Origin: Oxalobacteraceae bacterium
GTDB taxonomy: Bacteria > Pseudomonadota > Gammaproteobacteria > Burkholderiales > Burkholderiaceae_D
Direction of reading: 5' to 3'
DNA length: 64,000 nt
Assembly (NCBI GenBank): GCA_947374865.1
Contig: CANCDR010000010.1
Location: 20,319-84,318 of the forward strand
Positions within the stretch are counted from its first letter, which is position 1; each line of letters starts with the position of its first letter. This document shows positions 1 to 64,000 of this stretch, one piece after another. A model generated the notes under the pieces. That model made no database searches. It had not been told where the DNA came from and saw nothing but the letters and a program-made list of their open reading frames with translations. The position numbers and the translations under genes were made by a program.

Positions 1-1023
1 ACCCTGCATGACATGACCCTGCGTGATGGCATGCACCCGAAACGGCATCAGATTTCGCTCGAACAGATGACCACGATTGCCCGCGGTCTCGATGAGGCCG
101 GTATGCCGCTCATCGAAGTCACCCACGGTGATGGTCTGGGCGGCGCCTCGGTCAACTACGGCTTTCCAACCCACAGCGATGAAGAGTATCTGGGCGCCGT
201 GATCCCGTTAATGAAAAATGCCAAAGTCTCGGCCCTGCTCATTCCCGGTATCGGCACCATCGAGCATCTGCACATGGTCAAGGAACTCGGCGTGCACACG
301 CTGCGTATAGCGACCCACTGCACCGAGGCCGACGTCTCCGAGCAGCACATTGCCCTGTCGCGCAAAAACGGCATGGACACGGTCGGCTTCCTGATGATGG
401 CGCACATGAACACGCCAGAAGATCTGGTCAAGCAGGCCAAGCTGATGGAAAGCTATGGCGCCAATTGCATTTACGTCGCCGATTCCGCCGGCTACATGCT
501 GCCCGATGAAGTCCGGCTGCGGGTGTCGATGGTCAAGGATGCGCTGCGCCCCGAGACCGAACTGGGCTTTCACGCGCACCATAATCTGGCCATGGGCATT
601 GCCAATTCACTCGCCGCGATTGAATGCGGCGCCAATCGCATCGATGCCGCCGCTGCTGGTCTGGGTGCGGGGGCTGGCAATACGCCGATGGAAGTTTTCG
701 TGGCCGTGTGCGAGCGCATGGGCATCGTCACCGGCGTTGACCTGTTCAAGATCAGCGACGTGGCCGAAGATTTAGTCGTGCCGATGATGGACCATATCGT
801 GCGCATCGACCGCGACGCGCTCACCCTAGGCTTTGCCGGTGTGTATTCGAGCTTCCTGTTATTCGCCAAACGGGCCGAGAAAAAATATGGCGTCAGTGCG
901 CGCTCGATTTTGCTCGAAATGGGGCGGCAAAAAATGGTCGGCGGTCAGGAAGACATGATCGAAGATACAGCGATCAACCTGGCGCGCGAAGCCGCACAGC
1001 TGTCGAAACAGCGCAGCGCCTAA
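1..1023 (+). CDS. dmpG: 4-hydroxy-2-oxovalerate aldolase (aromatic meta-cleavage pathway); 5' end cut by window edge
   Basis: Frame 1 is open from base 1 ([12 protein letters not shown]...), so the Met at 13 is internal. DmpG/MhpE-type motifs are present: [31 protein letters not shown]. Confidence 0.9.
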
Positions 1024-1237
1024 ATCATTGATACAAACGTCCCTGCTGTTCACGATCTTGCAGAGATCCTGAACGGCAGCGGGACGATTGCAGCCAATGC
1101 GAAGTCTGGCTGCTGAAATGTCAGCAGGCGCCACTGCCTGACGCGCATCGATTAAGTCGCGGCAAGGTGCGATCGCATTGGATTTCTTTAAAACAGATAT
1201 CATTGCAATTCACCTTTGCTTTTTTAAGCGACTCTGC

Positions 1238-3289
1238 ATGAAAAAAAATATCGCCCGTTTCATTCTTTTTGTCGCCCTCCATGCGCTGGCTTTATCGACC
1301 TGGGCAGCGGCTTCCAGTTCACCTGCGACGCCATTACCAGACCGTTTCCTAAACCTGCTAGAGGCCCAGGGAGTGTCCGGCCATGAAGACGAGGTGCGTG
1401 CGGCAGTACTTTCGCAGCTGCCGGACTGGGTCACACCGCAGATCGACCAGCTGGGCAATCTGATCATCACGCTCGGCAAAGGGGAGCCGCACGTTGCCAT
1501 CGTCGCAGCGCTGGATGAAAACGGCTACCTCATTTCGGGCATTACACCGGAAGGCTATCTGCGCCTACACCGCCATACCGCGCGCAATTCACATCCACTG
1601 CGCGAACAATTTTTCGTCGGCCAGCCGGTGCAAATTCGCAGCGCCAGCGGCAAATTGATTCCTGGTGTAACGACCACTCCCTCCACCCACCTGAGCCGTC
1701 TGCTGCCGGCAAACGAAACCAGTCGGGTACGAGACATGAGCGATTTATGGGTCGATGTCGGCGCGCCTGACCAGGCCACCGTTAGCCAGCTGGGACTGCG
1801 CATGCTGGATTCGGTCAATCTGCGTAATCGTGCCACGCGACTAGCCAATGACAAGGTCGCTGGCGTCGATAGCCAGCTGCGTGCCGGCGCGCAGACACTG
1901 ATTGAAATAGTGCGCGGTTATGCCTTGGCACCCCAAGTCAATGGCACGCTGACGCTGGCATGGGTGACACAGTCGCAGTTCGGCGATCATGGTCTTAACC
2001 GACTGGCGACCTCGGCCCGGCCGCAGCGCGCTTACCTGATCGGCGGTTCAGCAGGCGGTCTGCAATCCCCTCCCAAAGGCTGGGAAAATACCCGTATCGA
2101 ACTCAAGTCGGTGCCCTCACTGTTTGCGGAAACGCCGGTCGAAGTCATTGATACGCGACACATCACCGCATTGGCCAGCGAACTACAAAGCGCGGTCGGA
2201 CTGCCCACCCCTACGGTCTTACTGAGCGCCTTCAAGCAAAGTTCGAGCGCATCCCTCGCCGTCCATCCCGTCGCACCAGTTGGCTCGTTTGCCATCCTCA
2301 AGACCATGATTGAAGCATATGGCGTCTCCGAACACGAAGGCCCGGTTCGTGAAGCCATCCTCAAGGCTCTACCAGCCTGGGCCAAACCCGTGACCGACGA
2401 ACAGGGCAATCTGAGCGTAAGCTTCGGTAGCGGCGGCAAGGAACTGCTGTTCGTCGCCCATATGGACGAGGTGGGCTTCGATATCACTGGATTACGTGAA
2501 GATGGCAGCGCCCGGGTGCGGGTGCGCGGGGGGGTGTATCTGTCCCTCTACGAAGCACAGCCGGTACTGGTGCATACCGAACGTGGCATCGTGCGCGCCA
2601 TCATGACACCGCGTCCACGCTACAGTGCCGCCACCCGTTCGCAGCCCGAGATCGAAACGCTGAGCGTCTATTTTGGCACGGCATCCGCTGCCGAGACCCG
2701 TGCTCTGGGCGTGAATCCTGGCCAATCAATCACGGTACCCAAGGCCTTCGTCGAACTGGCCGCACCGCGCGCGACCGGTCGTTCCATGGACGACCGGGCT
2801 GGCGTAACTGCGCAGCTCATGGCACTGGCGACGCTGGATCCGACTAAAGTCAAAAATCAGGTGACATTTGCCTTCAGCGTGGGCGAAGAGATCGGCTTGG
2901 TCGGCGCGCGGGCACTGGCCAAACGTCTGCAGCCTGAGGTCGCCTTTGCGATCGATACGTTTGTCTCAACCGACACACCGACCGACCCGCATTATCTGGC
3001 CCATGCACCGCTCGGTGCAGGCGCCGTATTACGCGGCGTTGACAGCATGACGGTCGTACCCGCGCAAACCATGGATCGCATCACCAAACTAGCGCGCGAA
3101 AACAAGATTGCACTGCAAATCGGCGTGACCCAAGGCGGCACCGATGCCAGTGAATTCAGCAGCCGCGGTGCAATTGACGTCGGACTTTCCTGGCCAGGAC
3201 GCTACTCCCATTCCCCCGTCGAAGTGATCGACCGGCGCGACCTGGAGTCACTGGCACGTCTAATCAGCGTGCTGGCGCAGCAGTATTGA
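1238..3289 (+). CDS. Secreted tandem M42 (TET/FrvX-type) aminopeptidase fusion: degenerate N-terminal copy plus intact C-terminal copy
   Basis: ORF 1178..3289. The ATG at 1238 gives the signal peptide MKKNIARFILFVALHALALSTWA. The second half has M42 ligand motifs AHMDEVGF, SMDDRAG, VGEEIGLVGA, AFAIDTF, RYSHSPVE. The first half aligns to it but reads AALDENGY, ANDKVAG, TQSQFGDHG, AYLIGGS, LFAETPVE. Confidence 0.8.
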   Translation: MKKNIARFILFVALHALALSTWAAASSSPATPLPDRFLNLLEAQGVSGHEDEVRAAVLSQLPDWVTPQIDQLGNLIITLGKGEPHVAIVAALDENGYLISGITPEGYLRLHRHTARNSHPLREQFFVGQPVQIRSASGKLIPGVTTTPSTHLSRLLPANETSRVRDMSDLWVDVGAPDQATVSQLGLRMLDSVNLRNRATRLANDKVAGVDSQLRAGAQTLIEIVRGYALAPQVNGTLTLAWVTQSQFGDHGLNRLATSARPQRAYLIGGSAGGLQSPPKGWENTRIELKSVPSLFAETPVEVIDTRHITALASELQSAVGLPTPTVLLSAFKQSSSASLAVHPVAPVGSFAILKTMIEAYGVSEHEGPVREAILKALPAWAKPVTDEQGNLSVSFGSGGKELLFVAHMDEVGFDITGLREDGSARVRVRGGVYLSLYEAQPVLVHTERGIVRAIMTPRPRYSAATRSQPEIETLSVYFGTASAAETRALGVNPGQSITVPKAFVELAAPRATGRSMDDRAGVTAQLMALATLDPTKVKNQVTFAFSVGEEIGLVGARALAKRLQPEVAFAIDTFVSTDTPTDPHYLAHAPLGAGAVLRGVDSMTVVPAQTMDRITKLARENKIALQIGVTQGGTDASEFSSRGAIDVGLSWPGRYSHSPVEVIDRRDLESLARLISVLAQQY

Positions 3290-3411
3290 GCGGCTGAAAT
3301 GCGCGAGGATATTGCGATGCTTTTGGCACAGATGTGCAATTTGACTTATCTTGCTAATGCCTCTATATTCTCGCCATTCAAGATTTTTGACAAATTTAAC
3401 AAAGGCCATCT

Positions 3412-4206
3412 ATGAGTATCGCCGCACCAGTAAGTATTGCCAGCACCCCAGCGCCACTGCAGGACGTGGAACAGCATCTGCGTGATCAGGTCGCCGCCTG
3501 CACGCTGATGCTCAATGATCTGGAGATCATGGGCTATAGCGGCCACGTCAGCGCGCGTTTGCCTGAGGGTCGCGGCTTTTTGATCCAGTCGGTCGATCAG
3601 AGTCGTGCATCGCTGCGTCCGGAACTGTTACTGATCTGCGATATGGATGGCTATTTAGTATCCGGGCCAGCCGGTCTGCGTCCGCCATCAGAAGTATTCC
3701 TGCATTCGGAAATTTTCCGTGTGCGTCCGGACGTCAATTCGATCGCCCATTTTCATCATGACCGCACGGCCTCCTTTACCCTGGCCGATGGCCCGCAGTT
3801 AGTCCCGGTTAAAAATCATGCCGTGCGCTGGGCGAATGGCATACCGGTGCACCCGAATCCCAATCATGTCAATTCCCCGGAGCGCGGCCGTGCGCTGGCG
3901 ACTACCCTTGGCGCGTCGCACGCTGCACTGATCCGCGCCCATGGCCAGGTCATCGTCGCTGAGAGCGTGCCGGGAGTCTTGATCGACAGTGTGCATTTCG
4001 TCGAAAACGCCGAAGCCATGTACGATGCCTGTATGCTCGGCCGTGTACTCCCGCTGAGCGCGGAAGAAATCGCTTCCTTTAGCAAAGACATCAAGCGCGA
4101 AAAACATATCAATAAACTGTGGACTTATTATGTCGGTCGCGCACAGTCACTCGGATTGTTGCCGCAGACCTGGAACCTCCAACCGAAACTCAGTACTGCC
4201 GCGTAA
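3412..4206 (+). CDS. Class II aldolase/adducin family protein
   Basis: 264-aa ORF with family-typical segments GHVSARLPEG..FLIQS, PSEVFLHSEIFRVRPDVNSIAHFHH and ALIRAHGQVIVAES. Confidence 0.8.
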   Translation: MSIAAPVSIASTPAPLQDVEQHLRDQVAACTLMLNDLEIMGYSGHVSARLPEGRGFLIQSVDQSRASLRPELLLICDMDGYLVSGPAGLRPPSEVFLHSEIFRVRPDVNSIAHFHHDRTASFTLADGPQLVPVKNHAVRWANGIPVHPNPNHVNSPERGRALATTLGASHAALIRAHGQVIVAESVPGVLIDSVHFVENAEAMYDACMLGRVLPLSAEEIASFSKDIKREKHINKLWTYYVGRAQSLGLLPQTWNLQPKLSTAA

Positions 4207-4231
4207 TGAGGTTTTTGCCCTCGTGAATTGA

Positions 4232-4426
4232 GGGCAAGTCCTGCCAGCACTGCTCGGCAACGAACCGGGACAAGGTCTCAGCAATCTTGACGATGCGCCG
4301 CTGGCAGAAATCATAGGCCGCGTTCCCTGGGCAGCAGAAGTATTTAATTACAGTGCGCCCGATACCGGCAACATGGAATTGCTGCAGATGTTCGGCAGCC
4401 ATGAACAAAAAAGTCGCTGGCTCAAG
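4232..4426 (+). pseudogene. Remnant (~65 codons) of an acyl-CoA dehydrogenase (ACAD10/11-like) gene
   Basis: The frame-2 translation between stops reads [51 protein letters not shown]. This matches the conserved N-terminal ACAD block (..GLSNLEYAPLAE..GR...[14 protein letters not shown]...G...QK..WL.PLL). Similarity stops at WLK and there is no upstream or downstream continuation. Confidence 0.65.
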
Positions 4427-4542
4427 CAAACGAAGAAGCAACGAAAGTCTTCCTACGGATCATCATGCCGCCATCAGTGCTGCCACGATAAACCTGATTT
4501 TTTACCTTTGCCGAGGCATGTCTAAAGTTGAGTAGCCATGCT

Positions 4543-4992
4543 TTAGCCGATTTCGGTATCTGTGGCGAACTTAAGATTACGCCGCAAAACTACCGGCGTG
4601 CCGCCATAAGCCCGTTTTGCCATCCATTGTGCCAGCGGCGCATCGAGATAGTCGGCATGTCCTGGAAACCAGCGCACCAGTTCTGCGACCAGAGGACGAC
4701 AGCGTTCAACCAAGCCATCCTGACTGAGTTGGGCAATAACTTCACGGGTCGACTTCATGACCGCGGCATGCTCATCTACATGGCAATCCGTGGCAGGAAA
4801 GGCCGTCGAGATCATCCATTGTTTTTCTTGCTCGAAATGCTGCTCAAGGTGCTCAGCAAAATGTTTTAGCGCCGGCAAAAACGCTGACTCCGTCGCATTC
4901 AGCAGCGTCTGCACCCGCTCAACAAACTCATGGTGCGTATCATCCATCGGGCCGTAGCCAAGCAAAAAAGCGTCATTCCATTCAAATTCCAA
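4543..4992 (-). CDS. Bacteriohemerythrin / hemerythrin-like metal-binding protein
   Basis: 149 aa. It opens with FEWNDAFLLGYGPMDDTHHEFV, followed by HFAEHLEQHFEQE and CHVDEHAAV (His/Glu ligand pattern of hemerythrin). Confidence 0.85.
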   Translation of the reverse strand: MEFEWNDAFLLGYGPMDDTHHEFVERVQTLLNATESAFLPALKHFAEHLEQHFEQEKQWMISTAFPATDCHVDEHAAVMKSTREVIAQLSQDGLVERCRPLVAELVRWFPGHADYLDAPLAQWMAKRAYGGTPVVLRRNLKFATDTEIG

Positions 4993-5035
4993 TTGATTCT
5001 TTCATTTTTCAAAAGCATCAGCTTATCACTTGCTT

Positions 5036-5070
5036 AGCTTGTGGGGTCAAGTCTTGACATGACAGTTTTT
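5036..5070 (+). repeat. Copy 1 of the 28-nt element (variant GGGGTCAAGTCTTGACATGACAGTTTTT) with shared left flank AGCTTGT
   Basis: Direct reading. It matches 5151..5186 except for one A/G difference. Confidence 0.9.
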
Positions 5071-5150
5071 AAGCAAATCTCCCAGCTGCGTTGAGCACCA
5101 TTGATCGCCATTTATAGGGAAAGTGTTGACTCAAATAAGCCTTGTATTGT

Positions 5151-5186
5151 AGCTTGTGGGGTCAGGTCTTGACATGACAGTTTTTT
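5151..5186 (+). repeat. Copy 2 of the 28-nt element GGGGTCAGGTCTTGACATGACAGTTTTT
   Basis: Direct reading. It lies 54 nt upstream of the 5240 start codon. Confidence 0.9.
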
Positions 5187-5239
5187 AAATTTTTCCCACG
5201 CAAAACGCGTCCGCATTTACTCTTGCAACAATCAAACCA

Positions 5240-6370
5240 ATGCAAATACACATATTATTTTCACTTTTTCTCTTGTCGATTTTTCTCTCGCCTGCCGTCG
5301 GCGCAGATGTGCGCTTAAAAGATCTGCATGTACCGTCCGGTTTTAAGATCGAGGTTTTGACCGACGCTGTTCCCAACGCTCGGCAAATGGCGATCGGCGG
5401 CAATGTGGACGGGCGCACGGTGCTTTACGTTGGCAGCATGAAGGCTGGCAAGGTCTATGCGGTGGAGCTGGAAAAGGGGCAGGCGGTAAAAGTACACACA
5501 ATTGCCACCGACCTGCAGCTGCCCGTCGGACTAGCTTATCGCGATGGCAATTTGTATGTTTCCGCGGTATCCAGCATCTTGCGGTTTGAGCATATCGATA
5601 GCCGGCTAGCCAATCCGCCCAAGCCCCTCGTCATCACCGACCGCTTTCCACCAGAAACGCACCACGGCTGGAAATTTATCGCCTTCGGTCCCGATGGATG
5701 GCTGTACGTTCCGGTCGGCGCGCCTTGTAATATTTGCGATCCTGATCCGCGCTATGCCAATATTCAACGCATGAAGCCCGACGGTAGTGCGCTCGAAACC
5801 GTCGCCCGCGGCGTGCGCAATTCTGTGGGATTTGACTGGAATCCGCTCGATCAAAGTTTGTGGTTCACGGAAAATGGCCGCGACATGATGGGCGACGACA
5901 TGCCCAATGATGAGCTCAATCATCTTGAAAAATCGGGCCAGCATTTTGGCTATCCCTATTGTCATCAAGGCGATACGCCGGATCCGGAATTCGGCGCGAA
6001 GCGTCAATGCGGAGAATTTACACCGCCGGTGATCAAACTCGGCGCGCATGTCGCCTCCCTGGGAATGCGCTTTTACACCGGCAAACAATTTCCACAGGAA
6101 TATCGGAATAATATCTTTATCGCAGAACACGGCTCATGGAACCGCAGCATCAAAGTGGGCTACCGCATCGTGCGCGTCGCCTTGGATCCTGCTGGTCGTG
6201 TTTTGAAGCACGAGCCATTTGTGGATGGCTGGCTATACAAGGACGCTAGTGGCAAAGAGCTTGCTTGGGGACGTCCTGCAGATGTCCTCAATATGCCTGA
6301 TGGCTCATTGCTCATTAGTGATGATTTGGCAGGAGTCATTTATCGCGTGCGCTATGTTGGCGCGCAATAA
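5240..6370 (+). CDS. PQQ-dependent sugar dehydrogenase / sorbosone dehydrogenase family protein, secreted
   Basis: 376 aa with an N-terminal signal peptide (MQIHILFSLFLLSIFLSPAVGA). Family-typical blocks: HHGWKFIAFGPDGWLYVPVGAPCN, WFTENGRDMMGDDMPNDELNHL, GQHFGYPYCHQG. Confidence 0.85.
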   Translation: MQIHILFSLFLLSIFLSPAVGADVRLKDLHVPSGFKIEVLTDAVPNARQMAIGGNVDGRTVLYVGSMKAGKVYAVELEKGQAVKVHTIATDLQLPVGLAYRDGNLYVSAVSSILRFEHIDSRLANPPKPLVITDRFPPETHHGWKFIAFGPDGWLYVPVGAPCNICDPDPRYANIQRMKPDGSALETVARGVRNSVGFDWNPLDQSLWFTENGRDMMGDDMPNDELNHLEKSGQHFGYPYCHQGDTPDPEFGAKRQCGEFTPPVIKLGAHVASLGMRFYTGKQFPQEYRNNIFIAEHGSWNRSIKVGYRIVRVALDPAGRVLKHEPFVDGWLYKDASGKELAWGRPADVLNMPDGSLLISDDLAGVIYRVRYVGAQ

Positions 6371-6393
6371 ATAAGTTTGATGCATGACAACTT

Positions 6394-6422
6394 AAAAAAC
6401 TGTCATGTCAAGACCTGACCCC
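6394..6422 (-). repeat. Copy 3 of the 28-nt element, inverted orientation
   Basis: The + strand reads AAAAAACTGTCATGTCAAGACCTGACCCC. It overlaps the stop codon of the glycosyltransferase ORF. Confidence 0.9.
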
Positions 6423-7238
6423 ATGGTTTTTTAGGCCGCGGCTTGCTTCGATGGTGCGGTTTTGTGCGCGTGCGAGTACGAGGTCGCGGTTGCTTGATGC
6501 TTGGTCACGTTGGGCTTCGCGGTGCCAGAGGTGGAATACTTCGGTGGCGAAGGCGCCGTCTTTGCGCATCACGCCGGCGTTGAATAGCCTTACTACCAGG
6601 TCCGAATCTTCATGGCCCCAGCCGAGGAAGCTTTCATCAAAGCCATTTACGAGCGCCAAATCGCTGCGCCAGACACCCAGATTACAGCTCTTGATACGAC
6701 GCCAGCTAAAGCTTCGGCGTTCACGCCCCAAGTCAGGCCAGCGTAGCACCCACTGCAACAGTTTGTTGACGTGACCTTGCAAACGCCAACCTAGTTTGCT
6801 TGCCAGAGGAACGCGCGAGAGGTCGATCCCTTCGGCCATGACACGCTCGCTCAGTGCCGCACTCATGAGCACCCTGCTCCCCGAGACCAGAAAACCAGGT
6901 CGCGCCAGCTGGCGGTGACGCGCGACAAAATCACGTTGGGGTATGCAGTCCCCATCCAGAAAAACAATATACGCACCATGCGCTGCCAATGTGCCACGAT
7001 TGCGCGCCATCGCCGCACGAAAGCCTTCATCACTTTGCCAAACATGCACCAGCGACACCGGCGACTCAGCCCGCAAGCGGTCGATCATTTCCCTTGTGTT
7101 GGCAGTGGAGCCGTCATCGGCGATAATGATTTCAAAATGCTTCTCACTCTGCACAAAACAGGCCCGAATCACCGTCTCGAGCGCATCGGGTCGGTTATAT
7201 GTCGTAATGACAAGAGAAATAGTCGCGTCTAGATGCAT
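6408..7238 (-). CDS. Family 2 glycosyltransferase
   Basis: 276 aa. GT2 signature ISLVITTYNRPDALE...IIIADDGS...FLDGDCIP and a C-terminal GWGHEDSDL block. The last four codons plus the stop lie inside repeat copy 3. Confidence 0.85.
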   Translation of the reverse strand: MHLDATISLVITTYNRPDALETVIRACFVQSEKHFEIIIADDGSTANTREMIDRLRAESPVSLVHVWQSDEGFRAAMARNRGTLAAHGAYIVFLDGDCIPQRDFVARHRQLARPGFLVSGSRVLMSAALSERVMAEGIDLSRVPLASKLGWRLQGHVNKLLQWVLRWPDLGRERRSFSWRRIKSCNLGVWRSDLALVNGFDESFLGWGHEDSDLVVRLFNAGVMRKDGAFATEVFHLWHREAQRDQASSNRDLVLARAQNRTIEASRGLKNHGVRS

Positions 7239-7294
7239 GCTGTTTGATCGAACTTTTCACATACCAAAACAGCAGATTACCTATTTAAAGTTGC

Positions 7295-8551
7295 ATGAAC
7301 AATAGACTCAAGCAAATAATTTCACCAAAGCAGCTGGTCGCGGGCCTACTGGTGTTTTTGCTGCCATTTCTCAGCCTCGTGACCCTGTGGGGCGTGAGTG
7401 GCGTCAGCTTCGGCATTGCGGCTGTCGCTGCGCTGATCATCATCACCGGCCAGGGACGCAGCGTGATGGCACCACATTGGCGCGCCGTGCGTCCGGTGTG
7501 CTTGGCTTTCCTGCTTCATTTTCTATTCACTCTGGCTTGTCTGATTCTGCGTAGCGAGGCAATCCTGTCCGCGCTCGAAAGGCCGGCGCGCATGTTGTTG
7601 GCAATATCTGCGCTGATGCTGGTTTTGTGGGCACGTCCCGATCGTCGATTTCTTTGGTGGGGCGTTGCCGGCGGTGCCTTGGCGGGTGCTTTTCTGGTCG
7701 GTTATCAGAGGCTCGGTCTGGACATGGATCGTCCCGGTGGTTTGATGAATGCGATCACCTTTGGCGATATGTCGCTCTGTCTGGGTTTGATTTCGATCGC
7801 CGCCATGATCGACCAGCGCAGCGCGCGACAAATGATATGGCCCATCATCGGTCTGATCGCCGGTCTGGCCGGATCGGTCATGACAGGCACGCGGGGTGGC
7901 TGGCCTGCGTTGGCGTTGGCGGCTGTGATCATGGTTCGCTATAGTCATGCGCTCAATAGTCGGCGTGTGCGTGCCTGGGTAATCGTGAGTTTTGTCTTGG
8001 TCGGCGCTACCTATTTCATCCCTGGCAGCGGCGTGAGCGAGCGCGTCGACGAAGGTATCGCCGGGATCAGCAGTTATTTTAATGGTGGAAGTGTCTTCAC
8101 CATCATGGGTATCCGGCTCGAGCTCTGGAAGAGCGCCAGCATGCTGATCGCCGAACATCCCCTGCTGGGTATCGACTACCAGGCCGCTGCTGTGCGTATG
8201 ACCGAATGGGTCGCTGCAGGTCGTCTGGATCCCGTGGTACTGACCATGCCGCACTTACACAATGAATACTTACAGAAATGGGTGACGGGCGGTGCCGTCG
8301 GTTTGGTGATCTGGCTAGCGACCCTGATCACCCCAATAATTTTTTTCGCCCGCCAGCTCGCTCCAGGTGCTCAAGCAAACAAAACCGTCATCGCCTGCGC
8401 CCTCGCCGGCCAATTCGTCGTCACGAGCTATCTGTGCTTTGGCCTCACCGAAGTCATCTTCTGGTCAGTCAAAGCCAGCCTCTTCTATGCACTCATGGTC
8501 TTCCTACTCATGGGCCTCTGCCTCAACGAAACCCCTGGGGTCAGGTCTTGA
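7295..8551 (+). CDS. O-antigen ligase (Wzy_C) family membrane protein
   Basis: 418 aa and polytopic (about 10 or more hydrophobic segments). It has a Wzy_C-like central loop region (..GTRGGWPALALAAV..) and is divergent from the GT2 gene. The last four codons plus the stop lie inside repeat copy 4. Confidence 0.75.
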   Translation: MNNRLKQIISPKQLVAGLLVFLLPFLSLVTLWGVSGVSFGIAAVAALIIITGQGRSVMAPHWRAVRPVCLAFLLHFLFTLACLILRSEAILSALERPARMLLAISALMLVLWARPDRRFLWWGVAGGALAGAFLVGYQRLGLDMDRPGGLMNAITFGDMSLCLGLISIAAMIDQRSARQMIWPIIGLIAGLAGSVMTGTRGGWPALALAAVIMVRYSHALNSRRVRAWVIVSFVLVGATYFIPGSGVSERVDEGIAGISSYFNGGSVFTIMGIRLELWKSASMLIAEHPLLGIDYQAAAVRMTEWVAAGRLDPVVLTMPHLHNEYLQKWVTGGAVGLVIWLATLITPIIFFARQLAPGAQANKTVIACALAGQFVVTSYLCFGLTEVIFWSVKASLFYALMVFLLMGLCLNETPGVRS

Positions 8552-8564
8552 CATGACAGTTTTT
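8537..8564 (+). repeat. Copy 4 of the 28-nt element
   Basis: Direct reading: GGGGTCAGGTCTTGACATGACAGTTTTT. Confidence 0.9.
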
Positions 8565-8672
8565 CACAATCGATTAGCCGCATCTGCAACGCCACACACG
8601 CCCGGCGAATTAAATAGTACCAACGCATTCAATCCGCACTAATCGCACATCAGCCAATTCACCAGCAGGCTA

Positions 8673-8700
8673 AAAAACAAAAAAGCCTACAAGCTTGTGA
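8673..8700 (+). repeat. Left copy of a 28-bp direct repeat AAAAACAAAAAAGCCTACAAGCTTGTGA
   Basis: 27/28 identical to 16392..16419 in the same orientation. Sequence beyond CTTGTGA diverges. Confidence 0.9.
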
Positions 8701-8737
8701 TCTATACGCCTTTTTTCTCTATCGAATGCCCGTTTGA

Positions 8738-11710
8738 TTAGCCGTGCAAGCTGATCAGTCCACCCGGCGACACTGATGTCGCTACAGTAAACGAATAAAT
8801 ACCAATCAATTCAACGACAGAGTCATTCATCGAGATTGCCGAAGAACTAATATCATGCGCACTGACGATATACGTATTTCCTTGGAATACGAAAGCTTCC
8901 AAACTGCCATTATTTGAGGCGCTAGCAGCCCCAGTCGCCGCTGAAGCCATATTTGCCGCAGTCAACCATGTCGATAAAGACCTCGCATCCCCCGCAACAT
9001 TGGTAATTGTGTTGATTATCCCCATTCGCAGTAAATTATTATTTAATGTCATCGTCAGGGTATCTGAGGAAGTGGCCGTGTTGTTCAAGCCTGAAATAGT
9101 GCTGTAATGTATTCCATCAGTTATACCGACCGTCACCGCATCATGGGTAAAATTAGAGTGAGCGCCTAATTTAATTGTCAATGCATCACCCAATCCTGCG
9201 GCAATAATAGTTGCTGACCCACTACCAACTGTAATATTCCCAGACACGCCATTGCCGCTGGCTTTGATCGTTCCAAGTCCACCGTTACCCAGTGTGATAT
9301 CAATCGTGCCGACAGAGGATGTCATAACAGAATTATTGGCGCCATCACCTAAGTTCACTGTTTGGCTAGAACCAACAACGCCCGAACCTAAAATCACCGT
9401 ATCGTAAGCGCCATTCCCCATCGTGACTTTTACGACGTTTCCTGCTGCTGTGGCACCTGATAATGTCACGTAATTATGCGTTCCTGCATTGCCAGATACA
9501 TCCTTTGTCGTGATGCTGACATTGCCTACGGAGGCACCAGTTACATAGTCACCCAAGCCAGAACCTAATGCGACGACTTGAGTGGACCCAGCAACACCTG
9601 GTCCTAAAGTAACATAATCACCGATTCCATTTCCCATGGTTATGGTGTTCGTTGCTGTCGCTGAGGTTGCGCCAGCCAAGGTCGCATAATCGCCCGCACC
9701 ATTGCCAAATGTCAGCGTAACGTTGCCTGTAGATACAACCGTAGCATAATCGCCTACGCCAGCGCCCAAGGTGAAATTAATCGATCCGGCAGCAACAGCA
9801 GCACTGGTAATGTAATCACCCGCACCATTTCCCAGAATTACGGTTTGATTGCCAACATCTGAAGCACTAGACAAAACGACATAGTCCCCTGCATTCCCAC
9901 CCATTTTTACAGAATCGTTCGCAGCTGAAGCAAGCGTCACCGCTGTCCAAGCAGAAGCCACAGCATTGGCTGCATTAGTAGCCAAAATTCCCGCCGCAGT
10001 CACGGCATTCGTTGCAGCCAAGTCATCTGTCGTCACTGTTGTGAGCTTCGTTACCGCTATTAAGTTCGCCGCTGCCGTCACCGCTGATGCGGCTAAAGTC
10101 TGCGCGTCCAAGGCATTCTTCGATGCCAGTGTGGCAGCATCAACCGAGGCATTAGTCAAAGTAAGCGTGGTTGCAGAATCCGCTGCGGCGGTGGCCTTAG
10201 CAGCGTTTAACGTTGCCAAGGTTGCCGCCGTAACTGCACTATTCGCAGATGCGGTGTAAGTCGACAAGGCCAAATCCGCGTTCGCTTCACGCGACAATTC
10301 TAGGCTCACGACGGATAAATTGGTATTTGCTTTAGATAAGGCACTCTCAGCAGCAAGGACAACATTTTTAGCCTTCGTCACCATTACAGTCGCTGCATCG
10401 ACTGCGCTCGTCCCTGCGTCATCGTCGGTAAGAATCTTGGTAAGAACAGTCGCTGCTTTGTAAGTCGTGGCGGATGACATCACGCCTTTAGCCGCATCTT
10501 GGTAAGCATCGGCATTTGACTTTGCCAGCGTCGCCGCTGTGACGTATGCATTGGCATTCGCCAGTGATGTCGCAGCAAGATTTGCAGCAGATGTGGCCAA
10601 GTCACCATTCACGGTAGCCGCATCAGCAGCAGATGCAGCAAACAATTTAGCATTGTTAAAGCTGCCCAAGACTATCACCGCATTTTGTTCGTTGGCGACA
10701 TCTTTAGTCGCCTGTTGGGAATCTAGATTTGCTTGTAGCTTCCCTTGAACGCTGGCATTTTCTGCTGCAGCGACTACTTTTTGCTGACCCGCAGTAACGG
10801 CACTTGCCGCGACTGATTTTGACAATTTCGTCACCGCAATAGCGTTACTTGCCGCCACATCATCCGAGGTATCGCTAGTGGCATCCGTAGCAGCTTTCAA
10901 TTCGGCAGCAGCAGTCGATGCCAACGCAGCATAAGCAAAATAAGTTGCCGCTGTTGATGAAGCCAGATTTGCCGCAACAGTGGCCACTGCCGCCAAGGGA
11001 ACCGTGTTAGCAGCAAGTGCTGCATTATCAGCAGCAAGGGCAGCACTTGTAGCGGCGGTCGCATAAGTATTGACGTTTGCTGCAGCAATGCCGTAATTCT
11101 TCAAGGCAGATGTCGCGCTTATCGCCTTAAGAGCTTGCATGGCAGCGATTGCTTCGGCATTTGCTGTATCTGTCGCAGCGCGATAACCGGCATCAGCCGA
11201 ATAAGAAGCGGCAGCATTTGCAGCAGTGACGTCAGTCGATGTCACCAGTTTAAGAATGGCCGTAGCATCAGTTACGCTAGTGCCTTGTAATGTTGCGCCA
11301 AAATTTAAGGCAACCGCGACTTTATTCATAAACAGCGCTTGTGAGATATAGCCAGCTGCATCATTGCCAGCGTAATCCAAAACAGCAGCAATGAGTTTAA
11401 CGACAACGCCGCCAACACTGGCACCAGAGGCATTCAGTTCTGCAGTCCAATGCGCGAGTCCCTCAGCATCTGGCATGCGTCCCAGAACATTGGTATAGAA
11501 GTTAGTAACGATTTGTCCATTATTCAAATTCAATGGGTAAATCGTGCGTGCGGCTTCTGTTGTATACATTTGTTGTGCAATGGAGGAAAAGCTTGCCCCC
11601 TTGCCCATCAGGTCAACCCAGAAAGCCAAACCACTCGCTTCAGGGGCGCGTGCAAACAGGGATACGTAGAGTTGTGTTACTTGCGTCGTCATTGCGCTAT
11701 GCATAGCCAT
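8738..11710 (-). CDS. Large leaderless surface/secreted-type protein: N-terminal DUF4214-like module, Ala/Thr-rich central region, G-x-G-x-GDY repeat block, distinct C-terminal domain
   Basis: 990-aa ORF with no signal peptide and no Cys. N-terminal motifs are LYVSLFARAPEASGLAFWVDLM and FYTNVLGRMPDAEGLAHWTAEL. Repeats include GNAGDYVVL, GNGAGDYITS, GAGVGDYATV, GNGAGDYATL, GNGIGDYVTL, GSGLGDYVTG. Confidence 0.8.
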   Translation of the reverse strand: MAMHSAMTTQVTQLYVSLFARAPEASGLAFWVDLMGKGASFSSIAQQMYTTEAARTIYPLNLNNGQIVTNFYTNVLGRMPDAEGLAHWTAELNASGASVGGVVVKLIAAVLDYAGNDAAGYISQALFMNKVAVALNFGATLQGTSVTDATAILKLVTSTDVTAANAAASYSADAGYRAATDTANAEAIAAMQALKAISATSALKNYGIAAANVNTYATAATSAALAADNAALAANTVPLAAVATVAANLASSTAATYFAYAALASTAAAELKAATDATSDTSDDVAASNAIAVTKLSKSVAASAVTAGQQKVVAAAENASVQGKLQANLDSQQATKDVANEQNAVIVLGSFNNAKLFAASAADAATVNGDLATSAANLAATSLANANAYVTAATLAKSNADAYQDAAKGVMSSATTYKAATVLTKILTDDDAGTSAVDAATVMVTKAKNVVLAAESALSKANTNLSVVSLELSREANADLALSTYTASANSAVTAATLATLNAAKATAAADSATTLTLTNASVDAATLASKNALDAQTLAASAVTAAANLIAVTKLTTVTTDDLAATNAVTAAGILATNAANAVASAWTAVTLASAANDSVKMGGNAGDYVVLSSASDVGNQTVILGNGAGDYITSAAVAAGSINFTLGAGVGDYATVVSTGNVTLTFGNGAGDYATLAGATSATATNTITMGNGIGDYVTLGPGVAGSTQVVALGSGLGDYVTGASVGNVSITTKDVSGNAGTHNYVTLSGATAAGNVVKVTMGNGAYDTVILGSGVVGSSQTVNLGDGANNSVMTSSVGTIDITLGNGGLGTIKASGNGVSGNITVGSGSATIIAAGLGDALTIKLGAHSNFTHDAVTVGITDGIHYSTISGLNNTATSSDTLTMTLNNNLLRMGIINTITNVAGDARSLSTWLTAANMASAATGAASASNNGSLEAFVFQGNTYIVSAHDISSSAISMNDSVVELIGIYSFTVATSVSPGGLISLHG

Positions 11711-11835
11711 TAATAATCTCCATCAATTCAAAGTTGCGCCGCTATCGCAAGTGAGGTCATCATTGTTAGAATGTGCAATGTCAGCGTCGGTAAAGGTGTC
11801 GTCCCCAGTCAGGGGGGTGTATATGAGGGCTTATG

Positions 11836-11851
11836 AGCAGGAACTGTGCCA
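11836..11851 (-). promoter_or_regulatory. Candidate sigma-54 (-24/-12) promoter facing the 990-aa gene
   Basis: The - strand reads TGGCAC-AGTTC-CTGCT with GG-N10-GC spacing, about 125 nt upstream of the start codon at 11710. A sigma-54 activator gene lies 3 kb away. Confidence 0.55.
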
Positions 11852-11872
11852 TGCATTAAAAATGCATGGCAC
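11846..11872. repeat. Perfect 12-bp inverted repeat GTGCCATGCATT-AAA-AATGCATGGCAC overlapping the -24 element
   Basis: Direct reading. The two arms are exact reverse complements. Confidence 0.9.
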
Positions 11873-11966
11873 CCCCTATACTTTCAAAGAAAATTATAAA
11901 AGTGTGCGGGTATAGGTATTGCGGTTAAATGGGGTGACGACACCATAGTTAAGGTGAAAACTCCCG

Positions 11967-12443
11967 TCATGAAAGTAGCATTCCCCCTTGAGGGTGCATC
12001 TCCTTGCTATAACTCCTTGATGGGTCCCCCACTGGCAACTTGTCATATTGCCCCTCCAATACACGCTCTACCGCATCCATTAATATAAGTTGCGTGAAAG
12101 GTTTGATCAGGTAGGCGTCGCATTCAGCGGCCATCCCGCGTTCAACATCGTTACTGCGACTGAGTCCGGACATCAAAATGACGCGTGTTTGATGTTTTAA
12201 TATTGAATGCGTCTTGATGCGTTTGCAGACTTGATAACCATCCAAAAATCCTGGAAACATCACGTCTAGCAAGATGAGACAAGGTCGCAGATGTTGCACA
12301 ATACGCCAGGCATCGTCACCAGTATTCGCCTCATGCAGAATCCGCTTATTATCCTCAAGGCTTACCCTGAGAAGTCGGCGCATTTCAAACTGGTCATCGA
12401 CGATGAGAATATTCTGTATCATTGCCAAGCCTTTTTTATGCAT
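11967..12443 (-). CDS. Single-domain response regulator (CheY-like receiver)
   Basis: ILIVDDQFEMRRLL..., phospho-acceptor context LILLDVMFPG, and conserved Lys context AYLIKPF. The start may instead be the internal Met (MIQNILIVDD). Confidence 0.85.
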   Translation of the reverse strand: MHKKGLAMIQNILIVDDQFEMRRLLRVSLEDNKRILHEANTGDDAWRIVQHLRPCLILLDVMFPGFLDGYQVCKRIKTHSILKHQTRVILMSGLSRSNDVERGMAAECDAYLIKPFTQLILMDAVERVLEGQYDKLPVGDPSRSYSKEMHPQGGMLLS

Positions 12444-12541
12444 TATGTATTGGAGCGGCGGGGTCCGCGCTTTGCGACCGCGCAGGCATGGAATGGATCA
12501 ACGCGTTGGGTTGGGTCACGCGTTTTGTCTAACATCTAGTT

Positions 12542-12557
12542 AGCAAAAATCGCGCCA
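12542..12557 (-). promoter_or_regulatory. Candidate sigma-54 (-24/-12) promoter facing the CheY-like gene at 11967..12443
   Basis: The - strand reads TGGCGC-GATTT-TTGCT with GG-N10-GC spacing, about 100 nt upstream of the ORF start. Confidence 0.5.
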
Positions 12558-12696
12558 GCGTTTAAAGACGATGGATTACTTCGCTCGCTTGGCTTTGTTT
12601 GTGAAGAGGGTGACGGCGCACAGAAGAATAATTCCTCAATGGCGTAGTGGACTTAGGGCGTGACTGCTGACACTTTCGACTTTTTAAGCGAACAAA

Positions 12697-13110
12697 CTAG
12701 GGAGTCGTCGCCACAGTTGATGCATATCCTCCTCGCATTAATACCGCGCGAATGGATTTGATGATTTCATCATGACGAAATGGCTTAGCAACAAATGCTG
12801 AAATATGCCCCATTTTCAAACGTTGTTTAATAATGGCATCGTCTGCATAAAAAAATCCTGATACTAAAATAGCTGGCGCTAAGCATGTCGTCTCGTTACG
12901 AATCCGTATGATGAGTTCAAGGCCTTCAATGTCATTGAGCTTGGCATCGACCAACATGAGCTGGCAGCTGTGTTCGTGTAGCCATTGCATCGCCTCTTGA
13001 CCGCTAGCAGCTAGGGCAACGACAAAGCCATTTTTAAGTAGAATCATCTCCAGCACCCAACGCACATCGGGTTCGTCATCAACAACGAGTACAGTGATGC
13101 CCTCAGTCAT
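12697..13110 (-). CDS. Single-domain response regulator (CheY-like receiver)
   Basis: VLVVDDEPDVRWVL, LMLVDAKLNDIEG, AFVAKPF. The start overlaps the kinase stop by 4 nt. Confidence 0.85.
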   Translation of the reverse strand: MTEGITVLVVDDEPDVRWVLEMILLKNGFVVALAASGQEAMQWLHEHSCQLMLVDAKLNDIEGLELIIRIRNETTCLAPAILVSGFFYADDAIIKQRLKMGHISAFVAKPFRHDEIIKSIRAVLMRGGYASTVATTP

Positions 13111-14624
13111 GTGACTTGCGCTAATAAGGGTAGGCGTACAACAAATAAACTGCCCACGCCTACCTCACTGAATTCCACATTGATCGTTCCCTTGAGTTGC
13201 GCCACAATGGTGTGCGAAATGGATAAGCCGAGTCCTGTCCCCTGCCCTACAGGTCGAGTGGTAAAAAAGGGGTCGAATAACTTCGCCATAAGAGCAGGCG
13301 CAATGCCGCAGCCAGCATCACGCACGGAAAATACCGCCTCGTCATGCTCTTTCAGCATAGATACGATCACATCGCCACCGGTCGGCATTGACTGAGCGGC
13401 GTTTAAAATCAGATTCATCATCACCTGCCTTAGTAGACTTTCATTCCCCAACACAAATACAGGTGGATCTTCGTAGACTTCCAAAAAATTTATCTTGGTG
13501 AGCTTTGCTTGTGGCGTCAGAAAACTGACCGTATCTCGCGCCAAGTTGACAAGGTTGACTGATTCAATTTGATCGATAGTGGAAGGACGCGCAAAACGCA
13601 GCAAATTTTCAATAATCACAGAAGAGCGTTCAATGCCATCCACTATTTTCTTTACGCATGCCTGTTGAAACACGGCATCAATTTCTGGCTCGAGTAAAAA
13701 CTGCGCAGCCGAATAACTGACTGCCAGCGGATTACGCAACTCATGCGCTATCCCGCCGGCCATGACGCCAAGCGCAGCTAGTTTTTCTGACTGTCGTAGA
13801 TGCTCCTCTAGAGCACGGCTTTCAGACAAATCCTTACCCACAGCGACGAATCCATTGACCATACCAAAGTCGTCACGGATCGACGAAAACAACCATTTCA
13901 CCGGTATTCGCAATCCTGAACGGGTAACAAGATTAAGCTCCAAAAATGTTACCGTACCGCTTGTGACCAGTTCTCGAATCTGGCTCGACTCAGACTGCGT
14001 TGTCTCCCAAAAATCGCTTGACATACGACCTTGTACATCCTTTAAGCTATAACCAGAAATTCGTTCCGCATTAGCATTCCAACTGGTAATCATGCCATTA
14101 AAATCCGTTACGATAACTAGGTCGTTGCCACTTTCAATGACGCCCTCTAAATAACGTAAGTCCATTCTGGCTTTTGCACTGACCCTCAATTTTTCGGTAA
14201 CATCATCTAGTACAAGCATGACATTTTCAATGCTGTCTCCTGATTTTACCGGTATTAAGGTATACAAATAAATCCGGAGGGGCATCTTTGGCTGGCGATA
14301 AGTCATCAACGCACTGGGGATCACTACACCCTTGTCAAATAGTTTCGTAATGGCTGTTTCTAGCTGCGAAATTTCTAAGCCATCATCAGGCATGAGATCG
14401 CGCAAGCGCATGCCAACAGCACACCCTTCAGGACGACCAAAATTTTGATCAGCATGCCATTTTTCCGATATGACGCAAAGTGAGGGGTCGATAAGAATGA
14501 GTGAAAAAGGTAGGTTTTGCAAAAGCAGGTTGTACATTTTTTCATGCCATCCCGCCTCATGCAATACTGATGGCGGAATGTTCGCTACACTATTCGCCAA
14601 GCTACTAAGTTCGGGATTATTCAA
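13107..14624 (-). CDS. Cytoplasmic PAS-domain sensor histidine kinase
   Basis: 505 aa with no obvious TM segments. PAS-like regions are followed by the H-box GIAHELRNPL and HATPase_c motifs (N-box LILNAAQS, G-boxes RDAGCGI and GTGLGLSI). Confidence 0.85.
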   Translation of the reverse strand: MNNPELSSLANSVANIPPSVLHEAGWHEKMYNLLLQNLPFSLILIDPSLCVISEKWHADQNFGRPEGCAVGMRLRDLMPDDGLEISQLETAITKLFDKGVVIPSALMTYRQPKMPLRIYLYTLIPVKSGDSIENVMLVLDDVTEKLRVSAKARMDLRYLEGVIESGNDLVIVTDFNGMITSWNANAERISGYSLKDVQGRMSSDFWETTQSESSQIRELVTSGTVTFLELNLVTRSGLRIPVKWLFSSIRDDFGMVNGFVAVGKDLSESRALEEHLRQSEKLAALGVMAGGIAHELRNPLAVSYSAAQFLLEPEIDAVFQQACVKKIVDGIERSSVIIENLLRFARPSTIDQIESVNLVNLARDTVSFLTPQAKLTKINFLEVYEDPPVFVLGNESLLRQVMMNLILNAAQSMPTGGDVIVSMLKEHDEAVFSVRDAGCGIAPALMAKLFDPFFTTRPVGQGTGLGLSISHTIVAQLKGTINVEFSEVGVGSLFVVRLPLLAQVT

Positions 14625-14723
14625 GGGGAAATCCTTGTTGGACGTAGGTTTTAAAATAGGGGCAGCGTCTTGCTCGGATCACATCCCGACATTGCGCGTT
14701 TGCAGTACATTTAAATCGGCTCA

Positions 14724-16292
14724 TTACAAGGATGTGTCTTGCATGACCTGTAGCGTTGAAATCGAATGATCTTTGAGTTTTTTTAGCAAAGTCTTGTAAT
14801 CAATGTGCAGCATTCGCGCCGCCTTCGCTTTATTGCAGCGCGTCTGGCGCAGCACTTGAATGATGATTGCCCGCTCCATTTGCGCGTTCACCAACGTAGT
14901 CAATTCTTTTAATGGCAAATCGCTGCCGTGTTCAAGCAGCTCGGCAGCAGAGGAAAACAATGTTTTTACATTACCAAGGGCCTCATTAAACCAAGACTGT
15001 TCATCGGAGGATGTTTCAGCCGCTACCAGCGCAGCTTCAAGCCCGCCAATCATTCCCAAATGTTTGGGTGAAATAATGCCATCGTCGTCATCGCACATTA
15101 AAACGGCGCGGCGTAATTGATTTCGTAATTCCCGCGCATTGCCAGGCCAGCTATAGTGATGAATCAGATTCCATGCCGCCTGATTAAGCCCTTGTATCTG
15201 CTTGCCCAGTTCTTGATTGGTCATGCTGAGAAAGCGGGTGACAAGATAATTAAGATCATCGCTTCGCGACTGTAAAGAAGGAATAAATATCGTATATTCC
15301 GCAATCCGATGATAAAGGTCACCTCGGAAAGTCTGCATTTTCACCATCGCCAATAGATCAGCATTGGTGGCCGCCACCACGCGGAAATCAACTTCTAAGG
15401 TCTTACTGCTGCCAATACGATGAATGCGTCGCGTCTCCAGTACACGCAGTAATTTCCCTTGTGCTGATAAGGGTAAATTGCCGATTTCATCGAGAAAAAT
15501 CGTGCCGCCGGCTGCCAGCTCAAACGCGCCAGCTTTGGCTTGATGCGCACCCGTGAATGCCCCTTTTTCGTGGCCGAATAGTTCGCTTTCAATCAGGGTA
15601 TCGGGAATCGAGCCACAATCAAGCGCTACAAACGGTTGATTGCACCGAAGGCTGAGTGCATGAATCGCTTGGGAGACCAGTTCTTTACCTGTTCCTGATT
15701 CGCCAGTCACCATGACGGAAAAATTCGTTTTTGCCACGCGCTCTACGTCGGCTTGAATTTCCATTACCGCCGAACTGCTGCCCATTTGATCGACGAGTAA
15801 TCCGGGGGAAAATGCCGGCTGAAGAACTTGTAGAACATGACGTCTTGCATCAATCCCGATCAACGCATTGCGAAGCGTAAGGACGATATCCTGATTACTA
15901 AAGGGTTTGACCACGTAGTCAAAGGCGCCAGCATGGATTGCGCGCACCGCATCCATGGTGTTGCCATTTCCCGTGATCATAATGACAGGAATCGATCTAT
16001 CAATTGCCTTGAGTCGTTTGAGTACTTCAAAACCATCGATATCGGGTAAGCCAACATCGAGAAGTACAAGATCGGGCGGGGAATCTCGAATGATTTTGAG
16101 CGCCGCTTCCCCATCAGCGGCTTCAATGACGCGCATGCCGTTTTTAGTGACAATGTTAGATAAAATCCAGCGAACATCCTCTAGATCATCAACGATTAAA
16201 ATGCTGGATGCGACGGAGGCGATTTTGATTGATATCCTATTGATGAAGTTGCCATAAAGGAAATTAAATACCCTGCTGAAAAATAGTACCAT
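14724..16292 (-). CDS. Sigma-54-dependent response regulator (NtrC family enhancer-binding protein)
   Basis: Receiver ([25 protein letters not shown]), AAA+ sigma-54 interaction domain ([23 protein letters not shown]) and a C-terminal Fis-type HTH ([20 protein letters not shown]). The N-terminal 25 residues are uncertain. Confidence 0.9.
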
Positions 16293-16391
16293 TTAACTAT
16301 TGATTAGGATTTTATCGTTGGTATCAAATGCTTAGTCAAAATTTTATTATCCATTGGTACAGTGTGCATGGATTTAATTGACAGCTTCTCC

Positions 16392-16419
16392 AAAAACAAA
16401 AAAGCCTACAACCTTGTGA
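16392..16419 (+). repeat. Right copy of the 28-bp direct repeat AAAAACAAAAAAGCCTACAACCTTGTGA
   Basis: 27/28 identical to 8673..8700. It forms part of the tRNA-Pro terminator. Confidence 0.9.
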
Positions 16420-16428
16420 GTTGTAAGC
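16392..16428 (-). terminator. Intrinsic terminator of tRNA-Pro
   Basis: The - strand reads GCTTACAAC-TCACAAG-GTTGTAGGC followed by TTTTTTGTTTTT, immediately 3' of the tRNA. Confidence 0.75.
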
Positions 16429-16440
16429 TTTTGAATTAAT

Positions 16441-16517
16441 TGGTCGGGGCGAGAAGATTCGAACTTCCGACCCCATGCACCCCATGCATGTACGCTACCA
16501 GGCTGCGCTACGCCCCG
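16441..16517 (-). tRNA. tRNA-Pro (anticodon GGG)
   Basis: 77 nt. Acceptor CGGGGCG/CGCCCCG, discriminator A plus CCA, anticodon arm CATGC-ATGGGGT-GCATG, T-loop GTTCGAATC. Confidence 0.9.
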
Positions 16518-16606
16518 ACAAGCTTCGCATTATAGCAGAGCCAAGCCCGGGTTCGCCAAGGACATCCAACAAATCCACCTCGACCCTGCGCGCAGATTAA
16601 CGCAAA

Positions 16607-16975
16607 TTAACGCGTATTAGCATCAATATCGGCCAGCGACTCGCGACCACGCTGAGTAATGTCGAAGCCCTCGCCATTTTCGCGTACGGTGATATGACCT
16701 TTTTTGCCGAGAAAGGTGACCACGCCGTTGGAAAGCGCCACCACAGACTGCGTCGACACCGCCCGTAAGCCATCGATGCAGTGCTTGAGAAACAGGTTCT
16801 GCTCGCCCTTTTCAGTCAGACTCACATGCCCGTCCTTGGCAAAACTGATAAATTTAATGCCCGACAGACGTTTGGTGTTACGCGCAATGCAGGCCGAAGG
16901 ACGATCGCCGCGCTTGAGCTTGATGATCTGCTCGAGCGCCTCGTATTCATCCTTACTGAGTGATTCGTCTTTCAT
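16607..16975 (-). CDS. Hypothetical protein (about 122 aa)
   Basis: ORF 16607..17029. The internal Met at 16975 ([11 protein letters not shown]...) is preferred. There are two similar segments (..[15 protein letters not shown].. and ..[24 protein letters not shown]..). I do not recognise a family. Confidence 0.5.
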
Positions 16976-17114
16976 TCCTTGATTCCCTGATTCGTCGCCA
17001 TGAAGCCCGCATGGTACGCCCTCTGCCATGGCGGGGCAAATTTGCTTTTGGCTCCGGTCAACAAACCGGTATCATTTGGCTTTGTAAATCTATAACCATT
17101 AACGCCCGCCGGCC

Positions 17115-17732
17115 ATGAATGCTCTGACTGATCCTGTACTGCTGTTTGGCCTGTCGACGAGTCTGCTCGAAGGATTTTCATTCGTCTTATCCGTCATCAC
17201 CGTCTGGCTTAATATTCGTCAGTCGCATTGGGGCTGGCTGTTTGCGATCGTTTCCTGCGCCACCTACGGCGTGGTGTTTTATGACGCCCGTCTATATGGT
17301 GACATGGGCCTGCAAGTCGTATTTATCCTTGTATCGATATGGGGCTGGCATCAGTGGCTGCGCGGCGGCGATGGCGCCAGCCAGCTGCCGGTATCAGGGC
17401 TAGACCGAAGGGGCTGGCAAATATCGCTACTAGCCTGGATGCTGGGGTTTATCGTGCTGTGGTGGTTCCTGGCGCACTTTACTGATACCGACGTGCCGCA
17501 CGCCGATGGCTTTCTGACCGCTGGCAGTCTACTCGCGCAAGTCCTCATGTCGCGCAAGAAGTTGGAAAACTGGCACATCTGGATTGCCGTTGATGTGCTC
17601 TACGTCGGGCTTTATGTTTATAAGCAGCTCATGCTCACAGCGGGTCTGTACGCATTATTTATTTTGATGGCCTATGCGGGTTTGCTGGCCTGGAAAAAGT
17701 CGGTGATCGTTCATGCGGAACTGACTCGGTGA
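17115..17732 (+). CDS. pnuC: PnuC-family transporter (nicotinamide riboside or related vitamin)
   Basis: 205 aa and polytopic. PnuC-like blocks: LNIRQSHWGWLFAIVS, YGDMGLQVVFILVSIWGW, NWHIWIAVDVLYVGLY. Confidence 0.8.
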   Translation: MNALTDPVLLFGLSTSLLEGFSFVLSVITVWLNIRQSHWGWLFAIVSCATYGVVFYDARLYGDMGLQVVFILVSIWGWHQWLRGGDGASQLPVSGLDRRGWQISLLAWMLGFIVLWWFLAHFTDTDVPHADGFLTAGSLLAQVLMSRKKLENWHIWIAVDVLYVGLYVYKQLMLTAGLYALFILMAYAGLLAWKKSVIVHAELTR

Positions 17733-18271
17733 ATCGATCCGCGCCACGACGGATCGCTATTCTAGGCGCGGAATCCTCCGGCAAATCAACGCTGGCCGAG
17801 GCGCTCGCCAAATACTACCAATGCGTCTGGGTAGCAGAATATTTGCGCGAATTTGTGCAAACCACCCAGCGCGTACCGCAGGAGCATGAACAAATTCTGA
17901 TCGCCAGAATGCAGATCGAGCGCGAGGACGTAGCGCTCACGCAGACGCAGCGTTTTTTGTTTTGCGATACCACACCAGTGATGACGGAGATTTATAGCCG
18001 CTATTGTTTTGGTCGGCCGGATCTGGCGGTGCGCGCTTTAGCGCATAGTCATACTTATGATCTGACGCTGGTGACGGCACCGGATACGCCTTGGGTGGCC
18101 GATGGCATACAACGGGTTTCAGATCAGGTGCGCCAGGATATTCATTTGGAGCTTATGCGGACCCTGAATGCGATGGGGGTACAGTATTCCTTGATCACCG
18201 GGTCAGTGGCAGAGCGACTTGGGCAGGTGATTGCGTTGCTGGAGGCGTCGCCTCATTACGAGTGTACTTAA
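17729..18271 (+). CDS. P-loop kinase resembling the ribosylnicotinamide kinase domain of NadR (no HTH or NMNAT domains)
   Basis: 180 aa with Walker A ILGAESSGKSTLAEAL, then WVAEYLREF. The start overlaps the pnuC stop by 4 nt. Confidence 0.7.
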   Translation: MNRSAPRRIAILGAESSGKSTLAEALAKYYQCVWVAEYLREFVQTTQRVPQEHEQILIARMQIEREDVALTQTQRFLFCDTTPVMTEIYSRYCFGRPDLAVRALAHSHTYDLTLVTAPDTPWVADGIQRVSDQVRQDIHLELMRTLNAMGVQYSLITGSVAERLGQVIALLEASPHYECT

Positions 18272-18316
18272 AGCCGTGCACACCCTGCGTTGAGGGGTGC
18301 ACGGCTTGCCAGGCTT

Positions 18317-20440
18317 TTAGAAATCCAATTGCCCTGTTGCCTTGTACGTGCGTGGAGCGCCTGGGAAGAGATAGCCGCCCAGTGCTGGGGTGACGTCGCG
18401 CCAGTAAAATTGGTTCGCGACGTTATCAACGCCAGCGCGCAAAGTCAGCATACTGCCGGCTACCCGTAGACCATAACGCAGTCCCAGATTAAACACATGA
18501 TAGGACGGCACGATGACGCTATTGTCGACGTTAAACGCCTTGTCCGAAGCGTACTGCCAGGTCCCGTTCACATGCAGACCGGCCAGCTGCGGCAAGTCAT
18601 AGTCGAGGCCAACGGTCGATTTCAATTTCGGCACATTCGTCACCCGCTTACCATCCAGCGCGCGATCGCCAGTCCCCTGCTGCTCTGCATTGAGCGCCGC
18701 CATGCTGGCCGAAATGTGCAGATCACGCGTGAGCTTACCCTGCGATGATAATTCCAGACCACGATGGACGGCATCACCCGAGCGCGCAAAATAATTCGCC
18801 GCATTGGTGATTTCCAGCGGCTTGTGAATCGCAAACAGCGCAGCGCTCACATTCCAGTCCGCACGAATATCCGCTTTCACCCCGGCTTCTATCTGACGCG
18901 ATTTATTCGGACTGAGCTGTTGCGTTACATTCTTTGTTCCCAGTGGCGCAATACCGCCCGCTTCCAGACCCTGCGAATACGCGCCATAGACCGACCAGTG
19001 CATTTGCGGATTCCACACCAGCGCTAGATTAGGCAAGAGTGCAGACTGCGAATACGTATCGCGCTCAATGCGGCTGGCACGTAATCCTGCATGCAGTTTC
19101 ACCCCAGCGCCAAAGCCAATGATGTCTTGCACGAAGGCTGCACGTTCCGCATCTGAGCGCTGCAACATCACAGGCCCCGTCGAAATCGTTGACCCCGGCA
19201 CCACTACCGGACGATAAATATTGCTCGTGCCGTTGGACATCGAACCATAACAATCCATGGTGCCATAAACGCAGTCACCAAAATAATCACGCCGGCGATT
19301 CGTCGCCAGACCCGCGGTGAAAGACTGCGTCAAACTACCGCTGCGCAAGGTACCGGTAATGAAAGCCTGCGAAGCAAACAGCTGCTTGGATTCATTCGTA
19401 CTTTGGTAGTCGTAGACATCGTAATTACCATTCGCGCAAAAGCCCGGGAATAACTCTGCCGAGGCGCAGCCATAGGGGAAGGCGGCATAATCATCACGCT
19501 GAAAATGGTGAAGATTGGCGGCTACCACGGCACGCCAGTCACGGCCAAGCTGGTAATCAAACCGCAGACCCACATTACTGCTGTGCGTGGACACAGGTTT
19601 GCTCCATGGCTGATTATTGAGCATGGTCGCCGGATCAATACCGACCGGCAGTGAGACACCATTAATGAGCTGAAAGCCGGGCTGCGAGAGCTGTGATTTT
19701 TGATTCGTATCCATATCCAACTGCAGCAGCGCCGCAGGTGAAATTTGCCAGTCGAATGCGACCGATACCAGCTGCCGTTCGCCGTTCGCATCCTTGACGT
19801 AGGAGCGTAAGTTTTCATTTGCCAGATTGATGCGATAGCCAAAACGCGCATCGGCAAATTTACCGCCCACATCCAGCGCCACATAACGCGTCCCGCGTTC
19901 GCTCACACCAAACACGACCGACATCAGCGGATTAACGCTAGGTCGCTTGGTGACATAATTGATCACGCCACCGGGCGCTGCCAAGCCTAACTGTAAGCCG
20001 GCCAGTCCCTTGAGGATGTCGATCTGTTCCTTGTTTTCCAGCGGGATCGCGCCATCACCCGGGATGATCAGGCCATCCTTGCGATAGCTGCGCGCATTAT
20101 CCAGCGCAAAACCGCGAATCGAAAATTGTTCGGCATAACCGACGGCGTTATAGGCATCACTCACGCTGGCGTCGAGCTTGACCGCATCGGTGGTGCTACG
20201 GATCTGCAGGTCTTGCATTTGTTGGCGGGTAATGACGGATATGGCGGCAGGCGTTTGCAGTAAGGGCTCCTCGCTCCAGCTACTAACGGCAGAAAATTCG
20301 CCGCGCTCACCGTTGAGCTTGTTGGCCGAGATAACGATCTCTGGCGTAGTTTTGGTACTCGTTTGCGCAAAGCTCGTCGCGCAACTCGCCAGTCCGCACA
20401 GGCAGGCGATGGTCATCGTACTTAAATTATTGTGGGTCAT
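18317..20440 (-). CDS. TonB-dependent outer-membrane receptor
   Basis: 707 aa. It has a signal peptide, a plug domain (VISANK...TPAAISVITRQQM), a beta-barrel and a C-terminal ...TYKATGQLDF ending in an aromatic residue. Confidence 0.9.
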   Translation of the reverse strand: MTHNNLSTMTIACLCGLASCATSFAQTSTKTTPEIVISANKLNGERGEFSAVSSWSEEPLLQTPAAISVITRQQMQDLQIRSTTDAVKLDASVSDAYNAVGYAEQFSIRGFALDNARSYRKDGLIIPGDGAIPLENKEQIDILKGLAGLQLGLAAPGGVINYVTKRPSVNPLMSVVFGVSERGTRYVALDVGGKFADARFGYRINLANENLRSYVKDANGERQLVSVAFDWQISPAALLQLDMDTNQKSQLSQPGFQLINGVSLPVGIDPATMLNNQPWSKPVSTHSSNVGLRFDYQLGRDWRAVVAANLHHFQRDDYAAFPYGCASAELFPGFCANGNYDVYDYQSTNESKQLFASQAFITGTLRSGSLTQSFTAGLATNRRRDYFGDCVYGTMDCYGSMSNGTSNIYRPVVVPGSTISTGPVMLQRSDAERAAFVQDIIGFGAGVKLHAGLRASRIERDTYSQSALLPNLALVWNPQMHWSVYGAYSQGLEAGGIAPLGTKNVTQQLSPNKSRQIEAGVKADIRADWNVSAALFAIHKPLEITNAANYFARSGDAVHRGLELSSQGKLTRDLHISASMAALNAEQQGTGDRALDGKRVTNVPKLKSTVGLDYDLPQLAGLHVNGTWQYASDKAFNVDNSVIVPSYHVFNLGLRYGLRVAGSMLTLRAGVDNVANQFYWRDVTPALGGYLFPGAPRTYKATGQLDF

Positions 20441-20514
20441 AATGGCTCTTCACATCGCTGATTAAAAAAACCAGAGCGAATAAGAGCAAGCAAAGAAGAT
20501 CTCAACGAGAACTT

Positions 20515-20593
20515 GGCGCTCCCTGCGCTGGCATTATCCAGATCAGGTTCGGAGGGTATTTCTCACCCGCAAAAAAATTCGCAGGACCCCTGG
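20515..20593 (-). promoter_or_regulatory. TPP (THI-box) riboswitch in the leader of the TonB-dependent receptor gene
   Basis: The - strand reads CAGGGGTCCTGCGAATTTTTTTGCGGGTGAGAAATACCCTCCGAACCTGATCTGGATAATGCCAGCGCAGGGAGCGCC. This contains the conserved (C/G)TGAGA...ACCC and ACCTGATCTGGATAATGCCAGCG.AGGGA blocks seen in E. coli thiM/thiC leaders. Confidence 0.9.
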
Positions 20594-20873
20594 CAGGTAT
20601 TACTTTACCATAAAATTCCCAAGGTCAATTTTGTCTCCCTGGAAATGCGTATTGCACAGCCTGCTATCTCAGAATCGTTCTTTCAGCAGGATTGCCGACA
20701 GCATGCTCAAAGTCATTAAACAAGAAGTCGTATGGAGGACCGATTGTAAGACCGCTTGCTCGACGATCTTTGGAACATTTTCCAAGTCAAATTTTTATTC
20801 ATCCGAGCAAATTGACGATGATGCAAGACAATTATTGCCAACTCAAACATCATCATCGCCATCAAAAAATTCT

Positions 20874-20913
20874 CTCAAGAAAATTTAAAATTCCCTCAAG
20901 AAAATTTAAAATT
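20874..20913 (+). repeat. Two tandem copies of CTCAAGAAAATTTAAAATT, period 21 bp
   Basis: Direct reading: 20874..20892 and 20895..20913. They sit in an AT-rich region about 115 bp upstream of the GGDEF-EAL gene. Confidence 0.9.
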
Positions 20914-21027
20914 TCCATCGAGGAATTTTAATTTTTTAGTAGTTGTAAATCAACGAATGATGCATGGAATTGATTTCAAATCAGCATTTTTACGTTTAAG
21001 ATAATCCCAGACTTTCAACGCCTCATC

Positions 21028-22524
21028 ATGCTGGACGAATCACAGGGCAAGCGTATGGCTGAACTAAGTATCGAATCCTGTCTGGACTTATGTCATCAAG
21101 CCCGCTCTCTCGACGGTGCCGCGCTAGCAGAGACGCTCAACGCATTGCAAACGGCGCTCGAACAATATCAGCTGCACCAGCCAATTCCCAGCGGTGAAAA
21201 TTCTGCCTCAGCGACTTTGCCGCCGGAGTCTGTGTCTGATGCGCTGCTCGACGATGTATTGGCGAGCTCTGCTAGTGAAAGTCGCCAGTCTGCCGTGCTG
21301 ATCGTGACGCTTGAACGTGTCGTCGCTTTTCGTTATTCGCTCGGCCAGCTGTTCTCCGATCAGCTCGTCATACAGGCCAGTCGGCGATTACGCGAGGTCC
21401 TTGAACAAGAGGATGTGTTAATTCGTAAAGGTACCGGCAAACTGACCATCGCTCTGTCGCACATAAAGGATCGCCATCAAGTCGCCCACGTGACGCAAAA
21501 AATTCTCGACAGTCTGCATCTACCGATCATTATTGACGGTAACGATTTCTGCCTGAGCGCCCATATCGGCATTGCCCTCTTTCCGCAAGACGGACGCGAC
21601 GCGAGTTCACTGGTGCGCTGTGCCGAATCCGCGATGACGCGTGTGAAGGAAGAAAGCGACATCCCTTATCTATTTTATCGACCGGAAATGCAGCAACACG
21701 CGCGTGAATCGCTGCGCATGGAATCAGAGCTACGGCGCGCCCTCCTCACCCATCAGCTACAGCTTTATTATCAGCCCAAGGTCAGCCTGCGCAGCGGTCG
21801 CATCGTCGGCGCAGAGGCCCTGATACGCTGGCGCCATCCAGTGCATGGCATGATGATGCCGGCAGAATTTTTACCGATGGCCGAACAGACCGGTTTGATC
21901 ATCGAATTGGGTAGTTGGGTACTTGATGAAGCCTGCCGACAAATTCGACTTTGGCAGGATGGTGGCATGAGTAGCTTGCCGATCGCCGTCAATATCGCTT
22001 CACGCCAGTTTGATCGCCATCTACCAGAACAGGTGCGTGACGCGCTGATGCGTCATCAGGTCAGCCCCGGCTGCCTCAAATTGGAAATCACCGAAAATCT
22101 CCTGCTGCGCGCTGCAGAAAACGTGATTTCAATCATGAACGAACTGGTGGCAATGGGCGTCGAACTGGCGCTCGATGATTTTGGTACGGGCTATTCGAGT
22201 CTGGCCTATCTGCAGAAATTCCCGATCAGTACGATCAAAATTGACCGTTCCTTCGTAGTCGGCTTACCGCATGCTAAAACCGACTGCGCGATCGCCGGCG
22301 CCATCGTCACGATTGGCCAGGAATTACGACAAGAAATCGTCGCCGAGGGCGTCGAGAACCTCGAGCAGATGCAATTTTTGCGCGAACTTGGCTGCAATCA
22401 GGTACAAGGTTATCTGTTTAGTCCTGCCGTGCCGGCGCAGGATTTTGAGCTGATGGTGCGGCAAGCCCGACGACTGTCATTCAATACCGGTTACACTCTC
22501 GCCTCACGTATCATTCATGGATAA
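21028..22524 (+). CDS. Degenerate-GGDEF / EAL domain protein (likely c-di-GMP phosphodiesterase)
   Basis: EAL motifs are intact (GAEALIRW, DDFGTGYSSL, KIDRSF, EGVE, QGYLFS). The GGDEF position reads RKGTGKLTI. Confidence 0.85.
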   Translation: MLDESQGKRMAELSIESCLDLCHQARSLDGAALAETLNALQTALEQYQLHQPIPSGENSASATLPPESVSDALLDDVLASSASESRQSAVLIVTLERVVAFRYSLGQLFSDQLVIQASRRLREVLEQEDVLIRKGTGKLTIALSHIKDRHQVAHVTQKILDSLHLPIIIDGNDFCLSAHIGIALFPQDGRDASSLVRCAESAMTRVKEESDIPYLFYRPEMQQHARESLRMESELRRALLTHQLQLYYQPKVSLRSGRIVGAEALIRWRHPVHGMMMPAEFLPMAEQTGLIIELGSWVLDEACRQIRLWQDGGMSSLPIAVNIASRQFDRHLPEQVRDALMRHQVSPGCLKLEITENLLLRAAENVISIMNELVAMGVELALDDFGTGYSSLAYLQKFPISTIKIDRSFVVGLPHAKTDCAIAGAIVTIGQELRQEIVAEGVENLEQMQFLRELGCNQVQGYLFSPAVPAQDFELMVRQARRLSFNTGYTLASRIIHG

Positions 22525-22530
22525 ACCGCT

Positions 22531-23637
22531 TTGATCGAATGGGAAGAAAACGGCGCACCGCAATCTGCGCTCTGGCGCTCAGAAGCCGGCGTACCCACGC
22601 CACGACGGGTGATAATTGCCGATGATCGCCTGCGCGCCGATGCCGCCTTCCGACTCGCCAGCGAAGGCACCGCTTTGCTATGGCGCGGCGATTATCAAAA
22701 TGCCCGTCAGCTTTTGCAGGCCATGGGCCGGCGCGCCGAGACCAAAGCGCGCAAGCCTGCCGCCACGCCGCTAGAAGCCTTCAATCAACATCGGCAAATA
22801 CAGTCGCAACGCGCCCGTACCCTGGGCATGCTGCTACTGCCCTTCGATGCCGATTACACGATTCCGCTGCGCCGCGCGCCCGATGTCAAGCTCGCCTGTG
22901 AGCAAGCCTGGGGCGCCCCAACGCAGGCCAGCGTCGCCTCGCTGCGCGAACTGCAGGGCCTCATCGGCGCCCATGAATGGTATAAAAAAGGCGTCGACAT
23001 CGCCGTCCTGGGCGCGCGCATCCATCCCGGCTATGGCGTATTTTCTCCTCTGCGCGGCGAATATCTCGAGCTGATCGCCAACGCGCCCTTACCGAGCCTG
23101 GAGCGGGCATTTGATATCGGCACCGGCAGCGGCGTGATTGCCGCCCTGCTCGCCCAACGCGGCGTGCAACATATCGTGGCCACCGATCTGGATCCACGCG
23201 CGCTGCAATGCGCGCAAGCCAATCTCGATCGACTTGGCTATGCTGCAAAAGTCGAACTTCTGCAAGCCGATTTATTTCCTCCCGGCCGCGCACCGCTCAT
23301 CGTCTGTAATCCGCCCTGGATACCCGCGCGGCCAAGTTCGCCCATCGAACACGCCATCTTTGACCCCGACCACGCCATGCTGCGCGGATTTCTCAACGGC
23401 TTGCCCCCCCACCTCACCCCCAAAGGTGAGGGCTGGCTGATCATGTCCGATCTGGCTGAGCATCTTGGCCTGCGTGCACCCGGTGCCCTGCTGACGATGA
23501 TCGATGCTGCCGGGCTGCAGGTACTGGGACGCAGCGACATTCGTCCGCTTCACCCCAAGGCAAGTGACCCGAGTGACCCGCTGCATCTGGCGCGCAAAGC
23601 GGAGCTGACTTCGCTGTGGCGTCTGGGTGCACGCTGA
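22531..23637 (+). CDS. Class I SAM-dependent methyltransferase with NPPW motif
   Basis: 368 aa. SAM-binding DIGTGSGVIAA and catalytic LIVCNPPWIP. The start is non-ATG (TTG) as given by the ORF track, so it is uncertain. Confidence 0.7.
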   Translation: MIEWEENGAPQSALWRSEAGVPTPRRVIIADDRLRADAAFRLASEGTALLWRGDYQNARQLLQAMGRRAETKARKPAATPLEAFNQHRQIQSQRARTLGMLLLPFDADYTIPLRRAPDVKLACEQAWGAPTQASVASLRELQGLIGAHEWYKKGVDIAVLGARIHPGYGVFSPLRGEYLELIANAPLPSLERAFDIGTGSGVIAALLAQRGVQHIVATDLDPRALQCAQANLDRLGYAAKVELLQADLFPPGRAPLIVCNPPWIPARPSSPIEHAIFDPDHAMLRGFLNGLPPHLTPKGEGWLIMSDLAEHLGLRAPGALLTMIDAAGLQVLGRSDIRPLHPKASDPSDPLHLARKAELTSLWRLGAR

Positions 23638-23847
23638 GGCTGACAAAAATTACCCCTTGACGAGCCTTGTCGAGCAGCGGCAAAAATTACCATCTGGCAC
23701 TATAATCTTTGACAATTGCTGCTGAGTGGATTCACTCAAGCTGATGACCTCCAGCATCGCTTTTGCAAGCGCATTCCTAGTCGCACGAACAAACACCCGA
23801 ACAAACGTCCTAAAAAACGCCCTGATAAACCTAGCCAGAAAGCCCTT

Positions 23848-25467
23848 ATGAACCGCAGAGATTTCGTCAAAGCCAGTCTGGGCAGCGCCGCCGTTGCCGC
23901 CGCCAGCCAAGCCGCCCCAGCATTTGCCGCCCAGTCAGGCGCGCACGCTGCGCACAGTTCTATTGTAGAAGCCGACATCACGCAACTGCAATTGGCCATG
24001 CAGTCTGGCAAACAGAGCGCGCAATCGCTCACCAAGCTCTACCTCAAACGCATTGCCGCCTTCGACAAGGCCGGACCGCGCCTGAACGCCATCATCGAGC
24101 TTAATCCCGACGCGCTGGCGATCGCCAAAGCGCTCGACGTGGAGCGTGCCAGCAAAGGCCCGCGCGGTCCCCTGCACGGCATTCCCATCCTCCTCAAGGA
24201 CAACATTGCCACCTCGGACAAGATGAGTAACAGCGCCGGGTCAATGGCCTTAGCCGGTGCCCATCCGCCCCTCGACGCGCATGTCGTGCAGCGTTTGCGG
24301 GAAGCCGGTGCGGTCATTCTCGGCAAAACCAATCTCTCGGAATGGGCCAATCTGCGTTCTACGCGCTCGACTTCCGGCTGGAGCGGACGCGGCGGCCTCA
24401 CCCTGAACCCGTATGCGCTGGACCGTAATACCAGTGGCTCATCCTCCGGCTCCGCCTCGGCCATCGCTGCCAGTCTGGCCGCCGTGGCCGTCGGTACCGA
24501 GACCAATGGATCGATCGTCTCACCGGCCTCGATTTGCGGTCTGGTCGGCATCAAGCCTACGGTCGGGCTGGTGAGCCGCAGTGGCATCATCCCGCTCTCG
24601 CATACGCAAGATACCGCTGGACCGATGGCGCGTACAGTGAGCGATGCGGCCCTGCTATTGGGCGGCATGACGGGCGTGGATGCCAATGATGCAGTGACCA
24701 ACGACCGCGCAAACACGCACAGGGATTTTTCTGTTTACCTGAAAAAAGACAGCCTGCGCGGCGCGCGCATCGGTGTGGTGCGCAATTATTTTGGCGGCCG
24801 TAAGGATCTGGTCGACCCGGTGATTGAGAAGGCGCTGTCGGTATTACGTCAGCAAGGCGCCATCTTGATTGACTGCGAAATGCCCAACGTCGGTAAAGCC
24901 GGCAATGATGGGCTGGAGGTTCTGCTGTATGAATTCAAAGCCGGGCTGGCCAGCTATCTTAAAACTTACGCCCCCGACGCGCCGATCAAAAATATGGCGG
25001 ATCTGATCGCCTACAATCTTCAGCATCAGGACCGCGAGTTGCCTTATTTCGGCCAGGAATACCTCATCCGCGCGCAAGCCAAGGGGGACCTCACGAGCCA
25101 GGAATATCTGGATGCGCTGGCCAATGTACGGCGTTATTCTCGCACCGAAGGCATCGACCAGCTGATGAACCTGCATCAGCTCGATGCCCTCGTCGCTCCC
25201 ACCAACGGTACCGCCTGGCTGACTGACTTGATCAATGGCGACAGTTCCGGCGCCAGCTTTGCCGGCCCGGCCGCAGTCGCCGGCTACCCGCACATCACCG
25301 TACCTGCCGGCCAGGTACATGGATTACCGGTCGCCCTCTCCTTCGTCGGCCGTGCCTGGTCAGAACCGACATTGATCGGACTGGCCTATAGCTACGAACA
25401 GGCATCACTGGCCCGTCGCCCGCCAACGTATGCGCGCAGTTTATCCTTGCGGGCGGGTTCTGTTTAA
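23848..25467 (+). CDS. Amidase-signature family amidase, Tat-exported
   Basis: ORF 23716..25467. The ATG at 23848 gives the twin-arginine leader MNRRDFVKASLGSAAVAAASQAAPAFA. AS motifs are GIPILLKDNI and GSSSGSASAIAA. Confidence 0.85.
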   Translation: MNRRDFVKASLGSAAVAAASQAAPAFAAQSGAHAAHSSIVEADITQLQLAMQSGKQSAQSLTKLYLKRIAAFDKAGPRLNAIIELNPDALAIAKALDVERASKGPRGPLHGIPILLKDNIATSDKMSNSAGSMALAGAHPPLDAHVVQRLREAGAVILGKTNLSEWANLRSTRSTSGWSGRGGLTLNPYALDRNTSGSSSGSASAIAASLAAVAVGTETNGSIVSPASICGLVGIKPTVGLVSRSGIIPLSHTQDTAGPMARTVSDAALLLGGMTGVDANDAVTNDRANTHRDFSVYLKKDSLRGARIGVVRNYFGGRKDLVDPVIEKALSVLRQQGAILIDCEMPNVGKAGNDGLEVLLYEFKAGLASYLKTYAPDAPIKNMADLIAYNLQHQDRELPYFGQEYLIRAQAKGDLTSQEYLDALANVRRYSRTEGIDQLMNLHQLDALVAPTNGTAWLTDLINGDSSGASFAGPAAVAGYPHITVPAGQVHGLPVALSFVGRAWSEPTLIGLAYSYEQASLARRPPTYARSLSLRAGSV

Positions 25468-25526
25468 GGAACTAAGTGATGCAGGTCAAATACAATCCCT
25501 GAAGCCAGACCGATGCTGACCTGGCC

Positions 25527-26108
25527 TCAGTTATTCATACAATTGACCTCGATATTATTGACGGCCTGCGTGCTCATGACGGCCGTACCATTCTTCACCG
25601 TGCAGGTTTGTCCTGCCGGTTGGCTCAAGATCGCAACACCATACACGGCACCGATATCGACCAGACCTGAAAAGGTGAATGTGCTCTTACCTGCGGCGAT
25701 GTCCATGTGATCCGGGCCATTCACCAATTGCAGTCCAGACCCTGTTAATCCAATGATGTTGCCGCTGATGGCGTAAGCGTTCACTTGGCAGACGACATCC
25801 GCTGTCGTGATGGCAATGCCGGTCGTCGTCCCATTCGGACCTGAAATCTGGCAGTGTAGTCCCGGTGGCTGCTGTACTACCTGGATGCTATAAGAATGAC
25901 GTGCATCGACATTCTCTGCAAAGACATAGGCATGGGTATTGGCGGGAATGACGAGTAACTGTGCATCATTTTCAATGATCAATCCATCTGCCGTCAGACC
26001 GACCACATCTCCACCCAGGCTCACTGTCGAATAACCCCCGCAGGCAGTCAGGGATGTGAGAAGTGCCAGGATGCCTATCCGGCAAAATGCCTCGTAAAAT
26101 GTTTTCAT
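25527..26108 (-). CDS. Lipoprotein A: two tandem ~85-aa Cys-bracketed beta-type domains (paralogue of 27282..27857)
   Basis: Lipobox LTSLTACGG. Each half ends in a Q(Q/S)P.G..C.(I/V)..(P/K)NGT....A......V.C pattern, e.g. QPAGQTCTVKNGTAVMSTQAVNNIEVNC. Confidence 0.75.
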   Translation of the reverse strand: MKTFYEAFCRIGILALLTSLTACGGYSTVSLGGDVVGLTADGLIIENDAQLLVIPANTHAYVFAENVDARHSYSIQVVQQPPGLHCQISGPNGTTTGIAITTADVVCQVNAYAISGNIIGLTGSGLQLVNGPDHMDIAAGKSTFTFSGLVDIGAVYGVAILSQPAGQTCTVKNGTAVMSTQAVNNIEVNCMNN

Positions 26109-26275
26109 GTTTTCCCCTAGTGCTCATCGAAAATCGGATTGTTGAAAATTTAAAATTACTTGTAGAAATAAATAGTGTGATCAATACAGTGATTAATAAA
26201 ATGGATAGATTCAAAAATTCATAGAGCTACACCGCAGGTGATATATGAATAAAAAAGGGTTTTAAATGTAGTGCT

Positions 26276-26884
26276 TTAAATGCAGTTAATTTCAATATTA
26301 CGGATGGCGTCCGTGCCCATCGTCCCGGAACCATTGACGACGCTGCAGTGGCGCAGATCAGGCTGTGTCTTGACTGAAACGCCATAGCGCACACCCGGAA
26401 AAAGTTTGGTAGGAAAGCTAAAGTTTTTGCTCGCCGATGTCAGCTTCACCGTATCGGTCCCATTCGCCAGAGTCAGTACCTGGCCATCTGTCAAACCAGT
26501 GACGACCCCACCCAAGCTATTCTCAACCCCACAGGTCACGTTGACCGGCGTGTTATTTTCCAGTGAGGCGGTATGAAATCGTTGGTCCACATAACATTGA
26601 AGACCGACTGGTTGAGCCAGAATGTTCACGCTAAAAATCAAATCGGCATTCATGTGAGTCGGAAATGAAAACGTCGTCGCATTGGTCGGCACAGTGATGG
26701 CATTCAAGCCATCTGAAAGCGATAAACCATCATTAGAGAATCCGCTCACGGTGCCTGTCACAATCACCATGCTGGGCCCAGAACTGCCGCCACAGGCGCT
26801 TAAGCACAGCAGCAATAACAGCGTGGCGGCTGATTTTATGCAGGGGATTGTTTGCCAATGAGGCAGCAGTATTGCGTTATGCAT
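26276..26884 (-). CDS. Lipoprotein B: two tandem Cys-bracketed domains (paralogue of 27895..28482)
   Basis: Lipobox LCLSACGG, followed by TGTVSGFSNDGLSLSDGLNAITVP...FSFP..., QPVGLQCYV.. and QPDLRHCSVVNGSGTMGTDAIRNIEINC. Confidence 0.75.
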   Translation of the reverse strand: MHNAILLPHWQTIPCIKSAATLLLLLCLSACGGSSGPSMVIVTGTVSGFSNDGLSLSDGLNAITVPTNATTFSFPTHMNADLIFSVNILAQPVGLQCYVDQRFHTASLENNTPVNVTCGVENSLGGVVTGLTDGQVLTLANGTDTVKLTSASKNFSFPTKLFPGVRYGVSVKTQPDLRHCSVVNGSGTMGTDAIRNIEINCI

Positions 26885-27033
26885 TGAATTGTCCCAGAAG
26901 ATGGAGATCCGCTCCCAGCTCCACTACATTCAGGTGAAATACAGGAAGCCCCTGGAAAAATTATGCCGCAATTTGATTAACAAAATGGAAAGTTAAAGGT
27001 TTAAATTTTTGCGTGTCGACTGCTATCGACACG

Positions 27034-27075
27034 CAAAAAAATACGGCCTCCAAAGCAAACAATGCTTTGGAGGCC
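27034..27075 (-). terminator. Intrinsic terminator of tRNA-Leu
   Basis: Perfect 13-bp stem GGCCTCCAAAGCA/TGCTTTGGAGGCC (27045..27075), followed on the - strand by GTATTTTTTT. Confidence 0.8.
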
Positions 27076-27085
27076 GCATCAATAT

Positions 27086-27178
27086 TGGTACCTGAGACCG
27101 GACTTGAACCGGGACGCCCCCTCTCGGGTAAGCGGCGGATTTTAAGTCCGCTGTGTCTACCAATTTCACCACTCAGGC
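27086..27178 (-). tRNA. tRNA-Leu (anticodon TAA), type II with a long variable arm
   Basis: The - strand reads GCCTGAGTGGTGAAATTGGTAGACAC...GCGGA-CTTAAAA-TCCGC...GGTTCAAGTCCGG...CTCAGGT-A-CCA. At 93 nt it is longer than usual, so boundaries should be confirmed with tRNAscan-SE. Confidence 0.8.
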
Positions 27179-27281
27179 GGTGTGAAGTGCGCGTAAATAT
27201 GCCATTTATGCGCAAAATTTACTGCAAACGGATTGTAGCATTTAACCCGTCACTTTGACGCATTCAAGCGTCAGTGCAGGA

Positions 27282-27857
27282 TCAAATACAGGTGATCGCG
27301 ATATTCGTTACCGCTGCTGAGCCCATGGTGGAGGTGCCATTTTTTAACGTGCAGGTCTGGCCGGCTGGCTGCGACAGGATCGCCACGCCATACACCGAGC
27401 CGTCAGAGACCGGCGTAGGCATGGTGAATAAGGAGGTACTACCGGCAATCGTCAGATTATCGGCACCATTCGTGAGCGACAGCCCTTCGCTCGTCAGACC
27501 CGTAATACTTCCACCAACAGTGTACGCATTGAGTGAACAGTAAATGTTTGCCGTGTTAATCGCGATGCCCGTCGTCGTGCCTGCGGCGCCGGAGATCATA
27601 CAAGTCAGACGCGGCGGCTGTGCGTCAATCGTGATGGCATAGGTGCCATGGTCGTCAATTTGTTTTGGAAACACATAGGTCGTAGCATTAATCGGCACCG
27701 CCAGCGACTGGCCGGCGTTGCTGATCACCAGGCCAGAGGTAATCAAACCGCTCACCGCTCCGCCCAGGTTGACCGTCGTATAGCCACCGCAGGCTAGCAG
27801 TGTGAGCGTCAGTAAGCTTGCGAATAAATACCCTGTCTTTTTTACAGCATTCTTCAT
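27282..27857 (-). CDS. Lipoprotein C: two tandem Cys-bracketed domains (paralogue of 25527..26108)
   Basis: Lipobox LTLLACGG. It shares long blocks with A: ACGGY.TV.LGG.V.GL, TTTGIAI.TA, VYGVAILSQPAGQTCT.KNGT. Confidence 0.75.
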   Translation of the reverse strand: MKNAVKKTGYLFASLLTLTLLACGGYTTVNLGGAVSGLITSGLVISNAGQSLAVPINATTYVFPKQIDDHGTYAITIDAQPPRLTCMISGAAGTTTGIAINTANIYCSLNAYTVGGSITGLTSEGLSLTNGADNLTIAGSTSLFTMPTPVSDGSVYGVAILSQPAGQTCTLKNGTSTMGSAAVTNIAITCI

Positions 27858-27894
27858 TTTCTCTCCGAGTGACCAACATGGTCAGCAGTAATCA

Positions 27895-28482
27895 TTAGGC
27901 TTTTGTGCAGGTGACATTCACCGTGGTGACGTCTATTTGACCCATCGTGGCAGCACCATTCGTAACGCTGCAGATCTGTCCGGCGGGCTGAGTCAGTACG
28001 GTGACACCATAAGTAACGCCAGCCATGACTTTGTTGGGAAAGACAAACGTGCTCGAGTTAGCCGTTACAGCGACCGTGTTGGCGCCATTCGCCAGCACCA
28101 GTCCACTGCCGGTCAGGCCAGTGATTTTTCCACCTAAATTATTATTTGTTGCGCACGTGACAACGATCGCAGTAGTGTCGCTGTAACCGGCGGTACCGGC
28201 GCCATTCGCGACCAAACAGGTGTACCCTGCAGGCGGCGACAACACAGTGACGTTGTAGCTGATGCCTAAGTTCATGCGATTAGGAAAAGAGAAGGTCGTC
28301 GAGCCCATCGGAATATTGACCGTGCTCAGCCCATTGCTCAGCGACAGGTTGCCGGTCGTCAGGCCACTGACCGTACCGCTCATGACGACGGTGTTAATGT
28401 CAGAGGAACCGCCACATGCGGCCAACGATAGCAGCGCACCTACCAAGGCCAATGTTCGCATTGGCTTTAAAAAACCCATCAT
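27895..28482 (-). CDS. Lipoprotein D: two tandem Cys-bracketed domains (paralogue of 26276..26884)
   Basis: ORF 27895..28542. The Met at 28482 (MMGFLKPMRTLALVGALLSLAACGG) is preceded by GGAGAG. It shares SGTVSG....LSLS.GL....P...TTFSFP and QP....C.V.NG.GT blocks with B. Confidence 0.75.
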   Translation of the reverse strand: MMGFLKPMRTLALVGALLSLAACGGSSDINTVVMSGTVSGLTTGNLSLSNGLSTVNIPMGSTTFSFPNRMNLGISYNVTVLSPPAGYTCLVANGAGTAGYSDTTAIVVTCATNNNLGGKITGLTGSGLVLANGANTVAVTANSSTFVFPNKVMAGVTYGVTVLTQPAGQICSVTNGAATMGQIDVTTVNVTCTKA

Positions 28483-28903
28483 GAATCTCTCCAAAAATTG
28501 TGGCTGCAGTGTAATGCAAAAAAGCATTTGATTCAAAATCAAAACGAGATTGTACAGTGCCCGACGGCATTCTTAGCGACTTCTAGAAAAAGCCTTCATT
28601 CAGCGCTATTTCTGAGCCAACATATTACAAGATGAAAAGGTCTATGTGCGCCTATCTGAATCAGCCAAGAAGCCCTTCCCCTATTAAATTGCGCTTTTGC
28701 GCGAAACCTCAATCAAGTTTCTCGCCAGGCATTGCAGCTCGACGAGGATGCCTTTACAAAGAAATACCAGCGACGTCTTCTGCATCCCGCCCTTTTGGTA
28801 GATATCGTCCCGGGAAATGTCTTATCGGCCAATGACACGGGTAGCAGGACGGACTTGCCTTACTAGGTCATGGTGATTACCGAGGAAGTCCGAGGAGAAA
28901 AAG

Positions 28904-29593
28904 ATGCAGCACGATGACATGCATGCGCCATTTGGCCGCTTTAAGGATCGTCAGCATGCTGGCAGCCTGCTGGCACAAAAGCTGCACGCCTATGCTGGTC
29001 ACAGGGATGTGATCGTGGTGGCTTTGTCGCGCGGTGGGGTGCCGGTCGGTTTTGCACTTGCCAAGGCGCTGCATGTGCCGCTGGATGTGATGGTAGTCCG
29101 TAAGCTCGGCGCACCAGGTCATGCGGAATATGCCATCGGGGCGCTCGCCAGCGGTGGTCAGCGGGTATTGCAGGATGAAATCATTCAAGCCTTGCACATT
29201 TCGCCGCACATGATCGCCGCAATGACAAAGCAAGAAATGGTGATCATCGAAGCGCGCGAGAAAGCCTATCGCGCCGTGCGACACGCATTGCCTTTGACTG
29301 GACGCACCGTCATCCTCGTCGACGATGGACTGGCGACCGGGACCACCATGCGGGTTGCCATTCAGAAGGTGCGAATGAGCTCACCGGCGCGCCTGATCGT
29401 GGCGGTGCCGGTATCCGCGCGCGAAACCCGCAACGCACTCGCGCCATTGGTGGACGAGCTGATCTGTTTGCGCACGCCAGAACATTTTTATGCTGTCGGT
29501 TTGTGGTACGAGGATTTTGCTCAAACTAGCGATGAAGAGGTCTGCAATTTACTGCGGCAATCGCAAAAAAGACCGTTTTCTCCCTTGCCATGA
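28904..29593 (+). CDS. Phosphoribosyltransferase-fold family protein (function unknown)
   Basis: 229 aa. It has the PRPP-binding-type loop VILVDDGLATGTTMRVAI and an N-terminal F.DR..AG..LA block typical of the 'putative phosphoribosyl transferase' family. Confidence 0.75.
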   Translation: MQHDDMHAPFGRFKDRQHAGSLLAQKLHAYAGHRDVIVVALSRGGVPVGFALAKALHVPLDVMVVRKLGAPGHAEYAIGALASGGQRVLQDEIIQALHISPHMIAAMTKQEMVIIEAREKAYRAVRHALPLTGRTVILVDDGLATGTTMRVAIQKVRMSSPARLIVAVPVSARETRNALAPLVDELICLRTPEHFYAVGLWYEDFAQTSDEEVCNLLRQSQKRPFSPLP

Positions 29594-29665
29594 AGAGCGC
29601 AGGAGAAGCCGTCTTCTGTGCATTTCGCCACTCCAGCAACGCATGGAGTGGCCTGTTTCATTTGC

Positions 29666-31738
29666 TCAAAGGATCAGGTTGACTGAGGAAACGCCAATCA
29701 AGCCCAGGGCTTCCGTCATATCCGTTGGCGAGATGGCACCCGCGATCGCCATGCCTTGCGTGATCGAGGCATCGGCAGTGGCAAAACTGAGTCCCCAGTC
29801 GACGGCAAATTTCTGCGCCACGGCAATTTTATTATCGAGCAAATTGGCGACCCAGCCCCAGGTCGCATCGCCTTTGTAGGCATGTGCGCCACCCAAGATT
29901 GCTGATACCAGTGAGCCGCGTGTTTCTGTGCCGGCAACGAGCAGATCGCTCCAGTATTTCATGCCGCCTTCGTCCGCACCTTCTGGGCGGCCCAGTACAT
30001 TTTTATAGACCACATTGATGAAATCCGCCGTCGTCATGCTGGCACTAAAGCCGGTCAGGCTGGCATATTGCACGCCAACACCGTAAAACGTCTCGGCGAT
30101 CTGCTTGGTCGTTTGTCCGCCGGTGAGCTGATCGATCCAGTAGGCCATACCATCACCGTCCGGAATCCGGTTAAAGAAAGCGACGTACAGCTCCATCAGA
30201 CGCTGCACATCGGCCGCCGGTGCCGCTGCGGCCTTGGCCTGCACCGTCAGATTCACCGTCAGATCAGCAAATTTGAGTGATTCCACGTTGGTAATGAGGT
30301 CAATCCCGTCCTTGCCCGAGTTATCGGTGACCTGGTAGGTTGAGCCGGAATGTCGCAGCGTATAGTTAGCCAGATTGCCGCTAAAGACGAGCGTATCAAA
30401 GCCAGCGCCGCCATTGACGACGTCATTGAGTTCAGTGGTTTTAAGGGTGTCAGGACCGTTGGTACCGTTAATGACTGGCGCAGCCACGACCAGCGGATCA
30501 ACGATCGCCAGAGAGGCCCCTAAAATAATTTTGTCGATGACCTGCTTAGCCGTTGCATTCGGCGATTGCTGAAACAGTAAGGCGGCCAATCCGGCGACAT
30601 AAGCCGACGCGGTCGCACTATCGCCATCTTTTGAGGTGGCATAGCTGCCATCACTGGTCGGCACATAGCCGGTCGAGCTTGCCAATACCCAAGGGAATGG
30701 TGTTGTACCCGGCAGATTGGCGGTATCCACGGGTAATGCAGTCAGCGAATTGTAATTGCCTACATCAATGCATTCACTGCTCGTCAGTGCACTCAACCCA
30801 GGACCGCTTGGTCCCACATTGCCAAAGTCACCGCCCATGACGACGACCACAACATTATGTACATACGCATTATGAATAGCGCTGGCAACGGTGGCGAAAA
30901 ATGCGCTATTGAGGGTACTTTGCACAGGAAGGCAGATCACCTTGGCACCGTTATCGACGGCGTAATTGATGCCCTTGACGATGTTGCCCAATGTCGAGCC
31001 ACTCGCGTCACCGATACGCACATTGAGAATCGATGCGTCTGGCGCTACGCCCTGCGTATCTTGCCCCGTGCGCGTGGTGTGGCTAGCAGCAATGACCGAT
31101 GCCAGTCCGAGCGCATGATCTTGATTGACGCCGGCGCTGGGTTGGGGATTGGTGTCATTATCGACAAAGTCATAGCCGCCAGTAATATTGCTATTAATTT
31201 CTGCATTGGCCGCGATGCCCAAATCGAGCACGGCAACAGTCACGCCCTTACCCGTAATACCTGCCGTCCAGGCTGATGGCGCATGAATCAGATTTAGCGC
31301 TAGATTATTGTTTTGACCGCTCGTCGCCAATGCCGCACCGGTATCCTTAACACCGAGTGAGGTCGCGACATTAATTAAACCAAAGCCCCGCGTTGCAGAC
31401 CAGTCGTCGGTAGTGGTGCGGATAATTCTGCCAGTGACTTCCTGAAAGTTATTCGCCGTATCGGTAACGTTAATATCTCCCGAGGTTTCAGGAAAAAACT
31501 TAAAGCCGATTAATCCATCACCCGACTTGACCTCCCAGACATGACTCGACATCGACGCTTCGACGACTTTTTGCCCTGGCAAAATGGTCGCAAATGGGAC
31601 TTCGAGGCCGTTACGATCCAGCCAATAAATACTTAGGATGGAGGCCGAGTTATTAGTGAGGGTAAATTCAACCGGAGCGCCATTGTCGGCACTGATCACT
31701 TTGGAGGTAATTGGTAGAAAACTAATGGTGGAGGCCAT
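29666..31738 (-). CDS. Leaderless subtilisin-like (S8) serine protease with an N-terminal VHL-beta-like region, an RTX-like segment and a C-terminal DUF4214-like module
   Basis: 690 aa. Catalytic contexts are VAVLDLGI (Asp), NQDHALGLASVIAA (His) and DGDSATASAYVAGLAALL (Ser). It also has GGAGFDTLVF, and the C-terminal LYVAFFNRIPDGDGMAYWIDQL ... VYKNVLGRPEGADEGGMKYWSDLL. There is no signal peptide. Confidence 0.8.
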   Translation of the reverse strand: MASTISFLPITSKVISADNGAPVEFTLTNNSASILSIYWLDRNGLEVPFATILPGQKVVEASMSSHVWEVKSGDGLIGFKFFPETSGDINVTDTANNFQEVTGRIIRTTTDDWSATRGFGLINVATSLGVKDTGAALATSGQNNNLALNLIHAPSAWTAGITGKGVTVAVLDLGIAANAEINSNITGGYDFVDNDTNPQPSAGVNQDHALGLASVIAASHTTRTGQDTQGVAPDASILNVRIGDASGSTLGNIVKGINYAVDNGAKVICLPVQSTLNSAFFATVASAIHNAYVHNVVVVVMGGDFGNVGPSGPGLSALTSSECIDVGNYNSLTALPVDTANLPGTTPFPWVLASSTGYVPTSDGSYATSKDGDSATASAYVAGLAALLFQQSPNATAKQVIDKIILGASLAIVDPLVVAAPVINGTNGPDTLKTTELNDVVNGGAGFDTLVFSGNLANYTLRHSGSTYQVTDNSGKDGIDLITNVESLKFADLTVNLTVQAKAAAAPAADVQRLMELYVAFFNRIPDGDGMAYWIDQLTGGQTTKQIAETFYGVGVQYASLTGFSASMTTADFINVVYKNVLGRPEGADEGGMKYWSDLLVAGTETRGSLVSAILGGAHAYKGDATWGWVANLLDNKIAVAQKFAVDWGLSFATADASITQGMAIAGAISPTDMTEALGLIGVSSVNLIL

Positions 31739-31989
31739 CGTGACTCTTTTCTTTAAATTGGTGATGAATACGCTATATCTGTATTTTTAATCAAAACGCG
31801 CCGTCGCCTTTGCTCAGTTACCGGCACTTTCCCGCGCTTGTTCAATTTTGAAGGGGGACATTACAGAAAATTACACTGTCAGTTGCCAACAGATCATACA
31901 TTTTCCGTAACAAAATGGGGAAATTATGTAGGCAATAAGAATACAATATTCTTATAGGCAATAATTAAGCGCTAGATTTAATGGGATTT

Positions 31990-32063
31990 TGGAGGCGGGG
32001 GTCGGGATCGAACCGGCGTCTACGGCTTTGCAGGCCGCTGCATAACCACTTTGCTACCCCGCC
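31990..32063 (-). tRNA. tRNA-Cys (anticodon GCA)
   Basis: 74 nt. The - strand reads GGCGGGGTAGCAAAGTGG...CCTGCAAAG...GGTTCGATCCCGACCCCCGCC-T-CCA. Confidence 0.9.
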
Positions 32064-32162
32064 ATGGGGACACAGCCTGAACTGCAGCTGTGAAGGTCTG
32101 AAATACGCAGGGCACATAAGGAATGCACCCTTAATACTAAGCGAAAAGACGCTTTTAAAATG

Positions 32163-32238
32163 TGGAGCGGGAGAAGAGTCTCGAACTCTCGACCTCAACC
32201 TTGGCAAGGTTGCGCTCTACCAACTGAGCTACTCCCGC
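32163..32238 (-). tRNA. tRNA-Gly (anticodon GCC), copy 1
   Basis: 76 nt. The - strand reads GCGGGAGTAGCTCAGTTGGTAGAGCGCAACCTTGCCAAGGTTGAGGTCGAGAGTTCGAGACTCTTCTCCCGC-T-CCA. Confidence 0.92.
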
Positions 32239-32348
32239 GTTGTCTTACAAAATCACTACCACCGAACTCAAATACAAGCTGCTTAAAAAAACAGCAGCAA
32301 ACCACCCCGCAATAAAAAAAGGAAGCCGGTAAGCTTCCTATCCGAATT

Positions 32349-32424
32349 TGGAGCGGGAGAAGAGTCTCGAACTCTCGACCTCAACCTTGGCAAGGTTGCG
32401 CTCTACCAACTGAGCTACTCCCGC
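32349..32424 (-). tRNA. tRNA-Gly (anticodon GCC), copy 2
   Basis: Identical in sequence to 32163..32238. Confidence 0.92.
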
Positions 32425-32538
32425 ATGAACAACAGCCACGGATTATAAAGTAATGCCGCTCCATGTCAAGCAAAGTCGCCTTAAAAGTTTGACATTTTTG
32501 CCTTCATTTAGCTCTGTCAGCGGTGGAAGCTTACGCTG

Positions 32539-33120
32539 TTACGTTCCACCGTTACGCTCCTTGATCATCGGCCAAGCCTTGCGCAAATAATAAAGCATGG
32601 ACCAGACCGTGAGCACGGTGGCGATATTGAGCAGCCAGGATCCCAGCGCCGGGGTCCAAATGTCGCCCAACAGCATGTCGTAGTACAGCAGCATGGGAAT
32701 CGCGACCATCTGCGCGATCGTCTTGATCTTACCTAATGAACTGACGGCGATTGATTTTGACGCGCCAATTTGCGCCATCCATTCGCGTAGCGCCGATATG
32801 GCAATTTCGCGGCCAATAATCACGAAGGCAATCACGGCATCGACGCGCCCCAGCTGGACCAATACCAGCAAGGCGCCGGCGACCATGAGTTTGTCGGCGA
32901 CCGGATCGAGAAAGGCGCCAAAGGACGAAGTCTGATTCCAGCGCCGCGCCAGAAAGCCATCAATCCAGTCCGTCAAGGCGGCGACGACGAAAATCGTGGT
33001 CGATGCCACGCCCTGATAAAACGGCGACAGCCAGTCAGGCGGCAAATAAAATACGCCCACCACGAGGGGAATGAGCGCCATTCGAAGCCAGGTCAGCAAA
33101 ATGGGAATATTGAAAGGCAT
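32539..33120 (-). CDS. pgsA: CDP-diacylglycerol--glycerol-3-phosphate 3-phosphatidyltransferase
   Basis: CDP-alcohol phosphotransferase motif DGFLARRWNQTSSFGAFLDPVADK. The preferred start is MPFNIPILLTWLR. Position downstream of uvrC and next to tRNA-Gly/Cys matches E. coli. Confidence 0.9.
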   Translation of the reverse strand: MPFNIPILLTWLRMALIPLVVGVFYLPPDWLSPFYQGVASTTIFVVAALTDWIDGFLARRWNQTSSFGAFLDPVADKLMVAGALLVLVQLGRVDAVIAFVIIGREIAISALREWMAQIGASKSIAVSSLGKIKTIAQMVAIPMLLYYDMLLGDIWTPALGSWLLNIATVLTVWSMLYYLRKAWPMIKERNGGT

Positions 33121-33170
33121 AAAATTCAATTCAGATGGAAAGAAAGCAATCAAGCTGATAGTGTACTAAT

Positions 33171-35090
33171 TTAATGCAATTGCTTGTAGATATCTTCTGC
33201 TAACTGACGCGAGATGCCTTCCACCGTTGTCAGATCCTCAACGCTGGCGTCCATCACGCCGCGCAGGCCACCGAAACGGGCGAGCAATTTTTGCCGCCGC
33301 TTTGCACCAATGCCTTCGATTTCTTCCAGTCGTGAGGTTTGCCGCGCCTTGGCCCGCTTGGCCCGCATGCCGGTAATGGCGAAGCGATGTGCCTCGTCGC
33401 GGATCTGCGCGATCAACATCAGGGCCGCTGACTGCTTACCCAGTTCCTGCGCGGCGCGGCCATCGGCAAAGATTAGCGTCTCCAGACCAACCCGCCGCCC
33501 CTCGCCCTTGGCCACGCCGACGATCAAGCTAATATCGAGACCGAGCTCGGACAAAACCTGACGCGCCATTTCAACCTGCCCCTTACCACCATCAACGAGC
33601 ACAATCTCCGGCATGACGCCGTCGCCGTTGGCGACTTTTTCATAGCGCCGCATGAGCACCTGACGCATCGCCGCATAATCGTCGCCAGGCGTGATGTCGT
33701 TGATGTTGTAGCGCCGGTATTGCGCATTTTGCATGGCGTGATGTTGAAAGACGACGCACGAAGCCTGGGTCGCTTCGCCCTGGGTATGACTGATATCAAA
33801 ACATTCCACGCGCAGTAAGTCGATGTCGGGCAGATCAAGCCCCAAGGCATCGGCCAGGGCGCGGGTGCGTGACTGCTGTGAGCCCTGCTCCGAAAGTAAG
33901 CGAGCGAGCGCAATCTGGGCGCCCTTCTGCGCCATCTCCAGCCAGGGACGGCGCGCCTCCTGCGGTTGAAATACCAGATGAATGCGATGCCCGCATTGCT
34001 CTGACAAGGCTAATATCAGCGCCGGTTCGTCGAGTTCGACGTTCAGGATCAGGGTGCCGGGGATGAAGGTATCGATGTAATGCTGCGCCAGAAAAGCCTT
34101 GAGTACCTCTTGGCTGATGTGATCGTCATCGCTGACGGATACATCCACGTGGGTGGGAAAATACGCCCGGTCACCCAGATGACGGCCACCGCGTACCATT
34201 GCCAGATTCACGCAGGCCCTGCCCCCTTCCACGACGACGGCAATGATGTCGAGATCGGCATCGCCGACGGTTTCCATGCTTTGCTGGTGCAGAATGCGCG
34301 ACAGCGCTGAGATTTGATTACGCGCCAGTGCGGCCTGCTCAAACTTCAATTCACCCGCCAGGGCGTGCATCTTTTGTTCCAGCGTTTGCATGACTTCGCC
34401 CTGACGTCCGCGCAAAAATTTGGCGGCGTTGTCGACATCGGCGGCATAGTCTTGCGGACTAATCGCGTTCACACACGGACCACTGCAGCGATGAATCTGA
34501 TGCAGCAGACAGGGCCGGGTACGATTGGCAAATACCGAATCTTCGCAGCTGCGCAGTAAAAAAACCTTCTGCAAAATTTGCATCGATTCCTTGACCGCCC
34601 AGGCACTCGGGAAGGGGCCAAAGAACTGATTTTTTTTATCCACCGCGCCACGGTAATACAGCATGCGCGGCGAAGCCTCGTTGGTAATTTTGAGATAAGG
34701 GTAAGATTTATCGTCGCGAAACAGAATGTTGTAGCGAGGTTGCAGCGATTTGATCAGGTTATTTTCCAGCAGCAGTGCCTCGGCTTCACTGCGCGTGACC
34801 GTCGTTTCCAGACGCACGATACGCTCAACCATCATGGCAATCCGCGGACTGGCCAGGGTCTTTTGAAAATAACTCGCGACGCGTTTTTTTAAGTCGCGCG
34901 CCTTGCCGACGTAGAGCACCCGGTCTTCGCTGTCAAAGTAGCGATACACGCCGGGCAGATGCGGCAGTTTGGCGACGGTCGCCAGCACGATGGCGCGCCG
35001 ATCGTCGACGACCTCCTTGGCAGGCGGATTTGGCGCAGCAGTGCCCTCCTCCACCGGCGACCTTGCATCAGATGGCGTGGTCGATGTCAC
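33171..35090 (-). CDS. uvrC: Excinuclease ABC subunit C
   Basis: 639 aa. GIY-YIG start (PGVYRYFD...VLYVGKA), UVR domain and C-terminal HhH ([13 protein letters not shown]). The GTG start overlaps the acpS stop. Confidence 0.95.
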
Positions 35091-35527
35091 TGGCGCAGCT
35101 CACGCGTAAGACTGGCCGGATCGACGACTTTTTCGACCACTTTTTCAACCACTACAAAGGCCACCGCGTAGTCGACCTCATCGCTGATACTCACCTGCGC
35201 GATCAAACCATTCTGGGTCATGAAGTCAGCCAGCACGCCGCTAGTCAACGCCACCGGTTTGCCACTTGATGTATTGAGAACCTGCATGGCACGCCAGCTC
35301 ATGGGCATACGCATGCCCAAACCGAGCGCTTTCGAAAACGCTTCCTTGGCGGCGAAGCGAGTCGCCAGATAGCGCACGCCACGCGAAGCCACTTTGGCAC
35401 TGCGACGCTGATACTCCTGCAATTCTTCTGGACCTAAAATTTTTTCAGCCAGCCGGTGTCCTCTGCGCGCGAGACTATCCATCAGACGCGCAATCCGCAG
35501 GATGTCGGTGCCAATGCCGTAGATCAC
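35087..35527 (-). CDS. acpS: Holo-[acyl-carrier-protein] synthase
   Basis: [14 protein letters not shown]..., [12 protein letters not shown]. The GTG at 35527 overlaps the pdxJ stop (GTGA). The longer ORF to 35593 runs into pdxJ. Confidence 0.85.
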
Positions 35528-36291
35528 ACCCGGCTCGCCGACAGTCGTGCCTGCAGCATAATGGCCTTCATCTCGCGCACGGCATTTTCCCAACCCACAA
35601 ACAGCGCGTGGGCAACGATGGCATGGCCGATATTGAGCTCAACAATATCCGGTAAGGCGGCGATGGCCTGTACGTTCGTGTAATGTAAGCCGTGTCCTGC
35701 GTTGACGATCAGGCCATGCTGCACACCGCGCAACACACCTTCTCGAACACGTTGTAACTCGATCTCTTGTTCGTGTGCGTTGTGCGCATCGGCGTAGCGT
35801 CCGGTGTGTAATTCAATGACCGGTGCGCCGGCTTCGGCTGCTGCGGCGATTTGCTCATCATCGGCATCGATAAATAAAGAGACACGAATACCGGCCTCGC
35901 TGAGCTGCCGCACTGCCGCCTGCACTTTAGTGAAATGCGACCGAACATCGAGCCCGCCTTCGGTGGTGATCTCGGCCCGATTTTCCGGTACCAGACACAC
36001 GTCTTGCGGTAATACGCGGCAGGCAAAATCGAGCATGGCATTCGTTACCGCCGATTCAAAATTCATGCGCGTGGTGAGCTGCGCGCGAATGATTTCGACG
36101 TCGGCGTCCTTGATATGCCGTCGGTCTTCGCGCAGATGGAGGGTGATACCGTCAGCGCCCGCCTGCTCGGCCAGTAAGGCGGCCTTAAGCGGATCAGGGT
36201 ACGTCGTGCCGCGCGCATTCCGCAGGGTCGCCACATGATCGATATTGACACCGAGGGCGAGAGTGCCGGGAACTGGGGAGAGAAAGCTCAT
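35524..36291 (-). CDS. pdxJ: Pyridoxine 5'-phosphate synthase
   Basis: [47 protein letters not shown]. Confidence 0.95.
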
Positions 36292-36295
36292 AATG

Positions 36296-37108
36296 TCATA
36301 ACTGGGTAAGGTCGATCAGAATCTGTCGCGTATTCAAGCTGGCCCCACCCAAATGGTGAGCGAGCAAAAAACGCATCAGGAATTTACTTTGTAATTGGGT
36401 CGTACTGTCGTCGTAATCTTCGCGCTCCATGTCGAGCAGTGTCTTGCCGCTCACTCTGGGCCAGATGTCGGCCGGATGCGCAGGCCGCGGGCCGCGTTCC
36501 GGGTCCAACACATAAATGTGATCCGCCTCGACCGGTTCCCTGGTCGCAGTGCAGATGCTGAAATCACTGGCCACACCGGTTTCCTTGAGCAGTGCGCGTT
36601 CAAATTTACGCAAGACGATCGGCGCCGGTTCATCGTGCGCCAGCTGATTCAGGGTCGATACATAGTGGTCAAAGAGCGCCGGATGCGGATCATCGCGGGC
36701 GAGTAATTTGACCAGTAATTCATTGAGATAGAACCCGCACAGTAGCGCCGATTTTTCTAGTGGCAGCATACCGCCGACCCATTCGGCACCGGTTAGGGTG
36801 CGTAACTCTGCCTTGCCAGTCCAGCTGACGGCCAGCGGCTGAAACGTCTGCAAAACACCGCGTAATTGGGAATGCGGCCGCTTAGCACCCTTGGCCACCA
36901 AGGCGACCCGGCCATGGGTGCGCGAAAAAACATCAATGATGAGACTGGTTTCTTTGTAGGGGTAACTGTGCAAGACGAAGCCGGGTTCGTGCGCGATGCG
37001 CAGTGAGGGCGCCCTGCTCCGTTTGGGTGCTAGTGCTGGTGCTTGCGCTGCGCTGGGCAACACAGCCTCGGGCGGCAAGGCGGCAGGATCGACGAGAATC
37101 AAGTCCAT
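36296..37108 (-). CDS. recO: DNA repair protein RecO
   Basis: 270 aa. [35 protein letters not shown]... It occupies the position between pdxJ and era. Confidence 0.9.
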
Positions 37109-37154
37109 GTATCCAGATGGGTGGTGCTAATTGGGGAGTCAAAAATCGGGCGGT

Positions 37155-38057
37155 TTATTCGTAGCCGTAGGCGCGTAATCCAGCTTCATTATCTGCCCAA
37201 CCTGATTTTACCTTGACCCAGACTTCCAGGTACACCGGCCCGCCAAACAGCTTTTCCATGTCGAGGCGCGATTGGGTGGAGATCTCTTTTAATCGTGCGC
37301 CCTTCTGGCCGATCAGCATCGACTTATGGCTGTCGCGTTGCACCAGGATGGCGATGAAGATCCGCCGCAAATTGCCTTCCTGTTCGAATTTTTCGAGCAT
37401 GACGGTGCTGGTATAGGGCAGCTCGTCACCGACCAGACGAAAGACTTTTTCACGCACGATTTCGGTGGCGAGAAACTTTTCGCTGCGATCCGTAATGTCG
37501 TCTTCATCGAAGATGGCGGCATTTTCTGGCAGTATTTTGCGGATCTCACCTTGCAGACTATCGAGCTGAAAGCGCAGCTTGGCCGAGACCGGCACGATGG
37601 CCACAAAATTATGCAGGGCCGCGACTTTTTGCGCGAACGGCATCAGCGCGCCCTTATCCTTGATGTAGTCGGATTTATTAATCACCAACACGCAAGGTAC
37701 GTCGTCCGGGATCAGGTCGAGCACCTGTTGATCAGCTTCGCCGAACATGCCGGCCTCGACGATGAACAGGATGACATCCGATGCGATCAGGGTATTGGTG
37801 ACGGTCTTGTTCAGATTCTTGTTCAGCGCGTGGGTGTGGCGAGTCTGAAAGCCCGGCGTATCAACATAGATAAACTGCGCATCGGCCTCAGTCTGGATGC
37901 CAGTAATCCGGTGGCGCGTCGTTTGCGCCTTGCGTGACGTGATGCTGACCTTGGCGCCGATGAGCGCATTCATGAGTGTGGATTTGCCCACATTCGGCCG
38001 GCCAACGATGGCGATATAGCCGCAACGGAAAGGGGTACTGCTAGGAGTTTGGGTCAT
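37155..38057 (-). CDS. era: GTPase Era
   Basis: G1 motif [17 protein letters not shown] and a C-terminal KH domain. Overlaps the rnc stop. Confidence 0.95.
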
Positions 38058-38998
38058 TCGTGGTCCGGATCGGCGGGGCTGGTCTGGTGATCGGATGGTG
38101 AGGCGGCGAGTTTAGCCTCCTCAGCCAGCGCGGCTTTGGTGATGGGTTTGGCGTCGGTTTTGGCTGGCGCTTTGCTGCTGGCTTTGACTGGCTTGTGCGC
38201 TTCGACGACCGGCAGATCCGGCTGAACCGTGGCGATGCCAGCCAGTTTCATTTGTGAGGTGCGGGCTTTGGCCTTGCGGGCAGCAGCCGGTGTCAATTCC
38301 ATGGCGGCCTGTACAGCCTGTAGCGCCAGCTTGGCGGCGGCCTGCTCACCTGCACGGCGACTGCCGCCGGAGCCGAAGACCTGGACATCGAGCTTGGGCA
38401 CCAGGCATTCGATTTCAAATTCCTGGCTGTGCGCCGCACCGTGGGTCGCCACGACGTTGTACTGCGGCAGAGCGATTTTTTTACCCTGTAAAAATTCCTG
38501 CAGCAGTGTTTTGGCATCCTTGCCCAGGGTACTCGGATCGACAGTATCGAGAATCGGAATGTACAAGGCGCGGATCACCTGGCTGGCGACATCAAAACCG
38601 GCGTCAATATAAATCGCGCCAAACAGTGCTTCGAGGGTATCGGCGAGAATCGATGGGCGACGAAATCCGCCAGATTTTAACTCGCCCTCCCCCAGCCGCA
38701 GATCGTGCGAGAGTTCCAGTCGCTGGGCGATTTCGTACAGCGTTTGCTGCTTGACCAGATTGGCCCGCACGCGCGAAAGATCGCCTTCATCAATCTTGGC
38801 GTAGCGATCATAGAGCAAGGAAGCGACTACACAGTTAAGAATCGAGTCGCCCAGAAATTCCAGCCTCTCGTTGTGCAGCGGGCTATGACTGCGATGCGTC
38901 AGCGCCAACTGCAGCAAGGTGCAATCCTTAAACTGGTGGCCTAGCCGGGTCTGTAAAGCAGAAAAATCCATGTTCAATCCATTGGCGCCGTGAATCAC
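38054..38998 (-). CDS. rnc: Ribonuclease III with an Ala/Lys/Pro-rich C-terminal tail
   Basis: Signature [12 protein letters not shown] plus a dsRBD, followed by an ~85-aa low-complexity tail. The start may be the Met at 38971 ([11 protein letters not shown]). Confidence 0.92.
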
Positions 38999-39019
38999 CT
39001 GGCTCAGGGCGGTGGTGCT

Positions 39020-39415
39020 TCACTTTTTGGCGTTTTTATCGGTGTTTTTTTCGGTCGAGCCAGCATAATCAATCAGCAAACTGACCGGTCCAAACAGCGT
39101 TATCTTTTTTTGATAGGCAAAGCTGATCTCCAGCTGCTCACCATTTTTACGCATTTCCAAATCTTTGCCAGCAATCGCCGTGACACCATTCACGCTCGAC
39201 TGACGGTCGAAATAATTTTGTGTCTCTCGCACCGTGCCGCCACTGGCTTTGGCGGATTCGATGCTACGTTGAATCGTCAAGTACTCCGTTATCGTGGGCA
39301 CGACCTTGGCCGCAAACAGTCCACTCATACCCAGCAAGAACAAAACCAACATCAGGCCAGTCAGGGACAGCCCGCGCTGGCTGGTCATCCGACGATGTGC
39401 TTTCATGGTCTGCAT
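39020..39415 (-). CDS. DUF4845-type small membrane-anchored protein
   Basis: N-terminal TM segment (GLSLTGLMLVLFLLGMSGLFAAKVVP). It sits between lepB and rnc, as is typical for Burkholderiales. The start was chosen at MQTMKAH. Confidence 0.65.
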   Translation of the reverse strand: MQTMKAHRRMTSQRGLSLTGLMLVLFLLGMSGLFAAKVVPTITEYLTIQRSIESAKASGGTVRETQNYFDRQSSVNGVTAIAGKDLEMRKNGEQLEISFAYQKKITLFGPVSLLIDYAGSTEKNTDKNAKK

Positions 39416-39469
39416 TATTTGCGCTCCTAGGCGAATCCGCAAATTCATGGTGCATCAAGCTGCGGCAAA

Positions 39470-40381
39470 TTACTGAAAACTACCAATGCGCTTGAGATTA
39501 CTCATATTCATCCAGACGAAAAATGCTTTTCCCACCACATTTTTATCTGGTACAAAACCCCAATACCGGCTGTCTTGGCTGTTATCCCGATTATCCCCCA
39601 TCATGAAGTAATGTCCAGCGGGGACGGTGCAGGTAAATCCCTCGATATCAAAACTGCAATTTTCATTGCCGGGGAAGGTATGATTATCCGGCACGTAGGC
39701 TGGTGCACCTTCGTAATTGAGGATATTGTGATTCACGCCGGTCAGATTTTCACTGAACTGCTTGGCGTAGGTCAGCCGTTCCTCATCCAGAAAATCGGGC
39801 AAGACCTGGTAGGACACGCTGCTGCCATTAATGCTTAAACGCTTATTCTGATAGCGCACAGTGTCGCCCGGCACACCGACCACGCGCTTGATGTAGTCCA
39901 CCGAAGGGTCGACCGGATATTTAAATACCATCACGTCGCCACGCTGCGGGTCACCCAGCTGAATGATCTTTTTGTTAATCACCGGCAGACGAATACCATA
40001 GACGAATTTATTGACCAGGATCAGATCGCCGATATGCAGGGTCGGCACCATCGAGCTGGAAGGGATTTTGAAGGGTTCAAAGAGGAAGGAGCGCAGACCA
40101 AACACCAGCGCGATGACGGGGAAAAAACTGCCCGAATATTCGATCCAGTTGGGTATGCGCAGTAATCCTGCCTCCAGCGCCGCGCGACCGTTTTGATCCA
40201 TTTTGATATTGTCTGCAGCCAGTTTGGCAGTGCGGGCGTCAAATTCGGCCAGCGCTGCATCGGCCCGGGCGCGCCGTTGGCGGGCCAGATAAAACACGTC
40301 GATGCACCAGATAACGCCGGTGACGACCATCAGGGTGAATAAAATCAGGGCAAAATTACCGAGGATGTCTTGCAGGTTCAT
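39470..40381 (-). CDS. lepB: Signal peptidase I
   Basis: SSSMVPTL (catalytic Ser), [11 protein letters not shown] (Lys), [17 protein letters not shown]. Confidence 0.95.
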
Positions 40382-42171
40382 TTGTCTTCCACTTGAAGGA
40401 TGGCGAGGAAGGCTTCTTGTGGAATTTCCACCGAGCCGACTTGTTTCATACGTTTTTTACCTGCTTTTTGTTTCTCAAGCAGTTTGCGCTTGCGGCTGAT
40501 ATCGCCGCCATAGCATTTTGCCAGAACGTTCTTACGCAAGGCTTTGACGTTTTCGCGCGAAATAATATTGGCGCCAATGGCCGCCTGGATCGCCACGTCA
40601 AACATCTGGCGCGGAATCAGTTCGCGCATTTTCGCCGCCACTGCCCGACCGCGATAATTACTATTGGCTCGGTGGACGATGATGGCTAAAGCATCGACTT
40701 TTTCAGAGTTGATCAGCATGTCGACTTTGACCACGTCGGCGGCACGATATTCCTTGAATTCATAATCCATCGAGGCATAACCGCGTGAGGTGGATTTGAG
40801 GCGATCAAAGAAATCGAGCACGATCTCGGCCATCGGCATTTCGTAGGTCAGTTTCACCTGCTTGCCGTGATAATTCATGTCGATCTGCACGCCGCGCTTG
40901 GAGGTGCACAGCGTGATGACTGCGCCGACATATTCTTGCGGCATGTACAGATTGACCGTGACGATGGGCTCGCGCACTTCTTCAATCTTGGACGGGTCGG
41001 GCATCTTGGAAGGATTATCGACCATCAGGGTCGTGCCATCGCGCTGCACCACTTCGTAAATCACCGTCGGTGCGGTGGTGATGAGGTCCATGTCGAACTC
41101 GCGCTCGAGACGTTCCTGGACGATTTCCATGTGCAGCAAACCCAGAAAGCCGCAGCGAAAGCCAAAGCCCAGCGCCTGCGAGACTTCCGGCTCGTACTGC
41201 AAGGCGGCGTCGTTCAATTTGAGTTTTTCGAGCGAGTCACGCAGGGCATCGTATTGATTTGCTTCGACCGGAAACAGACCGGCAAAGACCTGCGGCTGCA
41301 CTTCTTTAAAGCCGGGCAAAGGCTCGCTGGCCGGTTTGCTCAGGAGCGTGACCGTATCACCGACCTTGGCCGCTTTAAGTTCCTTGATGCCGGCGATGAT
41401 GAAACCCACCTGGCCGGCCGAGAGCGTTTCGCGCGCCATCGACTTGGGGGTAAAGACGCCCACGCTTTCAGTCAGATGCTGTGAGCCGTTGGCCATCAGC
41501 AGAATCTTGTCTTTCGGGCGCAGTGTGCCATTCACGACGCGCACCAGCATCACGACACCGACATAATTATCGAACCAGGAATCGACGATTAAGGCCTGTA
41601 ATGGCGCATCCGGATCACCTTTTGGCGGAGGCACTTTGACGATCAGGGCTTCCAGCACATCCTGCACACCGAGACCGGTCTTGGCCGAGCAATGCACCGC
41701 ATCGGTGGCGTCAATGCCGATCACTTCTTCGATTTCGGCGATAGCGTTTTCCGGATCGGCTGAGGGCAGATCGATCTTGTTGAGCACCGGGACGACTTCC
41801 ACATTGAGCTCAATGGCGGTATAGCAGTTGGCCACCGTTTGCGCTTCCACGCCCTGGGATGCATCGACGACCAGCAGCGCGCCCTCACAGGCCGACAGCG
41901 AGCGACTGACTTCATAGCTGAAATCAACGTGTCCCGGGGTGTCGATCAGATTGAGATTGTAAATTTTCCCGTCGCGCGCCTTGTAGCTCAGGGCCGCTGT
42001 CTGCGCCTTGATGGTAATGCCGCGCTCGCGTTCAATGTCCATCGAATCGAGGACCTGGGCTTCCATTTCACGATCGGAAAGTCCGCCGCACAATTGAATG
42101 ATGCGATCGGCGAGCGTGGATTTACCATGGTCGATGTGGGCAATAATCGAAAAATTACGAATGTTATTCAC
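40378..42171 (-). CDS. lepA: Elongation factor 4
   Basis: [32 protein letters not shown] and the LepA C-terminal domain. Confidence 0.97.
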
Positions 42172-42185
42172 GAATGTTCATTTAA

Positions 42186-42234
42186 ATCAAAAGAAAAGGC
42201 GCTCGAAGCCGAGAACGTCCCCAGCGAGCGCCTT
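42186..42234 (-). terminator. Intrinsic terminator after the mucD/grx-like operon
   Basis: Perfect 10-bp stem AAGGCGCTCG/CGAGCGCCTT, followed on the - strand by TTCTTTTGATTT. Confidence 0.6.
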
Positions 42235-42366
42235 GTTACGGAAGATGGTCCAATCCCGCATTTTACCGGATTTCAAGAGGGAAAACCCATGCTGGCACCC
42301 TACCGCATCGAATAAACGAACATCGAACGAACTTCAAGCGCACTTCTGACGAACTTCGGCCGCAAA

Positions 42367-42636
42367 TCAGCCTGCCAGCCAGGCGGCCACCCGCCCGGCG
42401 TCGAGATGGTAGTGACATAGCCGGGCTTCGACCCCCGCACGATGGCCGGTCAATACTGGTACCCATTCGTCGTACTCAGCCAGCCAGGCCACATTGGGGG
42501 CTAAATCGATATCAATCACTTGCACATCGAGAATATATCGCTCCCCAAATGTGGCCTGCAGGGCCTGCAGCATGGCCTCGCACAGATGACAATAACTGCG
42601 CGAGTACAGGCTTAGTGCATGCCGGGGTTCACTCAC
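42367..42636 (-). CDS. Glutaredoxin-like (thioredoxin-fold, DUF836-type) protein
   Basis: 89 aa with a CxxC motif in LYSRSYCHLCEAM and WVPVL later on. Overlaps the mucD stop. Confidence 0.7.
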   Translation of the reverse strand: MSEPRHALSLYSRSYCHLCEAMLQALQATFGERYILDVQVIDIDLAPNVAWLAEYDEWVPVLTGHRAGVEARLCHYHLDAGRVAAWLAG

Positions 42637-44126
42637 TGCGCAGTCGGTCGGATGACGATGAACTGCGAAACCTCACCCCGGCGCACCAGCACCGATGCCA
42701 CTTTTTTGGGATCCAGCTTGGCCACCAGGGCATTAAATTGTTTGACGTCCTTAAAGTCGGCATTATTGAGTCGCAGAATAATGTCGCCGGAACGCAAACC
42801 TGCCCGTGCTGCAGCGCCCTCGGTAGCGTCGACCAAGACTCCGCCTTCGATCTTCAATTCCTTGCGCTGGGCATCGCTCAGATCCGATAAAGTCAGACCG
42901 AGAGAATTGGCATTTTGCTCCGCTTTGGATTTTTTCTCTTCTTTCTTGCTGGTTTTATCGGCTTCCATCTCGGCGATATTGACCATCAGTTCGCGCGCAG
43001 TACCTTTGCGCCAGACCGACAGGGTGGCCTTGGTGCCGGGCTTGGTCGCGCCGACCAGTCGCGGCAGTTCGGTGGCCTTGTCGATGATGGTGGCGTTAAA
43101 TTTCATGATGATGTCGCCCTCTTGCAGCCCCGCCTTTTCGGCCGGACCACCGGCTTCAACGCGGGTCACCAAAGCACCTTGTGCACGTGTCAGGCCGAGC
43201 GATTCGGCGACTTCTTTGGCGACTTCGCCAATCTGCACGCCGATGCGGCCACGAGTAACCCTGCCGGATGCCTTGAGCTGCTCCGATACCCGGATCGCCT
43301 CGTCGATCGGCACCGCGAAGGAAATGCCCATGTAGCCACCCGAGCGGCTATAAATTTGTGAGTTGATGCCGACCACTTCGCCGCGCATATTGATCAGCGG
43401 CCCGCCGGAATTGCCGGGATTGACGGCCACATCGGTTTGAATAAGCGGCACATAATCGCCGGTATCGCGCGCCTTGGCCGAGATGATGCCGGCCGATACG
43501 CTGTTTTCCAGACCGAAAGGCGAGCCGATGGCGATCACCCACTCACCGGCGCGAATTTTATTTGAATCGCCGAGTGGCAGGCGGGGCAGATTCACGCCTT
43601 CGATCTTGACCACCGCCACGTCGGTGCGGGCATCGGCGCCGATGATCTTGGCTTTGAATTCGCGTTTATCGGTCAGGGTGACATACACCTCGTCGGCGCC
43701 ATCGACCACATGGGCGTTGGTGAGGATGGTGCCATCAGCCGAAATGAGAAAGCCCGAGCCGATACCGCGCGGGACTTCTTCTTCCGTTTGCGGCGCAGGC
43801 TGGCGACCGTTGCGCGGGCTGCGCTCTGGCTGTTGACGCTGCCCTGGCACGGGTACACCGAAAAAACGGCGCAAGAACTCCTGCATTTCATCGTCATCGC
43901 CACCGGGCGCAATACGGCCACGAACGGCCGTGCTGGTGCGGGCGGTCGTGCGAATGTTGACGACGGCGGGTCCGGCGCGCTCCACCATGTCGGTAAAATC
44001 GGGCAATCCGGCGGCGGCCACGGCGGCGTGGGCAACAGCCTGACCTGCCATCGGCAACATCAAACCACTGCCAAGGAGGATCGCGCTGGCCAGAATAGAT
44101 TTCTGCAGAGAGGAAATTAGTTTCAT
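42633..44126 (-). CDS. mucD: Periplasmic Do/DegQ/MucD-family serine endoprotease with two PDZ domains
   Basis: Signal peptide, TNAHVV (His), DVAVV (Asp), GNSGGPL (Ser) and two PDZ regions. Confidence 0.92.
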   Translation of the reverse strand: MKLISSLQKSILASAILLGSGLMLPMAGQAVAHAAVAAAGLPDFTDMVERAGPAVVNIRTTARTSTAVRGRIAPGGDDDEMQEFLRRFFGVPVPGQRQQPERSPRNGRQPAPQTEEEVPRGIGSGFLISADGTILTNAHVVDGADEVYVTLTDKREFKAKIIGADARTDVAVVKIEGVNLPRLPLGDSNKIRAGEWVIAIGSPFGLENSVSAGIISAKARDTGDYVPLIQTDVAVNPGNSGGPLINMRGEVVGINSQIYSRSGGYMGISFAVPIDEAIRVSEQLKASGRVTRGRIGVQIGEVAKEVAESLGLTRAQGALVTRVEAGGPAEKAGLQEGDIIMKFNATIIDKATELPRLVGATKPGTKATLSVWRKGTARELMVNIAEMEADKTSKKEEKKSKAEQNANSLGLTLSDLSDAQRKELKIEGGVLVDATEGAAARAGLRSGDIILRLNNADFKDVKQFNALVAKLDPKKVASVLVRRGEVSQFIVIRPTAQ

Positions 44127-44338
44127 TTTTGCTCTTGACTATCTCAGGTTAAATTGATTTGAATGGGCACTTCGAACACGTTGAAAAATCGGTATTGCAG
44201 CTACTATGGTAAGCCAAAAATCAGTCGCTCGCCTAGCGCGCGGCAACACTGAACTGGCGCATGGGCGCTGATTTTTCATCTGTACGCCAGCCTCACTTTG
44301 GGACTGATTTCGTTAATACAAGATGGGTAAACCGGTGA

Positions 44339-44608
44339 TTAATTCCGGTCGCGCTGGGTACAATCGATTTGCAGCAGCGCATCTGACTGGGGATCGCGCA
44401 GGATATCGCCGATCAGGTGGTAAATGGCCCATTGGGCCCGGCCCTCGGCGCATTGCAGCAACGCCAGTGCCGGACCTGCGTGAGCATGGCCTAGCTCGCC
44501 GTCCATCAGGGCGGAGAGGTCTTCGTGGCTTGGTTCAGTCCTGTTTGTCACAATGATAAGTCTCCCCGCACAAGTTTTTTTATTGTTCCCTGGCGGCCTG
44601 AGCGTCAC
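44339..44608 (-). CDS. Anti-sigma-E factor RseA/MucA N-terminal domain only (truncated; no TM or periplasmic part)
   Basis: Contains LSALMDGEL...AQWAIYHLIGDILRD (RseA_N signature) and stops about 20 residues later. The GTG at 44608 overlaps the rpoE stop (GTGA). An alternative GTG at 44551 is preceded by GGGGAGA. Confidence 0.7.
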   Translation of the reverse strand: MTLRPPGNNKKTCAGRLIIVTNRTEPSHEDLSALMDGELGHAHAGPALALLQCAEGRAQWAIYHLIGDILRDPQSDALLQIDCTQRDRN

Positions 44609-45237
44609 CAGCGTTTGTCGATCGCAGTGCCTAGCAAGGGTCGTAATTTTTCTGCAATCGCTTCACGGGCACGAAATATCCGGCTGCGCACGGTACCAAT
44701 TGGACAGTGCATGACATCGGCGATCTCATCGTAGCTTAATCCTTCAATTTCACGCAAGGTAATAGCAATTCGTAATTCTTCCGGCAAGGCATCCATCGCC
44801 ACATTCACCGTCTCAGCAATTTGCTTGGTAGCCATCATTGATTCTGGTGTATTGATATCTCTTAGATGCTCTCCGTCATCAAAAGTTTCCGCTTCTTCAG
44901 CATCAGCTTCGGTGGAGGTAGGCGCGCGTCGGCCTTGGGTGACGAGGTAATTTTTGGCGGTATTGATACCGATCCGGTACAGCCAGGTATAAAAAGCCGA
45001 ATCACCGCGAAACTGCGGTAATGCACGATAGGCTTTGATGAAGGCTTCCTGTACGACATCCTCGGCTTCCGCCTGGTCTCTCACCAGCCGGGAAACAAGG
45101 CGCATCAATTTTCTCTGGTACTTCATGACCAGAAGTTCGAATGCTTTTTTATCGCCCCGCTGGACCCGCTCCACGAGCAATTGGTCAATGTCGCGTTCTG
45201 TCGTCAATCGGCATACCCTTGTTTCTTCGTAACACAT
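44605..45237 (-). CDS. rpoE: ECF sigma factor RpoE/AlgU (sigma-24)
   Basis: LVERVQRGDKKAFELLVMKYQRKL, region 2 DVVQEAFIKAY, region 4 LREIEGLSYDEIADVMHCPIGTVRSR. The true start may be the TTG at 45207. Confidence 0.92.
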   Translation of the reverse strand: MCYEETRVCRLTTERDIDQLLVERVQRGDKKAFELLVMKYQRKLMRLVSRLVRDQAEAEDVVQEAFIKAYRALPQFRGDSAFYTWLYRIGINTAKNYLVTQGRRAPTSTEADAEEAETFDDGEHLRDINTPESMMATKQIAETVNVAMDALPEELRIAITLREIEGLSYDEIADVMHCPIGTVRSRIFRAREAIAEKLRPLLGTAIDKRW

Positions 45238-45276
45238 ACGCGCATCAGGATATAGACTTGCCGAACTCCCGAAAGT

Positions 45277-45783
45277 TCACGTATCTGCTGACTTTTCTGG
45301 CAAACCGTCTGTCTCGCCACGCACAGGACGATTGGCGATCCAGCGAAGCGCCACCGACAATGCCCGCATACCGTCCTGGTCAACACTGTCTGGCAGGATG
45401 CGTAAGGATATCGTCCGACGGTCTTCCGTTTGCAAACGCAAAAGGAGCAGGTTCGGCCACAAAGTCGAGCCTGCCATCAGTTCGACAAGCACCGTGCTTG
45501 CCGTTGAGGGCTGCGCCCCTACGACATCTTCGGTCAAGCGAATTTGTCCATTCTCGGAAATATCAATAAGGTGTGATTTTTTATCGCGAAATGCGTGGAT
45601 TGCTGTGAAAATCGCGGCAAAAATGCAGGCGAATGCGAGTATCAGGCGGATTGGCGCGGGCATTTCTCCCACCGCGTCGACACTGATGGCCAGACCAATC
45701 GCAAAAACGCCCGCACACATGCCAAGCGTGCAGGCGATTAAAATCCGCGAGGGCCTGAGCACGACCGATACGGCGATCGACAT
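45277..45783 (-). CDS. Two-TM membrane protein, possibly YgfX/CptA-like
   Basis: 168 aa. It has two N-terminal hydrophobic helices, then ..WPNLLLLRLQTEDRRTISLRILPDSV..MRALSVALRWI. The family assignment is by resemblance only. Confidence 0.5.
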   Translation of the reverse strand: MSIAVSVVLRPSRILIACTLGMCAGVFAIGLAISVDAVGEMPAPIRLILAFACIFAAIFTAIHAFRDKKSHLIDISENGQIRLTEDVVGAQPSTASTVLVELMAGSTLWPNLLLLRLQTEDRRTISLRILPDSVDQDGMRALSVALRWIANRPVRGETDGLPEKSADT

Positions 45784-45830
45784 GGCGTAGTCCGGGCAAA
45801 AGAAAGGGAAATGGTCGTCGGGTGACGACC

Positions 45831-45857
45831 AAAAACAGACGCCGGTCGGCGCCTGTC
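45831..45857 (-). terminator. Intrinsic terminator after fabF
   Basis: The - strand reads ACAGGCGCC-GACC-GGCGTCTGT followed by TTTTT. Confidence 0.6.
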
Positions 45858-45860
45858 AGA

Positions 45861-47108
45861 TCAGATTTTAGCGAAAATCAGCGTACCGTTGGTACCACCG
45901 AAGCCAAAAGAATTTTTAACCGCAATGTTGATCGGCACATCGCGCGCCGTGTTGGCGCAATAATCAAGATCGCATTCCGGATCCTGATTAAAAATGTTAA
46001 TTGTTGGTGGGGAGAGCTGATGATGCACGGCCAGCACCGTTACTACCGACTCGAGTCCACCGGCGCCGCCGAGAAGATGGCCGGTCATCGATTTGGTCGA
46101 GTTGACGACGATGTTTTTTGCATGCTCGCCCAGAGCGCGCTTGATCGCTACGGTTTCTGCCTTGTCGCCCAGGGGGGTCGAGGTACCGTGTGCATTCACA
46201 TAATTGACTTGATCGGCATTGATGCCGGCATTGGTCATGGCGGACACCATGCAGCGTCGGGCGCCTTCGCCATCTTCTAAGGGGGCGGTCATGTGATGGG
46301 CATCGGCGCTCATACCAAAGCCGAGCAGTTCAGCGTAAATGGTGGCGCCGCGTGCCTTGGCATGCTCATATTCTTCGAGCACCATCACGCCGGCACCTTC
46401 GCCGAGTACAAAGCCGTCACGGTCCTTGTCCCACGGCCGTGATGCAGTGACCGGATCATCATTGCGCGATGACAGCGCACGCGCCGAGGCGAAGCCACCC
46501 AAGCCCAACGGTGAAACGGTTGATTCGGCACCGCCGGCAATCATGACATCGGCATCGCCGTATTCGATCATGCGTCCTGCCATGCCGATACAGTGAAGCC
46601 CGGTCGTACAAGCGGTGACGATGGCCAGGTTCGGCCCGCGCAGTCCGTACTTGATCGACAGGTGACCGGAGATCATGTTGATGATCGAGGCCGGCACAAA
46701 GAATGGCGAAATGCGGCGTGGGCCGCGCTTGGTCAGTTCTTCGTGAGTTTGTTCGATGAGTGGCAAGCCGCCAATGCCGGAACCGACGATAACGCCGATA
46801 CGATCGGCATTTTCATCAGTGACGACCAAGCCGCTGTCCTGCATGGCCTGCATCCCTGCGGCCATACCGTAATGGATGAAGTGATCCATGTGACGGGCTT
46901 CTTTGGCGGGGATGTAATCCTCGATATTGAAGCCCTTCACCTCACCGGCAAAATGGGTGGAGAACGGCGTCGCATCAAACTTGGTGATGGTAGCAATGCC
47001 GGATTTACCAGCGGTCAAAGCAGCCCAAGACTCTTTGACAGTATGACCGACCGGTGAAACACATCCAAGACCAGTTACGACGACACGACGTTGACGCTGA
47101 TGACTCAA
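45861..47108 (-). CDS. fabF: 3-oxoacyl-ACP synthase II
   Basis: 415 aa. RVVVTGLG..., active-site context [26 protein letters not shown]. Confidence 0.96.
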
Positions 47109-47158
47109 GCAGCTCTCCTTGATACAGGCGGGTGAAACGGTAACAATTTAACGGTGAA

Positions 47159-47401
47159 TCAGGCAGCCTTGACGTTCGCTGTCGCGTAGTCGATCGCTTG
47201 CTTAACCGTGGTGATTTTCTCAGCTTGTTCGTCAGGGATTTCCATTTCGAACTCATCTTCGAGCGCCATCACGAGTTCCACGGTATCGAGGGAGTCAGCG
47301 CCAAGGTCATCCACAAACGAGGATTCGATTTTGATATCTGCTTCCGCGACGCCGAGTTGTTCAGCGACGATTTTCTTAACGCGTTGTTCGATGTCAGACA
47401 T
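47159..47401 (-). CDS. acpP: Acyl carrier protein
   Basis: [18 protein letters not shown]...[20 protein letters not shown]-type motif. Confidence 0.97.
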
Positions 47402-47534
47402 AGTGATAACTCCAAGGTGGTTACAGAAAGTGCGCGCATTTTAGCAGGTTTGCGCGTTGAAAATTCAATTTTGACGTTTGTTGGGCATTATGCAGCAACG
47501 CCGGTCAAAGTGAAGGCATTTTAACAATCATAGT

Positions 47535-48290
47535 TCAACTCATGTACATTCCGCCGTTGACGTGCAGGGTCGTGCCGGTAATATAGCTCGCCAGAGGGGA
47601 TGCTAAAAAGGCCACCGCATGGGCAATATCCTGCGGCTGACCGAAGCGTCCGAGCGGAATTTGCTGCTGCAAGGCGCCGATTTGTTCGGCGTTGAGGGCC
47701 TTGGTCATGTCGGTATCGATGAAGCCCGGGGCGATGCAATTGACGGTGATATTCCGGCTACCGATCTCGCGCGCGAGGGCCCGGCTCATGCCCGCGACAC
47801 CGGCTTTGGCGGCAGCATAATTCATTTGACCGGCATTACCGGCCGAGCCGACTACCGAGGTGATGTTGATGATGCGTCCCGTTTTGGCCTTCATCATGCC
47901 GCGCAATACACCGCGTGAGAGGCGCGCGACGGCGCTCAGATTGGTGGCGATGACGGCTTCCCATTCGTCTTCTTTCATGCGCATGGCGAGCTGATCCTGG
48001 GTGATGCCGGCGTTATTGACCAGTATCGACACCGCACCAAAGCTTTGCTGCACTGATTCAATCGCAGCGGCACAGCCGGCCACATCGCACACATCGAGCA
48101 GCAAGCCCTGACCACAGCCTGGCTGCAGCGCATTGAGGTAGTCGGTGATCGCCGCCGCGCCGGCCTCGGTGGTGGCGGTACCGACCACCTTGGCGCCCTG
48201 GCGGGCCAGTTCTTCTGCAATCGCCCGGCCAATGCCGCGTGAGGCGCCGGTAACGAGGGCGATTTGTCCGCTAAGAATGTTGTTTTGCAT
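47535..48290 (-). CDS. fabG: 3-oxoacyl-ACP reductase
   Basis: VTGASRGIGRAIA, NNAGIT, YAAAKAG, and position in the fab cluster. Confidence 0.95.
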   Translation of the reverse strand: MQNNILSGQIALVTGASRGIGRAIAEELARQGAKVVGTATTEAGAAAITDYLNALQPGCGQGLLLDVCDVAGCAAAIESVQQSFGAVSILVNNAGITQDQLAMRMKEDEWEAVIATNLSAVARLSRGVLRGMMKAKTGRIINITSVVGSAGNAGQMNYAAAKAGVAGMSRALAREIGSRNITVNCIAPGFIDTDMTKALNAEQIGALQQQIPLGRFGQPQDIAHAVAFLASPLASYITGTTLHVNGGMYMS

Positions 48291-48310
48291 GGGCTTTTCC
48301 TGTTTAACGC

Positions 48311-49243
48311 TTATTTGACCAAGGCCAATATTTTTTCCAATGATAGCTGGTCAAGCATTGCCTCGCCAGTGAGTTCACTGTTAATTCGTTTCGTTAAGCC
48401 GGCCAGCACCTTGCCCGGACCGCATTCAATGACCTGTGTGACGCCCTGGGCGGCCATGGCTTGCACCACCTCGACCCAGCGCACCGGACGGGCTGCCTGT
48501 CTTACCAGGGCATCCTTGATACGCTCAGGATCGGTTTCTGTGGCGACGTCGACATTGTTGATCAATGTAATATTCGGGGCACTAAAGCTGACGTCCTGTA
48601 AATACGTGCGCAGACGGTCCGAAGCCGGCTGCAGCAGTGAAGAGTGAAATGGCGCTGATACTGGCAGCGTCAGCGCCCGTTTGGCACCGCGCTCTTTGGC
48701 AAGCACACAGGCGCGCTCCACCGCGGCCTTGCTGCCGGCGATGACGACCTGTGCCGGGGCATTAAAATTGACCGCTTCCACCACTTCACCTTGGGCCGCA
48801 TCAGCGCACAGGGCGAGTACTTCTGCATCGGTCAGGCCAAGAATGGCCGCCATTCCGCCCTGCCCGACCGGCACGGCTTCCTGCATGGCCTGGGCGCGAA
48901 ACCGGACCAATGGCAAGGCATCGGCAAAACGGATCACGCCGGCTGCGACCAAGGCGGCGTATTCACCAAGGCTATGGCCGGCCACAATAGCGGGCAGCGG
49001 GCCGCCTGCGGCACACCAGGCGCGGTAAGTAGCAATGCCAGCGGTGAGCATCAGCGGCTGGGTATTAGTGGTCAGGTCGAGGTCTTCTTTGGGCCCCTCG
49101 GCGATCATCTTGCCCAGATCAAAGCCGAGCACGCTGGAGGCTTCTTCCACCGTCTGCTGCACCACAGGATGATCGGCAAAGCCATTGAGCATGCCAATGG
49201 CTTGCGAGCCCTGACCGGGAAATACAAAGGCAAATTTATTCAT
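48311..49243 (-). CDS. fabD: Malonyl-CoA-ACP transacylase
   Basis: FVFPGQGSQ, GHSLGEYAAL, and position in the fab cluster. Confidence 0.95.
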   Translation of the reverse strand: MNKFAFVFPGQGSQAIGMLNGFADHPVVQQTVEEASSVLGFDLGKMIAEGPKEDLDLTTNTQPLMLTAGIATYRAWCAAGGPLPAIVAGHSLGEYAALVAAGVIRFADALPLVRFRAQAMQEAVPVGQGGMAAILGLTDAEVLALCADAAQGEVVEAVNFNAPAQVVIAGSKAAVERACVLAKERGAKRALTLPVSAPFHSSLLQPASDRLRTYLQDVSFSAPNITLINNVDVATETDPERIKDALVRQAARPVRWVEVVQAMAAQGVTQVIECGPGKVLAGLTKRINSELTGEAMLDQLSLEKILALVK

Positions 49244-49331
49244 ACGTTTTTGATCAAGTCAAAATAAAAAAAGTGGCAAAAAAATAAGTCATTTGAATGC
49301 GTCATTTAAATAGCCAAGCTAAATGCGCACG

Positions 49332-50318
49332 TTACAACCGGAACAGAGCGGCACCCCAGGTAAAGCCACCGCCCACGCCTTCAACCAGCACCAGCTGTCC
49401 GGGCTGAATCCGGCCATCGCGTACCGCCACGTCGAGCGCGAGCGGAATCGAGGCGGCGGAGGTATTGCCATGCTGATCAACGGTCACGATCATTTTTTCC
49501 ATCGGCAGTCCGAGCTTTTTGGCGGTTCCCTGCATGATGCGAATATTGGCCTGATGCGGCACTAACCAGTCGACCTGCGCGGCCTGCAGATTGGCCTGTT
49601 CCAGCACTTCATGGGCCACCTTGTCGAGCACCGAAACAGCCAGCTTGAACACCGCCGAACCATCCATGGTCAAGAAGGCGCCACCGGCGATGGCCCCCTC
49701 AGCGACATTACCGGGGACGCAAAGAATGCCGGCGTATTTGCCATCAGCATGCAGTTTGGTGGCGAGTACACCGGGCGTATTGGCCGCGCTCATGACCACC
49801 GCGCCGGCGCCATCGCCGAACAAGACGCAGGTCGTGCGGTCGGTAAAATCGATAATGCGGGAAAAAACTTCTGCACCAACGATCAGGACATTTTTGTGCG
49901 CGCCCGTCTTGATAAAACTGTCAGCGATCGACATCGCGTACACAAAGCCGCTGCAGACCGCATTCACATCCATCGCCGCGGCACCATTGGTGATGCCGAG
50001 TTTGGCCTGCAAAATACATGCCGTACTGGGAAAGCCACCCAGATGATCAGGGGTGGACGTAGCGAGAATGATGAGGTCGATGTCGTTGGCTTGCATGCCG
50101 GCCATCTCAAGCGCCTTGAGCGAGGCCTGGTAAGCCAGTTCGCTCGACGGCACGCCAGGCTCAACGTAATGGCGGGCAGATATGCCGCTACGGGAAAGAA
50201 TCCATTCGTCCGAGGTTTCGATGCCGGCCAATGCCAGCTGCTGCGCTAGATCTTCATTGGTGACGCGCTTGGGCGGAAGATAGCTGCCGGTTCCGACAAT
50301 TTTACTAAAGAGTGTCAT
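49332..50318 (-). CDS. fabH: 3-oxoacyl-ACP synthase III
   Basis: Active-site contexts [27 protein letters not shown]. Confidence 0.95.
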
Positions 50319-51451
50319 GCTATGTGTTGTCCTGATTGATCGGTCGACGGTGTTGATGAGGCACGGGCTGATGCGCTGGCCGATGTGTCGTCCTGCTGGG
50401 CCCGGGGCAGCGTCTGCAAGGCGGCAAATTTGGCACTGATCGTTTCTAATACGTCACTGTTGGCAGCATCGAAGGCGCGCCGGATAGCCCACGTAAAACC
50501 ATCGATATCGGCGCCACCGTGGCTTTTGAAAACCAGTCCACGCAGTCCGAGCAAACTGGCGCCGTTGTAGCGCGAAGGATTCATGCGATTGGAAAAAGAC
50601 TTGAGTGCGCGGTAACTGAGTAAGGCGCCCAGCATACTGAACGGGCTGCGCTTGAATTCGCTCGTGAGGGATTGCTTGACGAAGCGGCCCAGGCCTTCCG
50701 ATGCCTTGAGCACGATGTTACCGACAAACCCATCGCAGACCACGATGTCGGTCGTGCCGGCAAAAATATCATGGCCTTCGACATTGCCATAAAAATTGAG
50801 TAATCCCTGCGCATGATCGGCGCGCAATAACTCGGCGGTCCGTTTGACGAGGTCGTTACCCTTGATGTCTTCTTCGCCGACATTGAGCAGGCCGACTGTG
50901 GGCCGTGGATTACCATCGGTCGAGGACACCAGCGCCGAACCCATGAGGGCAAACTGACGCAGATGGTCCGGCTCGCAATCCACATTGGCGCCCAGGTCGA
51001 GCATATAGGTCGGTTTATCTTTTTGATTCGGTAGCGGGAAACAGATCGCGGGCCGGTCCACGCCGGGGATCGTTTTGAGAACGTAGCGCGAGATCGCCAT
51101 CAGGGCGCCGGTATTGCCGGCCGAGACGCAGGCCTTGACGTCACCCTCTTTGAGCAGATTGAGCGCGACGCGCATGGATGAATCTTTTTTACGCCGCAAG
51201 GCGATCTCGAGCGGATCGTCCATGGTTACCACTTCGCTCGCAGGGCAAATGCGCAGGCGCGGGTGCTGTTCGGCGTGATGTTTTTTCAGCTCCGCGCGCA
51301 GAATTTCTTCCATGCCGACCAACACCAGTTCTGCTGTCGGCGCATGCTTAAGAAAGGCGAGTGCTGCAGGAATTGTGACTGCGGGGCCGTGATCCCCACC
51401 CATACAGTCAATGGATAATTTAGTGGTCATGTAGGTTGATTCATTGCCCAT
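50315..51451 (-). CDS. plsX: Phosphate acyltransferase PlsX
   Basis: [25 protein letters not shown]. The start may be the Met at 51430. It has a Ser/Ala-rich C-terminal tail. Confidence 0.93.
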
Positions 51452-51597
51452 GCCGGCCGGATAAGCGGCCAGTGAAGGCTTGATTCACGATGACTAAATA
51501 CACTCTCAGCCATGTGAAAAAAGCGGCGTCAGGTCAGAAACTCTGTGCACCGCTTTCTTGGGCTTATCAATGCGTTTGATAGGACGCAACGAGAAAA

Positions 51598-51780
51598 TTA
51601 TTCGTCGTTTTTCGTCTTGAGCACTTTACGACCACGGTAGTAGCCGTTCGGGCTGATGTGGTGACGCATGTGCGTCTCACCTGTCGTTGGCTCGGTACCC
51701 AATTGTGGGGCGACCAGAAAATCGTGTGAACGGTGCATGCCGCGCTTTGATGGGGACTTCTTGTTCTGTTGGACTGCCAT
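51598..51780 (-). CDS. rpmF: 50S ribosomal protein L32
   Basis: [20 protein letters not shown].... Confidence 0.97.
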
Positions 51781-51874
51781 GATGACTCCTGAATTTCTGA
51801 AAACGATAATTTTAACATATCCGTTTTAACAAACCTGTCAAAACGGGAACTGCAACACTAAACTGCACCACACA

Positions 51875-52387
51875 TTACATACTTTTTAAATTCTTGAGTG
51901 CCGCAAACGGGGAAGGCTTGGCCGTCGCCTTGAGGCGCTCCAGATCTTCCGGGTCCGGACAAACATCGTGCTTGGGCGCCAGAGGCAATGCCAGCAAGGC
52001 TTCGTCCTCGATCAACTCCAGCACATCCATTACCGCTGAACCGAGGATCACGTCGACACCTTCGTCTTCGAGAATCGCATCGATGCCTTCGATCTCGACT
52101 TCTGCCTTGGCGAGAATCAGCGAAGACGTCGAATCAATCTCAAACGCAAAGGCAGTCAGGCAGCGCTGGCACATTAACTGCACCTTGCCCTTGACCTGCA
52201 AATCGAGCCGCGCATGACCGAGTTGATCCGTGCCGCCCTGTAAAACCCAATGCAACTCACCGGAACCATCTGCGGTATCTTCTTCCAGGCGGGGTAAATC
52301 GGCCACGGCTATCACGCCCTCCCGGTGCTCACCAAGACGGCAAAACGCAAAGCTGTCGATGACCAAAGGATTCATGGATAAAGCCAA
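51875..52387 (-). CDS. yceD: YceD/DUF177 family protein
   Basis: It has CQRCL...C..D cysteine pairs and sits immediately upstream of rpmF. The start is uncertain (Met at 52387 or 52375). Confidence 0.85.
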   Translation of the reverse strand: MALSMNPLVIDSFAFCRLGEHREGVIAVADLPRLEEDTADGSGELHWVLQGGTDQLGHARLDLQVKGKVQLMCQRCLTAFAFEIDSTSSLILAKAEVEIEGIDAILEDEGVDVILGSAVMDVLELIEDEALLALPLAPKHDVCPDPEDLERLKATAKPSPFAALKNLKSM

Positions 52388-52480
52388 ACCTGGAAAGCCT
52401 GCGATAATAGCTGTCTTTTCCGTTCGCTGTCAAAGACTTACAGCGGTTTTAATGCCTAAATACTCAATTAACCGTAAAAA

Positions 52481-53101
52481 ATGACTTTCCCTGCCAATTT
52501 ACCGCGTCTGATCCTGGGCTCGAGCTCGCCTTATCGTAAAGAATTGCTATCCCGCCTGGCCCTGCCTTTTGAGGTGATCGTGCCAGCCATCGACGAAGCG
52601 CCGTGGGCAAATGAACTGCCGGAACAGACCGCGCTGCGTCTGGCGCGCGAAAAAGCACAGGCCGTGGCCAACATAGCACCTGACGCACTCATCATCGGCT
52701 CCGACCAGGTCGCCACGCTTGACGGTGAACAGATCGGCAAGCCGGGCAGCCATGCCAAAGCGCTCGAACAGCTGCAGCGCATGCGCGGCCGGCAGGTGAT
52801 CTTTCATAGCGCGCTGTGTTTATTTGATGGAAGGCAGAGCCAGCCCGAGCTGCGCATTCAACTGCAAAACATCCAGACCTTTGTGCGCTTTCGCGATTTG
52901 CCGGATGCCGAGCTGGACGCCTATCTGCGCATCGAACAGCCCTACGACGTCGCCGGCAGCGCCAAAAATGAAGGACTGGGGATCGCGATTCTGGAAAATA
53001 TTGACAGCAGCGATCCGACTGCCTTAACGGGTCTGCCCTTAATCAGCTTATGCAGCATGCTGCGGCAGGTGGGCTATCCCTTTTTCAGCGGGGCAGTATG
53101 A
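52481..53101 (+). CDS. maf: Maf-like nucleoside triphosphate pyrophosphatase (YceF type)
   Basis: LILGSSSPYRKELL, GSDQV, AGSAKNEGLGI. Confidence 0.9.
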   Translation: MTFPANLPRLILGSSSPYRKELLSRLALPFEVIVPAIDEAPWANELPEQTALRLAREKAQAVANIAPDALIIGSDQVATLDGEQIGKPGSHAKALEQLQRMRGRQVIFHSALCLFDGRQSQPELRIQLQNIQTFVRFRDLPDAELDAYLRIEQPYDVAGSAKNEGLGIAILENIDSSDPTALTGLPLISLCSMLRQVGYPFFSGAV

Positions 53102-53847
53102 GCGGCATTCTTTACCTGATCCCTAATACGCTCGGCACGGCTGATGGTGCGACCGATCCTCTGCTGTCGATTATTCCCGAACAAGTTCAGGCCATCACTG
53201 CACAGCTGGATTACTTTGTCGCTGAAAACGCCAAGACCACGCGCGCCTTTCTCAAGCTGATCGCGGCCAAGCGGCCATTAAAAACCACGCTGCAGGAAAT
53301 TCAGATCGACGAACTGAACGTCAATACCCCTGCCAGCGCGCTCACGGCATTGCTGGCGCCGCTACTGGCCGGTCGTGATGCCGGTCTGATTTCTGAAGCG
53401 GGCGTGCCGGCTGTGGCGGATCCGGGGGCTAATCTGGTCCGGCTGGCGCATGCCCATGGGGTGCGCGTCAGACCGCTGGTCGGGCCGTCTTCTTTGCTGC
53501 TGGCGGTGATGGCCAGTGGCCTGAATGGCCAAAGCTTTGCCTTTAACGGTTACCTGCCCACCGATGCCGCCCTGCGCTTAAAACGGATCAAAGAGCTTGA
53601 GCAGCGTTCGCGCAGCGAAAGCCAGACCCAGCTATTTATTGAGACGCCCTACCGCAATGGCGCTCTGCTCGACGCACTGATCAATGGCTGCCAGCCGGGG
53701 ACGCTGATTTGCTGCGCCACGGATTTGACGCTGCCGTCGGAGTCGATTCGGACCCTCACTGCATCGCAGTGGAAGGCTGAACTCGCGGCCGGCAAAACAC
53801 CGGACTTTCATAAAAAGCCGACGGTGTTTTTATTGCTGGGGCATTAG
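53098..53847 (+). CDS. SAM-dependent methyltransferase, tetrapyrrole-methylase (TP_methylase) superfamily
   Basis: The ATG at 53098 overlaps the maf stop (ATGA). GILYLIPNTLG..., SEAGVPAVADPG, ETPYRN. Confidence 0.7.
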   Translation: MSGILYLIPNTLGTADGATDPLLSIIPEQVQAITAQLDYFVAENAKTTRAFLKLIAAKRPLKTTLQEIQIDELNVNTPASALTALLAPLLAGRDAGLISEAGVPAVADPGANLVRLAHAHGVRVRPLVGPSSLLLAVMASGLNGQSFAFNGYLPTDAALRLKRIKELEQRSRSESQTQLFIETPYRNGALLDALINGCQPGTLICCATDLTLPSESIRTLTASQWKAELAAGKTPDFHKKPTVFLLLGH

Positions 53848-53862
53848 TTTAGCTACCAATAC

Positions 53863-54906
53863 TTAATGCAGTGTCAACCGCGCATCACTCGACAAGGATT
53901 TGATCGCCCCCGCACCCATGGCGGCGCCGAATTTTTTCAATACGCGTTCGGACAAACCTTCGTGGGTCGTATAGTCGACGATGTCTTCGGCTTTGAACAC
54001 ATCGCGCGCGACGCTGTCGACGTTGCCAAAACCATCGGCTAAACCGAGTTCAACCGCTTTGGCACCGGTCCAGAACAAGCCGGAAAACATCTCGGGCGTT
54101 TCTTTCAGCCGCTTACCGCGACCGCTGCGCACAACGTGAATAAATTGCTGGTGAATTTCGTTGAGCATCGATTGGGTAAATTCCTTTTGTTTCGCCGTCT
54201 GCGGGCTGAAGGGATCCATGAATCCCTTGTTTTCGCCCGCCGTGAGCAAACGCCGTTCGACGCCGAGTTTATCCATCAGGCCGGTAAAACCAAAGCCATC
54301 CATGAGGACGCCAATCGAGCCAATGATACTGGCCTTGTTGACGTAAATGCGCTCGGCACTGGCGGCAATATAGTAGCCGCCAGATGCGCAGATTTCATCG
54401 ACGACGACATACAAGGGCTTATTGGGATTAGCTGCTCGTAGACGCATGATTTCGTCATTGATCATGCCAGCCTGGACCGGACTGCCGCCGGGGCTGTTGA
54501 TGTGCAGGATAATGCCGACCGAGGCGGTATCGGCAAACGCCCGACCCAGCGCCGGGATCACGGCTTGCGCCGAACCAGGTCCGCCGCTGTCGATGGCACC
54601 TTCAATTTCGATCAGTGCGGTATGGGGCGTGAGGGTTTCGACTTCCTTATTACCAAGATCAAGCAGATTCCACATGCCGACGCACACCACGACCAGCGTT
54701 GCCAGTTTAAAAAAGATGCCCCAGCGACGGCGTGCGCGCTGTTCCGCCAGCGTGGCGAAGGCGAGGTTTTCCAGTACTTCGCGCTCCCATCCCTGGGCAT
54801 TTTTGGCCGGCGCCTTGCTCGCTGTTGACCCGGGGGCAGATTTTGCTGCAGGTTCGGCGGCAGGTTCGGCGGAATTTTGGGGTGTTTCGAATTGGTCGTT
54901 GCTCAT
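53863..54906 (-). CDS. sppA: Signal peptide peptidase SppA (S49, 36K type)
   Basis: It has an N-terminal TM segment and the blocks INSPGGSPVQ, CASGGYYIA and GSIGV. Confidence 0.88.
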   Translation of the reverse strand: MSNDQFETPQNSAEPAAEPAAKSAPGSTASKAPAKNAQGWEREVLENLAFATLAEQRARRRWGIFFKLATLVVVCVGMWNLLDLGNKEVETLTPHTALIEIEGAIDSGGPGSAQAVIPALGRAFADTASVGIILHINSPGGSPVQAGMINDEIMRLRAANPNKPLYVVVDEICASGGYYIAASAERIYVNKASIIGSIGVLMDGFGFTGLMDKLGVERRLLTAGENKGFMDPFSPQTAKQKEFTQSMLNEIHQQFIHVVRSGRGKRLKETPEMFSGLFWTGAKAVELGLADGFGNVDSVARDVFKAEDIVDYTTHEGLSERVLKKFGAAMGAGAIKSLSSDARLTLH

Positions 54907-54923
54907 ATTGGCTAGTCAGTTTG

Positions 54924-55325
54924 TTAAGCGTCTATTTTAGGGGATTCTTGTACTGCTTGTCCGACCTGCGTGTCGGGTTGCCAAAATAAAGTCTGCTCTT
55001 GCTCGTAGACCTTAATTGGCTGCAGGCGTTTGCCGCGACATGGCCCACCCAGACAATGTCCGGACTCCGGATCATACACAGCGCCGTGGGTGGAACACAT
55101 CAGATACAGGCCGCTGGAATCAAAGAACTCGCCGGCATTCCAATCCAGCTCGATCGGCACATGCGCACAGCGGTTCACATATGCTTTTGCCACACCATTA
55201 AATCGCACCACAAATCCGGTCGTTTGGTGGCCATCTGCCGTAATGGGGAAACGCACCCCCAAGCCACCTTCGAGCACATCGGCCGCAGGGCAAATTGGGA
55301 CAGCTTGCTGCGTCGCTTCAGGCAT
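54924..55325 (-). CDS. Rieske (2Fe-2S) domain protein
   Basis: CAHVPIEL and CSTHGAVYD ligand boxes. The preferred start is the Met at 55325 (MPEATQQ), which overlaps the upstream gene end by 8 nt. Confidence 0.8.
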   Translation of the reverse strand: MPEATQQAVPICPAADVLEGGLGVRFPITADGHQTTGFVVRFNGVAKAYVNRCAHVPIELDWNAGEFFDSSGLYLMCSTHGAVYDPESGHCLGGPCRGKRLQPIKVYEQEQTLFWQPDTQVGQAVQESPKIDA

Positions 55326-55977
55326 GGGTATTGAGCCAGGCGTGCAAGTCGGCGACATTGGCCGCGACGTGTATTGGCTGCAAGGCGCGCAGGGCAGCTT
55401 CCGGATGTGCGCCATAAGTCACGGCAATACTGGCCGCGCCGGCGTTGATCGCCATCTGCAGATCATGCGTGGTGTCGCCGACCATCAGGGTGCGCTGCAG
55501 GGGCTGGCCGAGTTCGCGTCCGAGCTCTTGCAACATCGCTGGATGGGGTTTGGAAAAGGTCTCGTCGGCACAGCGACTGGCGTCAAATAGCGATAACAAA
55601 CCCGTTTGATTCAGTGCGCGATTGAGCCCTACCCGTCCCATGCCGGTAGCGACCGCCAGAAAATAGCCTTGCTGTGACAGGTCGAGCAACATCTCCCGCA
55701 CGCCTTCAAAGAGCGACGATTCCTGATCCTGCGCCAGCATGTGGTAATGATAACGATCCGTCAGTTTGGCATGATGCTCGGGCAAGACGTCCGGCAGAAT
55801 CGTTTGGATAGCACGCCGCAAATCGAGCCCGATCACCGACAGTGCGGCCCGCTGGGGCGGCACGGCCAGACCAAGATCACGCGCGGCAGCTTGAATGCAT
55901 TTGCCGATCACGGCGGTGCTATCCATTAAGGTCCCGTCCCAATCGAAGACGATCAGGTCAAACAAGGCTTTGTTCAT
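55318..55977 (-). CDS. HAD-family hydrolase (phosphoglycolate phosphatase-like)
   Basis: The Met at 55977 gives MNKALFDLIVFDWDGTLMDS (DxDGT motif), with a later VGDTTHD. Confidence 0.85.
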   Translation of the reverse strand: MNKALFDLIVFDWDGTLMDSTAVIGKCIQAAARDLGLAVPPQRAALSVIGLDLRRAIQTILPDVLPEHHAKLTDRYHYHMLAQDQESSLFEGVREMLLDLSQQGYFLAVATGMGRVGLNRALNQTGLLSLFDASRCADETFSKPHPAMLQELGRELGQPLQRTLMVGDTTHDLQMAINAGAASIAVTYGAHPEAALRALQPIHVAANVADLHAWLNTHA

Positions 55978-56070
55978 GGCATTCTGCTCGTCAAAGCAGC
56001 GTTTCTCTTCAGTTAAAGGGAGCACAGGGCAAATTTGTCGTGCTGTGTGCACCTGCTCTATATATGGTGG

Positions 56071-57057
56071 CTATTCTAGCGTGCCTAAAAATCGCTCGCA
56101 TTCGGGTGGCAAAGCGGCTTTTAAGGTGAGCGGTTTGCCGCTCTCCGGATGAATAAAGGTAATCTGCCAGGCATGCAAAAACATCCGTTTAAGCGCGCCG
56201 CGCGTTGCATCTGCCTTAAGTAAGGCCCGGTTCAGCGCAAAGTCGCCATATTTGTCATCGCCAGCAATGGCAAAGCCGCTGGCCGATAAATGCACCCGTA
56301 TTTGATGCGTCCTGCCGGTCTTGAGTTCAGCTTCCAGCAAGGCGTAATCCGGATATTTTTTGAGCAGATTAAAAACGGTATGCGATGCCTGACCGCCCTC
56401 GGCTTGTACGCGGACCCGACGTTCGCCATCGGCGGTCGTATATTTATAGAGCGGTAACTTAATATGCTGCTTCTGGTTTTTCCAGTCGCCGTGGACCAGT
56501 ACCTTGTAGCGCTTGTCAATTTCACCAGACCTGATCTGTTCATGTAAGTTGGTTAAGGCGGATCGCTTTTTTGCCAGCACCAGGATACCGGAAGTTTCGC
56601 GGTCGAGCCGGTGCACTAGTTCGAGAAACTTGGCGTCTGGACGCGAAGCGCGCAGCTGTTCGATCACCCCATACGAAATACCGGAGCCGCCATGGACAGC
56701 CACGCCCGCAGGTTTATCGATCACCAGCAGATGCGCGTCTTCCAGCAAAATCGTGAATTCTGCGCCGGGTGCTGTGGGCGTTGTCTTTTCGGCCACGCGA
56801 ATCGGCGGTATGCGCACCACGTCGCCATCTTTTAAACGATAAGTCTGATCGATGCGGCCTTTGTTGACGCGCACTTCGCCGGATCGCAAGACGCGATAAA
56901 GATGACTTTTTGGCACGCCCTTACAGATTCGCAGTAAAAAATTATCGATGCGCTGACCCGCGGTCTCCTCTGAAATCGTGATCAGTTGAACCTGGGGCGG
57001 CGGTGTACTCGGGCTGAATTCAGCCTTTCCACCAGAAAAGCGTTCTAAGTCCTTCAT
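56071..57057 (-). CDS. rluC: 23S rRNA pseudouridine synthase RluC
   Basis: S4 domain (RIDNFLL...S.LYRVLRSGEVRVN), catalytic HRLDRETSG, and divergent pairing with rne as in E. coli. The start was chosen at the Met at 57057. Confidence 0.88.
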   Translation of the reverse strand: MKDLERFSGGKAEFSPSTPPPQVQLITISEETAGQRIDNFLLRICKGVPKSHLYRVLRSGEVRVNKGRIDQTYRLKDGDVVRIPPIRVAEKTTPTAPGAEFTILLEDAHLLVIDKPAGVAVHGGSGISYGVIEQLRASRPDAKFLELVHRLDRETSGILVLAKKRSALTNLHEQIRSGEIDKRYKVLVHGDWKNQKQHIKLPLYKYTTADGERRVRVQAEGGQASHTVFNLLKKYPDYALLEAELKTGRTHQIRVHLSASGFAIAGDDKYGDFALNRALLKADATRGALKRMFLHAWQITFIHPESGKPLTLKAALPPECERFLGTLE

Positions 57058-57635
57058 TTGAATATATAATTGTTCTGCCGTAGTCTTGAGACTGCGGCTA
57101 GTGTATGAATAAGAACGCATTCTACACAGGGGCGTCTCCATCGGCCTCGCCAATTTTGCAAATTCGATGGAAAAGATGTGTACGCATCATCCTTTCGCGA
57201 GTCAGGGTTGCACCGCTGTTGTAATCGGATAGCGCGCAGGGATGACGGACAAGATCGTCTGGAATGTTAGAATAAATCTGGCAAGCTCGCCGCAAGAACC
57301 TCACCGTTCTTTAGTCGGAAGCTCGCTGGTGTTGATGTTGAACCCGAATGCCGTCTTGCCGGATGTCCCGTTTTGTCCGGCTCGAATGAAGAGGTCTGAA
57401 GTGCCTGTCGCCTTCGCGCTTTGTAATAAAGTCGCAGTGACGCGCACCACCGGTATCCCCTCCATGCGGCTACACGCTCGATATCACGTGCGCCCCGTTG
57501 CAGCTTTGCCGCTTTTTGCGGTCGATACTGCACATCAAGGCAATTCCTTCTCCGACCTCTTCGTTCTCGCGTGCATCCTGGTACTTTACTGTTAAGACGG
57601 TAATAAATGACCTACGGGTCGCGGAGCACAAAAAA
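57058..57635 (+). promoter_or_regulatory. Long rluC-rne intergenic region containing the rne promoter and 5' leader
   Basis: 578 nt with no credible ORF. In E. coli the long rne leader mediates autoregulation. The structure here was not resolved by eye. Confidence 0.4.
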
Positions 57636-60600
57636 ATGAAACGCATGCTATTTAACGCAACGCAGCAAGAAGAACTGCGCGTTGCCATCGTCGATGGGCA
57701 AAAACTCATCGATATCGATATTGAAACCACCGGACGCGAGCAACGTAAGTCCAACATCTATCAAGGTGTCATCACCCGCATTGAACCCTCCCTGGAAGCC
57801 TGCTTCGTTAATTATGGCGAAGAGCGGCATGGCTTTTTACCCTTCAAGGAAGTCGCCCGGACTTACTTCAAAGAAGGCGTCGATGTCCGTACCGCCTCGA
57901 TCAAGGAAGCCCTGCGCGAAGGCCAGGAAATCATGGTCCAGGTCGAAAAAGAAGAGCGCGGCAATAAGGGCGCAGCCCTCACCTCCTTTGTTTCGCTGGC
58001 CGGCCGTTACCTGGTTCTGATGCCGAATAATCCACGTGGCGGCGGTGTATCGCGTCGGGTGGAAGGCGAAGATCGCCAGGAATTACGTGAAACCATGGAC
58101 AAGCTCGACCTGCCAGGCGGCATGTCAGTGATTGCCCGTACCGCCGGCATCGGCCGCAATGTCGATGAATTGCAGTGGGACTTAAACTACCTGATGCAAC
58201 TCTGGCGTGCCATCGAAGGCGCCGGCAAATCGGCCTCGGGCGCTTTCCTGATTTATCAGGAATCCTCCCTGGTGATTCGCGCGATTCGCGACTACTTCCA
58301 GCCCGATATCGGCGAAATCCTCATCGATACCGACGACATCTACGAACAAGCGCAACAGTTCATGAGCCACGTGATGCCCGACATGGTGCACCGTGTAAAA
58401 CGCTATCGGGATGACGTGCCGCTGTTCTCGCGCTTCCAGATCGAGCATCAGATCGAAACCGCCTACTCACGTACCGTGCCCCTGCCATCCGGCGGCGCGA
58501 TCGTCATCGATCATACCGAAGCCCTGGTATCGGTCGACGTCAACTCGGCGCGCGCTACCCGTGGTAGTGACATCGAGACCACCGCCTTTAATACCAATCT
58601 TGAAGCCGCCGAAGAAGTCGCCCGTCAGTTACGCCTGCGTGATCTGGGTGGTCTGATCGTGATTGACTTCATCGATATGGAGAACAGTAAAAATCAGCGT
58701 GAGGTGGAATCACGCCTGAAAGATGCGCTGCATTACGACCGCGCCCGGGTTCAGATGGGCAAGATTTCCCGCTTCGGCCTGATGGAATTGTCACGCCAGC
58801 GCCTGCGTCCTTCGCTGTCGGAAGGCAGCCATGTGACCTGCCCGCGTTGTAACGGCACCGGTCATATCCGCGATACCGAATCCTCTGCATTGCAAGTCCT
58901 GCGCATCATTCAGGAAGAGGCAATGAAAGAAAATTCCGCCGCGATTCACGTCCAGTCACCGGTCGATGTGGCCGCTTTCCTGCTCAATGAAAAGCGCGGC
59001 GAGATCCTCAAGATCGAGACGCGTCATCGGGTGAACGTGATCCTGATTCCGAACAAGCATTTGGAAACGCCGCACTATAAGCTCGACCGCCTTAAGCATG
59101 ACGATCCGCGCCTGGAAGAAATCCACGCCAGCTACGCCATGGCAGAAGAAGCCGAGACCGATATTGGCTACAACAAACGACAAAAGGATGACGTGAAACA
59201 GCGTCAGGAAGCCGTCGTCAAAGGGATTACACCGGATCAGCCAGCCCCGATCGTCGAGCGCAAATTAGCTGCGCCTGCCATCGCTGCAGGTCAGCCAGCC
59301 GGCGAAGGTTTCCTGGCACGACTGTTTGGCATGTTCCGCACCAAGCCTGCCGCCGCGACAGTGGCCGCACCAGCGGGTGAGGAAAAATCCAAGAACCAGC
59401 GCGATCGGAATGATCGCAGTGGTCGTGGTCAGCGTAGCCGAACGCGCGGCCGTGGTCGGGATAAGGACGATAGCGCAGCCGCTCCGGCACGTGATGAAGC
59501 GACGGCCAAAGTTGCGCAGGAAGCAGCGCCAGCGCGGCCACCACGTCCACCGCGGGAGCCACGCGAAGCGAAAGAACCACGTGAGCCACGCGAAGCTAAA
59601 GAGCCACGCGAAGGCGGCGAAGGTCGTCAACGTGGTGAACGCCAGCCTCGAGCTGCACGTGAAGAACGCGCACCGAAGGAAGCCGCCGCGACCGCGACCG
59701 AGAATCAATGGGAAGATCTGCTCGGCAGCTCGACTGTCAGCGCGCCTGAAGGTCAGGCGCCCGTGGCAGTCCAGGCAGCTGTTGTCGGTACGGATGTGAA
59801 TCCTGAAAATGCACCCGCCGGCGTTGAAGCAGCCGAGCAAAACGGTGATGAGCCGCGTCGTCGTCGTCGTCGTGGCGGTCGTAACCGTAATCGTCGCGAC
59901 CGTGATGGTAATGAAGTGATGGATTCGGCTGAATCGTCGGAATCTGCGGAATCTGCTGAATCGGGCGTGGCAGCGGATGCGCAAGCACCAGCCAGTTCAT
60001 TCATCGCAACAGCGTCGGCTGCTTTGCCGGTCGAGGCAGTCGCTGCGCCAGTCGTGGCAAGCCCTGTGCTTGAGGTGGCAGTCGCTGCGCCAGTCGAGGC
60101 GCCTGCAGTTCAGGTCGCTGCACCGGTGGCTCAGGAAACTGCGCCAGTGCTTGAAGTCGCAGCACCTGTAGCGCAGCTTACAGCAGCTTTGGTGCAGGAG
60201 GCCGCGCCTGCTGTTGAGGAAGCAGTCAAGCCAGTACAGCATGAAATCGCTTTCCAGGCTGAACCTGTCGCTTATGCCGCACCAGCTGTAGTCGCACCGG
60301 TAGCAGCTCCGGTAGTGGCTCCGGTAGTGGCTCCGGTAGTGGCTCCGGTAGTGACTCCTGTGGTTGAGGCGGTGGCCGAAGCTGTCGCCGCTCCTGTTGT
60401 GGTGGCTGCACCAGTTTTGGCACCAGCTCCAACTCCAGCCCCAGCAGTCATACCGGCACCACTGGCCGCCGCTGAACTCACCGATTTATTGAGCGAAGCA
60501 GGCCTGGTTCTGGCAGCGACCGATCCGGCTAAACTGGCAGCAGCGAATCAGGCAGCCCCAGCAGCGCCGGCCCCGAGTGGGCGTCAGCCACGCTCACGCA

Positions 60601-60650
60601 AGCCGCCGGTCGTTGCTGAACCACTGCAGCAGGTTGAAACACGTAATTAA
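57636..60650 (+). CDS. rne: Ribonuclease E
   Basis: The ATG at 57636 gives [24 protein letters not shown]. There is an S1 domain, a catalytic core, the Zn-link CPRCNGTG, and a low-complexity Arg/Pro/Glu/Ala-rich C-terminal half. Confidence 0.95.
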
Positions 60651-60670
60651 TTGCGCGAATTGATGCGGTC

Positions 60671-60724
60671 GTATTCAAGCGTTTGTATTTAAGCTTTTGT
60701 ATTTAAGTTTTTGTATTTAATCGA
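60671..60724 (+). repeat. Four tandem 14-bp units (GTATT(C/T)AAG(C/T)NTTT) just downstream of the rne stop
   Basis: Direct reading: GTATTCAAGCGTTT GTATTTAAGCTTTT GTATTTAAGTTTTT GTATTTAATCGACT. Confidence 0.85.
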
Positions 60725-60790
60725 CTTTATATAATCGTTTGGTTTGAAGCGTACGTATTGAAGCCATAGCAATTAAGCGCGGTATCAACA

Positions 60791-60821
60791 AAAAAAGGAG
60801 AGCCGTGCGCTCTCTTTTTTT
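60791..60821 (+). terminator. Intrinsic (bidirectional-looking) terminator after rne
   Basis: A-run, stem GGAGAGC-CGTGC-GCTCTCT, then TTTTTTT. Confidence 0.7.
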
Positions 60822-60892
60822 ATGCGAAATCCGTCCCGACTGTGCAAACTTTCTGCGCAAATCGGGCAGAAGGTTTTAAGATAGCCAACATC

Positions 60893-62212
60893 ATGACGCC
60901 ACTCTCGCCTCCCGCTCCGGTCAGCATCGCACAAGCCTTCTGGTACTGGCTAAAACTAGGCTGCATCAGTTTTGGCGGACCTGCCGGCCAGATCGCCATG
61001 ATGCACGATGAGCTGGTCGAAAAACGCCGCTGGATTTCCGATCAACGCTTTCTCCATGCGCTGAACTATTGCATGGTCTTGCCGGGGCCGGAAGCGACCC
61101 AGCTGGCGGTCTACATCGGCTGGCTGATGCACCGCAGCTGGGGTGGCGTGATGGCCGGCGTCTTGTTTGTGCTGCCCTCTCTGCTGCTATTGATCGGTCT
61201 GTCGTGGGTCTATATGGCGTATGGCGCCCTGCCGCTGATTACCGCGATTTTCTATGGCATCAAACCGGCGGTCGTGGCGATCGTGCTGGCGGCGGCGTGG
61301 CGGATTGGATCGCGTACTTGCCGTAATGTCTGGCTACTGGGTATTGCGATCGCAGCGTTTTTTTCCATTAGCCTTCTGCAGTGGCCGTTTCCCTTTATTT
61401 TGCTGAGCGCGGCTTTGTTGGGTGGACTGGGTGCACAATGGCGTCCGCAGATTTTTCAGGTCGGTGATGGACATGGCGGCAAAGTCGTCGCCCGTGGCCC
61501 GGCGTTGATTGATGACGATACCCCGACGCCCGCGCATGCGCGCTTTTCCTGGATGAAGTTACTGATCATGGCCGGCACCGGCATCGCGCTTGGAATAGCA
61601 GTTTGGATAGCTCTGGTCTGGCAGTTTGGTCTGGCCTCGCCGTTTGCACAGATGGGGCTGTTTTTTACCAAGGCTGCCCTGCTGACGTTTGGCGGCGCGT
61701 ATGCCGTGCTGCCTTACGTGTATCAGGGAGCGGTGGAACATTATCACTGGCTGCAGCCGCAACAGATGATGGATGGCTTGGCGCTGGGCGAAACCACGCC
61801 GGGGCCGCTGATCATGGTGGTGGCCTTTGTTGGCTTCCTGGGTGGCTGGGGCAAGGACAGCCTGTTACTGGCCGGCGTCATCGGCGCCTGCGTCGCGACT
61901 TTTTTCACCTTTCTGCCATCCTTTATTTTTATCCTGGCTGGCGGCCCGCTGGTGGAATCGACGCGCGATAATTTTCGTCTGACTGCCCCACTCACGGCCA
62001 TCTCGGCGGCGGTGGTCGGCGTGATCGTCAGTCTGGCGCTGTTTTTTGCGCAGGCGATTTTTCACCTCGCTCAGCCAGTGCAGTCATGGGACTGGGTCGC
62101 CATTCTCATCACCGTCGCGGCCTGTGTGGCCCTGTTTCGCTATCGGATCAATACGCTGATTTTAATCGCCGCCTGTGCAGTCACGGGCCTTATGGTATCT
62201 TCGCTGCACTAA
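60893..62212 (+). CDS. chrA: Chromate transporter ChrA (two-domain CHR family)
   Basis: The Met at 60893 gives MTPLSPPAP...WLKLGCISFGGPAGQIAMMHDELVEKRRWI. A second CHR repeat reads FFTKAALLTFGGAYAVLPYV. Confidence 0.88.
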   Translation: MTPLSPPAPVSIAQAFWYWLKLGCISFGGPAGQIAMMHDELVEKRRWISDQRFLHALNYCMVLPGPEATQLAVYIGWLMHRSWGGVMAGVLFVLPSLLLLIGLSWVYMAYGALPLITAIFYGIKPAVVAIVLAAAWRIGSRTCRNVWLLGIAIAAFFSISLLQWPFPFILLSAALLGGLGAQWRPQIFQVGDGHGGKVVARGPALIDDDTPTPAHARFSWMKLLIMAGTGIALGIAVWIALVWQFGLASPFAQMGLFFTKAALLTFGGAYAVLPYVYQGAVEHYHWLQPQQMMDGLALGETTPGPLIMVVAFVGFLGGWGKDSLLLAGVIGACVATFFTFLPSFIFILAGGPLVESTRDNFRLTAPLTAISAAVVGVIVSLALFFAQAIFHLAQPVQSWDWVAILITVAACVALFRYRINTLILIAACAVTGLMVSSLH

Positions 62213-62235
62213 GTTAATCGCCACGGTCCCTCTTT

Positions 62236-63339
62236 TTGAAAATCATTCCTGTCACCGATGTACGCCACAAGGCGGCTACGATCCCTGCGCTGGCCGAAGC
62301 GCCGACGGGTCTGCTCACGGATCAGCTGACCAGACCGCTGCGAGATTTGCGTATTTCGGTCACCGATCGCTGCAATTTTCGCTGTGTTTACTGCATGCCC
62401 AAGCAGGTCTTTGACAAGAATTACGTCTTCCTGCCGCAGACCGATCTGCTGTCATTCGAAGAAATTCTGCGCCTCGCTACCCTGTTCGTCGCCCACGGCG
62501 TTGAAAAAATTCGCTTGACTGGCGGCGAGCCGCTGTTACGCAAACATATCGAAAAACTCATTGCGCAGTTAAGCCGCCTGACGACGCCGGAAGGGCGGCC
62601 GCTCGATCTCACGCTCACGACTAACGGTGCCCTGCTGGCCAAGAAGGCCCAGTCACTCAAGGATGCCGGACTGCGGCGCGTCACCGTCTCGCTCGACTCA
62701 CTCGATGACACGACGTTTCGGCGCATGAATGATGTGGATTTTCCGGTGACCGATGTATTGCATGGCATCGATGCAGCACATGCCGTCGGACTGTCATCGA
62801 TCAAAGTCAATATGGTGGTCAAGGGCGGCGTGAATGATCAGGAAATTCTGCCCATGGCACGCCACTTCAAGGGCTCACCATTTATTTTACGCTTCATTGA
62901 ATACATGGACGTTGGTGCCTCGAATGGCTGGCAGATGGATGAGGTGATTTCCTCGGCCCAGGTGATCGAGCGCATTCACGCGCACATGCCTTTGGCCCCG
63001 ATCGAGGCTAATTATGCCGGCGAAACCGCGGCACGCTGGCGCTACCTTGATGGCGGCGGCGAAGTCGGTGTGATCTCCAGCGTAACCCAATCGTTTTGCC
63101 ATGAATGCACGCGGGCCCGCTTATCGACCGAGGGCAAACTGTTTACCTGTTTGTTCGCCACCCAGGGCCATGATCTGCGCGCCTTACTGCGCGCCGGCCA
63201 TACCGATGCGGACATCAGCGGCGCCATCAGCCATCTCTGGCGTGCACGCAGCGATCGTTACTCGGAACTTCGTAGTCAGCAAACGGCAAATCTGGAACAG
63301 CCTTTGCGGCGGGTTGAGATGTCTTACATTGGCGGATAA
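62236..63339 (+). CDS. moaA: GTP 3',8-cyclase MoaA
   Basis: Radical-SAM cluster motif [17 protein letters not shown], and C-terminal cluster [10 protein letters not shown]. The TTG start from the ORF track is uncertain. Confidence 0.92.
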
Positions 63340-63342
63340 CTG

Positions 63343-63381
63343 AGATGAGTCACGCAGATGAGTAACGCAGATGAGTAACAT
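63343..63381 (+). repeat. Three tandem 13-bp units AGATGAGT(C/A)AC(G/A)(C/T), each containing an ATG; the last ATG is the mobA start
   Basis: Direct reading: ATGs at 63345, 63358 and 63371 with period 13. Confidence 0.9.
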
Positions 63382-63988
63382 CACGACCCAGCCGATGCTG
63401 TCGGCTTCGGCAGTCACCGGACTGATTCTGGCCGGCGGACGCGGTGTGCGTATGGGCAGTGTCGACAAGGGACTGCAGCCTTTACACGGCAAAGCGCTGG
63501 TCCAACATGCGATCGATCGCTTACAGCCACAGGTCGGGCAAATGATGATCAATGCGAATCAAAATCTACCGCTTTATCAAGCCTTTTGTCAGCCTGTCGT
63601 GGCTGATTCCACGGCCAATTTTGCCGGCCCTTTGGCGGGTATTCAGGCGGGACTGCAGCATTGCAGCACGCCCTATCTGGTGACCGTGCCATGCGATTCA
63701 CCCTTCTTTCCGCACGATCTGGTGGCGCGACTGGCGGCCGGTCTGCTGCAGGCTGACGCCGACATTGCCTACGCGATGACCGGCACGGTCGAACATCCTG
63801 AACGCCAGCCGGTGTTTGCCCTGCTCAAAACCACCCTGTTGCCGCAGCTCAATCACTTTCTGAAAGATGATGGCCACAAGATGATGGCGTGGTTTGCAAG
63901 ATGCAAACCGGTCGGTGTGCTGTTCGCCGATGCGCAGGCATTCGATAACATCAACACGCTGGAACAATTGCACGATTTGGAGCACTGA
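63371..63988 (+). CDS. mobA: Molybdenum cofactor guanylyltransferase MobA
   Basis: GLILAGGRGVRMG, VDKGL, TVPCDSPFFP, and position after moaA. Confidence 0.88.
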   Translation: MSNITTQPMLSASAVTGLILAGGRGVRMGSVDKGLQPLHGKALVQHAIDRLQPQVGQMMINANQNLPLYQAFCQPVVADSTANFAGPLAGIQAGLQHCSTPYLVTVPCDSPFFPHDLVARLAAGLLQADADIAYAMTGTVEHPERQPVFALLKTTLLPQLNHFLKDDGHKMMAWFARCKPVGVLFADAQAFDNINTLEQLHDLEH

Positions 63989-64000
63989 ATGCCCACGCAA

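Follow-up and report, generated by a model that had tools for sequence, protein, structure and literature searches.

Why should two unrelated genes, one for a GT2 glycosyltransferase and one for a protein of the O-antigen-ligase family, end in the same four residues and the same stop codon, and why should copies of one short repeat stand on either side of them and of a neighbouring gene? The question arises in a 64,000-nucleotide stretch of DNA from an Oxalobacteraceae bacterium (the window), for which an original prediction had described a 28-nt element at four sites and proposed that it is a small mobile or REP-like element at gene ends, a recombination site for cassette inversion, or an operator shared by envelope genes. 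We conclude, with a probability of about 0.85, that the four copies are members of a dispersed REP/REPIN-like family and reproduce the terminal inverted repeat of a Y1 TIRtron (TIRYT / RAYT Group 1 / TnpA-Y1 subclass 2.1). All four predicted copies were recovered: the 28-mer GGGGTCARGTCTTGACATGACAGTTTTT has four exact matches (0 mismatches) in the window and none in 100 dinucleotide-preserving shuffles, and the copies are not attributable to chance. The sites are those first described, except that the ranges given for copies 1 and 2, beginning at 5036 and 5151, include left flank, the cores starting at 5043 and 5158. The features of the region are as follows.

5043..5070, + strand: REP/TIR copy 1, singlet, A variant GGGGTCAAG, exact pattern match
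5158..5185, + strand: REP/TIR copy 2, singlet, exact pattern match
5240..6370, + strand: GSDH / sorbosone-dehydrogenase-like gene, 376 aa (Pfam GSDH, E = 4e-15)
6395..6422, - strand: REP/TIR copy 3, singlet, exact match, its head overlapping the last 15 nt of the GT2 gene
6408..7238, - strand: GT2 glycosyltransferase gene, 276 aa (Pfam Glycos_transf_2, E = 1e-22)
7295..8551, + strand: O-antigen-ligase-family gene (Wzy_C), 418 aa (Pfam Wzy_C, E = 5e-14)
8537..8564, + strand: REP/TIR copy 4, singlet, exact match, its head overlapping the last 15 nt of the ligase gene

Copies 2 (+) and 3 (-) lie around the GSDH-like gene and copies 3 (-) and 4 (+) around the divergent GT2/ligase pair, as had been predicted, and this bracketing arises because three neighbouring gene ends each carry a copy. 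Copy 1 lies in the divergent intergenic region between a hemerythrin-like gene (-) and the GSDH-like gene (+) and has an A where copies 2, 3 and 4 have a G. Copy 2 has its head on the side opposite the GSDH-like gene, whose start codon is 55 nt downstream of the tail of the copy. The left flank that copies 1 and 2 were said to share is present at both (the 8-nt TAGCTTGT, at 5035-5042 and 5150-5157). The tail of copy 3 is adjoined by a 9-10-bp complement, TTGTCATG, which may be the remnant of a second arm. A close relative, whose GT2 protein is 96% identical and which is represented by six metagenome contigs, has four copies at the same places with gene order and orientation unchanged; the cores of the copies are identical and the flanks have diverged. 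Its copy at the position of copy 1 carries G in place of A, the 8-nt flank of copy 2 is replaced by AAAACCCCCCT with 19 nt extra and is specific to the genome studied here, the complement beside copy 3 is absent, and copy 4 is identical. The GSDH-like gene itself is patchy among relatives (it is absent from a same-genus genome) and has the GC content of the genome mean.

That the members of pairs 2/3 and 3/4 have opposite orientations, stand 1.2 and 2.1 kb from each other and enclose whole envelope-related genes is what would be expected if the copies were recombination sites at which the GSDH or GT2/ligase cassette inverts as an envelope phase-variation switch. We nevertheless consider such a switch very improbable. 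The window and the six independent contigs of the relative make seven assemblies with a single arrangement, no recombinase gene or domain was recognised among the annotated neighbouring genes, and the same repeat occurs about 88 times in the genome. Inversion would also move whole genes together with their promoters, so that nothing would be switched, and 28 bp of identity is about the least that RecA-dependent exchange requires.

The shared gene ending has a simpler origin. The GT2 and ligase ORFs both place their last four codons and stop inside the repeat, where GGG GTC AGG TCT TGA reads G-V-R-S-stop as originally noted, and they share this ending because the repeat occupies the last codons and supplies the stop. 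Alignment with orthologues bears this out, since proteins whose genes are without the repeat have different native tails. GT2 orthologues are conserved up to ..GL(K/R)xH and then continue into unrelated tails of 0-25 aa, the GVRS ending being confined to the window protein and its 96%-identical relative. Among the 39 nearest ligase tails listed, 29 end in ..LNAKExDGK and most of the others are close variants, whereas the window ligase ends in ..LNETPGVRS, and hence a conserved native tail has been overwritten. Two of the three forward frames of the repeat head contain a stop codon (GGG GTC AGG TCT TGA and GGT CAG GTC TTG ACA TGA), so that insertion into dispensable last codons is tolerated and the native tail is replaced by GVRS or GQVLT. 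Ten long ORFs in the genome end in GVRS-stop and four in GQVLT-stop, and they encode unrelated proteins (YhgA-like, FMN dehydrogenase, GalE, an unannotated 667-aa ORF, GT2 and the ligase); a further 8 GVRS and 10 GQVL(T/R) tails were found among 178 heads in Desulfurivibrio, a Desulfobulbaceae genome and metagenome loci. The identical endings of the GT2 and ligase proteins are therefore a by-product of the repeat and no shared functional motif.

The relation to gene ends extends to the whole genome. With up to 2 mismatches, a 23-mer search gave 77 matches (38 forward, 39 reverse; 0 for the reversed control pattern), and about 88 heads are present in 3.3 Mb, 79 of them exact to an 18-mer. A faced stop codon lies near the head (-31 to +26 nt) in 34 of 84 cases, where random intergenic placement would give 7.5%, an approximately five-fold enrichment (p ~6e-17). 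The median distance is 8 nt for heads directed at a 3' end and 167 nt for those directed at a 5' end. Convergent regions, which make up 15% of the intergenic regions as a whole, contain 14 of 38 elements and so are over-represented. Most copies (62 of about 88) form 31 head-out inverted doublets in size classes of 60-62, 69-72 and 91-94 nt; the folding energy of their hairpins is -33 to -34 kcal/mol (z = -12). Conservation in the 18-nt head is 99-100%, and doublet interiors within one subfamily are 61-83% alike; this pattern of conserved heads and drifting interiors could reflect host function instead of recognition by a transposase. Copies also stand at several contig ends. The head reads (T)GGGGTCAGG, with neither GTAG nor CGTC in it; a second repeat family of the genome, on contig 32, has the sequence AAGTAGGGTCAGAGTCGA, which contains GTAG.

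Single units are structurally modest. One head (GGTCAGGTCT/TGACATGACA) is the imperfect palindrome that had been predicted, with 7 of 10 positions complementary, and folds as single-stranded DNA into a weak hairpin of -3.0 kcal/mol (z = -1.6, not significant), which counts against our preferred explanation. RNA folds at the four window sites give z-scores of +0.9 to -1.4. A scan for intrinsic terminators (a GC-rich stem with a direct U-tract) found none at any of the four copies, in agreement with the earlier view that the element is not a normal terminator.

These properties bear on the proposal that it is chiefly a host function at mRNA 3' ends that maintains the repeats. Doublet hairpins would then stabilise or terminate transcripts or act as brakes on translation termination, and singlets would do so less strongly; this reading is compatible with a transposase origin. 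The strong enrichment of heads on or just after stops, the excess of convergent regions, the stability of the doublet hairpins (about -33 kcal/mol), the near-invariance of heads beside drifting interiors and the retention of four copies in the relative despite diverged flanks all argue for such a function. E. coli REPs no more than about 15 nt from a stop codon are said, in work of Liang, Rudd and Deutscher from 2015, to reduce expression through ribosome stalling and tmRNA. The window copies, however, are singlets without significant RNA structure at which the terminator scan was empty, and copies 1 and 2 are on the 5' side of the two divergent genes that flank them. Moreover, 39 of 40 relatives lack the family, the same-genus genome among them, and no conserved host process can therefore depend on the repeat. 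We judge a mainly host-driven maintenance unlikely. Neither an empty site nor a transposition event was seen, which counts against the preferred explanation; of the sequences compared, the same-genus genome has 72-74% DNA identity and was not syntenic at the sites tried, and the metagenome loci were all too distant from the genome studied here.

The preferred reading, in which the copies derive from the ends of a TIRtron, involves a single gene elsewhere in the genome.

Contig 6, 35247-36095 (outside the window): intact, single-copy Y1 transposase gene, 282 aa

The gene is bracketed head-out by copies of the repeat at 35159 (+) and 36112 (-) of that contig, and copies 2 and 3 flank the GSDH-like gene in the same head-out, tail-in geometry. 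Its product matches Pfam Y1_Tnp (E = 1e-12), passes the NCBIfam model for REP-associated tyrosine transposases (NF047646; 82.3 bits against a cut-off of 80) and has a HUH motif (N59-H60-Y-H62) and catalytic Y119 that are invariant in a six-sequence alignment. Orthologues in four other genomes are flanked by inverted repeats that start GGGGTCAG(GTCTT). We examined 22 orthologue loci in metagenomes and in genomes of alpha-, beta- and unclassified proteobacteria. At 10 of them a near-identical end of 23-26 nt lies on both sides of a gene 47-59% identical (GGGGTCAGGTCTTGACATGACAGTTT at seven of these ten), and at six more it lies on one side. Across many genomes the Y1 transposase gene is the only one consistently bracketed by the repeat. 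In BLASTP comparisons with the reference sequences in Additional file 5 of PMC3733652, the transposase is 39-43% identical to published TIRYTs (E = 1e-30 to 1e-38; 1e-32 to 1e-38 for sml_1152, psu_2716, sml_4509 and gbm_2474), compared with 29% for the classical RAYT pfs_3939 (E = 2e-14) and 21% for eco b228 (E = 0.03). A C-terminal segment, GY..L.EI....G.HYSTVS..VK, is conserved among orthologues; tested for helix-turn-helix-like types (Bac_DnaA_C, HTH_23 and HTH_28), this end of the protein gave only a sub-threshold HTH_23 signal (E = 0.025, 14.8 bits against a cut-off of 24.6).

This weak signal for a domain that could bind double-stranded DNA might lend something to the proposal that the element is an operator, with paired half-sites for a regulator that co-ordinates envelope genes, as might the half-site-like pentamers GGTCA GGTCT TGACA TGACA and the perfect -35 hexamer TTGACA within the element. 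The placement of the repeat contradicts it: copies 3 and 4 coincide with gene 3' ends and not with promoters, the heads stand far closer to faced 3' ends than to faced 5' ends (medians of 8 and 167 nt), the roughly 88 copies adjoin functionally unrelated genes, and a promoter scan found no -10 hexamer correctly spaced from the TTGACA of the element. An operator is accordingly highly improbable, and among the three explanations first offered it falls together with cassette inversion, while the small mobile or REP-like element at gene ends stands, borne out by a dispersed family of mostly inverted doublets, its link to a Y1 transposase and its concentration at stop codons.

TIRtrons and their TIRYT transposases (Di Nocera et al., 2013, PMC3733652) correspond to TnpA-Y1 subclass 2.1 (Quentin et al., 2018, PMC6006769) and RAYT Group 1 (Bertels et al., 2017, PMC5581495). 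Judged by its sequence, the transposase described here groups with this class, being nearer the published TIRYTs than the classical RAYTs, and the head GGGGTCAG fits the published terminal consensus GGGG[AT][CG]A[CG] (GGGGWSAS; PMC3733652, PMC6006769). The system further resembles TIRtrons in its Y1/HUH transposase of about 240-300 aa with a C-terminal extension, in the terminal inverted repeats around the gene, found at no fewer than 15 orthologous loci as well, and in the dispersal of repeat copies as singles, dimers and clusters. It differs in that the identical 23-26-nt end spans several classes and phyla and in the much larger size of the family. RAYT Group 1 / subclass 2.1 is described as having no or low repeat association (PMC3733652, PMC6006769, PMC5581495), which makes a family of about 88 copies atypical for the class. 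Terminal inverted repeats that start GGGGTC and miniature doublets of 60-94 nt would also suit a MITE derived from a DDE transposon, for instance of the Tn3 family, whose 38-bp inverted repeats likewise start GGGG. This origin is hardly credible, given that 28 of 29 doublets are without a target-site duplication, that no Tn3-type transposase (PF01526) was found in the genome and that the gene consistently bracketed is that of the Y1 transposase only.

The family also shares much with the classical REP/REPIN-RAYT systems, such as E. coli REP/BIME with TnpA-REP and the Pseudomonas REPINs (Bertels and Rainey, 2011, PMC3116915): a short repeated imperfect palindrome, inverted hairpin doublets whose spacers are common within subfamilies (61-83% identity), tens to hundreds of short and mostly extragenic repeats (here 88 heads and 31 doublets), a single-copy flanked Y1 transposase and a location mostly downstream of genes. 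Repeat termini of GTAG REPs have likewise been reported to give stop codons to neighbouring ORFs in some cases. In contrast to classical REPs, the single unit here is a poor hairpin without a GTAG or CGTC tag, the transposase is of a different subclass, and the family is patchy among relatives yet identical in distant taxa. The identical 23-mer was found in alpha-, beta- and gammaproteobacterial and Desulfobulbales genomes, with 1-13 copies in the other genomes that carry it against about 88 here. Such a patchy distribution of an identical repeat suggests horizontal spread over strict vertical inheritance; the identical end in distant phyla is a poor fit to a purely vertical REPIN-RAYT picture. 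The repeat family and TIRYT described here are a known kind of system with a repeat sequence new to the literature searched, in which that exact sequence was not found.

Small repeats that enter coding regions or remodel gene ends are familiar from the Rickettsia palindromic elements and the Neisseria Correia elements, whose mobilising enzymes are different or unknown. As there, a small repeat here joins an ORF and adds residues or a stop without destroying the protein; the repeat families differ, and only the last 4-6 residues are contributed in the present case.

By analogy with E. coli TnpA-REP and the IS200/IS605 transposases, we propose that the transposase would recognise the small imperfect head hairpin on single-stranded DNA and would copy doublets to new sites. 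Singlets, including the four copies in the window, would then be half-elements or decayed doublets. Repeats that supply gene ends in this way are a known kind of selfish or domesticated DNA, neither switch nor operator.

A broader reading, which we put forward tentatively and regard as doubtful, is that the TIRYT and its repeat form a protein-DNA pair that is very old, tightly matched and moves horizontally, given that an identical 26-nt end stands beside transposases only 47-60% identical from several classes and phyla, and that this pair has expanded about ten-fold in the present Oxalobacteraceae lineage into a true REPIN-like population. The head may be adapted to landing on stop codons, since it carries stops in two frames and can overwrite gene tails harmlessly. 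Genes enclosed by two single copies might also be mobilised by them, the GSDH-like gene being bracketed exactly like the transposase gene. If this is true, the genome would hold a REPIN-like population in a transposase class said to be without such populations.

The 28-mer GGGGTCARGTCTTGACATGACAGTTTTT has exactly four exact matches in the window and none in 100 shuffles (pattern search). We refer to its GGGG end as the head and to the other end as the tail. The four copies and the two genes that run into them are:

5043-5070, + strand: copy 1, exact 28-mer match, between the divergent hemerythrin-like and GSDH-like genes
5158-5185, + strand: copy 2, exact 28-mer match, between the same divergent hemerythrin-like and GSDH-like genes
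6395-6422, - strand: copy 3, exact 28-mer match, on the 3' end of the GT2 gene
8537-8564, + strand: copy 4, exact 28-mer match, on the 3' end of the ligase gene
6408..7238, - strand: GT2 gene, last 15 nt within copy 3, ending G-V-R-S-stop
7295..8551, + strand: Wzy_C/O-antigen-ligase gene, last 15 nt within copy 4, ending G-V-R-S-stop

The original prediction of four copies that give two genes a common G-V-R-S-stop is borne out in every detail: the matches are exact and both ORFs extend 15 nt into their copies, sharing the 3' end GGG GTC AGG TCT TGA, which is frame 0 of the head.

The window lies on contig 10 of a 3.27 Mb assembly of 44 contigs, and the repeat is dispersed throughout this genome. 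The 23-nt core occurs 77 times with up to 2 mismatches (38 forward, 39 reverse) and its reversed control pattern not once, and the 18-nt head GGGGTCAGGTCTTGACAT occurs 88 times with up to 3 mismatches, 79 of these being exact. Several copies lie at contig ends, as expected because the repeat breaks assemblies. The copies form a structured family whose doublets have hairpin potential and are free of duplications. Sixty-two of the 88 are arranged as 31 inverted doublets, heads outward and tails inward, in length classes of 60-62, 69-72 and 91-94 nt and in subfamilies with related spacers. The predicted folding energy is -33 to -34 kcal/mol for a doublet hairpin (z ~ -12) and only -3 kcal/mol for a single unit (z = -1.6). 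The head is under strong selective retention; interiors within a subfamily are 61-83% identical, while heads match the master sequence at 99-100% identity. Target-site duplications are absent from 28 of 29 doublets and the genome encodes no Tn3-type transposase (PF01526), on which grounds we reject a Tn3-type MITE. In this genome T precedes GGGG in 81 of 85 copies, but a universal target base is rejected since the flanks in other organisms are mostly AAA or ATC; the T is probably part of the master copy of this lineage.

The 26 non-doublet copies cluster in three places: contig 6 at 28.9-37.5 kb, the window, and contig 31. Each cluster contains surface-polysaccharide genes, namely Polysacc_synt_2 and GalE on contig 6 (C6:27588-37124), GT2 and the ligase in the window (6408-8551), and a Stealth-family gene on contig 31 (C31:16445-17458), which may be coincidence because unrelated genes (CorA, FMN dehydrogenase) share these clusters. 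Four tandem direct heads spaced by 24-43 nt lie at C6:37383-37513, downstream of an unannotated 667-aa ORF whose GVRS-stop is supplied by the first of them. Partial heads also “stutter” in the flanks of heads at C2:115052, C26:27580, C25:2272, C26:9890 and C1:11977, in the form GGGGTCA, 5-9 nt, (G/C)(C/A)T, full head (e.g., gctGGGGTCAcatacgctGGGGTCAGG); slippage or an abortive reaction of the transposase may have left them behind.

A Pfam Y1_Tnp search of the genome returns two genes:

Contig 6, 35247-36095: Y1 transposase gene, intact ORF of 282 aa, Pfam Y1_Tnp
Contig 32, 13921-14646 (locus L001:1147-1872), - strand: second Y1 transposase gene, 241 aa, 79.5 bits, just below the REP-transposase cut-off

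The contig 6 gene is flanked head-out by copies of the repeat at 35159(+) and 36112(-). Its product scores 82.3 bits on the NCBIfam model for REP-associated tyrosine transposases (cut-off 80) and carries an HUH motif (H60, H62) and Y119 that are invariant among orthologues; a PDB sequence search returned no match at E up to 0.01. The second gene is flanked by a different inverted repeat (AAGTAGGGTCAGAGTCGA../AATTAAGTAGGGTCAGAGTCGACTTAATT), whose own family of ~45 copies genome-wide, often in alternating clusters, is absent from the window; this repeat contains GTAG and has the GGGTCAG core in common with the first family. The two Y1 genes having different flanking repeats, each transposase therefore goes with its own. 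The suggestion of a small mobile or REP-like element thus held up in the genome-wide search, as a dispersed family of ~88 heads paired with a Y1 transposase gene.

This pairing of a specific repeat with an intact Y1 transposase is evolutionarily persistent. In other Burkholderiales genomes, orthologues that are 43-56% identical have flanking inverted repeats starting GGGGTCAG, and in three genomes (G037, G030 and G038) the shared head of these repeats reaches GGGGTCAGGTCTT. Exact 23-mer scans located 25 loci in public genomes and 54 in metagenomes, the hosts being alpha-, beta- and gammaproteobacterial MAGs, Desulfurivibrio dismutans and a Desulfobulbaceae MAG. Among 22 orthologue loci examined (genes 47-59% identical, mostly 282 aa), a near-identical 23-26 nt end is present on both sides at ten and on one side at six more; the end matches GGGGTCAGGTCTTGACATGACAGTTT at seven loci, with variation confined to position 25. 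By the same criterion, copies per genome number 1-13 in those genomes versus 83 here.

TIRYTs, or TIRtrons, are tyrosine transposases whose terminal inverted repeats share GGGGWSAS and are not GTAG REPs; their repeats form moderately abundant families in a few species, as singles, dimers and clusters (Di Nocera et al., PMC3733652). For GTAG REPs, there are reports of repeat termini that supply neighbouring ORFs with stop codons. TIRYTs correspond to TnpA-Y1 subclass 2.1 and to Bertels’ RAYT Group 1, a subclass with a C-terminal HTH-like domain whose genes were reported to have no REP-like sequences nearby (Quentin et al., PMC6006769), and REPIN association is limited to RAYT Groups 2 and 3 (Bertels et al., PMC5581495). 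The head of our repeat, GGGGTCAG, fits GGGGWSAS, and the contig 6 transposase is 39-43% identical to published TIRYTs (E = 1e-32 to 1e-38) and clearly farther from classical RAYTs (29% and 21%). A conserved HTH-like segment lies at its C-terminus, with an HTH_23 signal that stays below threshold. The head and the nearness to TIRYTs therefore place the element with the TIRYT/TIRtron kind; it behaves like a REPIN population and is not a classical GTAG REP, and its doublet population is unusually large for this transposase class. The repeat sequence was found in a relevant context in no paper of the literature searched.

The repeats are placed at gene ends, where they replace native C-terminal tails. 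Frame 2 of the head reads GGT CAG GTC TTG ACA TGA and frame 1 is open. Ten long ORFs end in the head in frame 0 (GVRS) and four in frame 2 (WGQVLT), about three pass through it in frame 1, and genes running in from the tail side are very rare. The GVRS genes are unrelated: they encode a YhgA-like protein, an FMN-dependent dehydrogenase, GalE, the unannotated 667-aa ORF, GT2 and the ligase. Fifty-three of 84 scorable heads face a gene 3' end (median +8 nt) and 31 a 5' end (median 167 nt). The proposed targeting of gene ends is supported by 34 of the 84 heads lying at -31..+26 nt of a stop codon, compared with 7.5% for random intergenic placement (p ~6e-17, doublet heads being non-independent). 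Individual distances may be off because the gene calls use a longest-ORF heuristic, the -15 and -20 overlaps being exact by construction. Eleven heads lie 6-10 nt past a stop codon, and all 11 stops are TAA (48% genome-wide, p = 3e-4); head flanks are A-rich at -9..-5 and C/G-rich at -4..-2. This composition suggests a preference for A-rich DNA directly beyond genes.

In the comparison that the original prediction had asked for, orthologous proteins without the repeat carry other tails. GT2 orthologues (best named matches Massilia/Telluria, ~74% identity) are conserved to ..GL(K/R)xH, beyond which their tails (0-25 residues) are unrelated, with the GVRS end only in the window protein and its 96%-identical relative. 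Among the nearest ligase orthologue tails listed, 29 of 39 end ..LNAKExDGK and most others are close variants; the window ligase ends ..LNETPGVRS, a tail of equal length but different sequence, and the native tail has therefore been overwritten. Elsewhere, 178 heads in other organisms end eight ORFs with GVRS and ten with GQVL(T/R), and in Desulfurivibrio and the Desulfobulbaceae MAG a doublet lies between convergent genes that both end ..EGVRS-stop. On the opposite strand the repeat reads ATG TCA AGA CCT GAC CCC, which accounts for the apparent MSRPDP.. start of an M24-peptidase ORF (C31:6745-8103, -), whose translation probably begins further downstream, at the signal peptide MKKYLL... The sequence ..SCQDLTP.. 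likewise appears in a spurious 119-aa ORF (C6:31199-31558, -).

Within the window, the position of copies 3 and 4 on gene 3' ends is normal head placement. All four copies recur, with positions, orientations and gene order unchanged, in six metagenome contigs of a close relative (GT2 96% identical), where the cores are identical apart from an A/G difference in copy 1 while the neighbouring intergenic DNA has diverged, with indels. The 8-nt left flank TAGCTTGT common to copies 1 and 2 is specific to this genome, the relative having AAAACCCCCCT and 19 extra nt before copy 2; this pattern points to local deletion or conversion rather than to a longer element. The relative’s ligase gene is unbroken in one contig (L023, 415 aa) and is called as two ORFs in two others (L021 1873-3063, 223+159 aa; L022 1670-2901, 188+220 aa), which could reflect a frameshift, a pseudogene or an assembly error.

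Cassette inversion, which had also been proposed, found no support: no recognisable recombinase is present among the annotated neighbours of the window copies, and no alternative arrangement of the bracketed genes appears in the window or the six contigs. Terminator and promoter scans gave nothing convincing at the copies, in agreement with the claim that the element is not a normal intrinsic terminator, and an Rfam search of 4400-9000 returned no match at E up to 1. In the head-to-tail direction, each copy includes TTGACA, a perfect sigma-70 -35 hexamer (5169-5174, 8548-8553 and equivalents elsewhere); no -10 hexamer at suitable spacing was found at the window copies. Nothing indicates that the envelope genes of the window are regulated or rearranged by the repeats. 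The GSDH gene is bracketed head-out/tail-in, the geometry of the transposase gene, and is an accessory gene missing from the same-genus genome. Its GC content equals the genome mean, however, and homologues from other genomes have no copies of the repeat beside them, leaving foreign cargo unsupported; its mobilisation by the repeats is a low-probability speculation.

By analogy with IS200/IS605 and E. coli TnpA-REP, the transposase would recognise the small imperfect hairpin GTCA-G-GT-CTTG-AC-A-TGAC on single-stranded DNA, cleave beside the head and copy doublets without duplications. Singlets would be half or decayed doublets. Insertions would persist where they are least harmful, in the final codons of a gene or directly beyond it, and the built-in stop codons would help there. 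The joined flanks of five doublets gave only non-syntenic coding matches of 72-74% in the same-genus genome and four family members, with no empty site, and none of the 54 metagenome loci is near this genome (best identity 82%).

The finding is real: the copies belong to a TIRYT-type REP/TIR family dispersed in the genome, notable for a doublet population large for its class, an end invariant across phyla and recurrent rewriting of gene tails. It is a clean case in which a Group-1/subclass-2.1 (TIRYT) transposase comes with a sizeable population of doublets, and its 26-nt end is a well-defined substrate for biochemistry. The repeat is also an annotation hazard, making spurious starts and ORFs (e.g., MSRPDP.., ..SCQDLTP.. 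on the opposite strand), and it explains why GVRS and GQVLT endings recur on proteins that are unrelated to each other, both in this genome and across other phyla.

Follow-up and report, generated by a model that had tools for sequence, protein, structure and literature searches.

A 7.7-kb segment directly downstream of tRNA-Pro(GGG) is compositionally foreign to the rest of the 64-kb stretch of DNA that we analyzed (the window). We think that this segment is probably a horizontally acquired islet that entered via a single reciprocal crossover inside the terminator of that tRNA; we infer both the crossover and the direction of transfer from sequence comparison. The best reading of its present state is that of a fixed, integrase-less, CIME-like islet in a freshwater Oxalobacteraceae species.

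A compositionally foreign segment between two copies of tRNA terminator sequence

The G+C content of the segment is 47.8%, against 55.4% in the remaining window, a difference much stronger than the few spot counts from which its AT richness had originally been proposed. The lowest-GC 7.7-kb interval in the whole 64 kb begins at position 8751 and lies ~7 SD under the other intervals of this size, and the tetranucleotide distance is 0.31 to 0.35 for the segment versus 0.12 to 0.23 elsewhere in the window. GC3 is 0.43 to 0.50 in the five segment genes and 0.639 ± 0.045 outside (minimum, 0.512; n = 39), with all five ranking under all 39 others. The deviation in GC and k-mer profile is clear and switches sharply at both repeats: GC3 steps from 0.666 (Wzy) to 0.429 (the 990-aa protein, P990) at the left repeat and from 0.484 (activator) to 0.626 (P122, encoded by the flanking 122-aa gene) at the right one.

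The two ends are marked by the 28-bp direct repeats that had originally been reported. The sequence AAAAACAAAAAAGCCTACAA(G/C)CTTGTGA, read on the + strand, occurs at both ends in the same orientation and with 27/28 identity (Table 1). No further match with three or fewer mismatches was found in the 64-kb window, 100 dinucleotide shuffles yielded none, and the 28-mer is also missing from ~1 Mb of other fetched loci, conspecific copies excepted. A weaker likeness extends 13 bases past the 28-nt core (8/13; binomial p = 0.006 to 0.05), giving 41 nt at 85%, while outside the 41-nt repeat only 7/30 positions past the extension and 10/30 ahead of the repeat are identical. This extension counts against our favored reading, as it suggests a duplication that originally covered the complete terminator and not 28 bp alone.

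The repeat lies wholly within the terminator, beginning 8 to 21 nt past the CCA end, and contains no base of the tRNA. Folding confirmed that the right copy is made up of terminator sequence of tRNA-Pro(GGG), namely, the loop, the 3′ arm, and the U-tract; the hairpin of this terminator reaches −16.3 kcal/mol (z = −4.3). Homologous hairpins with compensatory changes stand 3′ of tRNA-Pro(GGG) in three other loci (L013, L052, and L061), indicating that the terminator is ancestral to this tRNA. The left copy is the only terminator-like element of the P990 gene. It had been thought unable to complete a hairpin, which proved incorrect: when the bases upstream of it are included, it folds into a hairpin that is weaker and interrupted and is followed by U's (−10.1 kcal/mol), although this fold is on par with shuffled sequence (z = −1.3). 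Between the two copies, the loop is identical at 7/7 positions and the 5′ arm at 8/13 (Fisher p = 0.008). Because the loop is intact yet the functionally needed 5′ arm has diverged, a recombination junction fits better than two independently maintained terminators, as the original prediction had argued; the copies are, however, at most putative attL/attR-type sites, since no recombinase lies inside or adjoining the islet.

Table 1. Features of the islet and its tRNA-proximal end, in window coordinates
Feature	Position	Strand	Description
Left (distal) terminator copy	8673..8713	-	Core 8673-8700 plus degenerate 13-nt extension (8/13)
P990, 990 aa	8738..11710	-	N-terminal DUF4214, Ala/Thr-rich middle, C-terminal Gly-rich GNGAGDY repeats
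Sigma-54-type -24/-12 element TGGCACAGTTCCTGC	11837..11851	-	~125 nt upstream of P990 start codon
Perfect palindrome, 12-bp arms, GTGCCATGCATT-TTT-AATGCATGGCAC	11846..11872		Overlaps -24 element
Single-domain response regulator, 158 aa	11967..12443	-	151 aa in public MAG annotations
Sigma-54-type -24/-12 element TGGCGCGATTTTTGC	12543..12557	-	~100 nt upstream of 158-aa regulator gene
CheY-like response regulator, 137 aa	12697..13110	-	GvrC position; 61% identity to post-kinase regulator of gas-vesicle clusters
Cytoplasmic PAS histidine kinase, 505 aa	13107..14624	-	GvrB position; 57% identity to gas-vesicle-cluster kinase
NtrC-type sigma-54 activator, 522 aa	14724..16292	-	Receiver, AAA+ with GAFTGA loop, HTH_8; GvrA position; 65% identity to activator heading gas-vesicle regulatory operons
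Sigma-70-like promoter match TGCACA-16-TAAAAT	16341..16368	-	Between right repeat and activator gene; consensus match only
Right (tRNA-proximal) terminator copy	16392..16432	-	Core 16392-16419; full intrinsic terminator hairpin 16400-16432, then U-tract
tRNA-Pro(GGG)	16441..16517	-	Rfam; TATAAT box just upstream; no part duplicated

Gene content of the islet

As initially described, the segment contains five genes, all on the − strand, with the domain content given at the time, and no integrase, excisionase, or transposase; intergenic gaps do not exceed 256 nt, and Pfam annotation of the window from 1 to 27.7 kb agrees. The kinase stop codon and the start of the next gene overlap by 4 nt. The sigma-54-type promoter motifs of the cassette had been overlooked, as had the presence of three GvrA/B/C-type regulators without gas-vesicle genes.

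In Serratia sp. [quoted passage not shown] The islet encodes the same types of protein in the same order, namely, an NtrC-type sigma-54 activator, a PAS kinase, and a CheY-like protein; their identities in Table 1 refer to the gvp-cluster copies of other MAGs and not to the Serratia proteins. A search of 5.8 billion proteins returned no relative of the activator above 66% identity, and the best matches lie in gas-vesicle clusters of other bacteria; the flanking P122 has relatives at 98, 84, 78, 76, and 75%. As in gas-vesicle clusters, a sigma-54 promoter motif stands directly after the CheY gene, and a homologous cluster has the equivalent motif upstream of gvpA, whereas the islet motifs precede a response regulator and the DUF4214 protein. 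The islet differs further in that gvpH, gvpZ, and gvpF are missing from its activator-kinase interval, and no gvp structural gene was found anywhere in the 64-kb window.

P990 resembles its relatives, which are S-layer/RTX-type proteins, only over the N-terminal ~170 aa, and its sequence matched no solved structure. Caulobacter RsaA and Campylobacter fetus SapA are type-I-secreted S-layer/RTX proteins in which a conserved N-terminal anchor is combined with a variable remainder. Like these proteins, P990 has no signal peptide; its N-terminal module is common to proteins named S-layer or bearing RTX repeats, its C-terminal half is Gly-rich and repetitive, and its gene adjoins O-antigen genes. 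Unlike them, it has no Pfam RTX (PF00353) match, and no type I secretion genes lie near it. P990 probably leaves the cell through a type I system and is located at the cell surface.

A second case downstream of tRNA-Thr

Among nine tRNA loci compared, a distal terminator copy was present in two, the tRNA-Pro locus and L048, a low-GC cassette after tRNA-Thr(TGT) on metagenome contig ERZ27263703 k141_557811. The order at L048 is tRNA-Thr(TGT), its terminator, a kinase gene, a GerE regulator gene, a DUF4214/RTX gene, and the second terminator copy. GC3 is 0.33 to 0.45 in this cassette versus 0.59 to 0.72 in its flanks, and it contains no integrase. Both loci thus combine a tRNA, its terminator, two-component regulators, a large DUF4214 protein in last position, and a second terminator copy; both are integrase-less and low in GC3, and the DUF4214 N termini are 63 to 65% identical. 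The two differ in the tRNA and in the sequence of the terminator. In addition, the L048 regulators are a membrane kinase and a GerE/LuxR-type protein, without a sigma-54 activator, the L048 duplication takes in the whole hairpin (36/39), and the L048 protein has RTX repeats, which P990 lacks. On this comparison of gene order and sequence, we regard L048 as an independent second instance of the same architecture.

Comparison with known mobile elements and alternative origins

Classical tRNA-associated islands and prophages carry a tyrosine integrase and are flanked by direct repeats of the 3′ half of the tRNA gene. The islet resembles them in its position directly downstream of a tRNA gene, its lower G+C content, its accessory cargo, and the typical length of its repeats, which have a mode of 20 to 25 bp in a survey of Klebsiella (10.1101/2020.11.02.365908). 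It departs from them in having no integrase, in a repeat that is solely terminator, and in being fixed, not variable, in the species.

The islet could also be a decayed island of this class, which would have entered with a tyrosine integrase of its own and an att site made of the tRNA-Pro 3′ half plus terminator and would have lost the integrase and the tRNA fragment by later deletion. In its favor, other bacteria do have elements of this type at this tRNA: in L061, a displaced tRNA-Pro(GGG) 3′ half with a similar terminator directly follows a tyrosine-recombinase-like ORF. In the Klebsiella survey, moreover, an integrase accompanies the majority of tDNA islands, and the majority of direct repeats extend into the tDNA (10.1101/2020.11.02.365908). 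We nevertheless consider it unlikely: there is no space for remnants in the 99 nt that separate the right repeat from the activator start codon or in the 37 nt between the P990 stop codon and the left 28-nt core, no significant tRNA-like remnant precedes the distal copy here (p = 0.14 to 0.19) or in L048 (p = 0.92), and the clean integrase-less layout at two unrelated loci would need the same precise pair of deletions twice.

Equally doubtful is an origin in which the foreign genes arrived by another route (for example, by recombination that was illegitimate or facilitated by homology), and the terminator was copied later, by local duplication or conversion, to serve the 990-aa gene. The left copy does lie exactly where that gene needs a terminator, 25 nt past its stop codon in the 41-nt extended form, and both L048 copies are strong hairpins, but the conserved loop, diverged 5′ arm, and shuffled-level left fold described above run contrary to the pattern expected if termination had been under selection. 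It is also hard to see by what mechanism 28 to 40 nt would be copied across 7 kb in the absence of earlier homology, and such copying would have been needed twice.

CIMEs (cis-mobilizable elements) are decayed ICEs or IMEs that have kept attL and attR and lost their integration and transfer genes (PMC5704250). The islet likewise has end repeats and no recombination or transfer genes inside and would be mobile only with the help of another element; unlike a CIME, it does not have the look of an ICE remnant, and no related functional ICE or IME was found using its site. IMEX elements and pdif modules are recombinase-less, have 28-bp Xer sites at their ends, and depend on an enzyme of the host; the islet shares with them the lack of its own recombinase and the 28-bp direct repeats. 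A dif/Xer identity of the 28-mer was rejected, as it lacks a TTATGTTAAAT-type XerD arm and is located at a tRNA terminator instead of the replication terminus.

Distribution in conspecific assemblies and relatives

All conspecific assemblies that cover the site contain the segment, and a ~95 to 97%-identical strain from another project carries it with the same right junction. Divergence to this strain is equal in islet and flank (96.8% versus 96.7%), which, together with the shared junction, indicates that the insertion is not recent. The segment is fixed in the species, one of the two states originally proposed, and we infer its integration mechanism.

A search for an empty site found none, the nearest relatives being rearranged or their contigs ending, but it did find relatives that keep the PnuC/P122 neighborhood without the five genes, which are absent from it in 35 Oxalobacteraceae genomes. 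TRAP-transporter genes follow the tRNA-Pro terminator in L013, and relatives with P122 at 72 to 78% identity have other genes at that place. This absence, the foreign composition, and L048 lend substance to the island originally proposed, with a putative crossover; that the search yielded no empty site counts against it. In the closest other species (L052; P122 84% identical), the contig ends 52 nt past the terminator; this 52-nt tail is slightly more similar to the islet right end (empirical p of ~0.006) than to the left flank (p of ~0.06), and L052 may share the right end of the islet. An islet in L052 would mean that conservation or conversion has to account for the 27/28 match between the repeats.

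That the five genes are instead ancestral to the lineage, with a composition odd for some other cause and a repeat made by local duplication, is highly improbable, for although it would accommodate their presence in every spanning conspecific assembly, the equal divergence of islet and flank among strains, and the possible right end in L052, it conflicts with a GC3 under that of every other gene in the window and stepping at the repeats, with the lack of any orthologue above 66% and the best matches in gas-vesicle clusters of other bacteria, and with the missing genes in the 35 genomes.

A model for acquisition and function

For acquisition by crossover inside the terminator, the reading that we favor, the incoming DNA would have borne a terminator-like stretch, and the crossover would have left the two ends with 28 bp in common, covering loop, 3′ arm, and U-tract. 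The tRNA would have retained its complete terminator, and the last islet gene would have received the other copy. The islet carries no recombinase; either an enzyme supplied in trans or general recombination using the short homology would have produced the crossover.

Homology and motifs suggest that the islet forms a sigma-54 regulatory cassette complete in itself, in which a sigma-70-type promoter would drive expression of the GvrA-like activator, the cytoplasmic PAS kinase, and the CheY-like protein; through a putative phosphorelay, the phosphorylated activator would then turn on the two sigma-54 promoters and with them the second CheY-like protein and the 990-aa DUF4214 protein. The islet would be of an already known and ordinary kind, now immobile, and its one slightly unusual feature is a duplicated junction that falls in the terminator instead of the tRNA.

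The five-gene islet deviates sharply in composition from its surroundings

All five genes of the islet lie on the minus strand between the two direct repeats, as originally predicted, and the suggestion from spot counts that this DNA is AT-rich held when the whole window was profiled. The G+C content was 47.8% between the repeats and 55.4% in the rest of the window, and the lowest-GC 7.7-kb segment of the 64 kb starts at position 8751, about 7 standard deviations under the others. The k-mer comparison agreed, with a tetranucleotide distance of 0.31 to 0.35 in the islet against 0.12 to 0.23 elsewhere, which is about double. Third-position G+C (GC3) was 0.43 to 0.50 in the five islet genes, compared with 0.639 ± 0.045 (minimum, 0.512) in the 39 others, and it changed in sharp steps, falling from 0.666 to 0.429 across the left repeat and rising from 0.484 to 0.626 across the right one. 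Since this shift is common to five unrelated genes, it is not explained by amino acid composition.

We found no integrase, excisionase, or transposase, in line with the first reading of the sequence: the five open reading frames (ORFs) hold other domains, the gaps do not exceed 256 nt, and no integrase occurs among the annotated neighbors. A scan of IMG/VR with a 20-mer of the repeat gave no match, and blastn of the islet against 72,556 plasmids returned generic sigma-54 AAA+ matches only. PADLOC and PHROGs detected only generic receiver, kinase, and AAA+ domains in the islet, indicating that it is neither a defense system nor phage derived.

Features of the islet, its surroundings, and the second cassette (contig L048)
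Feature	Coordinates	Strand	Remarks
Left (distal) repeat copy	8673-8700		AAAAACAAAAAAGCCTACAA(G/C)CTTGTGA
DUF4214 protein, 990 aa	8738-11710	−	
Sigma-54-type -24/-12 element	11837-11851		TGGCACAGTTCCTGC; ~125 nt upstream of 990-aa gene
Receiver protein, 158 aa	11967-12443	−	Single domain
Sigma-54-type -24/-12 element	12543-12557		TGGCGCGATTTTTGC; ~100 nt upstream of 158-aa gene
CheY-like protein, 137 aa	12697-13110	−	Single domain
PAS histidine kinase	13107-14624	−	Cytoplasmic
NtrC-type sigma-54 activator	14724-16292	−	Receiver, AAA+ with GAFTGA, HTH_8
Right repeat copy	16392-16419		Same orientation as left copy
Terminator hairpin	16400-16432	−	−16.3 kcal/mol, z = −4.3
tRNA-Pro(GGG)	16441-16517	−	ARAGORN and Rfam
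Dispersed GGGGTCAGGTCTTGACATGACAGTTTTT repeat	5050-5070		
Dispersed GGGGTCAGGTCTTGACATGACAGTTTTT repeat	5165-5185		
Dispersed GGGGTCAGGTCTTGACATGACAGTTTTT repeat	6395-6415	−	
Dispersed GGGGTCAGGTCTTGACATGACAGTTTTT repeat	8544-8564		
tRNA-Thr(TGT)	L048 1149-1224		
Strong terminator	L048 1236-1274		
Membrane kinase gene	L048		Low GC
GerE-type regulator gene	L048		Low GC
DUF4214/RTX protein gene, 1,181 aa	L048		Low GC
Second terminator copy	L048 7974-8012		36/39 identical
TonB receptor gene	L048		Beyond second terminator copy

The flanking repeats consist of tRNA terminator sequence only

The 28-mer was confirmed with 27/28 identity between its copies, and it proved specific to the two junctions: only these two matches occur in the 64 kb at up to 3 mismatches, and none was seen in 100 shuffles. 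As had been proposed, the right copy, read on the minus strand, is the loop (UCACAAG), the 3' arm, and the U-tract of the tRNA-Pro terminator. Its hairpin contains GC pairs and UUUUUUGUUUUU comes next, so that a hairpin and a U-tract stand on the transcribed strand as in an intrinsic (Rho-independent) terminator. The tRNA was the sole match in an Rfam search. The claim that the left copy cannot form a hairpin was too strong, since an interrupted stem of −10.1 kcal/mol followed by U's can form there; this fold, however, was no better than that of shuffled sequences (z = −1.3).

Past the 28-mer, the two copies remain similar for another 13 bases (8/13), and the resemblance ends there; over the full 41 nt, identity is 85%. 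The contrast between 27/28 and 8/13 is significant (Fisher's P = 0.008), and the extension itself exceeds chance at P = 0.006 to 0.05. The repeats hold terminator sequence only and do not include the 3' part of the tRNA gene; the islet begins at the terminator, 8 to 21 nt downstream of tRNA-Pro(GGG), and the insertion is thus directly beside the tRNA gene.

Three other readings of the repeats were rejected. Alignments to a decayed tRNA fragment before the distal copy did not rise above those of shuffled sequences. The left copy is no bidirectional terminator for the convergent O-antigen-ligase gene, since its plus strand lacks a convincing fold. An IMEX or pdif module is flanked by 28-bp sites with XerC and XerD arms; on direct reading against the dif consensus, the 28-mer has no dif-like arms.

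Among contigs L005, L006, and L009, two MEGAHIT contigs from different samples both start exactly at 16403, inside the right repeat and right after the A-tract. The islet-bearing contig in one of these two samples ends at 16532, giving an overlap of 130 nt, and L005 is a strain variant at 99.4%. These starts may mark a strain-level branch of the assembly graph at the junction or may be a homopolymer effect only.

Beyond the left junction, four copies of a dispersed ~30-nt repeat (GGGGTCAGGTCTTGACATGACAGTTTTT) lie within a 3.5-kb part of the glycosyltransferase/O-antigen-ligase region, where 0.01 would be expected. The O-antigen-ligase gene (stop at 8549-8551) and the GT2 gene (stop at 6408-6410) both take their stop codon from the TGA inside this repeat. 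Eight codons past the current ligase stop lies an in-frame TAG (8576-8578), which may be an older one. The repeat may represent a small element of the lipopolysaccharide (LPS) region that is mobile or acts in recombination.

Gas-vesicle-type regulators are detached from gas vesicle genes

The three domains of the activator (receiver, AAA+ Sigma54_activat, and HTH_8) were recognized by Pfam with E values of 1e-65, 1.6e-31, and 9e-09, and together with the GAFTGA motif seen in the translation they place it among the NtrC-type bacterial enhancer-binding proteins. A search of 5.8 billion proteins yielded no relative of more than 66% identity. All three best-match contexts that we opened (P0143 on L060, P0144, and P0139 on L063) are gas vesicle clusters of the gvrA-gvpH-gvpZ type, in which the gene order is activator, HSP20-like GvpH, CDC48-like GvpZ, GvpF/L, PAS kinase, CheY, and GvpA. 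In Serratia sp. ATCC 39006, GvrA, GvrB, and GvrC are each required for gvpA1 to be expressed from a sigma-54 site (PMC4982088).

The islet proteins share 65% (activator), 57% (kinase), and 61% (CheY) identity with their counterparts in the gas vesicle cluster of L060. When 13 proteins from the L060 cluster region (12 gvp cluster proteins and a small upstream ORF) were searched against the 64-kb window by tblastn, the three regulators matched and no other did. There are no gvp genes in the 64-kb window, and the regulators are not encoded within a gas vesicle cluster here. In L060, the interval from the CheY gene to gvpA holds a perfect sigma-54 element, TGGCACAGCTATTGCA; in the islet, the same position is taken by the sigma-54 element of the 158-aa gene. 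The match of the regulators without other gvp proteins, together with the shared promoter position, argues that the trio was split from gas vesicle genes and coupled to new targets. The GvrA/B/C-type trio spans 12697-16292 of the window, with counterparts at 10001-17593 of L060 and in L063, and it is 57 to 65% identical to the gvp-cluster copies.

The gap from the right repeat to the activator gene contains a sigma-70-like match. Having its own promoter, a sensor, an activator, and two activator-dependent targets, all predicted from sequence, the cassette looks self-contained. A perfect palindrome at 11846-11872, with 12-bp arms (GTGCCATGCATT TTT AATGCATGGCAC), overlaps the -24 element of the 990-aa gene promoter. 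Through it, another TGGCAC, in inverted orientation, stands 16 nt upstream, and the palindrome may serve as an operator or as a divergent -24 box.

The 990-aa protein resembles surface-layer-type DUF4214 proteins

The last gene of the islet encodes a 990-aa protein with an N-terminal DUF4214 module (PF13946; E = 3.7e-14; residues 45 to 95), an Ala/Thr-rich center, and C-terminal Gly-rich GNGAGDY repeats. It has no signal peptide, it matched neither the RTX repeat family PF00353 in Pfam nor any solved structure, and its gene contains no tandem DNA repeat. Seventeen homologues share only the first ~170 residues, with 47 to 65% identity in 16 of them; PF00353 repeats occur in 10 of the 17, and the source of one names it an S-layer protein. 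For the C-terminal half, a search of 1.84 billion representatives gave only weak Gly-repeat relatives. The protein thus has DUF4214 in common with RTX-containing, type I-secreted S-layer-like proteins but differs from them in lacking RTX repeats and a linked secretion system; no secretion genes lie near the islet. Our best guess is that it is a type I-secreted surface-layer-type protein.

A second tRNA-linked cassette shows the same architecture

The closest homologue of the 990-aa N terminus (P0001) is encoded on contig L048 (ENA ERZ27263703 k141_557811; also L049 and L050), from the same metagenomes. There, a cassette beside tRNA-Thr(TGT) has the same order of tRNA, terminator, regulators, DUF4214 protein, and second terminator copy. 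GC3 is 0.33 to 0.45 in the cassette against 0.59 to 0.72 in the flanks. Between positions 1149 and 8012 we found no integrase and no detectable tRNA remnant before the distal copy. The cassette and the islet have no end sequences, terminal inverted repeats, or arm sequences in common. A distal terminator copy was present at two of the nine tRNA loci examined, namely, these two, and neither a tRNA nor a repeat of this kind occurs in a third DUF4214 context (L051).

The islet is fixed in its host species

The host is known solely from metagenome-assembled genomes (MAGs) and metagenome contigs of freshwater Oxalobacteraceae. All conspecific contigs spanning the site carry the islet, with both repeats as in the window, including the G/C difference. 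A contig from another project (L062), ~95% identical overall, has the same right junction, and it matches the window at 96.8% identity within the islet and at 96.7% within the flank. Equal divergence at a shared junction indicates that the islet is older than that split and fixed.

We scanned 185,579 species genomes and individual locus contexts for the predicted empty site. The PnuC-NadR-like-TonB receptor block is kept in 35 Oxalobacteraceae genomes, and the five islet genes are absent nearby. Locus L013 has the small conserved gene of the tRNA flank (P122), tRNA-Pro(GGG), and a homologous terminator with compensatory stem changes and an unchanged loop; a TRAP transporter and other ordinary genes follow, and the neighborhood is rearranged. 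In relatives with P122 at 72 to 78% identity, tRNA-Pro is absent at this place. The closest other species (L052, sample ERZ27280275; P122 at 84%) has the tRNA and terminator, and its contig ends 52 nt later in a tail with weak, contradictory similarities to the islet right end, the left flank, and L061. With conspecifics all filled, distant relatives rearranged, and the L052 contig stopping early, the empty site was neither found nor excluded.

A scan of JGI metagenomes anchored on the tRNA end and terminator arm returned one unrelated locus, L061 (Ga0187843_10000009), from another organism. At 11265-12600, the 3' half of tRNA-Pro(GGG) is present in a displaced position and has a similar terminator with a AAGCTTACAA stem; a 376-aa tyrosine-recombinase-like ORF stands directly before it. 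The arrangement resembles that of a canonical integrase element using this same tRNA.

The P122 gene (16607-17029; 122 or 140 aa by start codon) is transcribed toward tRNA-Pro. Its product has no Pfam or NCBIfam match and 307 relatives across Oxalobacteraceae, a few of which are annotated as putative transcriptional regulators, with PF14338/PF14947 in some members. At L053 to L056 and L064 to L069 (P122 at 75 to 78%), contigs of single relative populations split a few hundred bases past P122, and many stop at this point. Across the group, strains seem to vary in the DNA downstream of P122, even where the tRNA is absent.

A single crossover within the terminator is the simplest account

The data are most simply explained by one crossover that joined the terminator in the chromosome with a terminator-like stretch on incoming DNA, which was probably circular. 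Such an event would explain the direct repeats with their sharp edges, the composition steps at the repeats, the perfect terminator of the tRNA against the foreign, poorly matching 5' arm of the distal copy, and the occurrence of the same pattern at another tRNA. The crossover could have been made by a recombinase acting in trans, as for CIMEs (PMC5704250), or by RecA on 28 to 40 bp.

We consider a decayed classical island less probable. Elsewhere, tRNA-Pro is indeed a site for canonical integrase elements, as at L061, but here there is neither room for nor trace of lost parts, and the same clean outcome is seen twice. Selection for a terminator copied secondarily would have left the opposite conservation pattern; the loop is conserved but not the arm, which contradicts this reading. 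Vertical descent of the five genes is contradicted by their GC3 shift and lack of orthologues.

Like classical tRNA-linked genomic islands, the islet adjoins a tRNA gene and deviates in composition, but it has neither an integrase at one end nor tRNA-containing repeats. It shares with CIMEs, a defined class of decayed elements retaining att sites (PMC5704250), att-like direct repeats at both ends without integration or transfer genes. Islands with direct repeats and low G+C but no integrase have already been recorded in surveys (10.1101/2020.11.02.365908), and the kind is therefore known; the terminator-only repeat, the second example, and the rewired gas vesicle regulators are modest additions.

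The two independent cases, at the terminators of tRNA-Pro here and of tRNA-Thr in L048, hint that freshwater Burkholderiales may harbor a family of small islets that lack a recombinase and have a tRNA intrinsic terminator as attachment site, a generalization that we consider rather unlikely. Members would carry two-component regulators and a DUF4214 S-layer-type protein, and each would bring a look-alike of its target terminator, so that the tRNA would be left with a working terminator and the last gene of the element would get the other copy. To move, such an islet would need a recombinase, supplied by the host or in trans, or RecA working on 28 to 40 bp of homology.

A GvrA/B/C-type trio otherwise found inside gas vesicle clusters is here detached from them and linked by predicted sigma-54 promoters to a surface-layer-type protein, a clear example of regulatory module reuse after horizontal transfer. 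The duplicated junction lies wholly in the tRNA terminator, and the same pattern recurs at another tRNA with related cargo. If this is general, a terminator would count as an attachment site by itself, and island finders keyed to tRNA-derived repeats and integrases would miss such islets.

What the first reader, a model, noticed from the sequence alone, without database searches (positions are those of the whole stretch)
8738..11710. Leaderless, Cys-free 990-aa protein with an unusual four-part architecture
Reading the translation gives four regions:
- Residues ~10-130 form a DUF4214-like module (LYVSLFARAPEASGLAFWVDLM ... FYTNVLGRMPDAEGLAHWTAEL).
- About 450 residues are almost only Ala/Thr/Ser/Asn/Val/Leu/Asp/Lys, which is probably an extended helical stalk.
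- About 230 residues carry at least six G-x-G-x-GDY(V/I/A)(V/T) units plus degenerate ones, spaced roughly 20 residues apart: GNAGDYVVL, GNGAGDYITS, GAGVGDYATV, GNGAGDYATL, GNGIGDYVTL, GSGLGDYVTG. This suggests a beta-helix or beta-roll-like solenoid.
- A C-terminal region of about 150 residues ends ...FVFQGNTYIVSAHDISS...ELIGIYSFTVATSVSPGGLISLHG.

There is no N-terminal signal peptide, and I saw no cysteine. Both features are typical of type I secretion substrates and S-layer-type proteins. No ABC/MFP/TolC secretion genes are in the window.

The C-terminal region may correspond to a described 'tail' domain of betaproteobacterial surface proteins, but I cannot verify that from memory.
Basis: partly seen in the sequence, partly recalled or inferred. 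Interest (0 to 1): 0.6.

Follow-up and report, generated by a model that had tools for sequence, protein, structure and literature searches.

The report
Secreted stalked surface protein, DUF4214 head
This gene most likely encodes a large cell-surface protein of a freshwater-type betaproteobacterium. It would be exported by a type I secretion system encoded elsewhere in the genome and switched on by its own neighbouring sensor genes. It is an unusual variant of a known kind of bacterial coat protein, not a new kind of system.

Summary
A 990-aa, Cys-free, acidic (pI 4.5) ORF lies at 8738..11710 on the minus strand.

It has four parts:
- an all-alpha DUF4214 head (residues 1-172, AF2 pLDDT 92-98, phycobilisome-linker-like fold)
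- a ~430-aa Ala-rich region predicted as six long helices
- a confidently predicted two-sheet beta-solenoid built from ~22-residue I-T-L-G-N-G-A-G-D-Y-V units that no Pfam or NCBIfam model recognises
- a rare C-terminal tail (FxFxGNTYxV...VVELxG)

The head and the tail type define a family of nearly Cys-free, ~1000-1400-aa proteins. In other contigs these sit beside ABC/MFP/OEP type I secretion genes and O-antigen-type glycan genes. The window's own genome has that locus on another contig, next to a paralog with the same head and tail. The window itself has no secretion genes.

The gene has a sigma-54-type promoter. It ends a low-GC five-gene segment (NtrC-type activator, PAS kinase, two receivers) beside tRNA-Pro.

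Best reading: a conditionally expressed, type I-secreted surface protein held on surface glycan by its DUF4214 head, as in Psh of Pseudomonas putida and RsaA of Caulobacter. It is a new variant of a known kind. Nothing here is tested experimentally.

The parts
8738..11710 (-). Coding sequence of the 990-aa Cys-free acidic protein (stop codon at 8738-8740)
   Evidence: the identical protein with the same neighbours is on 13 metagenome contigs
11195..11710 (-). Residues 1-172: all-alpha DUF4214 'head' (two DUF4214 stretches). Proposed surface-glycan anchoring module.
   Evidence: Pfam PF13946 53 bits. AF2 pLDDT 92-98 with ten helices. Foldseek top hits are all phycobilisome linker domains, prob 1.0, TMt ~0.45, E ~1e-2. 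46-58% identical to the N-terminal pieces of 14 homologues in alignment A2. At least 12 head-like modules occur in the own genome.
9905..11194 (-). Residues 173-602: Ala-rich helical stalk
   Evidence: 88% A/T/S/N/V/L/D/K, 1 Pro. AF2 helices of 61, 40, 69, 59, 124 and 39 residues, pLDDT 52-88. No homologue outside composition-driven alignments.
9101..9904 (-). Residues 603-870: Gly-rich ~22-residue repeats (consensus I-T-[LF]-G-[ND]-G-A-G-D-x-V) forming a two-sheet beta-solenoid
   Evidence: Units listed. AF2 pLDDT 82-97 with alternating strands. No Pfam, NCBIfam or RTX HMM hit. No significant PDB or viral fold match; the weak hits are nearly all beta-helix proteins.
8741..9100 (-). Residues 871-990: C-terminal tail with invariant F..G-N-T-Y and a following VVELxG strand. 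Proposed type I secretion signal / cap.
   Evidence: Alignment A3. Shared with own-genome paralogs C24:3023-6826 and C16:30134-33322 and with P0004, P0010, P0018, P0022, P0024 and others. AF2 confidence is low.
11718..11721 (-). Shine-Dalgarno-like GGAG, 8 nt before the ATG
   Evidence: read directly from the sequence
11836..11851 (-). Sigma-54-type promoter TGGCACagttcCTGCT (10 of 11 consensus positions), about 125 nt upstream of the start codon
   Evidence: Only 95 sites of this quality exist on both strands of the 3.27-Mb genome. rpoN is present. An NtrC-type activator lies 3 kb upstream.
11846..11872 (.). Perfect 12-nt inverted repeat (3-nt spacer) whose promoter-proximal arm overlaps the -24 element
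   Evidence: pair I4
8673..8713 (-). Hairpin plus U-run just after the stop codon. It is an 85% copy of the tRNA-Pro terminator at 16392-16432.
   Evidence: family D3; folds of -11.1 and -20.1 kcal/mol
11967..12443 (-). Single-domain response regulator (CheY-like), with its own sigma-54-like site at 12542-12557
12697..16292 (-). Presumed regulatory operon: NtrC-type sigma-54 activator (14724-16292), PAS histidine kinase (13107-14624) and receiver-only regulator (12697-13110)
   Evidence: Pfam domains; the same gene order is seen on metagenome contigs
16392..16517 (-). tRNA-Pro(GGG) (16441-16517) and its terminator (16392-16432), which is the other copy of the direct repeat bracketing the five-gene low-GC segment
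   Evidence: segment GC 44-52% against 54-56% in the flanks

Best explanation
The ORF encodes a Sec-independent, type I-secreted cell-surface protein. It belongs to a family defined by a ~170-aa N-terminal DUF4214 head and a C-terminal 'FxFxGNTYxV...VVELxG'-type tail. Its relatives come from unnamed metagenome contigs and related genomes. The window's own organism is an Oxalobacteraceae (Burkholderiales).

Proposed course of events:
1. The adjacent PAS kinase phosphorylates the NtrC-type activator, which opens a sigma-54 promoter 125 nt upstream of the gene. This step is inferred.
2. The unfolded chain is recognised through its C-terminal tail by the PrtD/AprD-type ABC-MFP-OEP system on contig C24 and leaves the cell C-terminus first. 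This step is inferred.
3. Outside, the Gly-rich GxGxGD units fold into a two-sheet beta-solenoid that caps the chain and prevents back-sliding. Folding is probably Ca2+-assisted, with one acidic Gly-turn per ~22-residue coil. The fold is predicted; the Ca2+ role is inferred.
4. The ~430-aa helical region forms an extended stalk or bundle.
5. The DUF4214 head emerges last and holds the protein on surface glycan (O-antigen). This is inferred by analogy with Psh and RsaA.

The product would be a conditionally displayed coat, spacer or adhesin layer. It might also mask phage receptors.
For: - Architecture: head, stalk, solenoid and tail are shown.
- Substrate hallmarks: no Cys, pI 4.5, N-terminus buried in a folded domain.
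- Family: 17 proteins of 992-1696 aa share the head at E<=3e-21 (a weaker 571-aa hit, P0019, E 7e-4, is set aside). All 17 have 0-1 Cys and a similar C-terminal pattern; most carry RTX motifs, and one is named 'S-layer protein' by its source.
- Context of relatives: ABC + AprE-type MFP + OEP genes follow the head-family genes of P0012 and P0014. Glycosyltransferase, acyltransferase, rml or Wzm/Wzt genes flank P0008, P0012, P0014 and P0022.
- Own genome: a PrtD-type ABC (751 bits, cut-off 510), a HlyD MFP (421 bits), an OEP and two GT4 genes lie at C24:10242-17945. They are followed by dnaE, as in the P0014 contig, and sit 6.6 kb from a 1268-aa paralog with the same head, RTX motifs and tail.
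- Regulation: two 10/11 sigma-54 sites lie in the correct orientation in the two short intergenic regions downstream of a sigma-54 activator. The genome-wide density is about 1 per 69 kb per strand, and rpoN is present.
- Literature: Psh (RTX + DUF4214) is T1SS-exported, acts at the O-antigen and shields against phages (bioRxiv 10.64898/2026.09.02.748959). DUF4214 is named a likely surface-anchoring domain in SFB (PMC12780176).
Against: - No experiment of any kind supports this.
- The protein has no canonical RTX repeat: PF00353 finds nothing in it. It also does not match the only curated T1SS C-terminal domain tested, TIGR03661.
- The tail is predicted with low confidence.
- No secretion genes are in the window, so assigning the protein to the C24 system rests on a paralog.
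- Glycan binding by the head is by analogy only. Even for Psh the authors say they cannot determine how it contacts the O-antigen.
- The stalk model has only moderate confidence and rests on almost no homologous sequence.
Confidence: 0.68

Rival explanations
1. It is a true S-layer subunit. The secreted protein self-assembles into a 2D crystalline lattice over the outer membrane, as RsaA does, rather than acting as an individual stalked protein.
For: One family member is named 'S-layer protein' by JGI. The family is linked to T1SS and O-antigen-type genes as RsaA is. RsaA appears among the weak fold hits (ranks 15 and 37).
Against: The fold hits to RsaA are not significant (E 2.2 and 5.7). The genome carries at least three head+tail paralogs and many other DUF4214 proteins, and this copy is under inducible sigma-54 control. 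That fits an accessory surface protein better than the main constitutive lattice. There is no ortholog even in the same genus.
Confidence: 0.2
2. It is type I-secreted but released, not retained. It would be a free exoprotein such as a biofilm-matrix component, an adhesin towards particles or other cells, or an ice- or mineral-binding protein whose flat Thr/Tyr-rich solenoid face is the working surface.
For: The solenoid carries stacked Tyr and Thr positions (GDY[VIA]T). A Ca2+-dependent beta-helical antifreeze adhesin domain is among the weak fold hits (3p4g, rank 45). The nearest named relatives of the organism include cold-water Herminiimonas species.
Against: The fold hit is insignificant (E 7.3). 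The conserved head is the one element shared by the whole family, which argues for a common cell-side function such as anchoring. No binding data exist.
Confidence: 0.12
3. It is a phage- or island-derived fibre or depolymerase-like protein, brought in with the low-GC segment beside tRNA-Pro.
For: The segment has lower GC and is bracketed by 41-nt direct repeats next to a tRNA gene. Beta-helix tailspikes appear among the weak fold hits.
Against: There is no PHROG hit and no significant viral fold match. The segment holds no integrase or phage gene. The head and tail tie the protein to a cellular T1SS family.
Confidence: 0.03
4. It is not exported at all. It would be an intracellular structural or scaffold protein whose DUF4214 head works like a phycobilisome-linker-type protein-protein adaptor.
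For: The head's only structural relatives are phycobilisome linker domains. No secretion genes are adjacent.
Against: Absence of Cys, acidic pI, a Gly-rich solenoid, a tail shared with RTX paralogs, and family context next to T1SS genes are all typical of exported proteins.
Confidence: 0.05

Closest known systems
Psh (PP_1794) of Pseudomonas putida KT2440 with its AprD-type type I secretion system (bioRxiv 10.64898/2026.09.02.748959)
   Same: Both have a DUF4214 helical module plus a Gly-rich beta-repeat domain and lack a signal peptide. Both are linked to a PrtD/AprD-type T1SS and to O-antigen genes. Psh acts at the cell surface and masks phage receptors.
   Different: Psh has RTX repeats N-terminal and DUF4214 C-terminal. 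Here the DUF4214 is N-terminal, a 430-aa helical stalk is inserted, and the repeats are not RTX by HMM. The C-terminus is a separate tail, and control is by a sigma-54 cassette. The own genome also has Psh-like proteins with RTX plus C-terminal DUF4214.
RsaA S-layer protein of Caulobacter crescentus with RsaD/E/F (PDB 6Z7P, 6P5T)
   Same: Both are ~1000 aa, nearly Cys-free and acidic. RsaA is T1SS-exported through an uncleaved C-terminal signal. Its N-terminal domain holds it on the LPS O-antigen, and its Ca2+-dependent beta-rich body faces outward (own knowledge; 6Z7P's title states the O-antigen binding).
   Different: There is no sequence similarity, and the fold similarity is not significant. 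RsaA's anchor is not DUF4214. RsaA has no long helical stalk and is constitutive and highly abundant.
Head-family paralogs and homologues (own-genome C24:3023-6826 and C16:30134-33322; P0004, P0010, P0018, P0022, P0024)
   Same: They share the same DUF4214 head (46-58% identity over the N-terminal pieces aligned in A2) and the same tail motif, WFQFGGNTYVVE...VVKLTG. P0022, P0023 and P0024 also share the last GxGxGD-type coils.
   Different: Their cores are Thr/Ala/Gly-rich beta repeats with GGxGxD RTX motifs in place of an Ala-rich helical stalk. Several sit beside the T1SS or glycan genes, whereas this copy sits in a sigma-54 regulatory cassette.
RTX beta-roll (Pfam PF00353) and the Ca2+-dependent 19-residue beta-helix of Marinomonas primoryensis ice-binding adhesin region IV (PDB 3P4G)
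   Same: All have a short Gly-rich turn ending in Asp, followed by x-hydrophobic-x strands. All form a parallel two-sheet solenoid placed just before the C-terminal secretion region of a T1SS substrate.
   Different: The turn here is G-x-G-x-G-D, not G-G-x-G-x-D. There is one turn per 20-24-residue coil, not two per 18. PF00353 does not detect it, even in proteins made of 8-10 clean units. Ca2+ binding is untested.

Membership tests
DUF4214 (Pfam PF13946) | Match to the family HMM above the gathering score | tested here: met
   53 bits against a cut-off of 23.2, E 3.7e-14, two stretches. The predicted fold matches phycobilisome-linker domains.
RTX proteins (HemolysinCabind, PF00353) | Tandem GGxGxDxUx nonapeptides detected by the HMM | tested here: not met
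   No hit at E<=1 in the protein. A six-frame genome search finds RTX in six other ORFs (four above the cut-off) but not in this gene. There are zero GG.G.D matches against five G.G.GD matches.
Type I secretion substrates | No N-terminal signal peptide | tested here: met
   The N-terminus is a conserved helix of the folded head. This was judged by inspection only, as no SignalP-type tool was available.
Type I secretion substrates | Uncleaved C-terminal secretion signal recognised by an ABC transporter | not testable with these tools
   Indirect only. The tail is shared with RTX-bearing paralogs and homologues encoded beside T1SS genes.
Type I secretion substrates | ABC + MFP + outer-membrane factor present in the genome | tested here: met
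   A full set lies at C24:13399-17945: TIGR01842 751 bits, TIGR01843 421 bits, PF02321 180 bits. Two more ABC+MFP pairs lie on C6 and C7.
Type I secretion substrates | Acidic, Cys-poor, with Gly-rich repeats ahead of the signal | tested here: met
   pI 4.52, 0 Cys, solenoid at residues 603-870.
T1SS C-terminal target domain, VC_A0849 subclass (TIGR03661) | HMM match in the C-terminal ~90 residues | tested here: not met
   No NCBIfam hit at E<=10 for the tail or for six homologous tails. The genome has no match at all.
   NCBIfam 20.0 and Pfam-A give nothing. No paper uses the term. I could not look the model up by name.
Psh-type RTX-DUF4214 phage-shielding proteins | N-terminal RTX domain plus C-terminal DUF4214 | tested here: not met
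   The domain order is reversed and RTX is absent. The resemblance is functional, not membership.
RsaA-type S-layer proteins | Sequence or fold similarity to RsaA; lattice formation | tested here: inconclusive
   No sequence hit to any PDB chain. Foldseek E values are 2.2 and 5.7. Lattice formation is not testable here.
Sigma-54-dependent genes | GG-N10-GC promoter close to TGGCAC-N5-TTGCW, rpoN in the genome and a bacterial enhancer-binding protein | tested here: met
   A 10/11 site lies at 11836-11851. rpoN scores 461 bits. The activator carries Sigma54_activat, 221 bits. Actual dependence is untested.

The most novel reading that the evidence does not exclude
The I-T-L-G-N-G-A-G-D-x-V unit (~22 residues, one acidic Gly-turn per coil) may be an undescribed repeat class that replaces canonical RTX nonapeptides as the extracellular Ca2+-driven folding ratchet of type I substrates. 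In this protein it would sit on a ~430-residue helical stalk above a DUF4214 glycan anchor, giving a sigma-54-switchable 'stalked' surface shield or adhesin. The repeat is rare: 25 representative clusters out of 1.84 billion. It also builds small stand-alone proteins that no Pfam model recognises.
Probability: 0.3. Interest if true: 0.55.

Novelty: new variant of a known kind. Interest (0 to 1): 0.36.

Why it matters
DUF4214 is widespread and still formally of unknown function. This genome shows it at the head of one protein family and at the tail of another, and both families look like type I substrates. That strengthens the view that DUF4214 is a general surface-retention module.

This protein adds three points to that picture:
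- a type I-style substrate with no canonical RTX repeat, which has instead an unannotated Gly-rich solenoid repeat
- a very long helical spacer between the anchor and the solenoid
- a self-contained sigma-54 / two-component cassette with this surface protein as its only non-regulatory gene

The cassette would make a clean system for asking when bacteria choose to change their outer coat. If the coat works like Psh, it bears on phage-host dynamics in freshwater Burkholderiales.

Tried and rejected
- PDB by sequence. The whole protein gave only a designed helical protein at E 0.94. The head profile A2 gave nothing.
- Word-index homology search on residues 760-990 found nothing. The exhaustive representative search was needed.
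- The search for related loci in genome contigs with the protein found no relative.
- Phage origin is rejected. There is no PHROG hit, no PADLOC hit and no significant BFVD fold match.
- Cassette-type antigenic variation by recombination between heads, as in Campylobacter fetus sap, is rejected. The head DNA is only 67% identical to the nearest paralog, and the segment is single-copy.
- An 'empty site' test for the tRNA-Pro segment in the same-genus genome was inconclusive. tRNA-Pro and its terminator are conserved there, but the neighbouring genes differ (a TRAP transporter), so that side has no synteny.
- P0021, the second-best representative hit, was discarded. It is an unrelated repetitive protein that matches only a short low-complexity stretch.
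Handedness, Asp/Tyr ladders and helix packing could therefore not be measured.
Full report
**Observation**

The ORF is real and lies on the minus strand at 11710->8738. It encodes 990 aa, with an ATG start and GGAG 8 nt upstream.
- It has no cysteine and is 22% Ala, 12% Thr and 9.5% Ser. Its pI is 4.52 and its mass is 97 kDa.
- The quoted motifs are all present. GGNAGDY sits at 604, and G-x-G-x-GDY sits at 627, 649, 669, 693 and 716, spaced 20-24 residues. About five degenerate units follow.
- G.GDY occurs five times, against at most two in 20000 shuffles of that region.
- The identical protein, with the same neighbours, is present on 13 metagenome contigs, so it is not an assembly oddity.

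**Anatomy**

*Head, residues 1-172.*
- Pfam finds DUF4214 above threshold.
- AF2 gives a ten-helix domain at pLDDT 92-98.
- Its only structural relatives are phycobilisome linker domains (prob 1.0, TMt ~0.45). This agrees with the CATH superfamily assignment quoted for DUF4214 in the Psh preprint.
- The N-terminal residues are part of this fold and carry family-invariant positions. There is therefore no signal peptide.

*Stalk, residues 173-602.*
- The region is 88% A/T/S/N/V/L/D/K, with one Pro.
- AF2 predicts six helices of 39-124 residues at moderate confidence.
- Nothing homologous was found.

*Solenoid, residues 603-870.*
- AF2 predicts a regular two-strand-per-coil beta-solenoid at pLDDT 82-97.
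- Seventy units from this protein and twelve relatives give the consensus I-T-[LF]-G-[ND]-G-A-G-D-x-V, with a period of 20-24.
- The Gly-turn resembles the RTX turn but sits in a different register: G-x-G-x-G-D against G-G-x-G-x-D. It occurs once per coil.
- PF00353 does not detect it here, nor in small proteins built from 8-10 clean units.
- No PDB or viral structure matches significantly. The weak hits are nearly all beta-helix proteins.

*Tail, residues 871-990.*
- The region aligns with the C-termini of a few proteins. F, G-N-T-Y and a later G are invariant, and a VVELxG strand is conserved.
- AF2 confidence is low here.
- An exhaustive search of 1.84 billion representatives with residues 600-990 found only 25 proteins at E<=1e-3.
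- No Pfam or NCBIfam model hits the tail or six homologous tails at E<=10.

**Relatives and their context**
- Seventeen proteins of 992-1696 aa share the head at E<=3e-21, 30-65% identical in the search table and 46-58% over the head pieces aligned in A2.
- These seventeen have 0-1 Cys. Most carry GGxGxD motifs, and they end in variations of the same tail pattern. One is named 'S-layer protein' by its source.
- On long contigs, two head-family genes (P0012, P0014) are followed by ABC + AprE-type MFP + OEP genes.
- The genes for P0008, P0012, P0014 and P0022 are preceded by glycosyltransferase, acyltransferase, Wzm/Wzt or rml genes and by a recurring FecR-like + TPR pair.
- P0002, the closest head relative, follows a kinase + LuxR-type regulator pair.

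**The window's own genome**
- The genome is 3.27 Mb in 44 contigs. It is an Oxalobacteraceae close to Herminiimonas, judged from a housekeeping gene.
- It has at least 12 genes with this module.
- Three genes share both head and tail: this one, C16:30134-33322 and C24:3023-6826. A fourth is cut by a contig end.
- The C24 paralog lies 6.6 kb from two GT4 genes, a PrtD-type ABC (751 bits), a HlyD MFP (421 bits) and an OEP. These are followed by dnaE, which is the same order as on the P0014 contig.
- Two further ABC+MFP pairs lie on C6 and C7.
- The genome also has RTX proteins with a C-terminal DUF4214, the Psh arrangement. One of them is an S8 protease inside this window at 29666-31738.
- The same-genus genome has head modules but no ortholog of this protein.

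**Surroundings in the window**
- Upstream on the same strand lie an NtrC-type sigma-54 activator, a PAS histidine kinase, a receiver-only regulator and a second CheY-like receiver.
- A TGGCACagttcCTGCT site sits 125 nt before the start codon. A second 10/11 site precedes the CheY-like gene.
- The genome has 95 sites of this quality on both strands, about one per 69 kb per strand. Two correctly oriented sites in two ~250-nt spacers beside an activator are therefore unlikely to be chance.
- rpoN is present.
- A perfect 12-nt palindrome overlaps the -24 element.
- The five genes have 44-52% GC against 54-56% in the flanks.
- The segment is bracketed by 41-nt direct repeats, 85% identical. One is the terminator of tRNA-Pro(GGG), and the other now follows the 990-aa gene. 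There is no integrase in the segment.
- Downstream, convergent and outside the repeats, lie a Wzy_C protein and a GT2. Given the glycan links of the family this may be meaningful, but it is untested.

**Mechanism**

I read the protein as a type I-secreted surface protein.
- *Shown:* the four-part architecture, the substrate-like chemistry, family membership by head and tail, T1SS genes in the genome next to a paralog, and the sigma-54-type site with its regulators.
- *Established for T1SS in general (own knowledge of HlyA and CyaA work):* recognition of an uncleaved C-terminal signal, export C-terminus first, and Ca2+-driven folding of Gly-rich repeats outside the cell as a ratchet.
- *Inferred here:* this tail is that signal, the GxGxGD solenoid plays the RTX role, and the head holds the protein on surface glycan.

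The last inference rests on two analogies. One is Psh. The other is RsaA, whose N-terminal domain binds the O-antigen (PDB 6Z7P title). The SFB literature also names DUF4214 as a likely anchoring domain.

The sigma-54 cassette suggests conditional rather than constitutive display.

**Comparison and novelty**

The protein is not an RTX protein by HMM. It is not a Psh-type protein by domain order, and it is not demonstrably RsaA-like. It does appear to work like all three.

Earlier notes of this scan on other genomes reached similar readings for DUF4214-bearing secreted proteins, so the kind is known. What differs here:
- the N-terminal position of the module as a family-defining head
- the long helical stalk
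- the unannotated repeat in place of RTX
- the rare tail
- the dedicated sigma-54 control in a low-GC tRNA-linked segment

I rate it a new variant of a known kind, of moderate interest. All functional statements are untested.

Noticed in passing
own genome contig C24:1-8500 (outside the window): The 1268-aa head+tail paralog (3023-6826, minus strand) is flanked by two tyrosine integrase genes that are 70% identical to each other (785-2008 and 7191-8498). A further head fragment (60% identical to this protein's head) is cut by the contig end at C24:8-370. It looks like tandem 'integrase + surface protein' units inserted beside the T1SS locus.
   Followed up: partly
window 29666-31738 (-): A 690-aa subtilase (Peptidase_S8) carries a C-terminal DUF4214 module. 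At least four RTX proteins elsewhere in the genome end in the same conserved '...KGD..GYVA.LLDNK...LIG' DUF4214 tail, which is the Psh-like arrangement.
   Followed up: partly
own genome contig C2:219970-237237 (-): A 5756-aa open frame has at least seven internal copies of the DUF4214 head-like module.
   Followed up: no
L036, L124, L125, L126 (metagenome and genome contigs of head-family members): A FecR-like protein plus a TPR protein lie immediately upstream of the head-family gene in four unrelated contigs. In two of them there is also a CHASE2-guanylate cyclase and a cNMP-binding Crp-type regulator. This is a different regulatory solution from the sigma-54 cassette seen here.
   Followed up: no
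window 11846-11872: A perfect 12-nt inverted repeat, GTGCCATGCATT-aaa-AATGCATGGCAC, has one arm containing the -24 TGGCAC of the sigma-54-type promoter. It could be a regulator binding site or an RNA hairpin.
   Followed up: no
window 8673-8713 and 16392-16432: A 41-nt direct repeat (85% identical) brackets the low-GC five-gene segment. One copy is the tRNA-Pro terminator. The copy after the 990-aa gene folds less well (-11 against -20 kcal/mol). The same-genus genome keeps the tRNA and terminator but has different neighbours.
   Followed up: partly
P0020 (152 aa, ENA ERZ1426853, 1.6-kb contig): A fragment 91% identical to residues ~873-990 is preceded by a type IV pilin-like leader (MFKRAAFTLIELTLV...). 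It is either an assembly or gene-calling chimera, or a reuse of the tail as a separate domain. No DNA was available.
   Followed up: partly
window 6408-8551: A Wzy_C (O-antigen ligase/polymerase-type) gene and a GT2 gene converge on the 3' end of the 990-aa gene, just outside the repeat-bracketed segment. Whether they make or attach the glycan that the head binds, or glycosylate the Ser/Thr-rich protein, is open.
   Followed up: no
P0028-P0039 (representative-library hits): Small proteins of 170-450 aa consist almost entirely of 8-10 clean I-T-[LF]-G-[ND]-G-A-G-D-x-V units. They have no Pfam match, so this is an unannotated repeat family.
   Followed up: partly

Follow-up and report, generated by a model that had tools for sequence, protein, structure and literature searches.

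Upstream of the gene for a 990-aa protein in this Oxalobacteraceae bacterium lies what is very probably a functional sigma-54 promoter of that gene, here called P1. Taking the observations below together, we consider it probable that P1 is a working RpoN promoter served by a GvrA-like activator through an upstream dyad (site B), that the same activator drives a second promoter (P2), and that a perfect palindrome lying over the -24 box of P1 is an add-on to this design. An enhancer-dependent sigma-54 promoter with an adjacent activator gene is a known, textbook kind of system; the combination of a Gvr module without gas vesicles and a palindrome fused to the -24 box is, as far as we know, a new variant. 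Coordinates refer to the window, i.e., the whole stretch of 64,000 nt that was analysed. P1, its putative target and the regulatory genes are located as follows.

11836..11851, minus strand: P1, sigma-54 -24/-12 promoter TGGCACAGTTCCTGCT, 15.3 bits; predicted start at ~11825
8738..11710, minus strand: gene of the 990-aa protein (DUF4214 module at the N-terminus, long region rich in Ala, Thr and Ser, GxGxGDY repeats)
11967..12443, minus strand: gene of a CheY-like receiver-only protein, 158 aa; the second receiver-only gene
12697..13110, minus strand: gene of a GvrC-like receiver-only regulator, 137 aa
13107..14624, minus strand: gene of a GvrB-like PAS histidine kinase, 505 aa
14724..16292, minus strand: gene of a GvrA-like sigma-54 activator, 522 aa, with the architecture REC-AAA+-HTH_8 (REC, Sigma54_activat and HTH_8)

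The NtrC-family activator, PAS kinase and two receiver-only proteins that an earlier note on this DNA had placed near the promoter are all present. In the activator, both the Walker A motif (GESGTGK) and the GAFTGA loop are intact. Compared with the proteins of the gas-vesicle cluster L023, the activator, kinase and GvrC-like receiver showed 66, 57, and 56% identity, respectively, and the closest relatives of the activator (65-66% identity) were found in two betaproteobacterial MAGs. The gene order in both is activator, Hsp20-like, Cdc48-like AAA, GvpF/L, PAS kinase, CheY-like, sigma-54 promoter, gvpA and gvpN, and the sigma-54 promoter before gvpA scores 17.2 bits. An order-wide search yielded a further two gas-vesicle clusters, whose activators are 63% and 48% identical to the one described here. 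All four genomes with an activator orthologue carry a gvrA-gvpH-gvpZ-gvpF-gvrB cluster followed by a sigma-54 promoter and gvpA, and gvrC is present in three of the four. The best paralogue of the activator within the genome reaches 43% identity, and a search at E<=1e-100 found no orthologue in the same genus or family. Judged by sequence comparison, the activator, kinase and receiver protein are orthologues of GvrA, GvrB and GvrC of proteobacterial gas-vesicle clusters. The Gvr character of these genes had been missed by the earlier note. More distant relatives of the activator adjoin sigma-54-driven genes of curli-like and two-partner-secretion type. As to the second receiver-only gene, its true start is probably ATG 12422 (MIQNILIVDD, with AAGG upstream), and no close homologue of the 158-aa CheY-like protein was found.

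The closest known counterpart is that of Serratia sp. ATCC 39006, in which GvrA and sigma-54 drive gvpA1 (PMC4982088). Like that GvrA/GvrB/GvrC-gvpA1 system, the module described here comprises an NtrC-family activator, a PAS kinase and a CheY-like regulator, and in both a sigma-54 promoter directly follows the regulator genes. Moreover, the closest relatives of all three regulators lie in gvrA-gvpH-gvpZ-gvpF-gvrB-gvrC-gvpA clusters, a layout of the Serratia 39006 type. However, in contrast to Serratia, no gvpA, gvpF/L or gvpN was found by tblastn in this genome, which is 93% complete; the targets would be two proteins, one CheY-like and one of secreted type with DUF4214, and two promoters are present, each with a single dyad. 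The gvpH, gvpZ and gvpF genes are missing between the gvrA-like and gvrB-like genes, and an AAA+ GvpZ query returned just ~42% matches, on other contigs. The Gvr module is therefore, in this genome, one not linked to gas-vesicle structural genes, and downstream of it stand the CheY-like gene and the 990-aa gene.

On the minus strand, from 11851 to 11836, P1 reads TGGCAC AGTTC CTGCT. The reading given in the earlier note, i.e., GG-N10-GC spacing with one departure from the consensus, held: against TGGCAC-N5-TTGCW there is a single mismatch, C for T at -14, with C11837 set as -12 (a consensus of yTGGCACGrnnnTTGCw is given in PMC12754779). The distance from P1 to ATG 11710 of the 990-aa gene is 126 nt in the correct orientation, in agreement with the ~125 nt claimed before, and GGAG lies 9 nt 5' of this ATG. 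A start at ~11825, placed from the usual -12 geometry, would give a leader of ~115 nt. Within the window, the consensus with at most one mismatch was observed 7 times, compared with 4.0 +/- 1.9 in shuffled sequences; the earlier note had conceded a chance match about once per window, and the P1 match by itself is indeed not significant within the window. Therefore, the whole 3.27-Mb genome was scanned on both strands with a sigma-54 matrix whose frequencies approximate those of published compilations, and genes for the promoter-orientation test were taken from crude longest-ORF calls.

With this approximate matrix, P1 scored 15.3 bits, P2 15.8 and the glnA promoter of the same genome 16.3, and the -12 box of P1, CTGCT, is that of the glnA promoter. 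The best oriented intergenic matches precede amtB, glnA, the gene of an nrtA-like binding protein, an oxidase gene and two type IV pilin genes; matrix scoring, which the earlier note had proposed, thus sets P1 among promoters of the amtB, glnA and pilin type. Among 6.5 M strand positions, ~41 sites score at least as high as P1, and the number of equally good chance matches expected in its 256-nt spacer on the correct strand is ~0.002. Oriented upstream sites of >=15 bits numbered 8, where 2.2 were expected from the genome-wide rate; therefore, about three quarters of such sites would be real and ~25% are expected to be false at the score of P1. A simple scan of 11500-12800 found no sigma-70-like promoter, compared with 2.5 expected. 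None of the 12 paralogous DUF4214 genes has an upstream sigma-54 site as good as P1 (best, 7.4 bits). The genome contains rpoN (contig C20) and only five sigma-54 activators (n=5). No orthologous P1 locus was found elsewhere, the only other contig that carries it being a 100% identical strain copy.

Similar elements occur around a second promoter upstream of P1. The features concerned are listed here.

12542..12557, minus strand: P2, second sigma-54 promoter TGGCGCGATTTTTGCT, 15.8 bits; its counterpart in alignments with related clusters is the gvpA promoter
12695..12718, minus strand: site A, 24-bp dyad with halves AACTGTGGCGAC and GACTCCCTAGTT; centre at ~-175 of P2
11927..11950, minus strand: site B, 24-bp dyad with halves AACTATGGTGTC and GTCACCCCATTT; centre at ~-113 of P1; candidate activator-binding site (UAS)
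11873..11926, minus strand: A/T-rich spacer (…CTTTTATAATTTTCTTTGAAAGTATA…) separating the palindrome from site B
11795..11806, minus strand: GGGGACGACACC, within the predicted P1 leader; an incomplete third occurrence of the dyad core, complementary to that of site B

P2 lies ~100 nt 5' of the 158-aa CheY-like gene and ~700 bp upstream of P1. The longest inverted repeat of the 1.1-kb region pairs 11927-11950 with 12695-12718 at 19 of 24 positions, and sites A and B are each themselves imperfect dyads. Site A overlaps the 3' end of the GvrC-like gene (final codons and stop), and from its centre to the GG of P2 is ~151 nt; for site B and the GG of P1 the corresponding distance is ~89 nt, both sites being upstream. 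The same element is present at the last codons and stop of gvrC in the gas-vesicle clusters L023 (ACCTATGGCGCCGGCTCCCTAGTT), L024 (AACTATGGCGCCGACTCCCTAGTC) and G077 (ACCTGCGGTGTCCTCTCCCTAGCC), where the GG of the gvpA promoter follows 120-138 nt downstream. The GvrC tails at the dyad diverge (STVATTP, LTMAPTP, LPMAPAP, TPAVSSP), while the DNA retains -CT CCC TAG and the outer half-sites.

Across the genome, AACTNNGG-N8-CCNNAGTT has one exact match (site A) and two matches with one mismatch, sites A and B making up two of the three; this count is circular, since the pattern was derived from sites A and B. An independent matrix was built from the three foreign sites only (L023, L024, and G077) and scanned against the 6.5 M strand positions. 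Site A ranked first genome-wide (28.1 bits) and site B third (20.3 bits), and among the top 15 matches site B was the sole non-genic one besides site A. For one of the top three dyad matches to fall by chance within the 115 nt preceding P1, the probability is roughly 5e-5. When P1, P2 and the three gvpA promoter regions were aligned, only the dyad and the -24/-12 block were common to all five, which, as far as sequence can tell, is the pattern expected of an activator site plus its promoter. By the same alignment, P2 appears as the positional equivalent of the gvpA promoter and P1 as a second copy of the same design.

At P1, the dyad symmetry >50 bp upstream of a promoter that marks a UAS is provided by the predicted site B at ~-113, and dyad distances of -113 to -175 lie in the usual range for sigma-54 activators (PMC12754779). 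The arrangement resembles NtrC-glnAp2 in its -24/-12 promoter, in its dyads 100-180 bp upstream and in its receiver-domain AAA+ activator with a cognate kinase. It differs in that the dyad is unlike the genome's own glnA NtrC sites (TGCACC-N5-GGTGCA) and that there is one site per promoter instead of a cluster. The A/T-rich spacer may be a site of DNA bending, and inspection by eye found no convincing IHF match between site B and P1. The partial dyad-core copy in the predicted leader may be due to chance, and an 8-mer found upstream of both P1 and P2 (CGTCACCC) was dropped as compatible with chance.

Since site A and its foreign counterparts overlap gvrC codons, coding constraint or common ancestry could account for part of their conservation. 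In G077, the gvpA promoter has recently been duplicated along with a fragment of the gvrC 3' end; therefore, site B could descend from a similar duplication and be a relic, not a binding site. Even if site B was duplicated, only the two functional blocks survive at P1. Where the activator is more distantly related (L025, L026, G102, and G135), the dyad was not found ahead of the linked sigma-54 promoters. Comparisons give good support, short of proof, to the proposal of the earlier note that this promoter is controlled by the neighbouring activator and PAS kinase; both the promoter and these likely controllers are favoured by the presence of rpoN, the GAFTGA loop, the glnA-like score, the lack of a sigma-70 site and the conserved dyad.

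The element that sets P1 apart is its palindrome, for which two features need to be considered.

11846..11872, no strand assigned: perfect palindrome GTGCCATGCATT-N3-AATGCATGGCAC, spanning -47..-21 of P1
12423..12443, minus strand: ATGCATAAAAAAGGCTTGGCA, 21 nt at the 5' end of the CheY-like gene, an 18/21 match to one side of the palindrome

The exact inverted repeat overlapping the -24 element, as first described in the earlier note, was found again: its arms (11846-11857 and 11861-11872) of 12+12 bp are 100% complementary across a 3-nt spacer, and the promoter-proximal arm includes the -24 box of P1. Perfect palindromes with 12-bp arms and a loop of 0-6 nt are expected by chance ~1.4 times in the genome and ~1e-4 times in the P1 spacer, and this palindrome is non-random, far beyond chance. 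The genome holds 102 perfect 12-bp palindromes (~60 distinct, mostly with A/T runs), 84 of them intergenic and terminator-like. That of P1 is present in a single copy and belongs to no repeat family, an identity that was accordingly rejected. Also rejected was an NtrC site: the palindrome has the form TGCA-N7-TGCA, as against TGCA-N9-TGCA with a CC/GG interior (TGCACC-N5-GGTGCA) at glnA of this genome. Seven metagenome matches to GTGCCATGCA-N7-TGCATGGCAC were all unrelated hairpins, and no known RNA families were found in 11400-12900. In the five-promoter alignment, the palindrome is absent from P2 and the three gvpA promoters; on this comparison it is a P1-specific add-on, not required by the promoter design. 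The 21-nt sequence at the CheY-like gene start has no other non-genic match with <=3 differences in the genome and one genic match, on contig C21.

What the palindrome does, if anything, can be read in three ways, each of them tentative. First, it is possible, though somewhat unlikely, that it is the operator of a dimeric protein that keeps sigma-54 polymerase off the -24 box, which would add negative control and leave P1 real. The perfect 12+12 bp symmetry, so far beyond chance, and its specificity to P1 are consistent with an operator, as is the 18/21 copy at the CheY-like gene start; therefore, one protein could touch both units. The motif ATGCAT-N5-ATGCAT, moreover, occurs three times in the genome (~0.2 expected), always between genes. 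However, no candidate binder is encoded in the segment, where the sole HTH is that of the activator, whose likely site is the 24-bp dyad. The palindrome is also unlike the NtrC-type sites of glnA and absent from three comparable gvpA promoters, and the other two ATGCAT-N5-ATGCAT sites share no gene theme. A partial precedent is PexR of Myxococcus, an activator that also represses by binding over a promoter (PMC12754779). In cases of this type, as here, symmetric sites overlap promoter elements near sigma-54 promoters, and negative control is known there; but the occluded promoter is a sigma-70 promoter and the sites are the activator's own UAS, whereas the palindrome lies on the -24 box and is unlike the candidate UAS.

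Second, the palindrome may form an RNA hairpin on the P2 transcript, 95 nt past the stop of the CheY-like gene, where it would end or stabilise the mRNA and limit read-through into the 990-aa gene, the -24 box being no more than part of one of its arms; this is a suggestion to be taken with reserve. The hairpin (-17.9 kcal/mol) is strong, no other strong local structure follows the CheY-like gene, and the intergenic RNA folds better than shuffled sequences (z = -3.25). The company it keeps points the same way, considering that 84 of the 102 perfect 12-bp palindromes are intergenic and terminator-like and that all three ATGCAT-N5-ATGCAT palindromes stand 50-100 nt past a stop codon. In read-through RNA, the distal arm has another possible partner, the 21-nt sequence in the ribosome-binding region of the CheY-like gene, with which 18 of 21 positions would pair. 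An intrinsic (Rho-independent) terminator likewise has a stable G+C-containing stem-loop shortly after a gene, but it also has a U tract, and the palindrome is followed by AGTTCCTGCT on the minus strand and by CCCCTATACT on the plus strand, neither of which provides one. A terminator scanner gave no flag, and the usual terminators of the genome carry A/T runs. The palindrome is therefore not a canonical intrinsic terminator. In addition, with the same activator at both promoters, insulation would hardly be needed.

Third, and again as a possibility that falls short of being probable, the palindrome could be a neutral mutational product, e.g., of template switching that perfected a quasi-palindrome, and the promoter would work regardless. 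Neither P2 nor any of the gvpA promoters compared has it, and it is a lone case, unique in the genome and without related copies in metagenomes, all of which would be natural for such a product. Yet a 27-bp symmetry placed exactly over a promoter element must be tolerated by sigma-54 binding, and a local mutational event would not readily account for the 18/21 second copy.

It is improbable that the -24/-12 match of P1 is a chance look-alike and that the 990-aa gene is read through from P2 or from a promoter of another type. The consensus is not enriched in the window (7 vs 4 expected), and about a quarter of oriented matches at this score should be false. However, the ~0.002 such matches expected in the P1 spacer, the position of P1 89 bp downstream of a dyad ranked third genome-wide by an independent matrix, the twin promoter 700 bp away with the activator gene adjacent and the lack of a sigma-70-like site all argue against coincidence. 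Finally, the second, oppositely oriented TGGCAC to which the earlier note had drawn attention (plus strand, 11867-11872) is scarcely credible as the -24 box of a divergent promoter, since the plus strand reads TGGCAC-CCCCT-ATAC and has no GC at -12, and the first plus-strand ORF, at 12274, lies inside the CheY-like gene.

Returning to the preferred reading of P1 as an RpoN promoter under the GvrA-like activator, we infer binding, phosphorylation, start site and rpoN dependence from the observed sequence elements, their rarity, the orthology of the regulators and the conservation of the dyad. Sigma-54 RNA polymerase would recognise TGGCAC (-24) and CTGCT (-12) of P1, with the transcript beginning at ~11825. 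The closed complex would need the AAA+ GvrA-like activator, encoded 3 kb upstream, which is predicted to bind site B (~-113) as a dimer or oligomer. The activator would be switched on through its receiver domain by the GvrB-like PAS kinase, with the GvrC-like protein presumably taking part, and would reach P1 by looping over the A/T-rich spacer. At P2, in front of the second CheY-like gene, the same activator would act via site A (~-175), so that it would remodel sigma-54 polymerase at both promoters. The Gvr module would thus control a CheY-like protein and a DUF4214, type I-secreted-looking protein in a genome from which gas-vesicle genes are absent.

The putative target carries ~six GxGxGDY repeats and a C-terminal domain, and no signal peptide was found in it. 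Its homologues match the N-terminal part only, i.e., the first ~170 residues (16-18% coverage). The best relative stands behind a NarL-type two-component pair, without a sigma-54 site. RTX repeats (PF00353) occur in many of the homologues, and the name 'S-layer protein' is attached to one; therefore, the 990-aa protein would appear to be exported by type I secretion and to be of the surface-layer or adhesin type, with nothing unusual in its size. The earlier description of a 'giant surface protein' does not stand as to size, 990 aa not being giant; the protein looks type I-secreted and S-layer-like. The five genes are flanked by 28-bp direct repeats (~8673-8700 and 16392-16419, 27 of 28 positions identical), and the segment, 7.7 kb in all, adjoins tRNA-Pro(GGG) at 16441-16517. 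Acquisition as a cassette fits these data, because no orthologue of the activator was found in the genus or family and the segment has flanking repeats and a neighbouring tRNA-Pro.

A fuller version of this model would have a complete GvrA-GvrB-GvrC module, having lost its gas-vesicle genes, rewired in the 7.7-kb cassette to drive the S-layer-like DUF4214 protein and an additional CheY-like protein, with the palindrome as a second switch at the newly recruited P1, either an operator for a competitor at the -24 box or a DNA or RNA hairpin coupling the two units. We regard this version as unlikely. If it is true, repression of a sigma-54 promoter by a competitor for the -24 box itself would be unusual. 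Possible negative control at such a promoter can be tested simply on this palindrome, owing to its position over the -24 box.

The promoter call mainly gives a confident regulatory annotation to an otherwise opaque surface-protein gene. No GvrA binding site is given in PMC4982088, and AACTNNGG-N8-CCNNAGTT is a concrete candidate binding site for GvrA-class activators. The neighbours of the distant relatives hint that this activator subfamily generally controls buoyancy or surface structures. In the bacterium described here, a gas-vesicle control module would persist without gas vesicles, having taken over other cell-surface genes.

A 21-nt stretch at 12423-12443 agrees with one side of the palindrome that covers the -24 box of P1 (the sigma-54 promoter of the 990-aa gene) at 18 of 21 positions. 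In a read-through transcript, this stretch could pair with the distal arm of the palindrome, covering the ribosome-binding site of the 158-aa CheY-like gene. P1 is also flanked by a 12-nt inverted repeat (11795-11806 versus 11933-11944; complementarity 92%), which in read-through RNA would form a long-range stem around the palindrome hairpin, and the fold of the intergenic region gave z = -3.25. For the CheY-like ORF, 12422 is a more probable start codon (ATG) than 12443, with MIQNILIVDD as the predicted N-terminus and AAGG upstream. The gene has a sigma-54 promoter of its own:

12542-12557, - strand: P2, second sigma-54 promoter, upstream of the 158-aa CheY-like gene
12695-12718: candidate activator site of P2, overlapping the stop codon of the gene before it

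The motif ATGCAT-N5-ATGCAT occurs three times in the source genome, versus ~0.2 expected:

C18:29983
C22:24362
11851-11867 of the window

All three copies lie between genes, 50-100 nt past a stop codon, and U tracts were absent at each of them. They may represent a protein- or other ligand-binding motif that has so far escaped recognition, or else a class of 3' hairpin.

In L051 (G135:C12) and L025 (a Sheuella sp. MAG), strong sigma-54 promoters adjoin genes for activators that are more distantly related to the one here (50-52% identity). One promoter (20.6 bits) is upstream of a curli-like operon (CsgG, CsgF, curlin repeat); downstream of the other (17.8 bits) come a rhodanese-domain gene and then a two-partner secretion pair (TpsA/ShlB). 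In another relative's locus, L053 (G077:C19), the gvpA promoter was recently duplicated at ~83076 in the record; the duplicate takes in ~55 nt from the 3' end of gvrC together with a second gvpA, and sits after a gene whose product resembles an HD-GYP-domain protein at its end.

Elsewhere in the source genome, a sigma-54 promoter was found upstream of each of two tandem type IV pilin genes (C2:301222 and C2:302067, - strand), and both pilin leaders carry an identical small hairpin, GACGGATGGTCCGTC, after the promoter. A DUF4214 N-terminal module (~170 aa) is present in ~19 copies spread over about a dozen large proteins (e.g., C2:219967-237225, C16:30131-33283, and C24:3020-6826), with several modules in tandem within one 5752-aa protein.

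The five-gene segment, running from the activator to the 990-aa gene, has direct repeats on both sides and adjoins a tRNA gene:

8673-8700 and 16392-16419: 28-bp direct repeats, AAAAACAAAAAAGCCTACAA(G/C)CTTGTGA
16441-16517, - strand: tRNA-Pro(GGG)

With its direct repeats and the tRNA gene alongside, the segment resembles an inserted cassette, but it has no integrase. The Ser/Thr-rich 990-aa gene is closely followed on its 3' side, at 6408-8551, by genes for a Wzy_C (O-antigen ligase-like) protein and a GT2 glycosyltransferase, which could constitute a protein-glycosylation pair.
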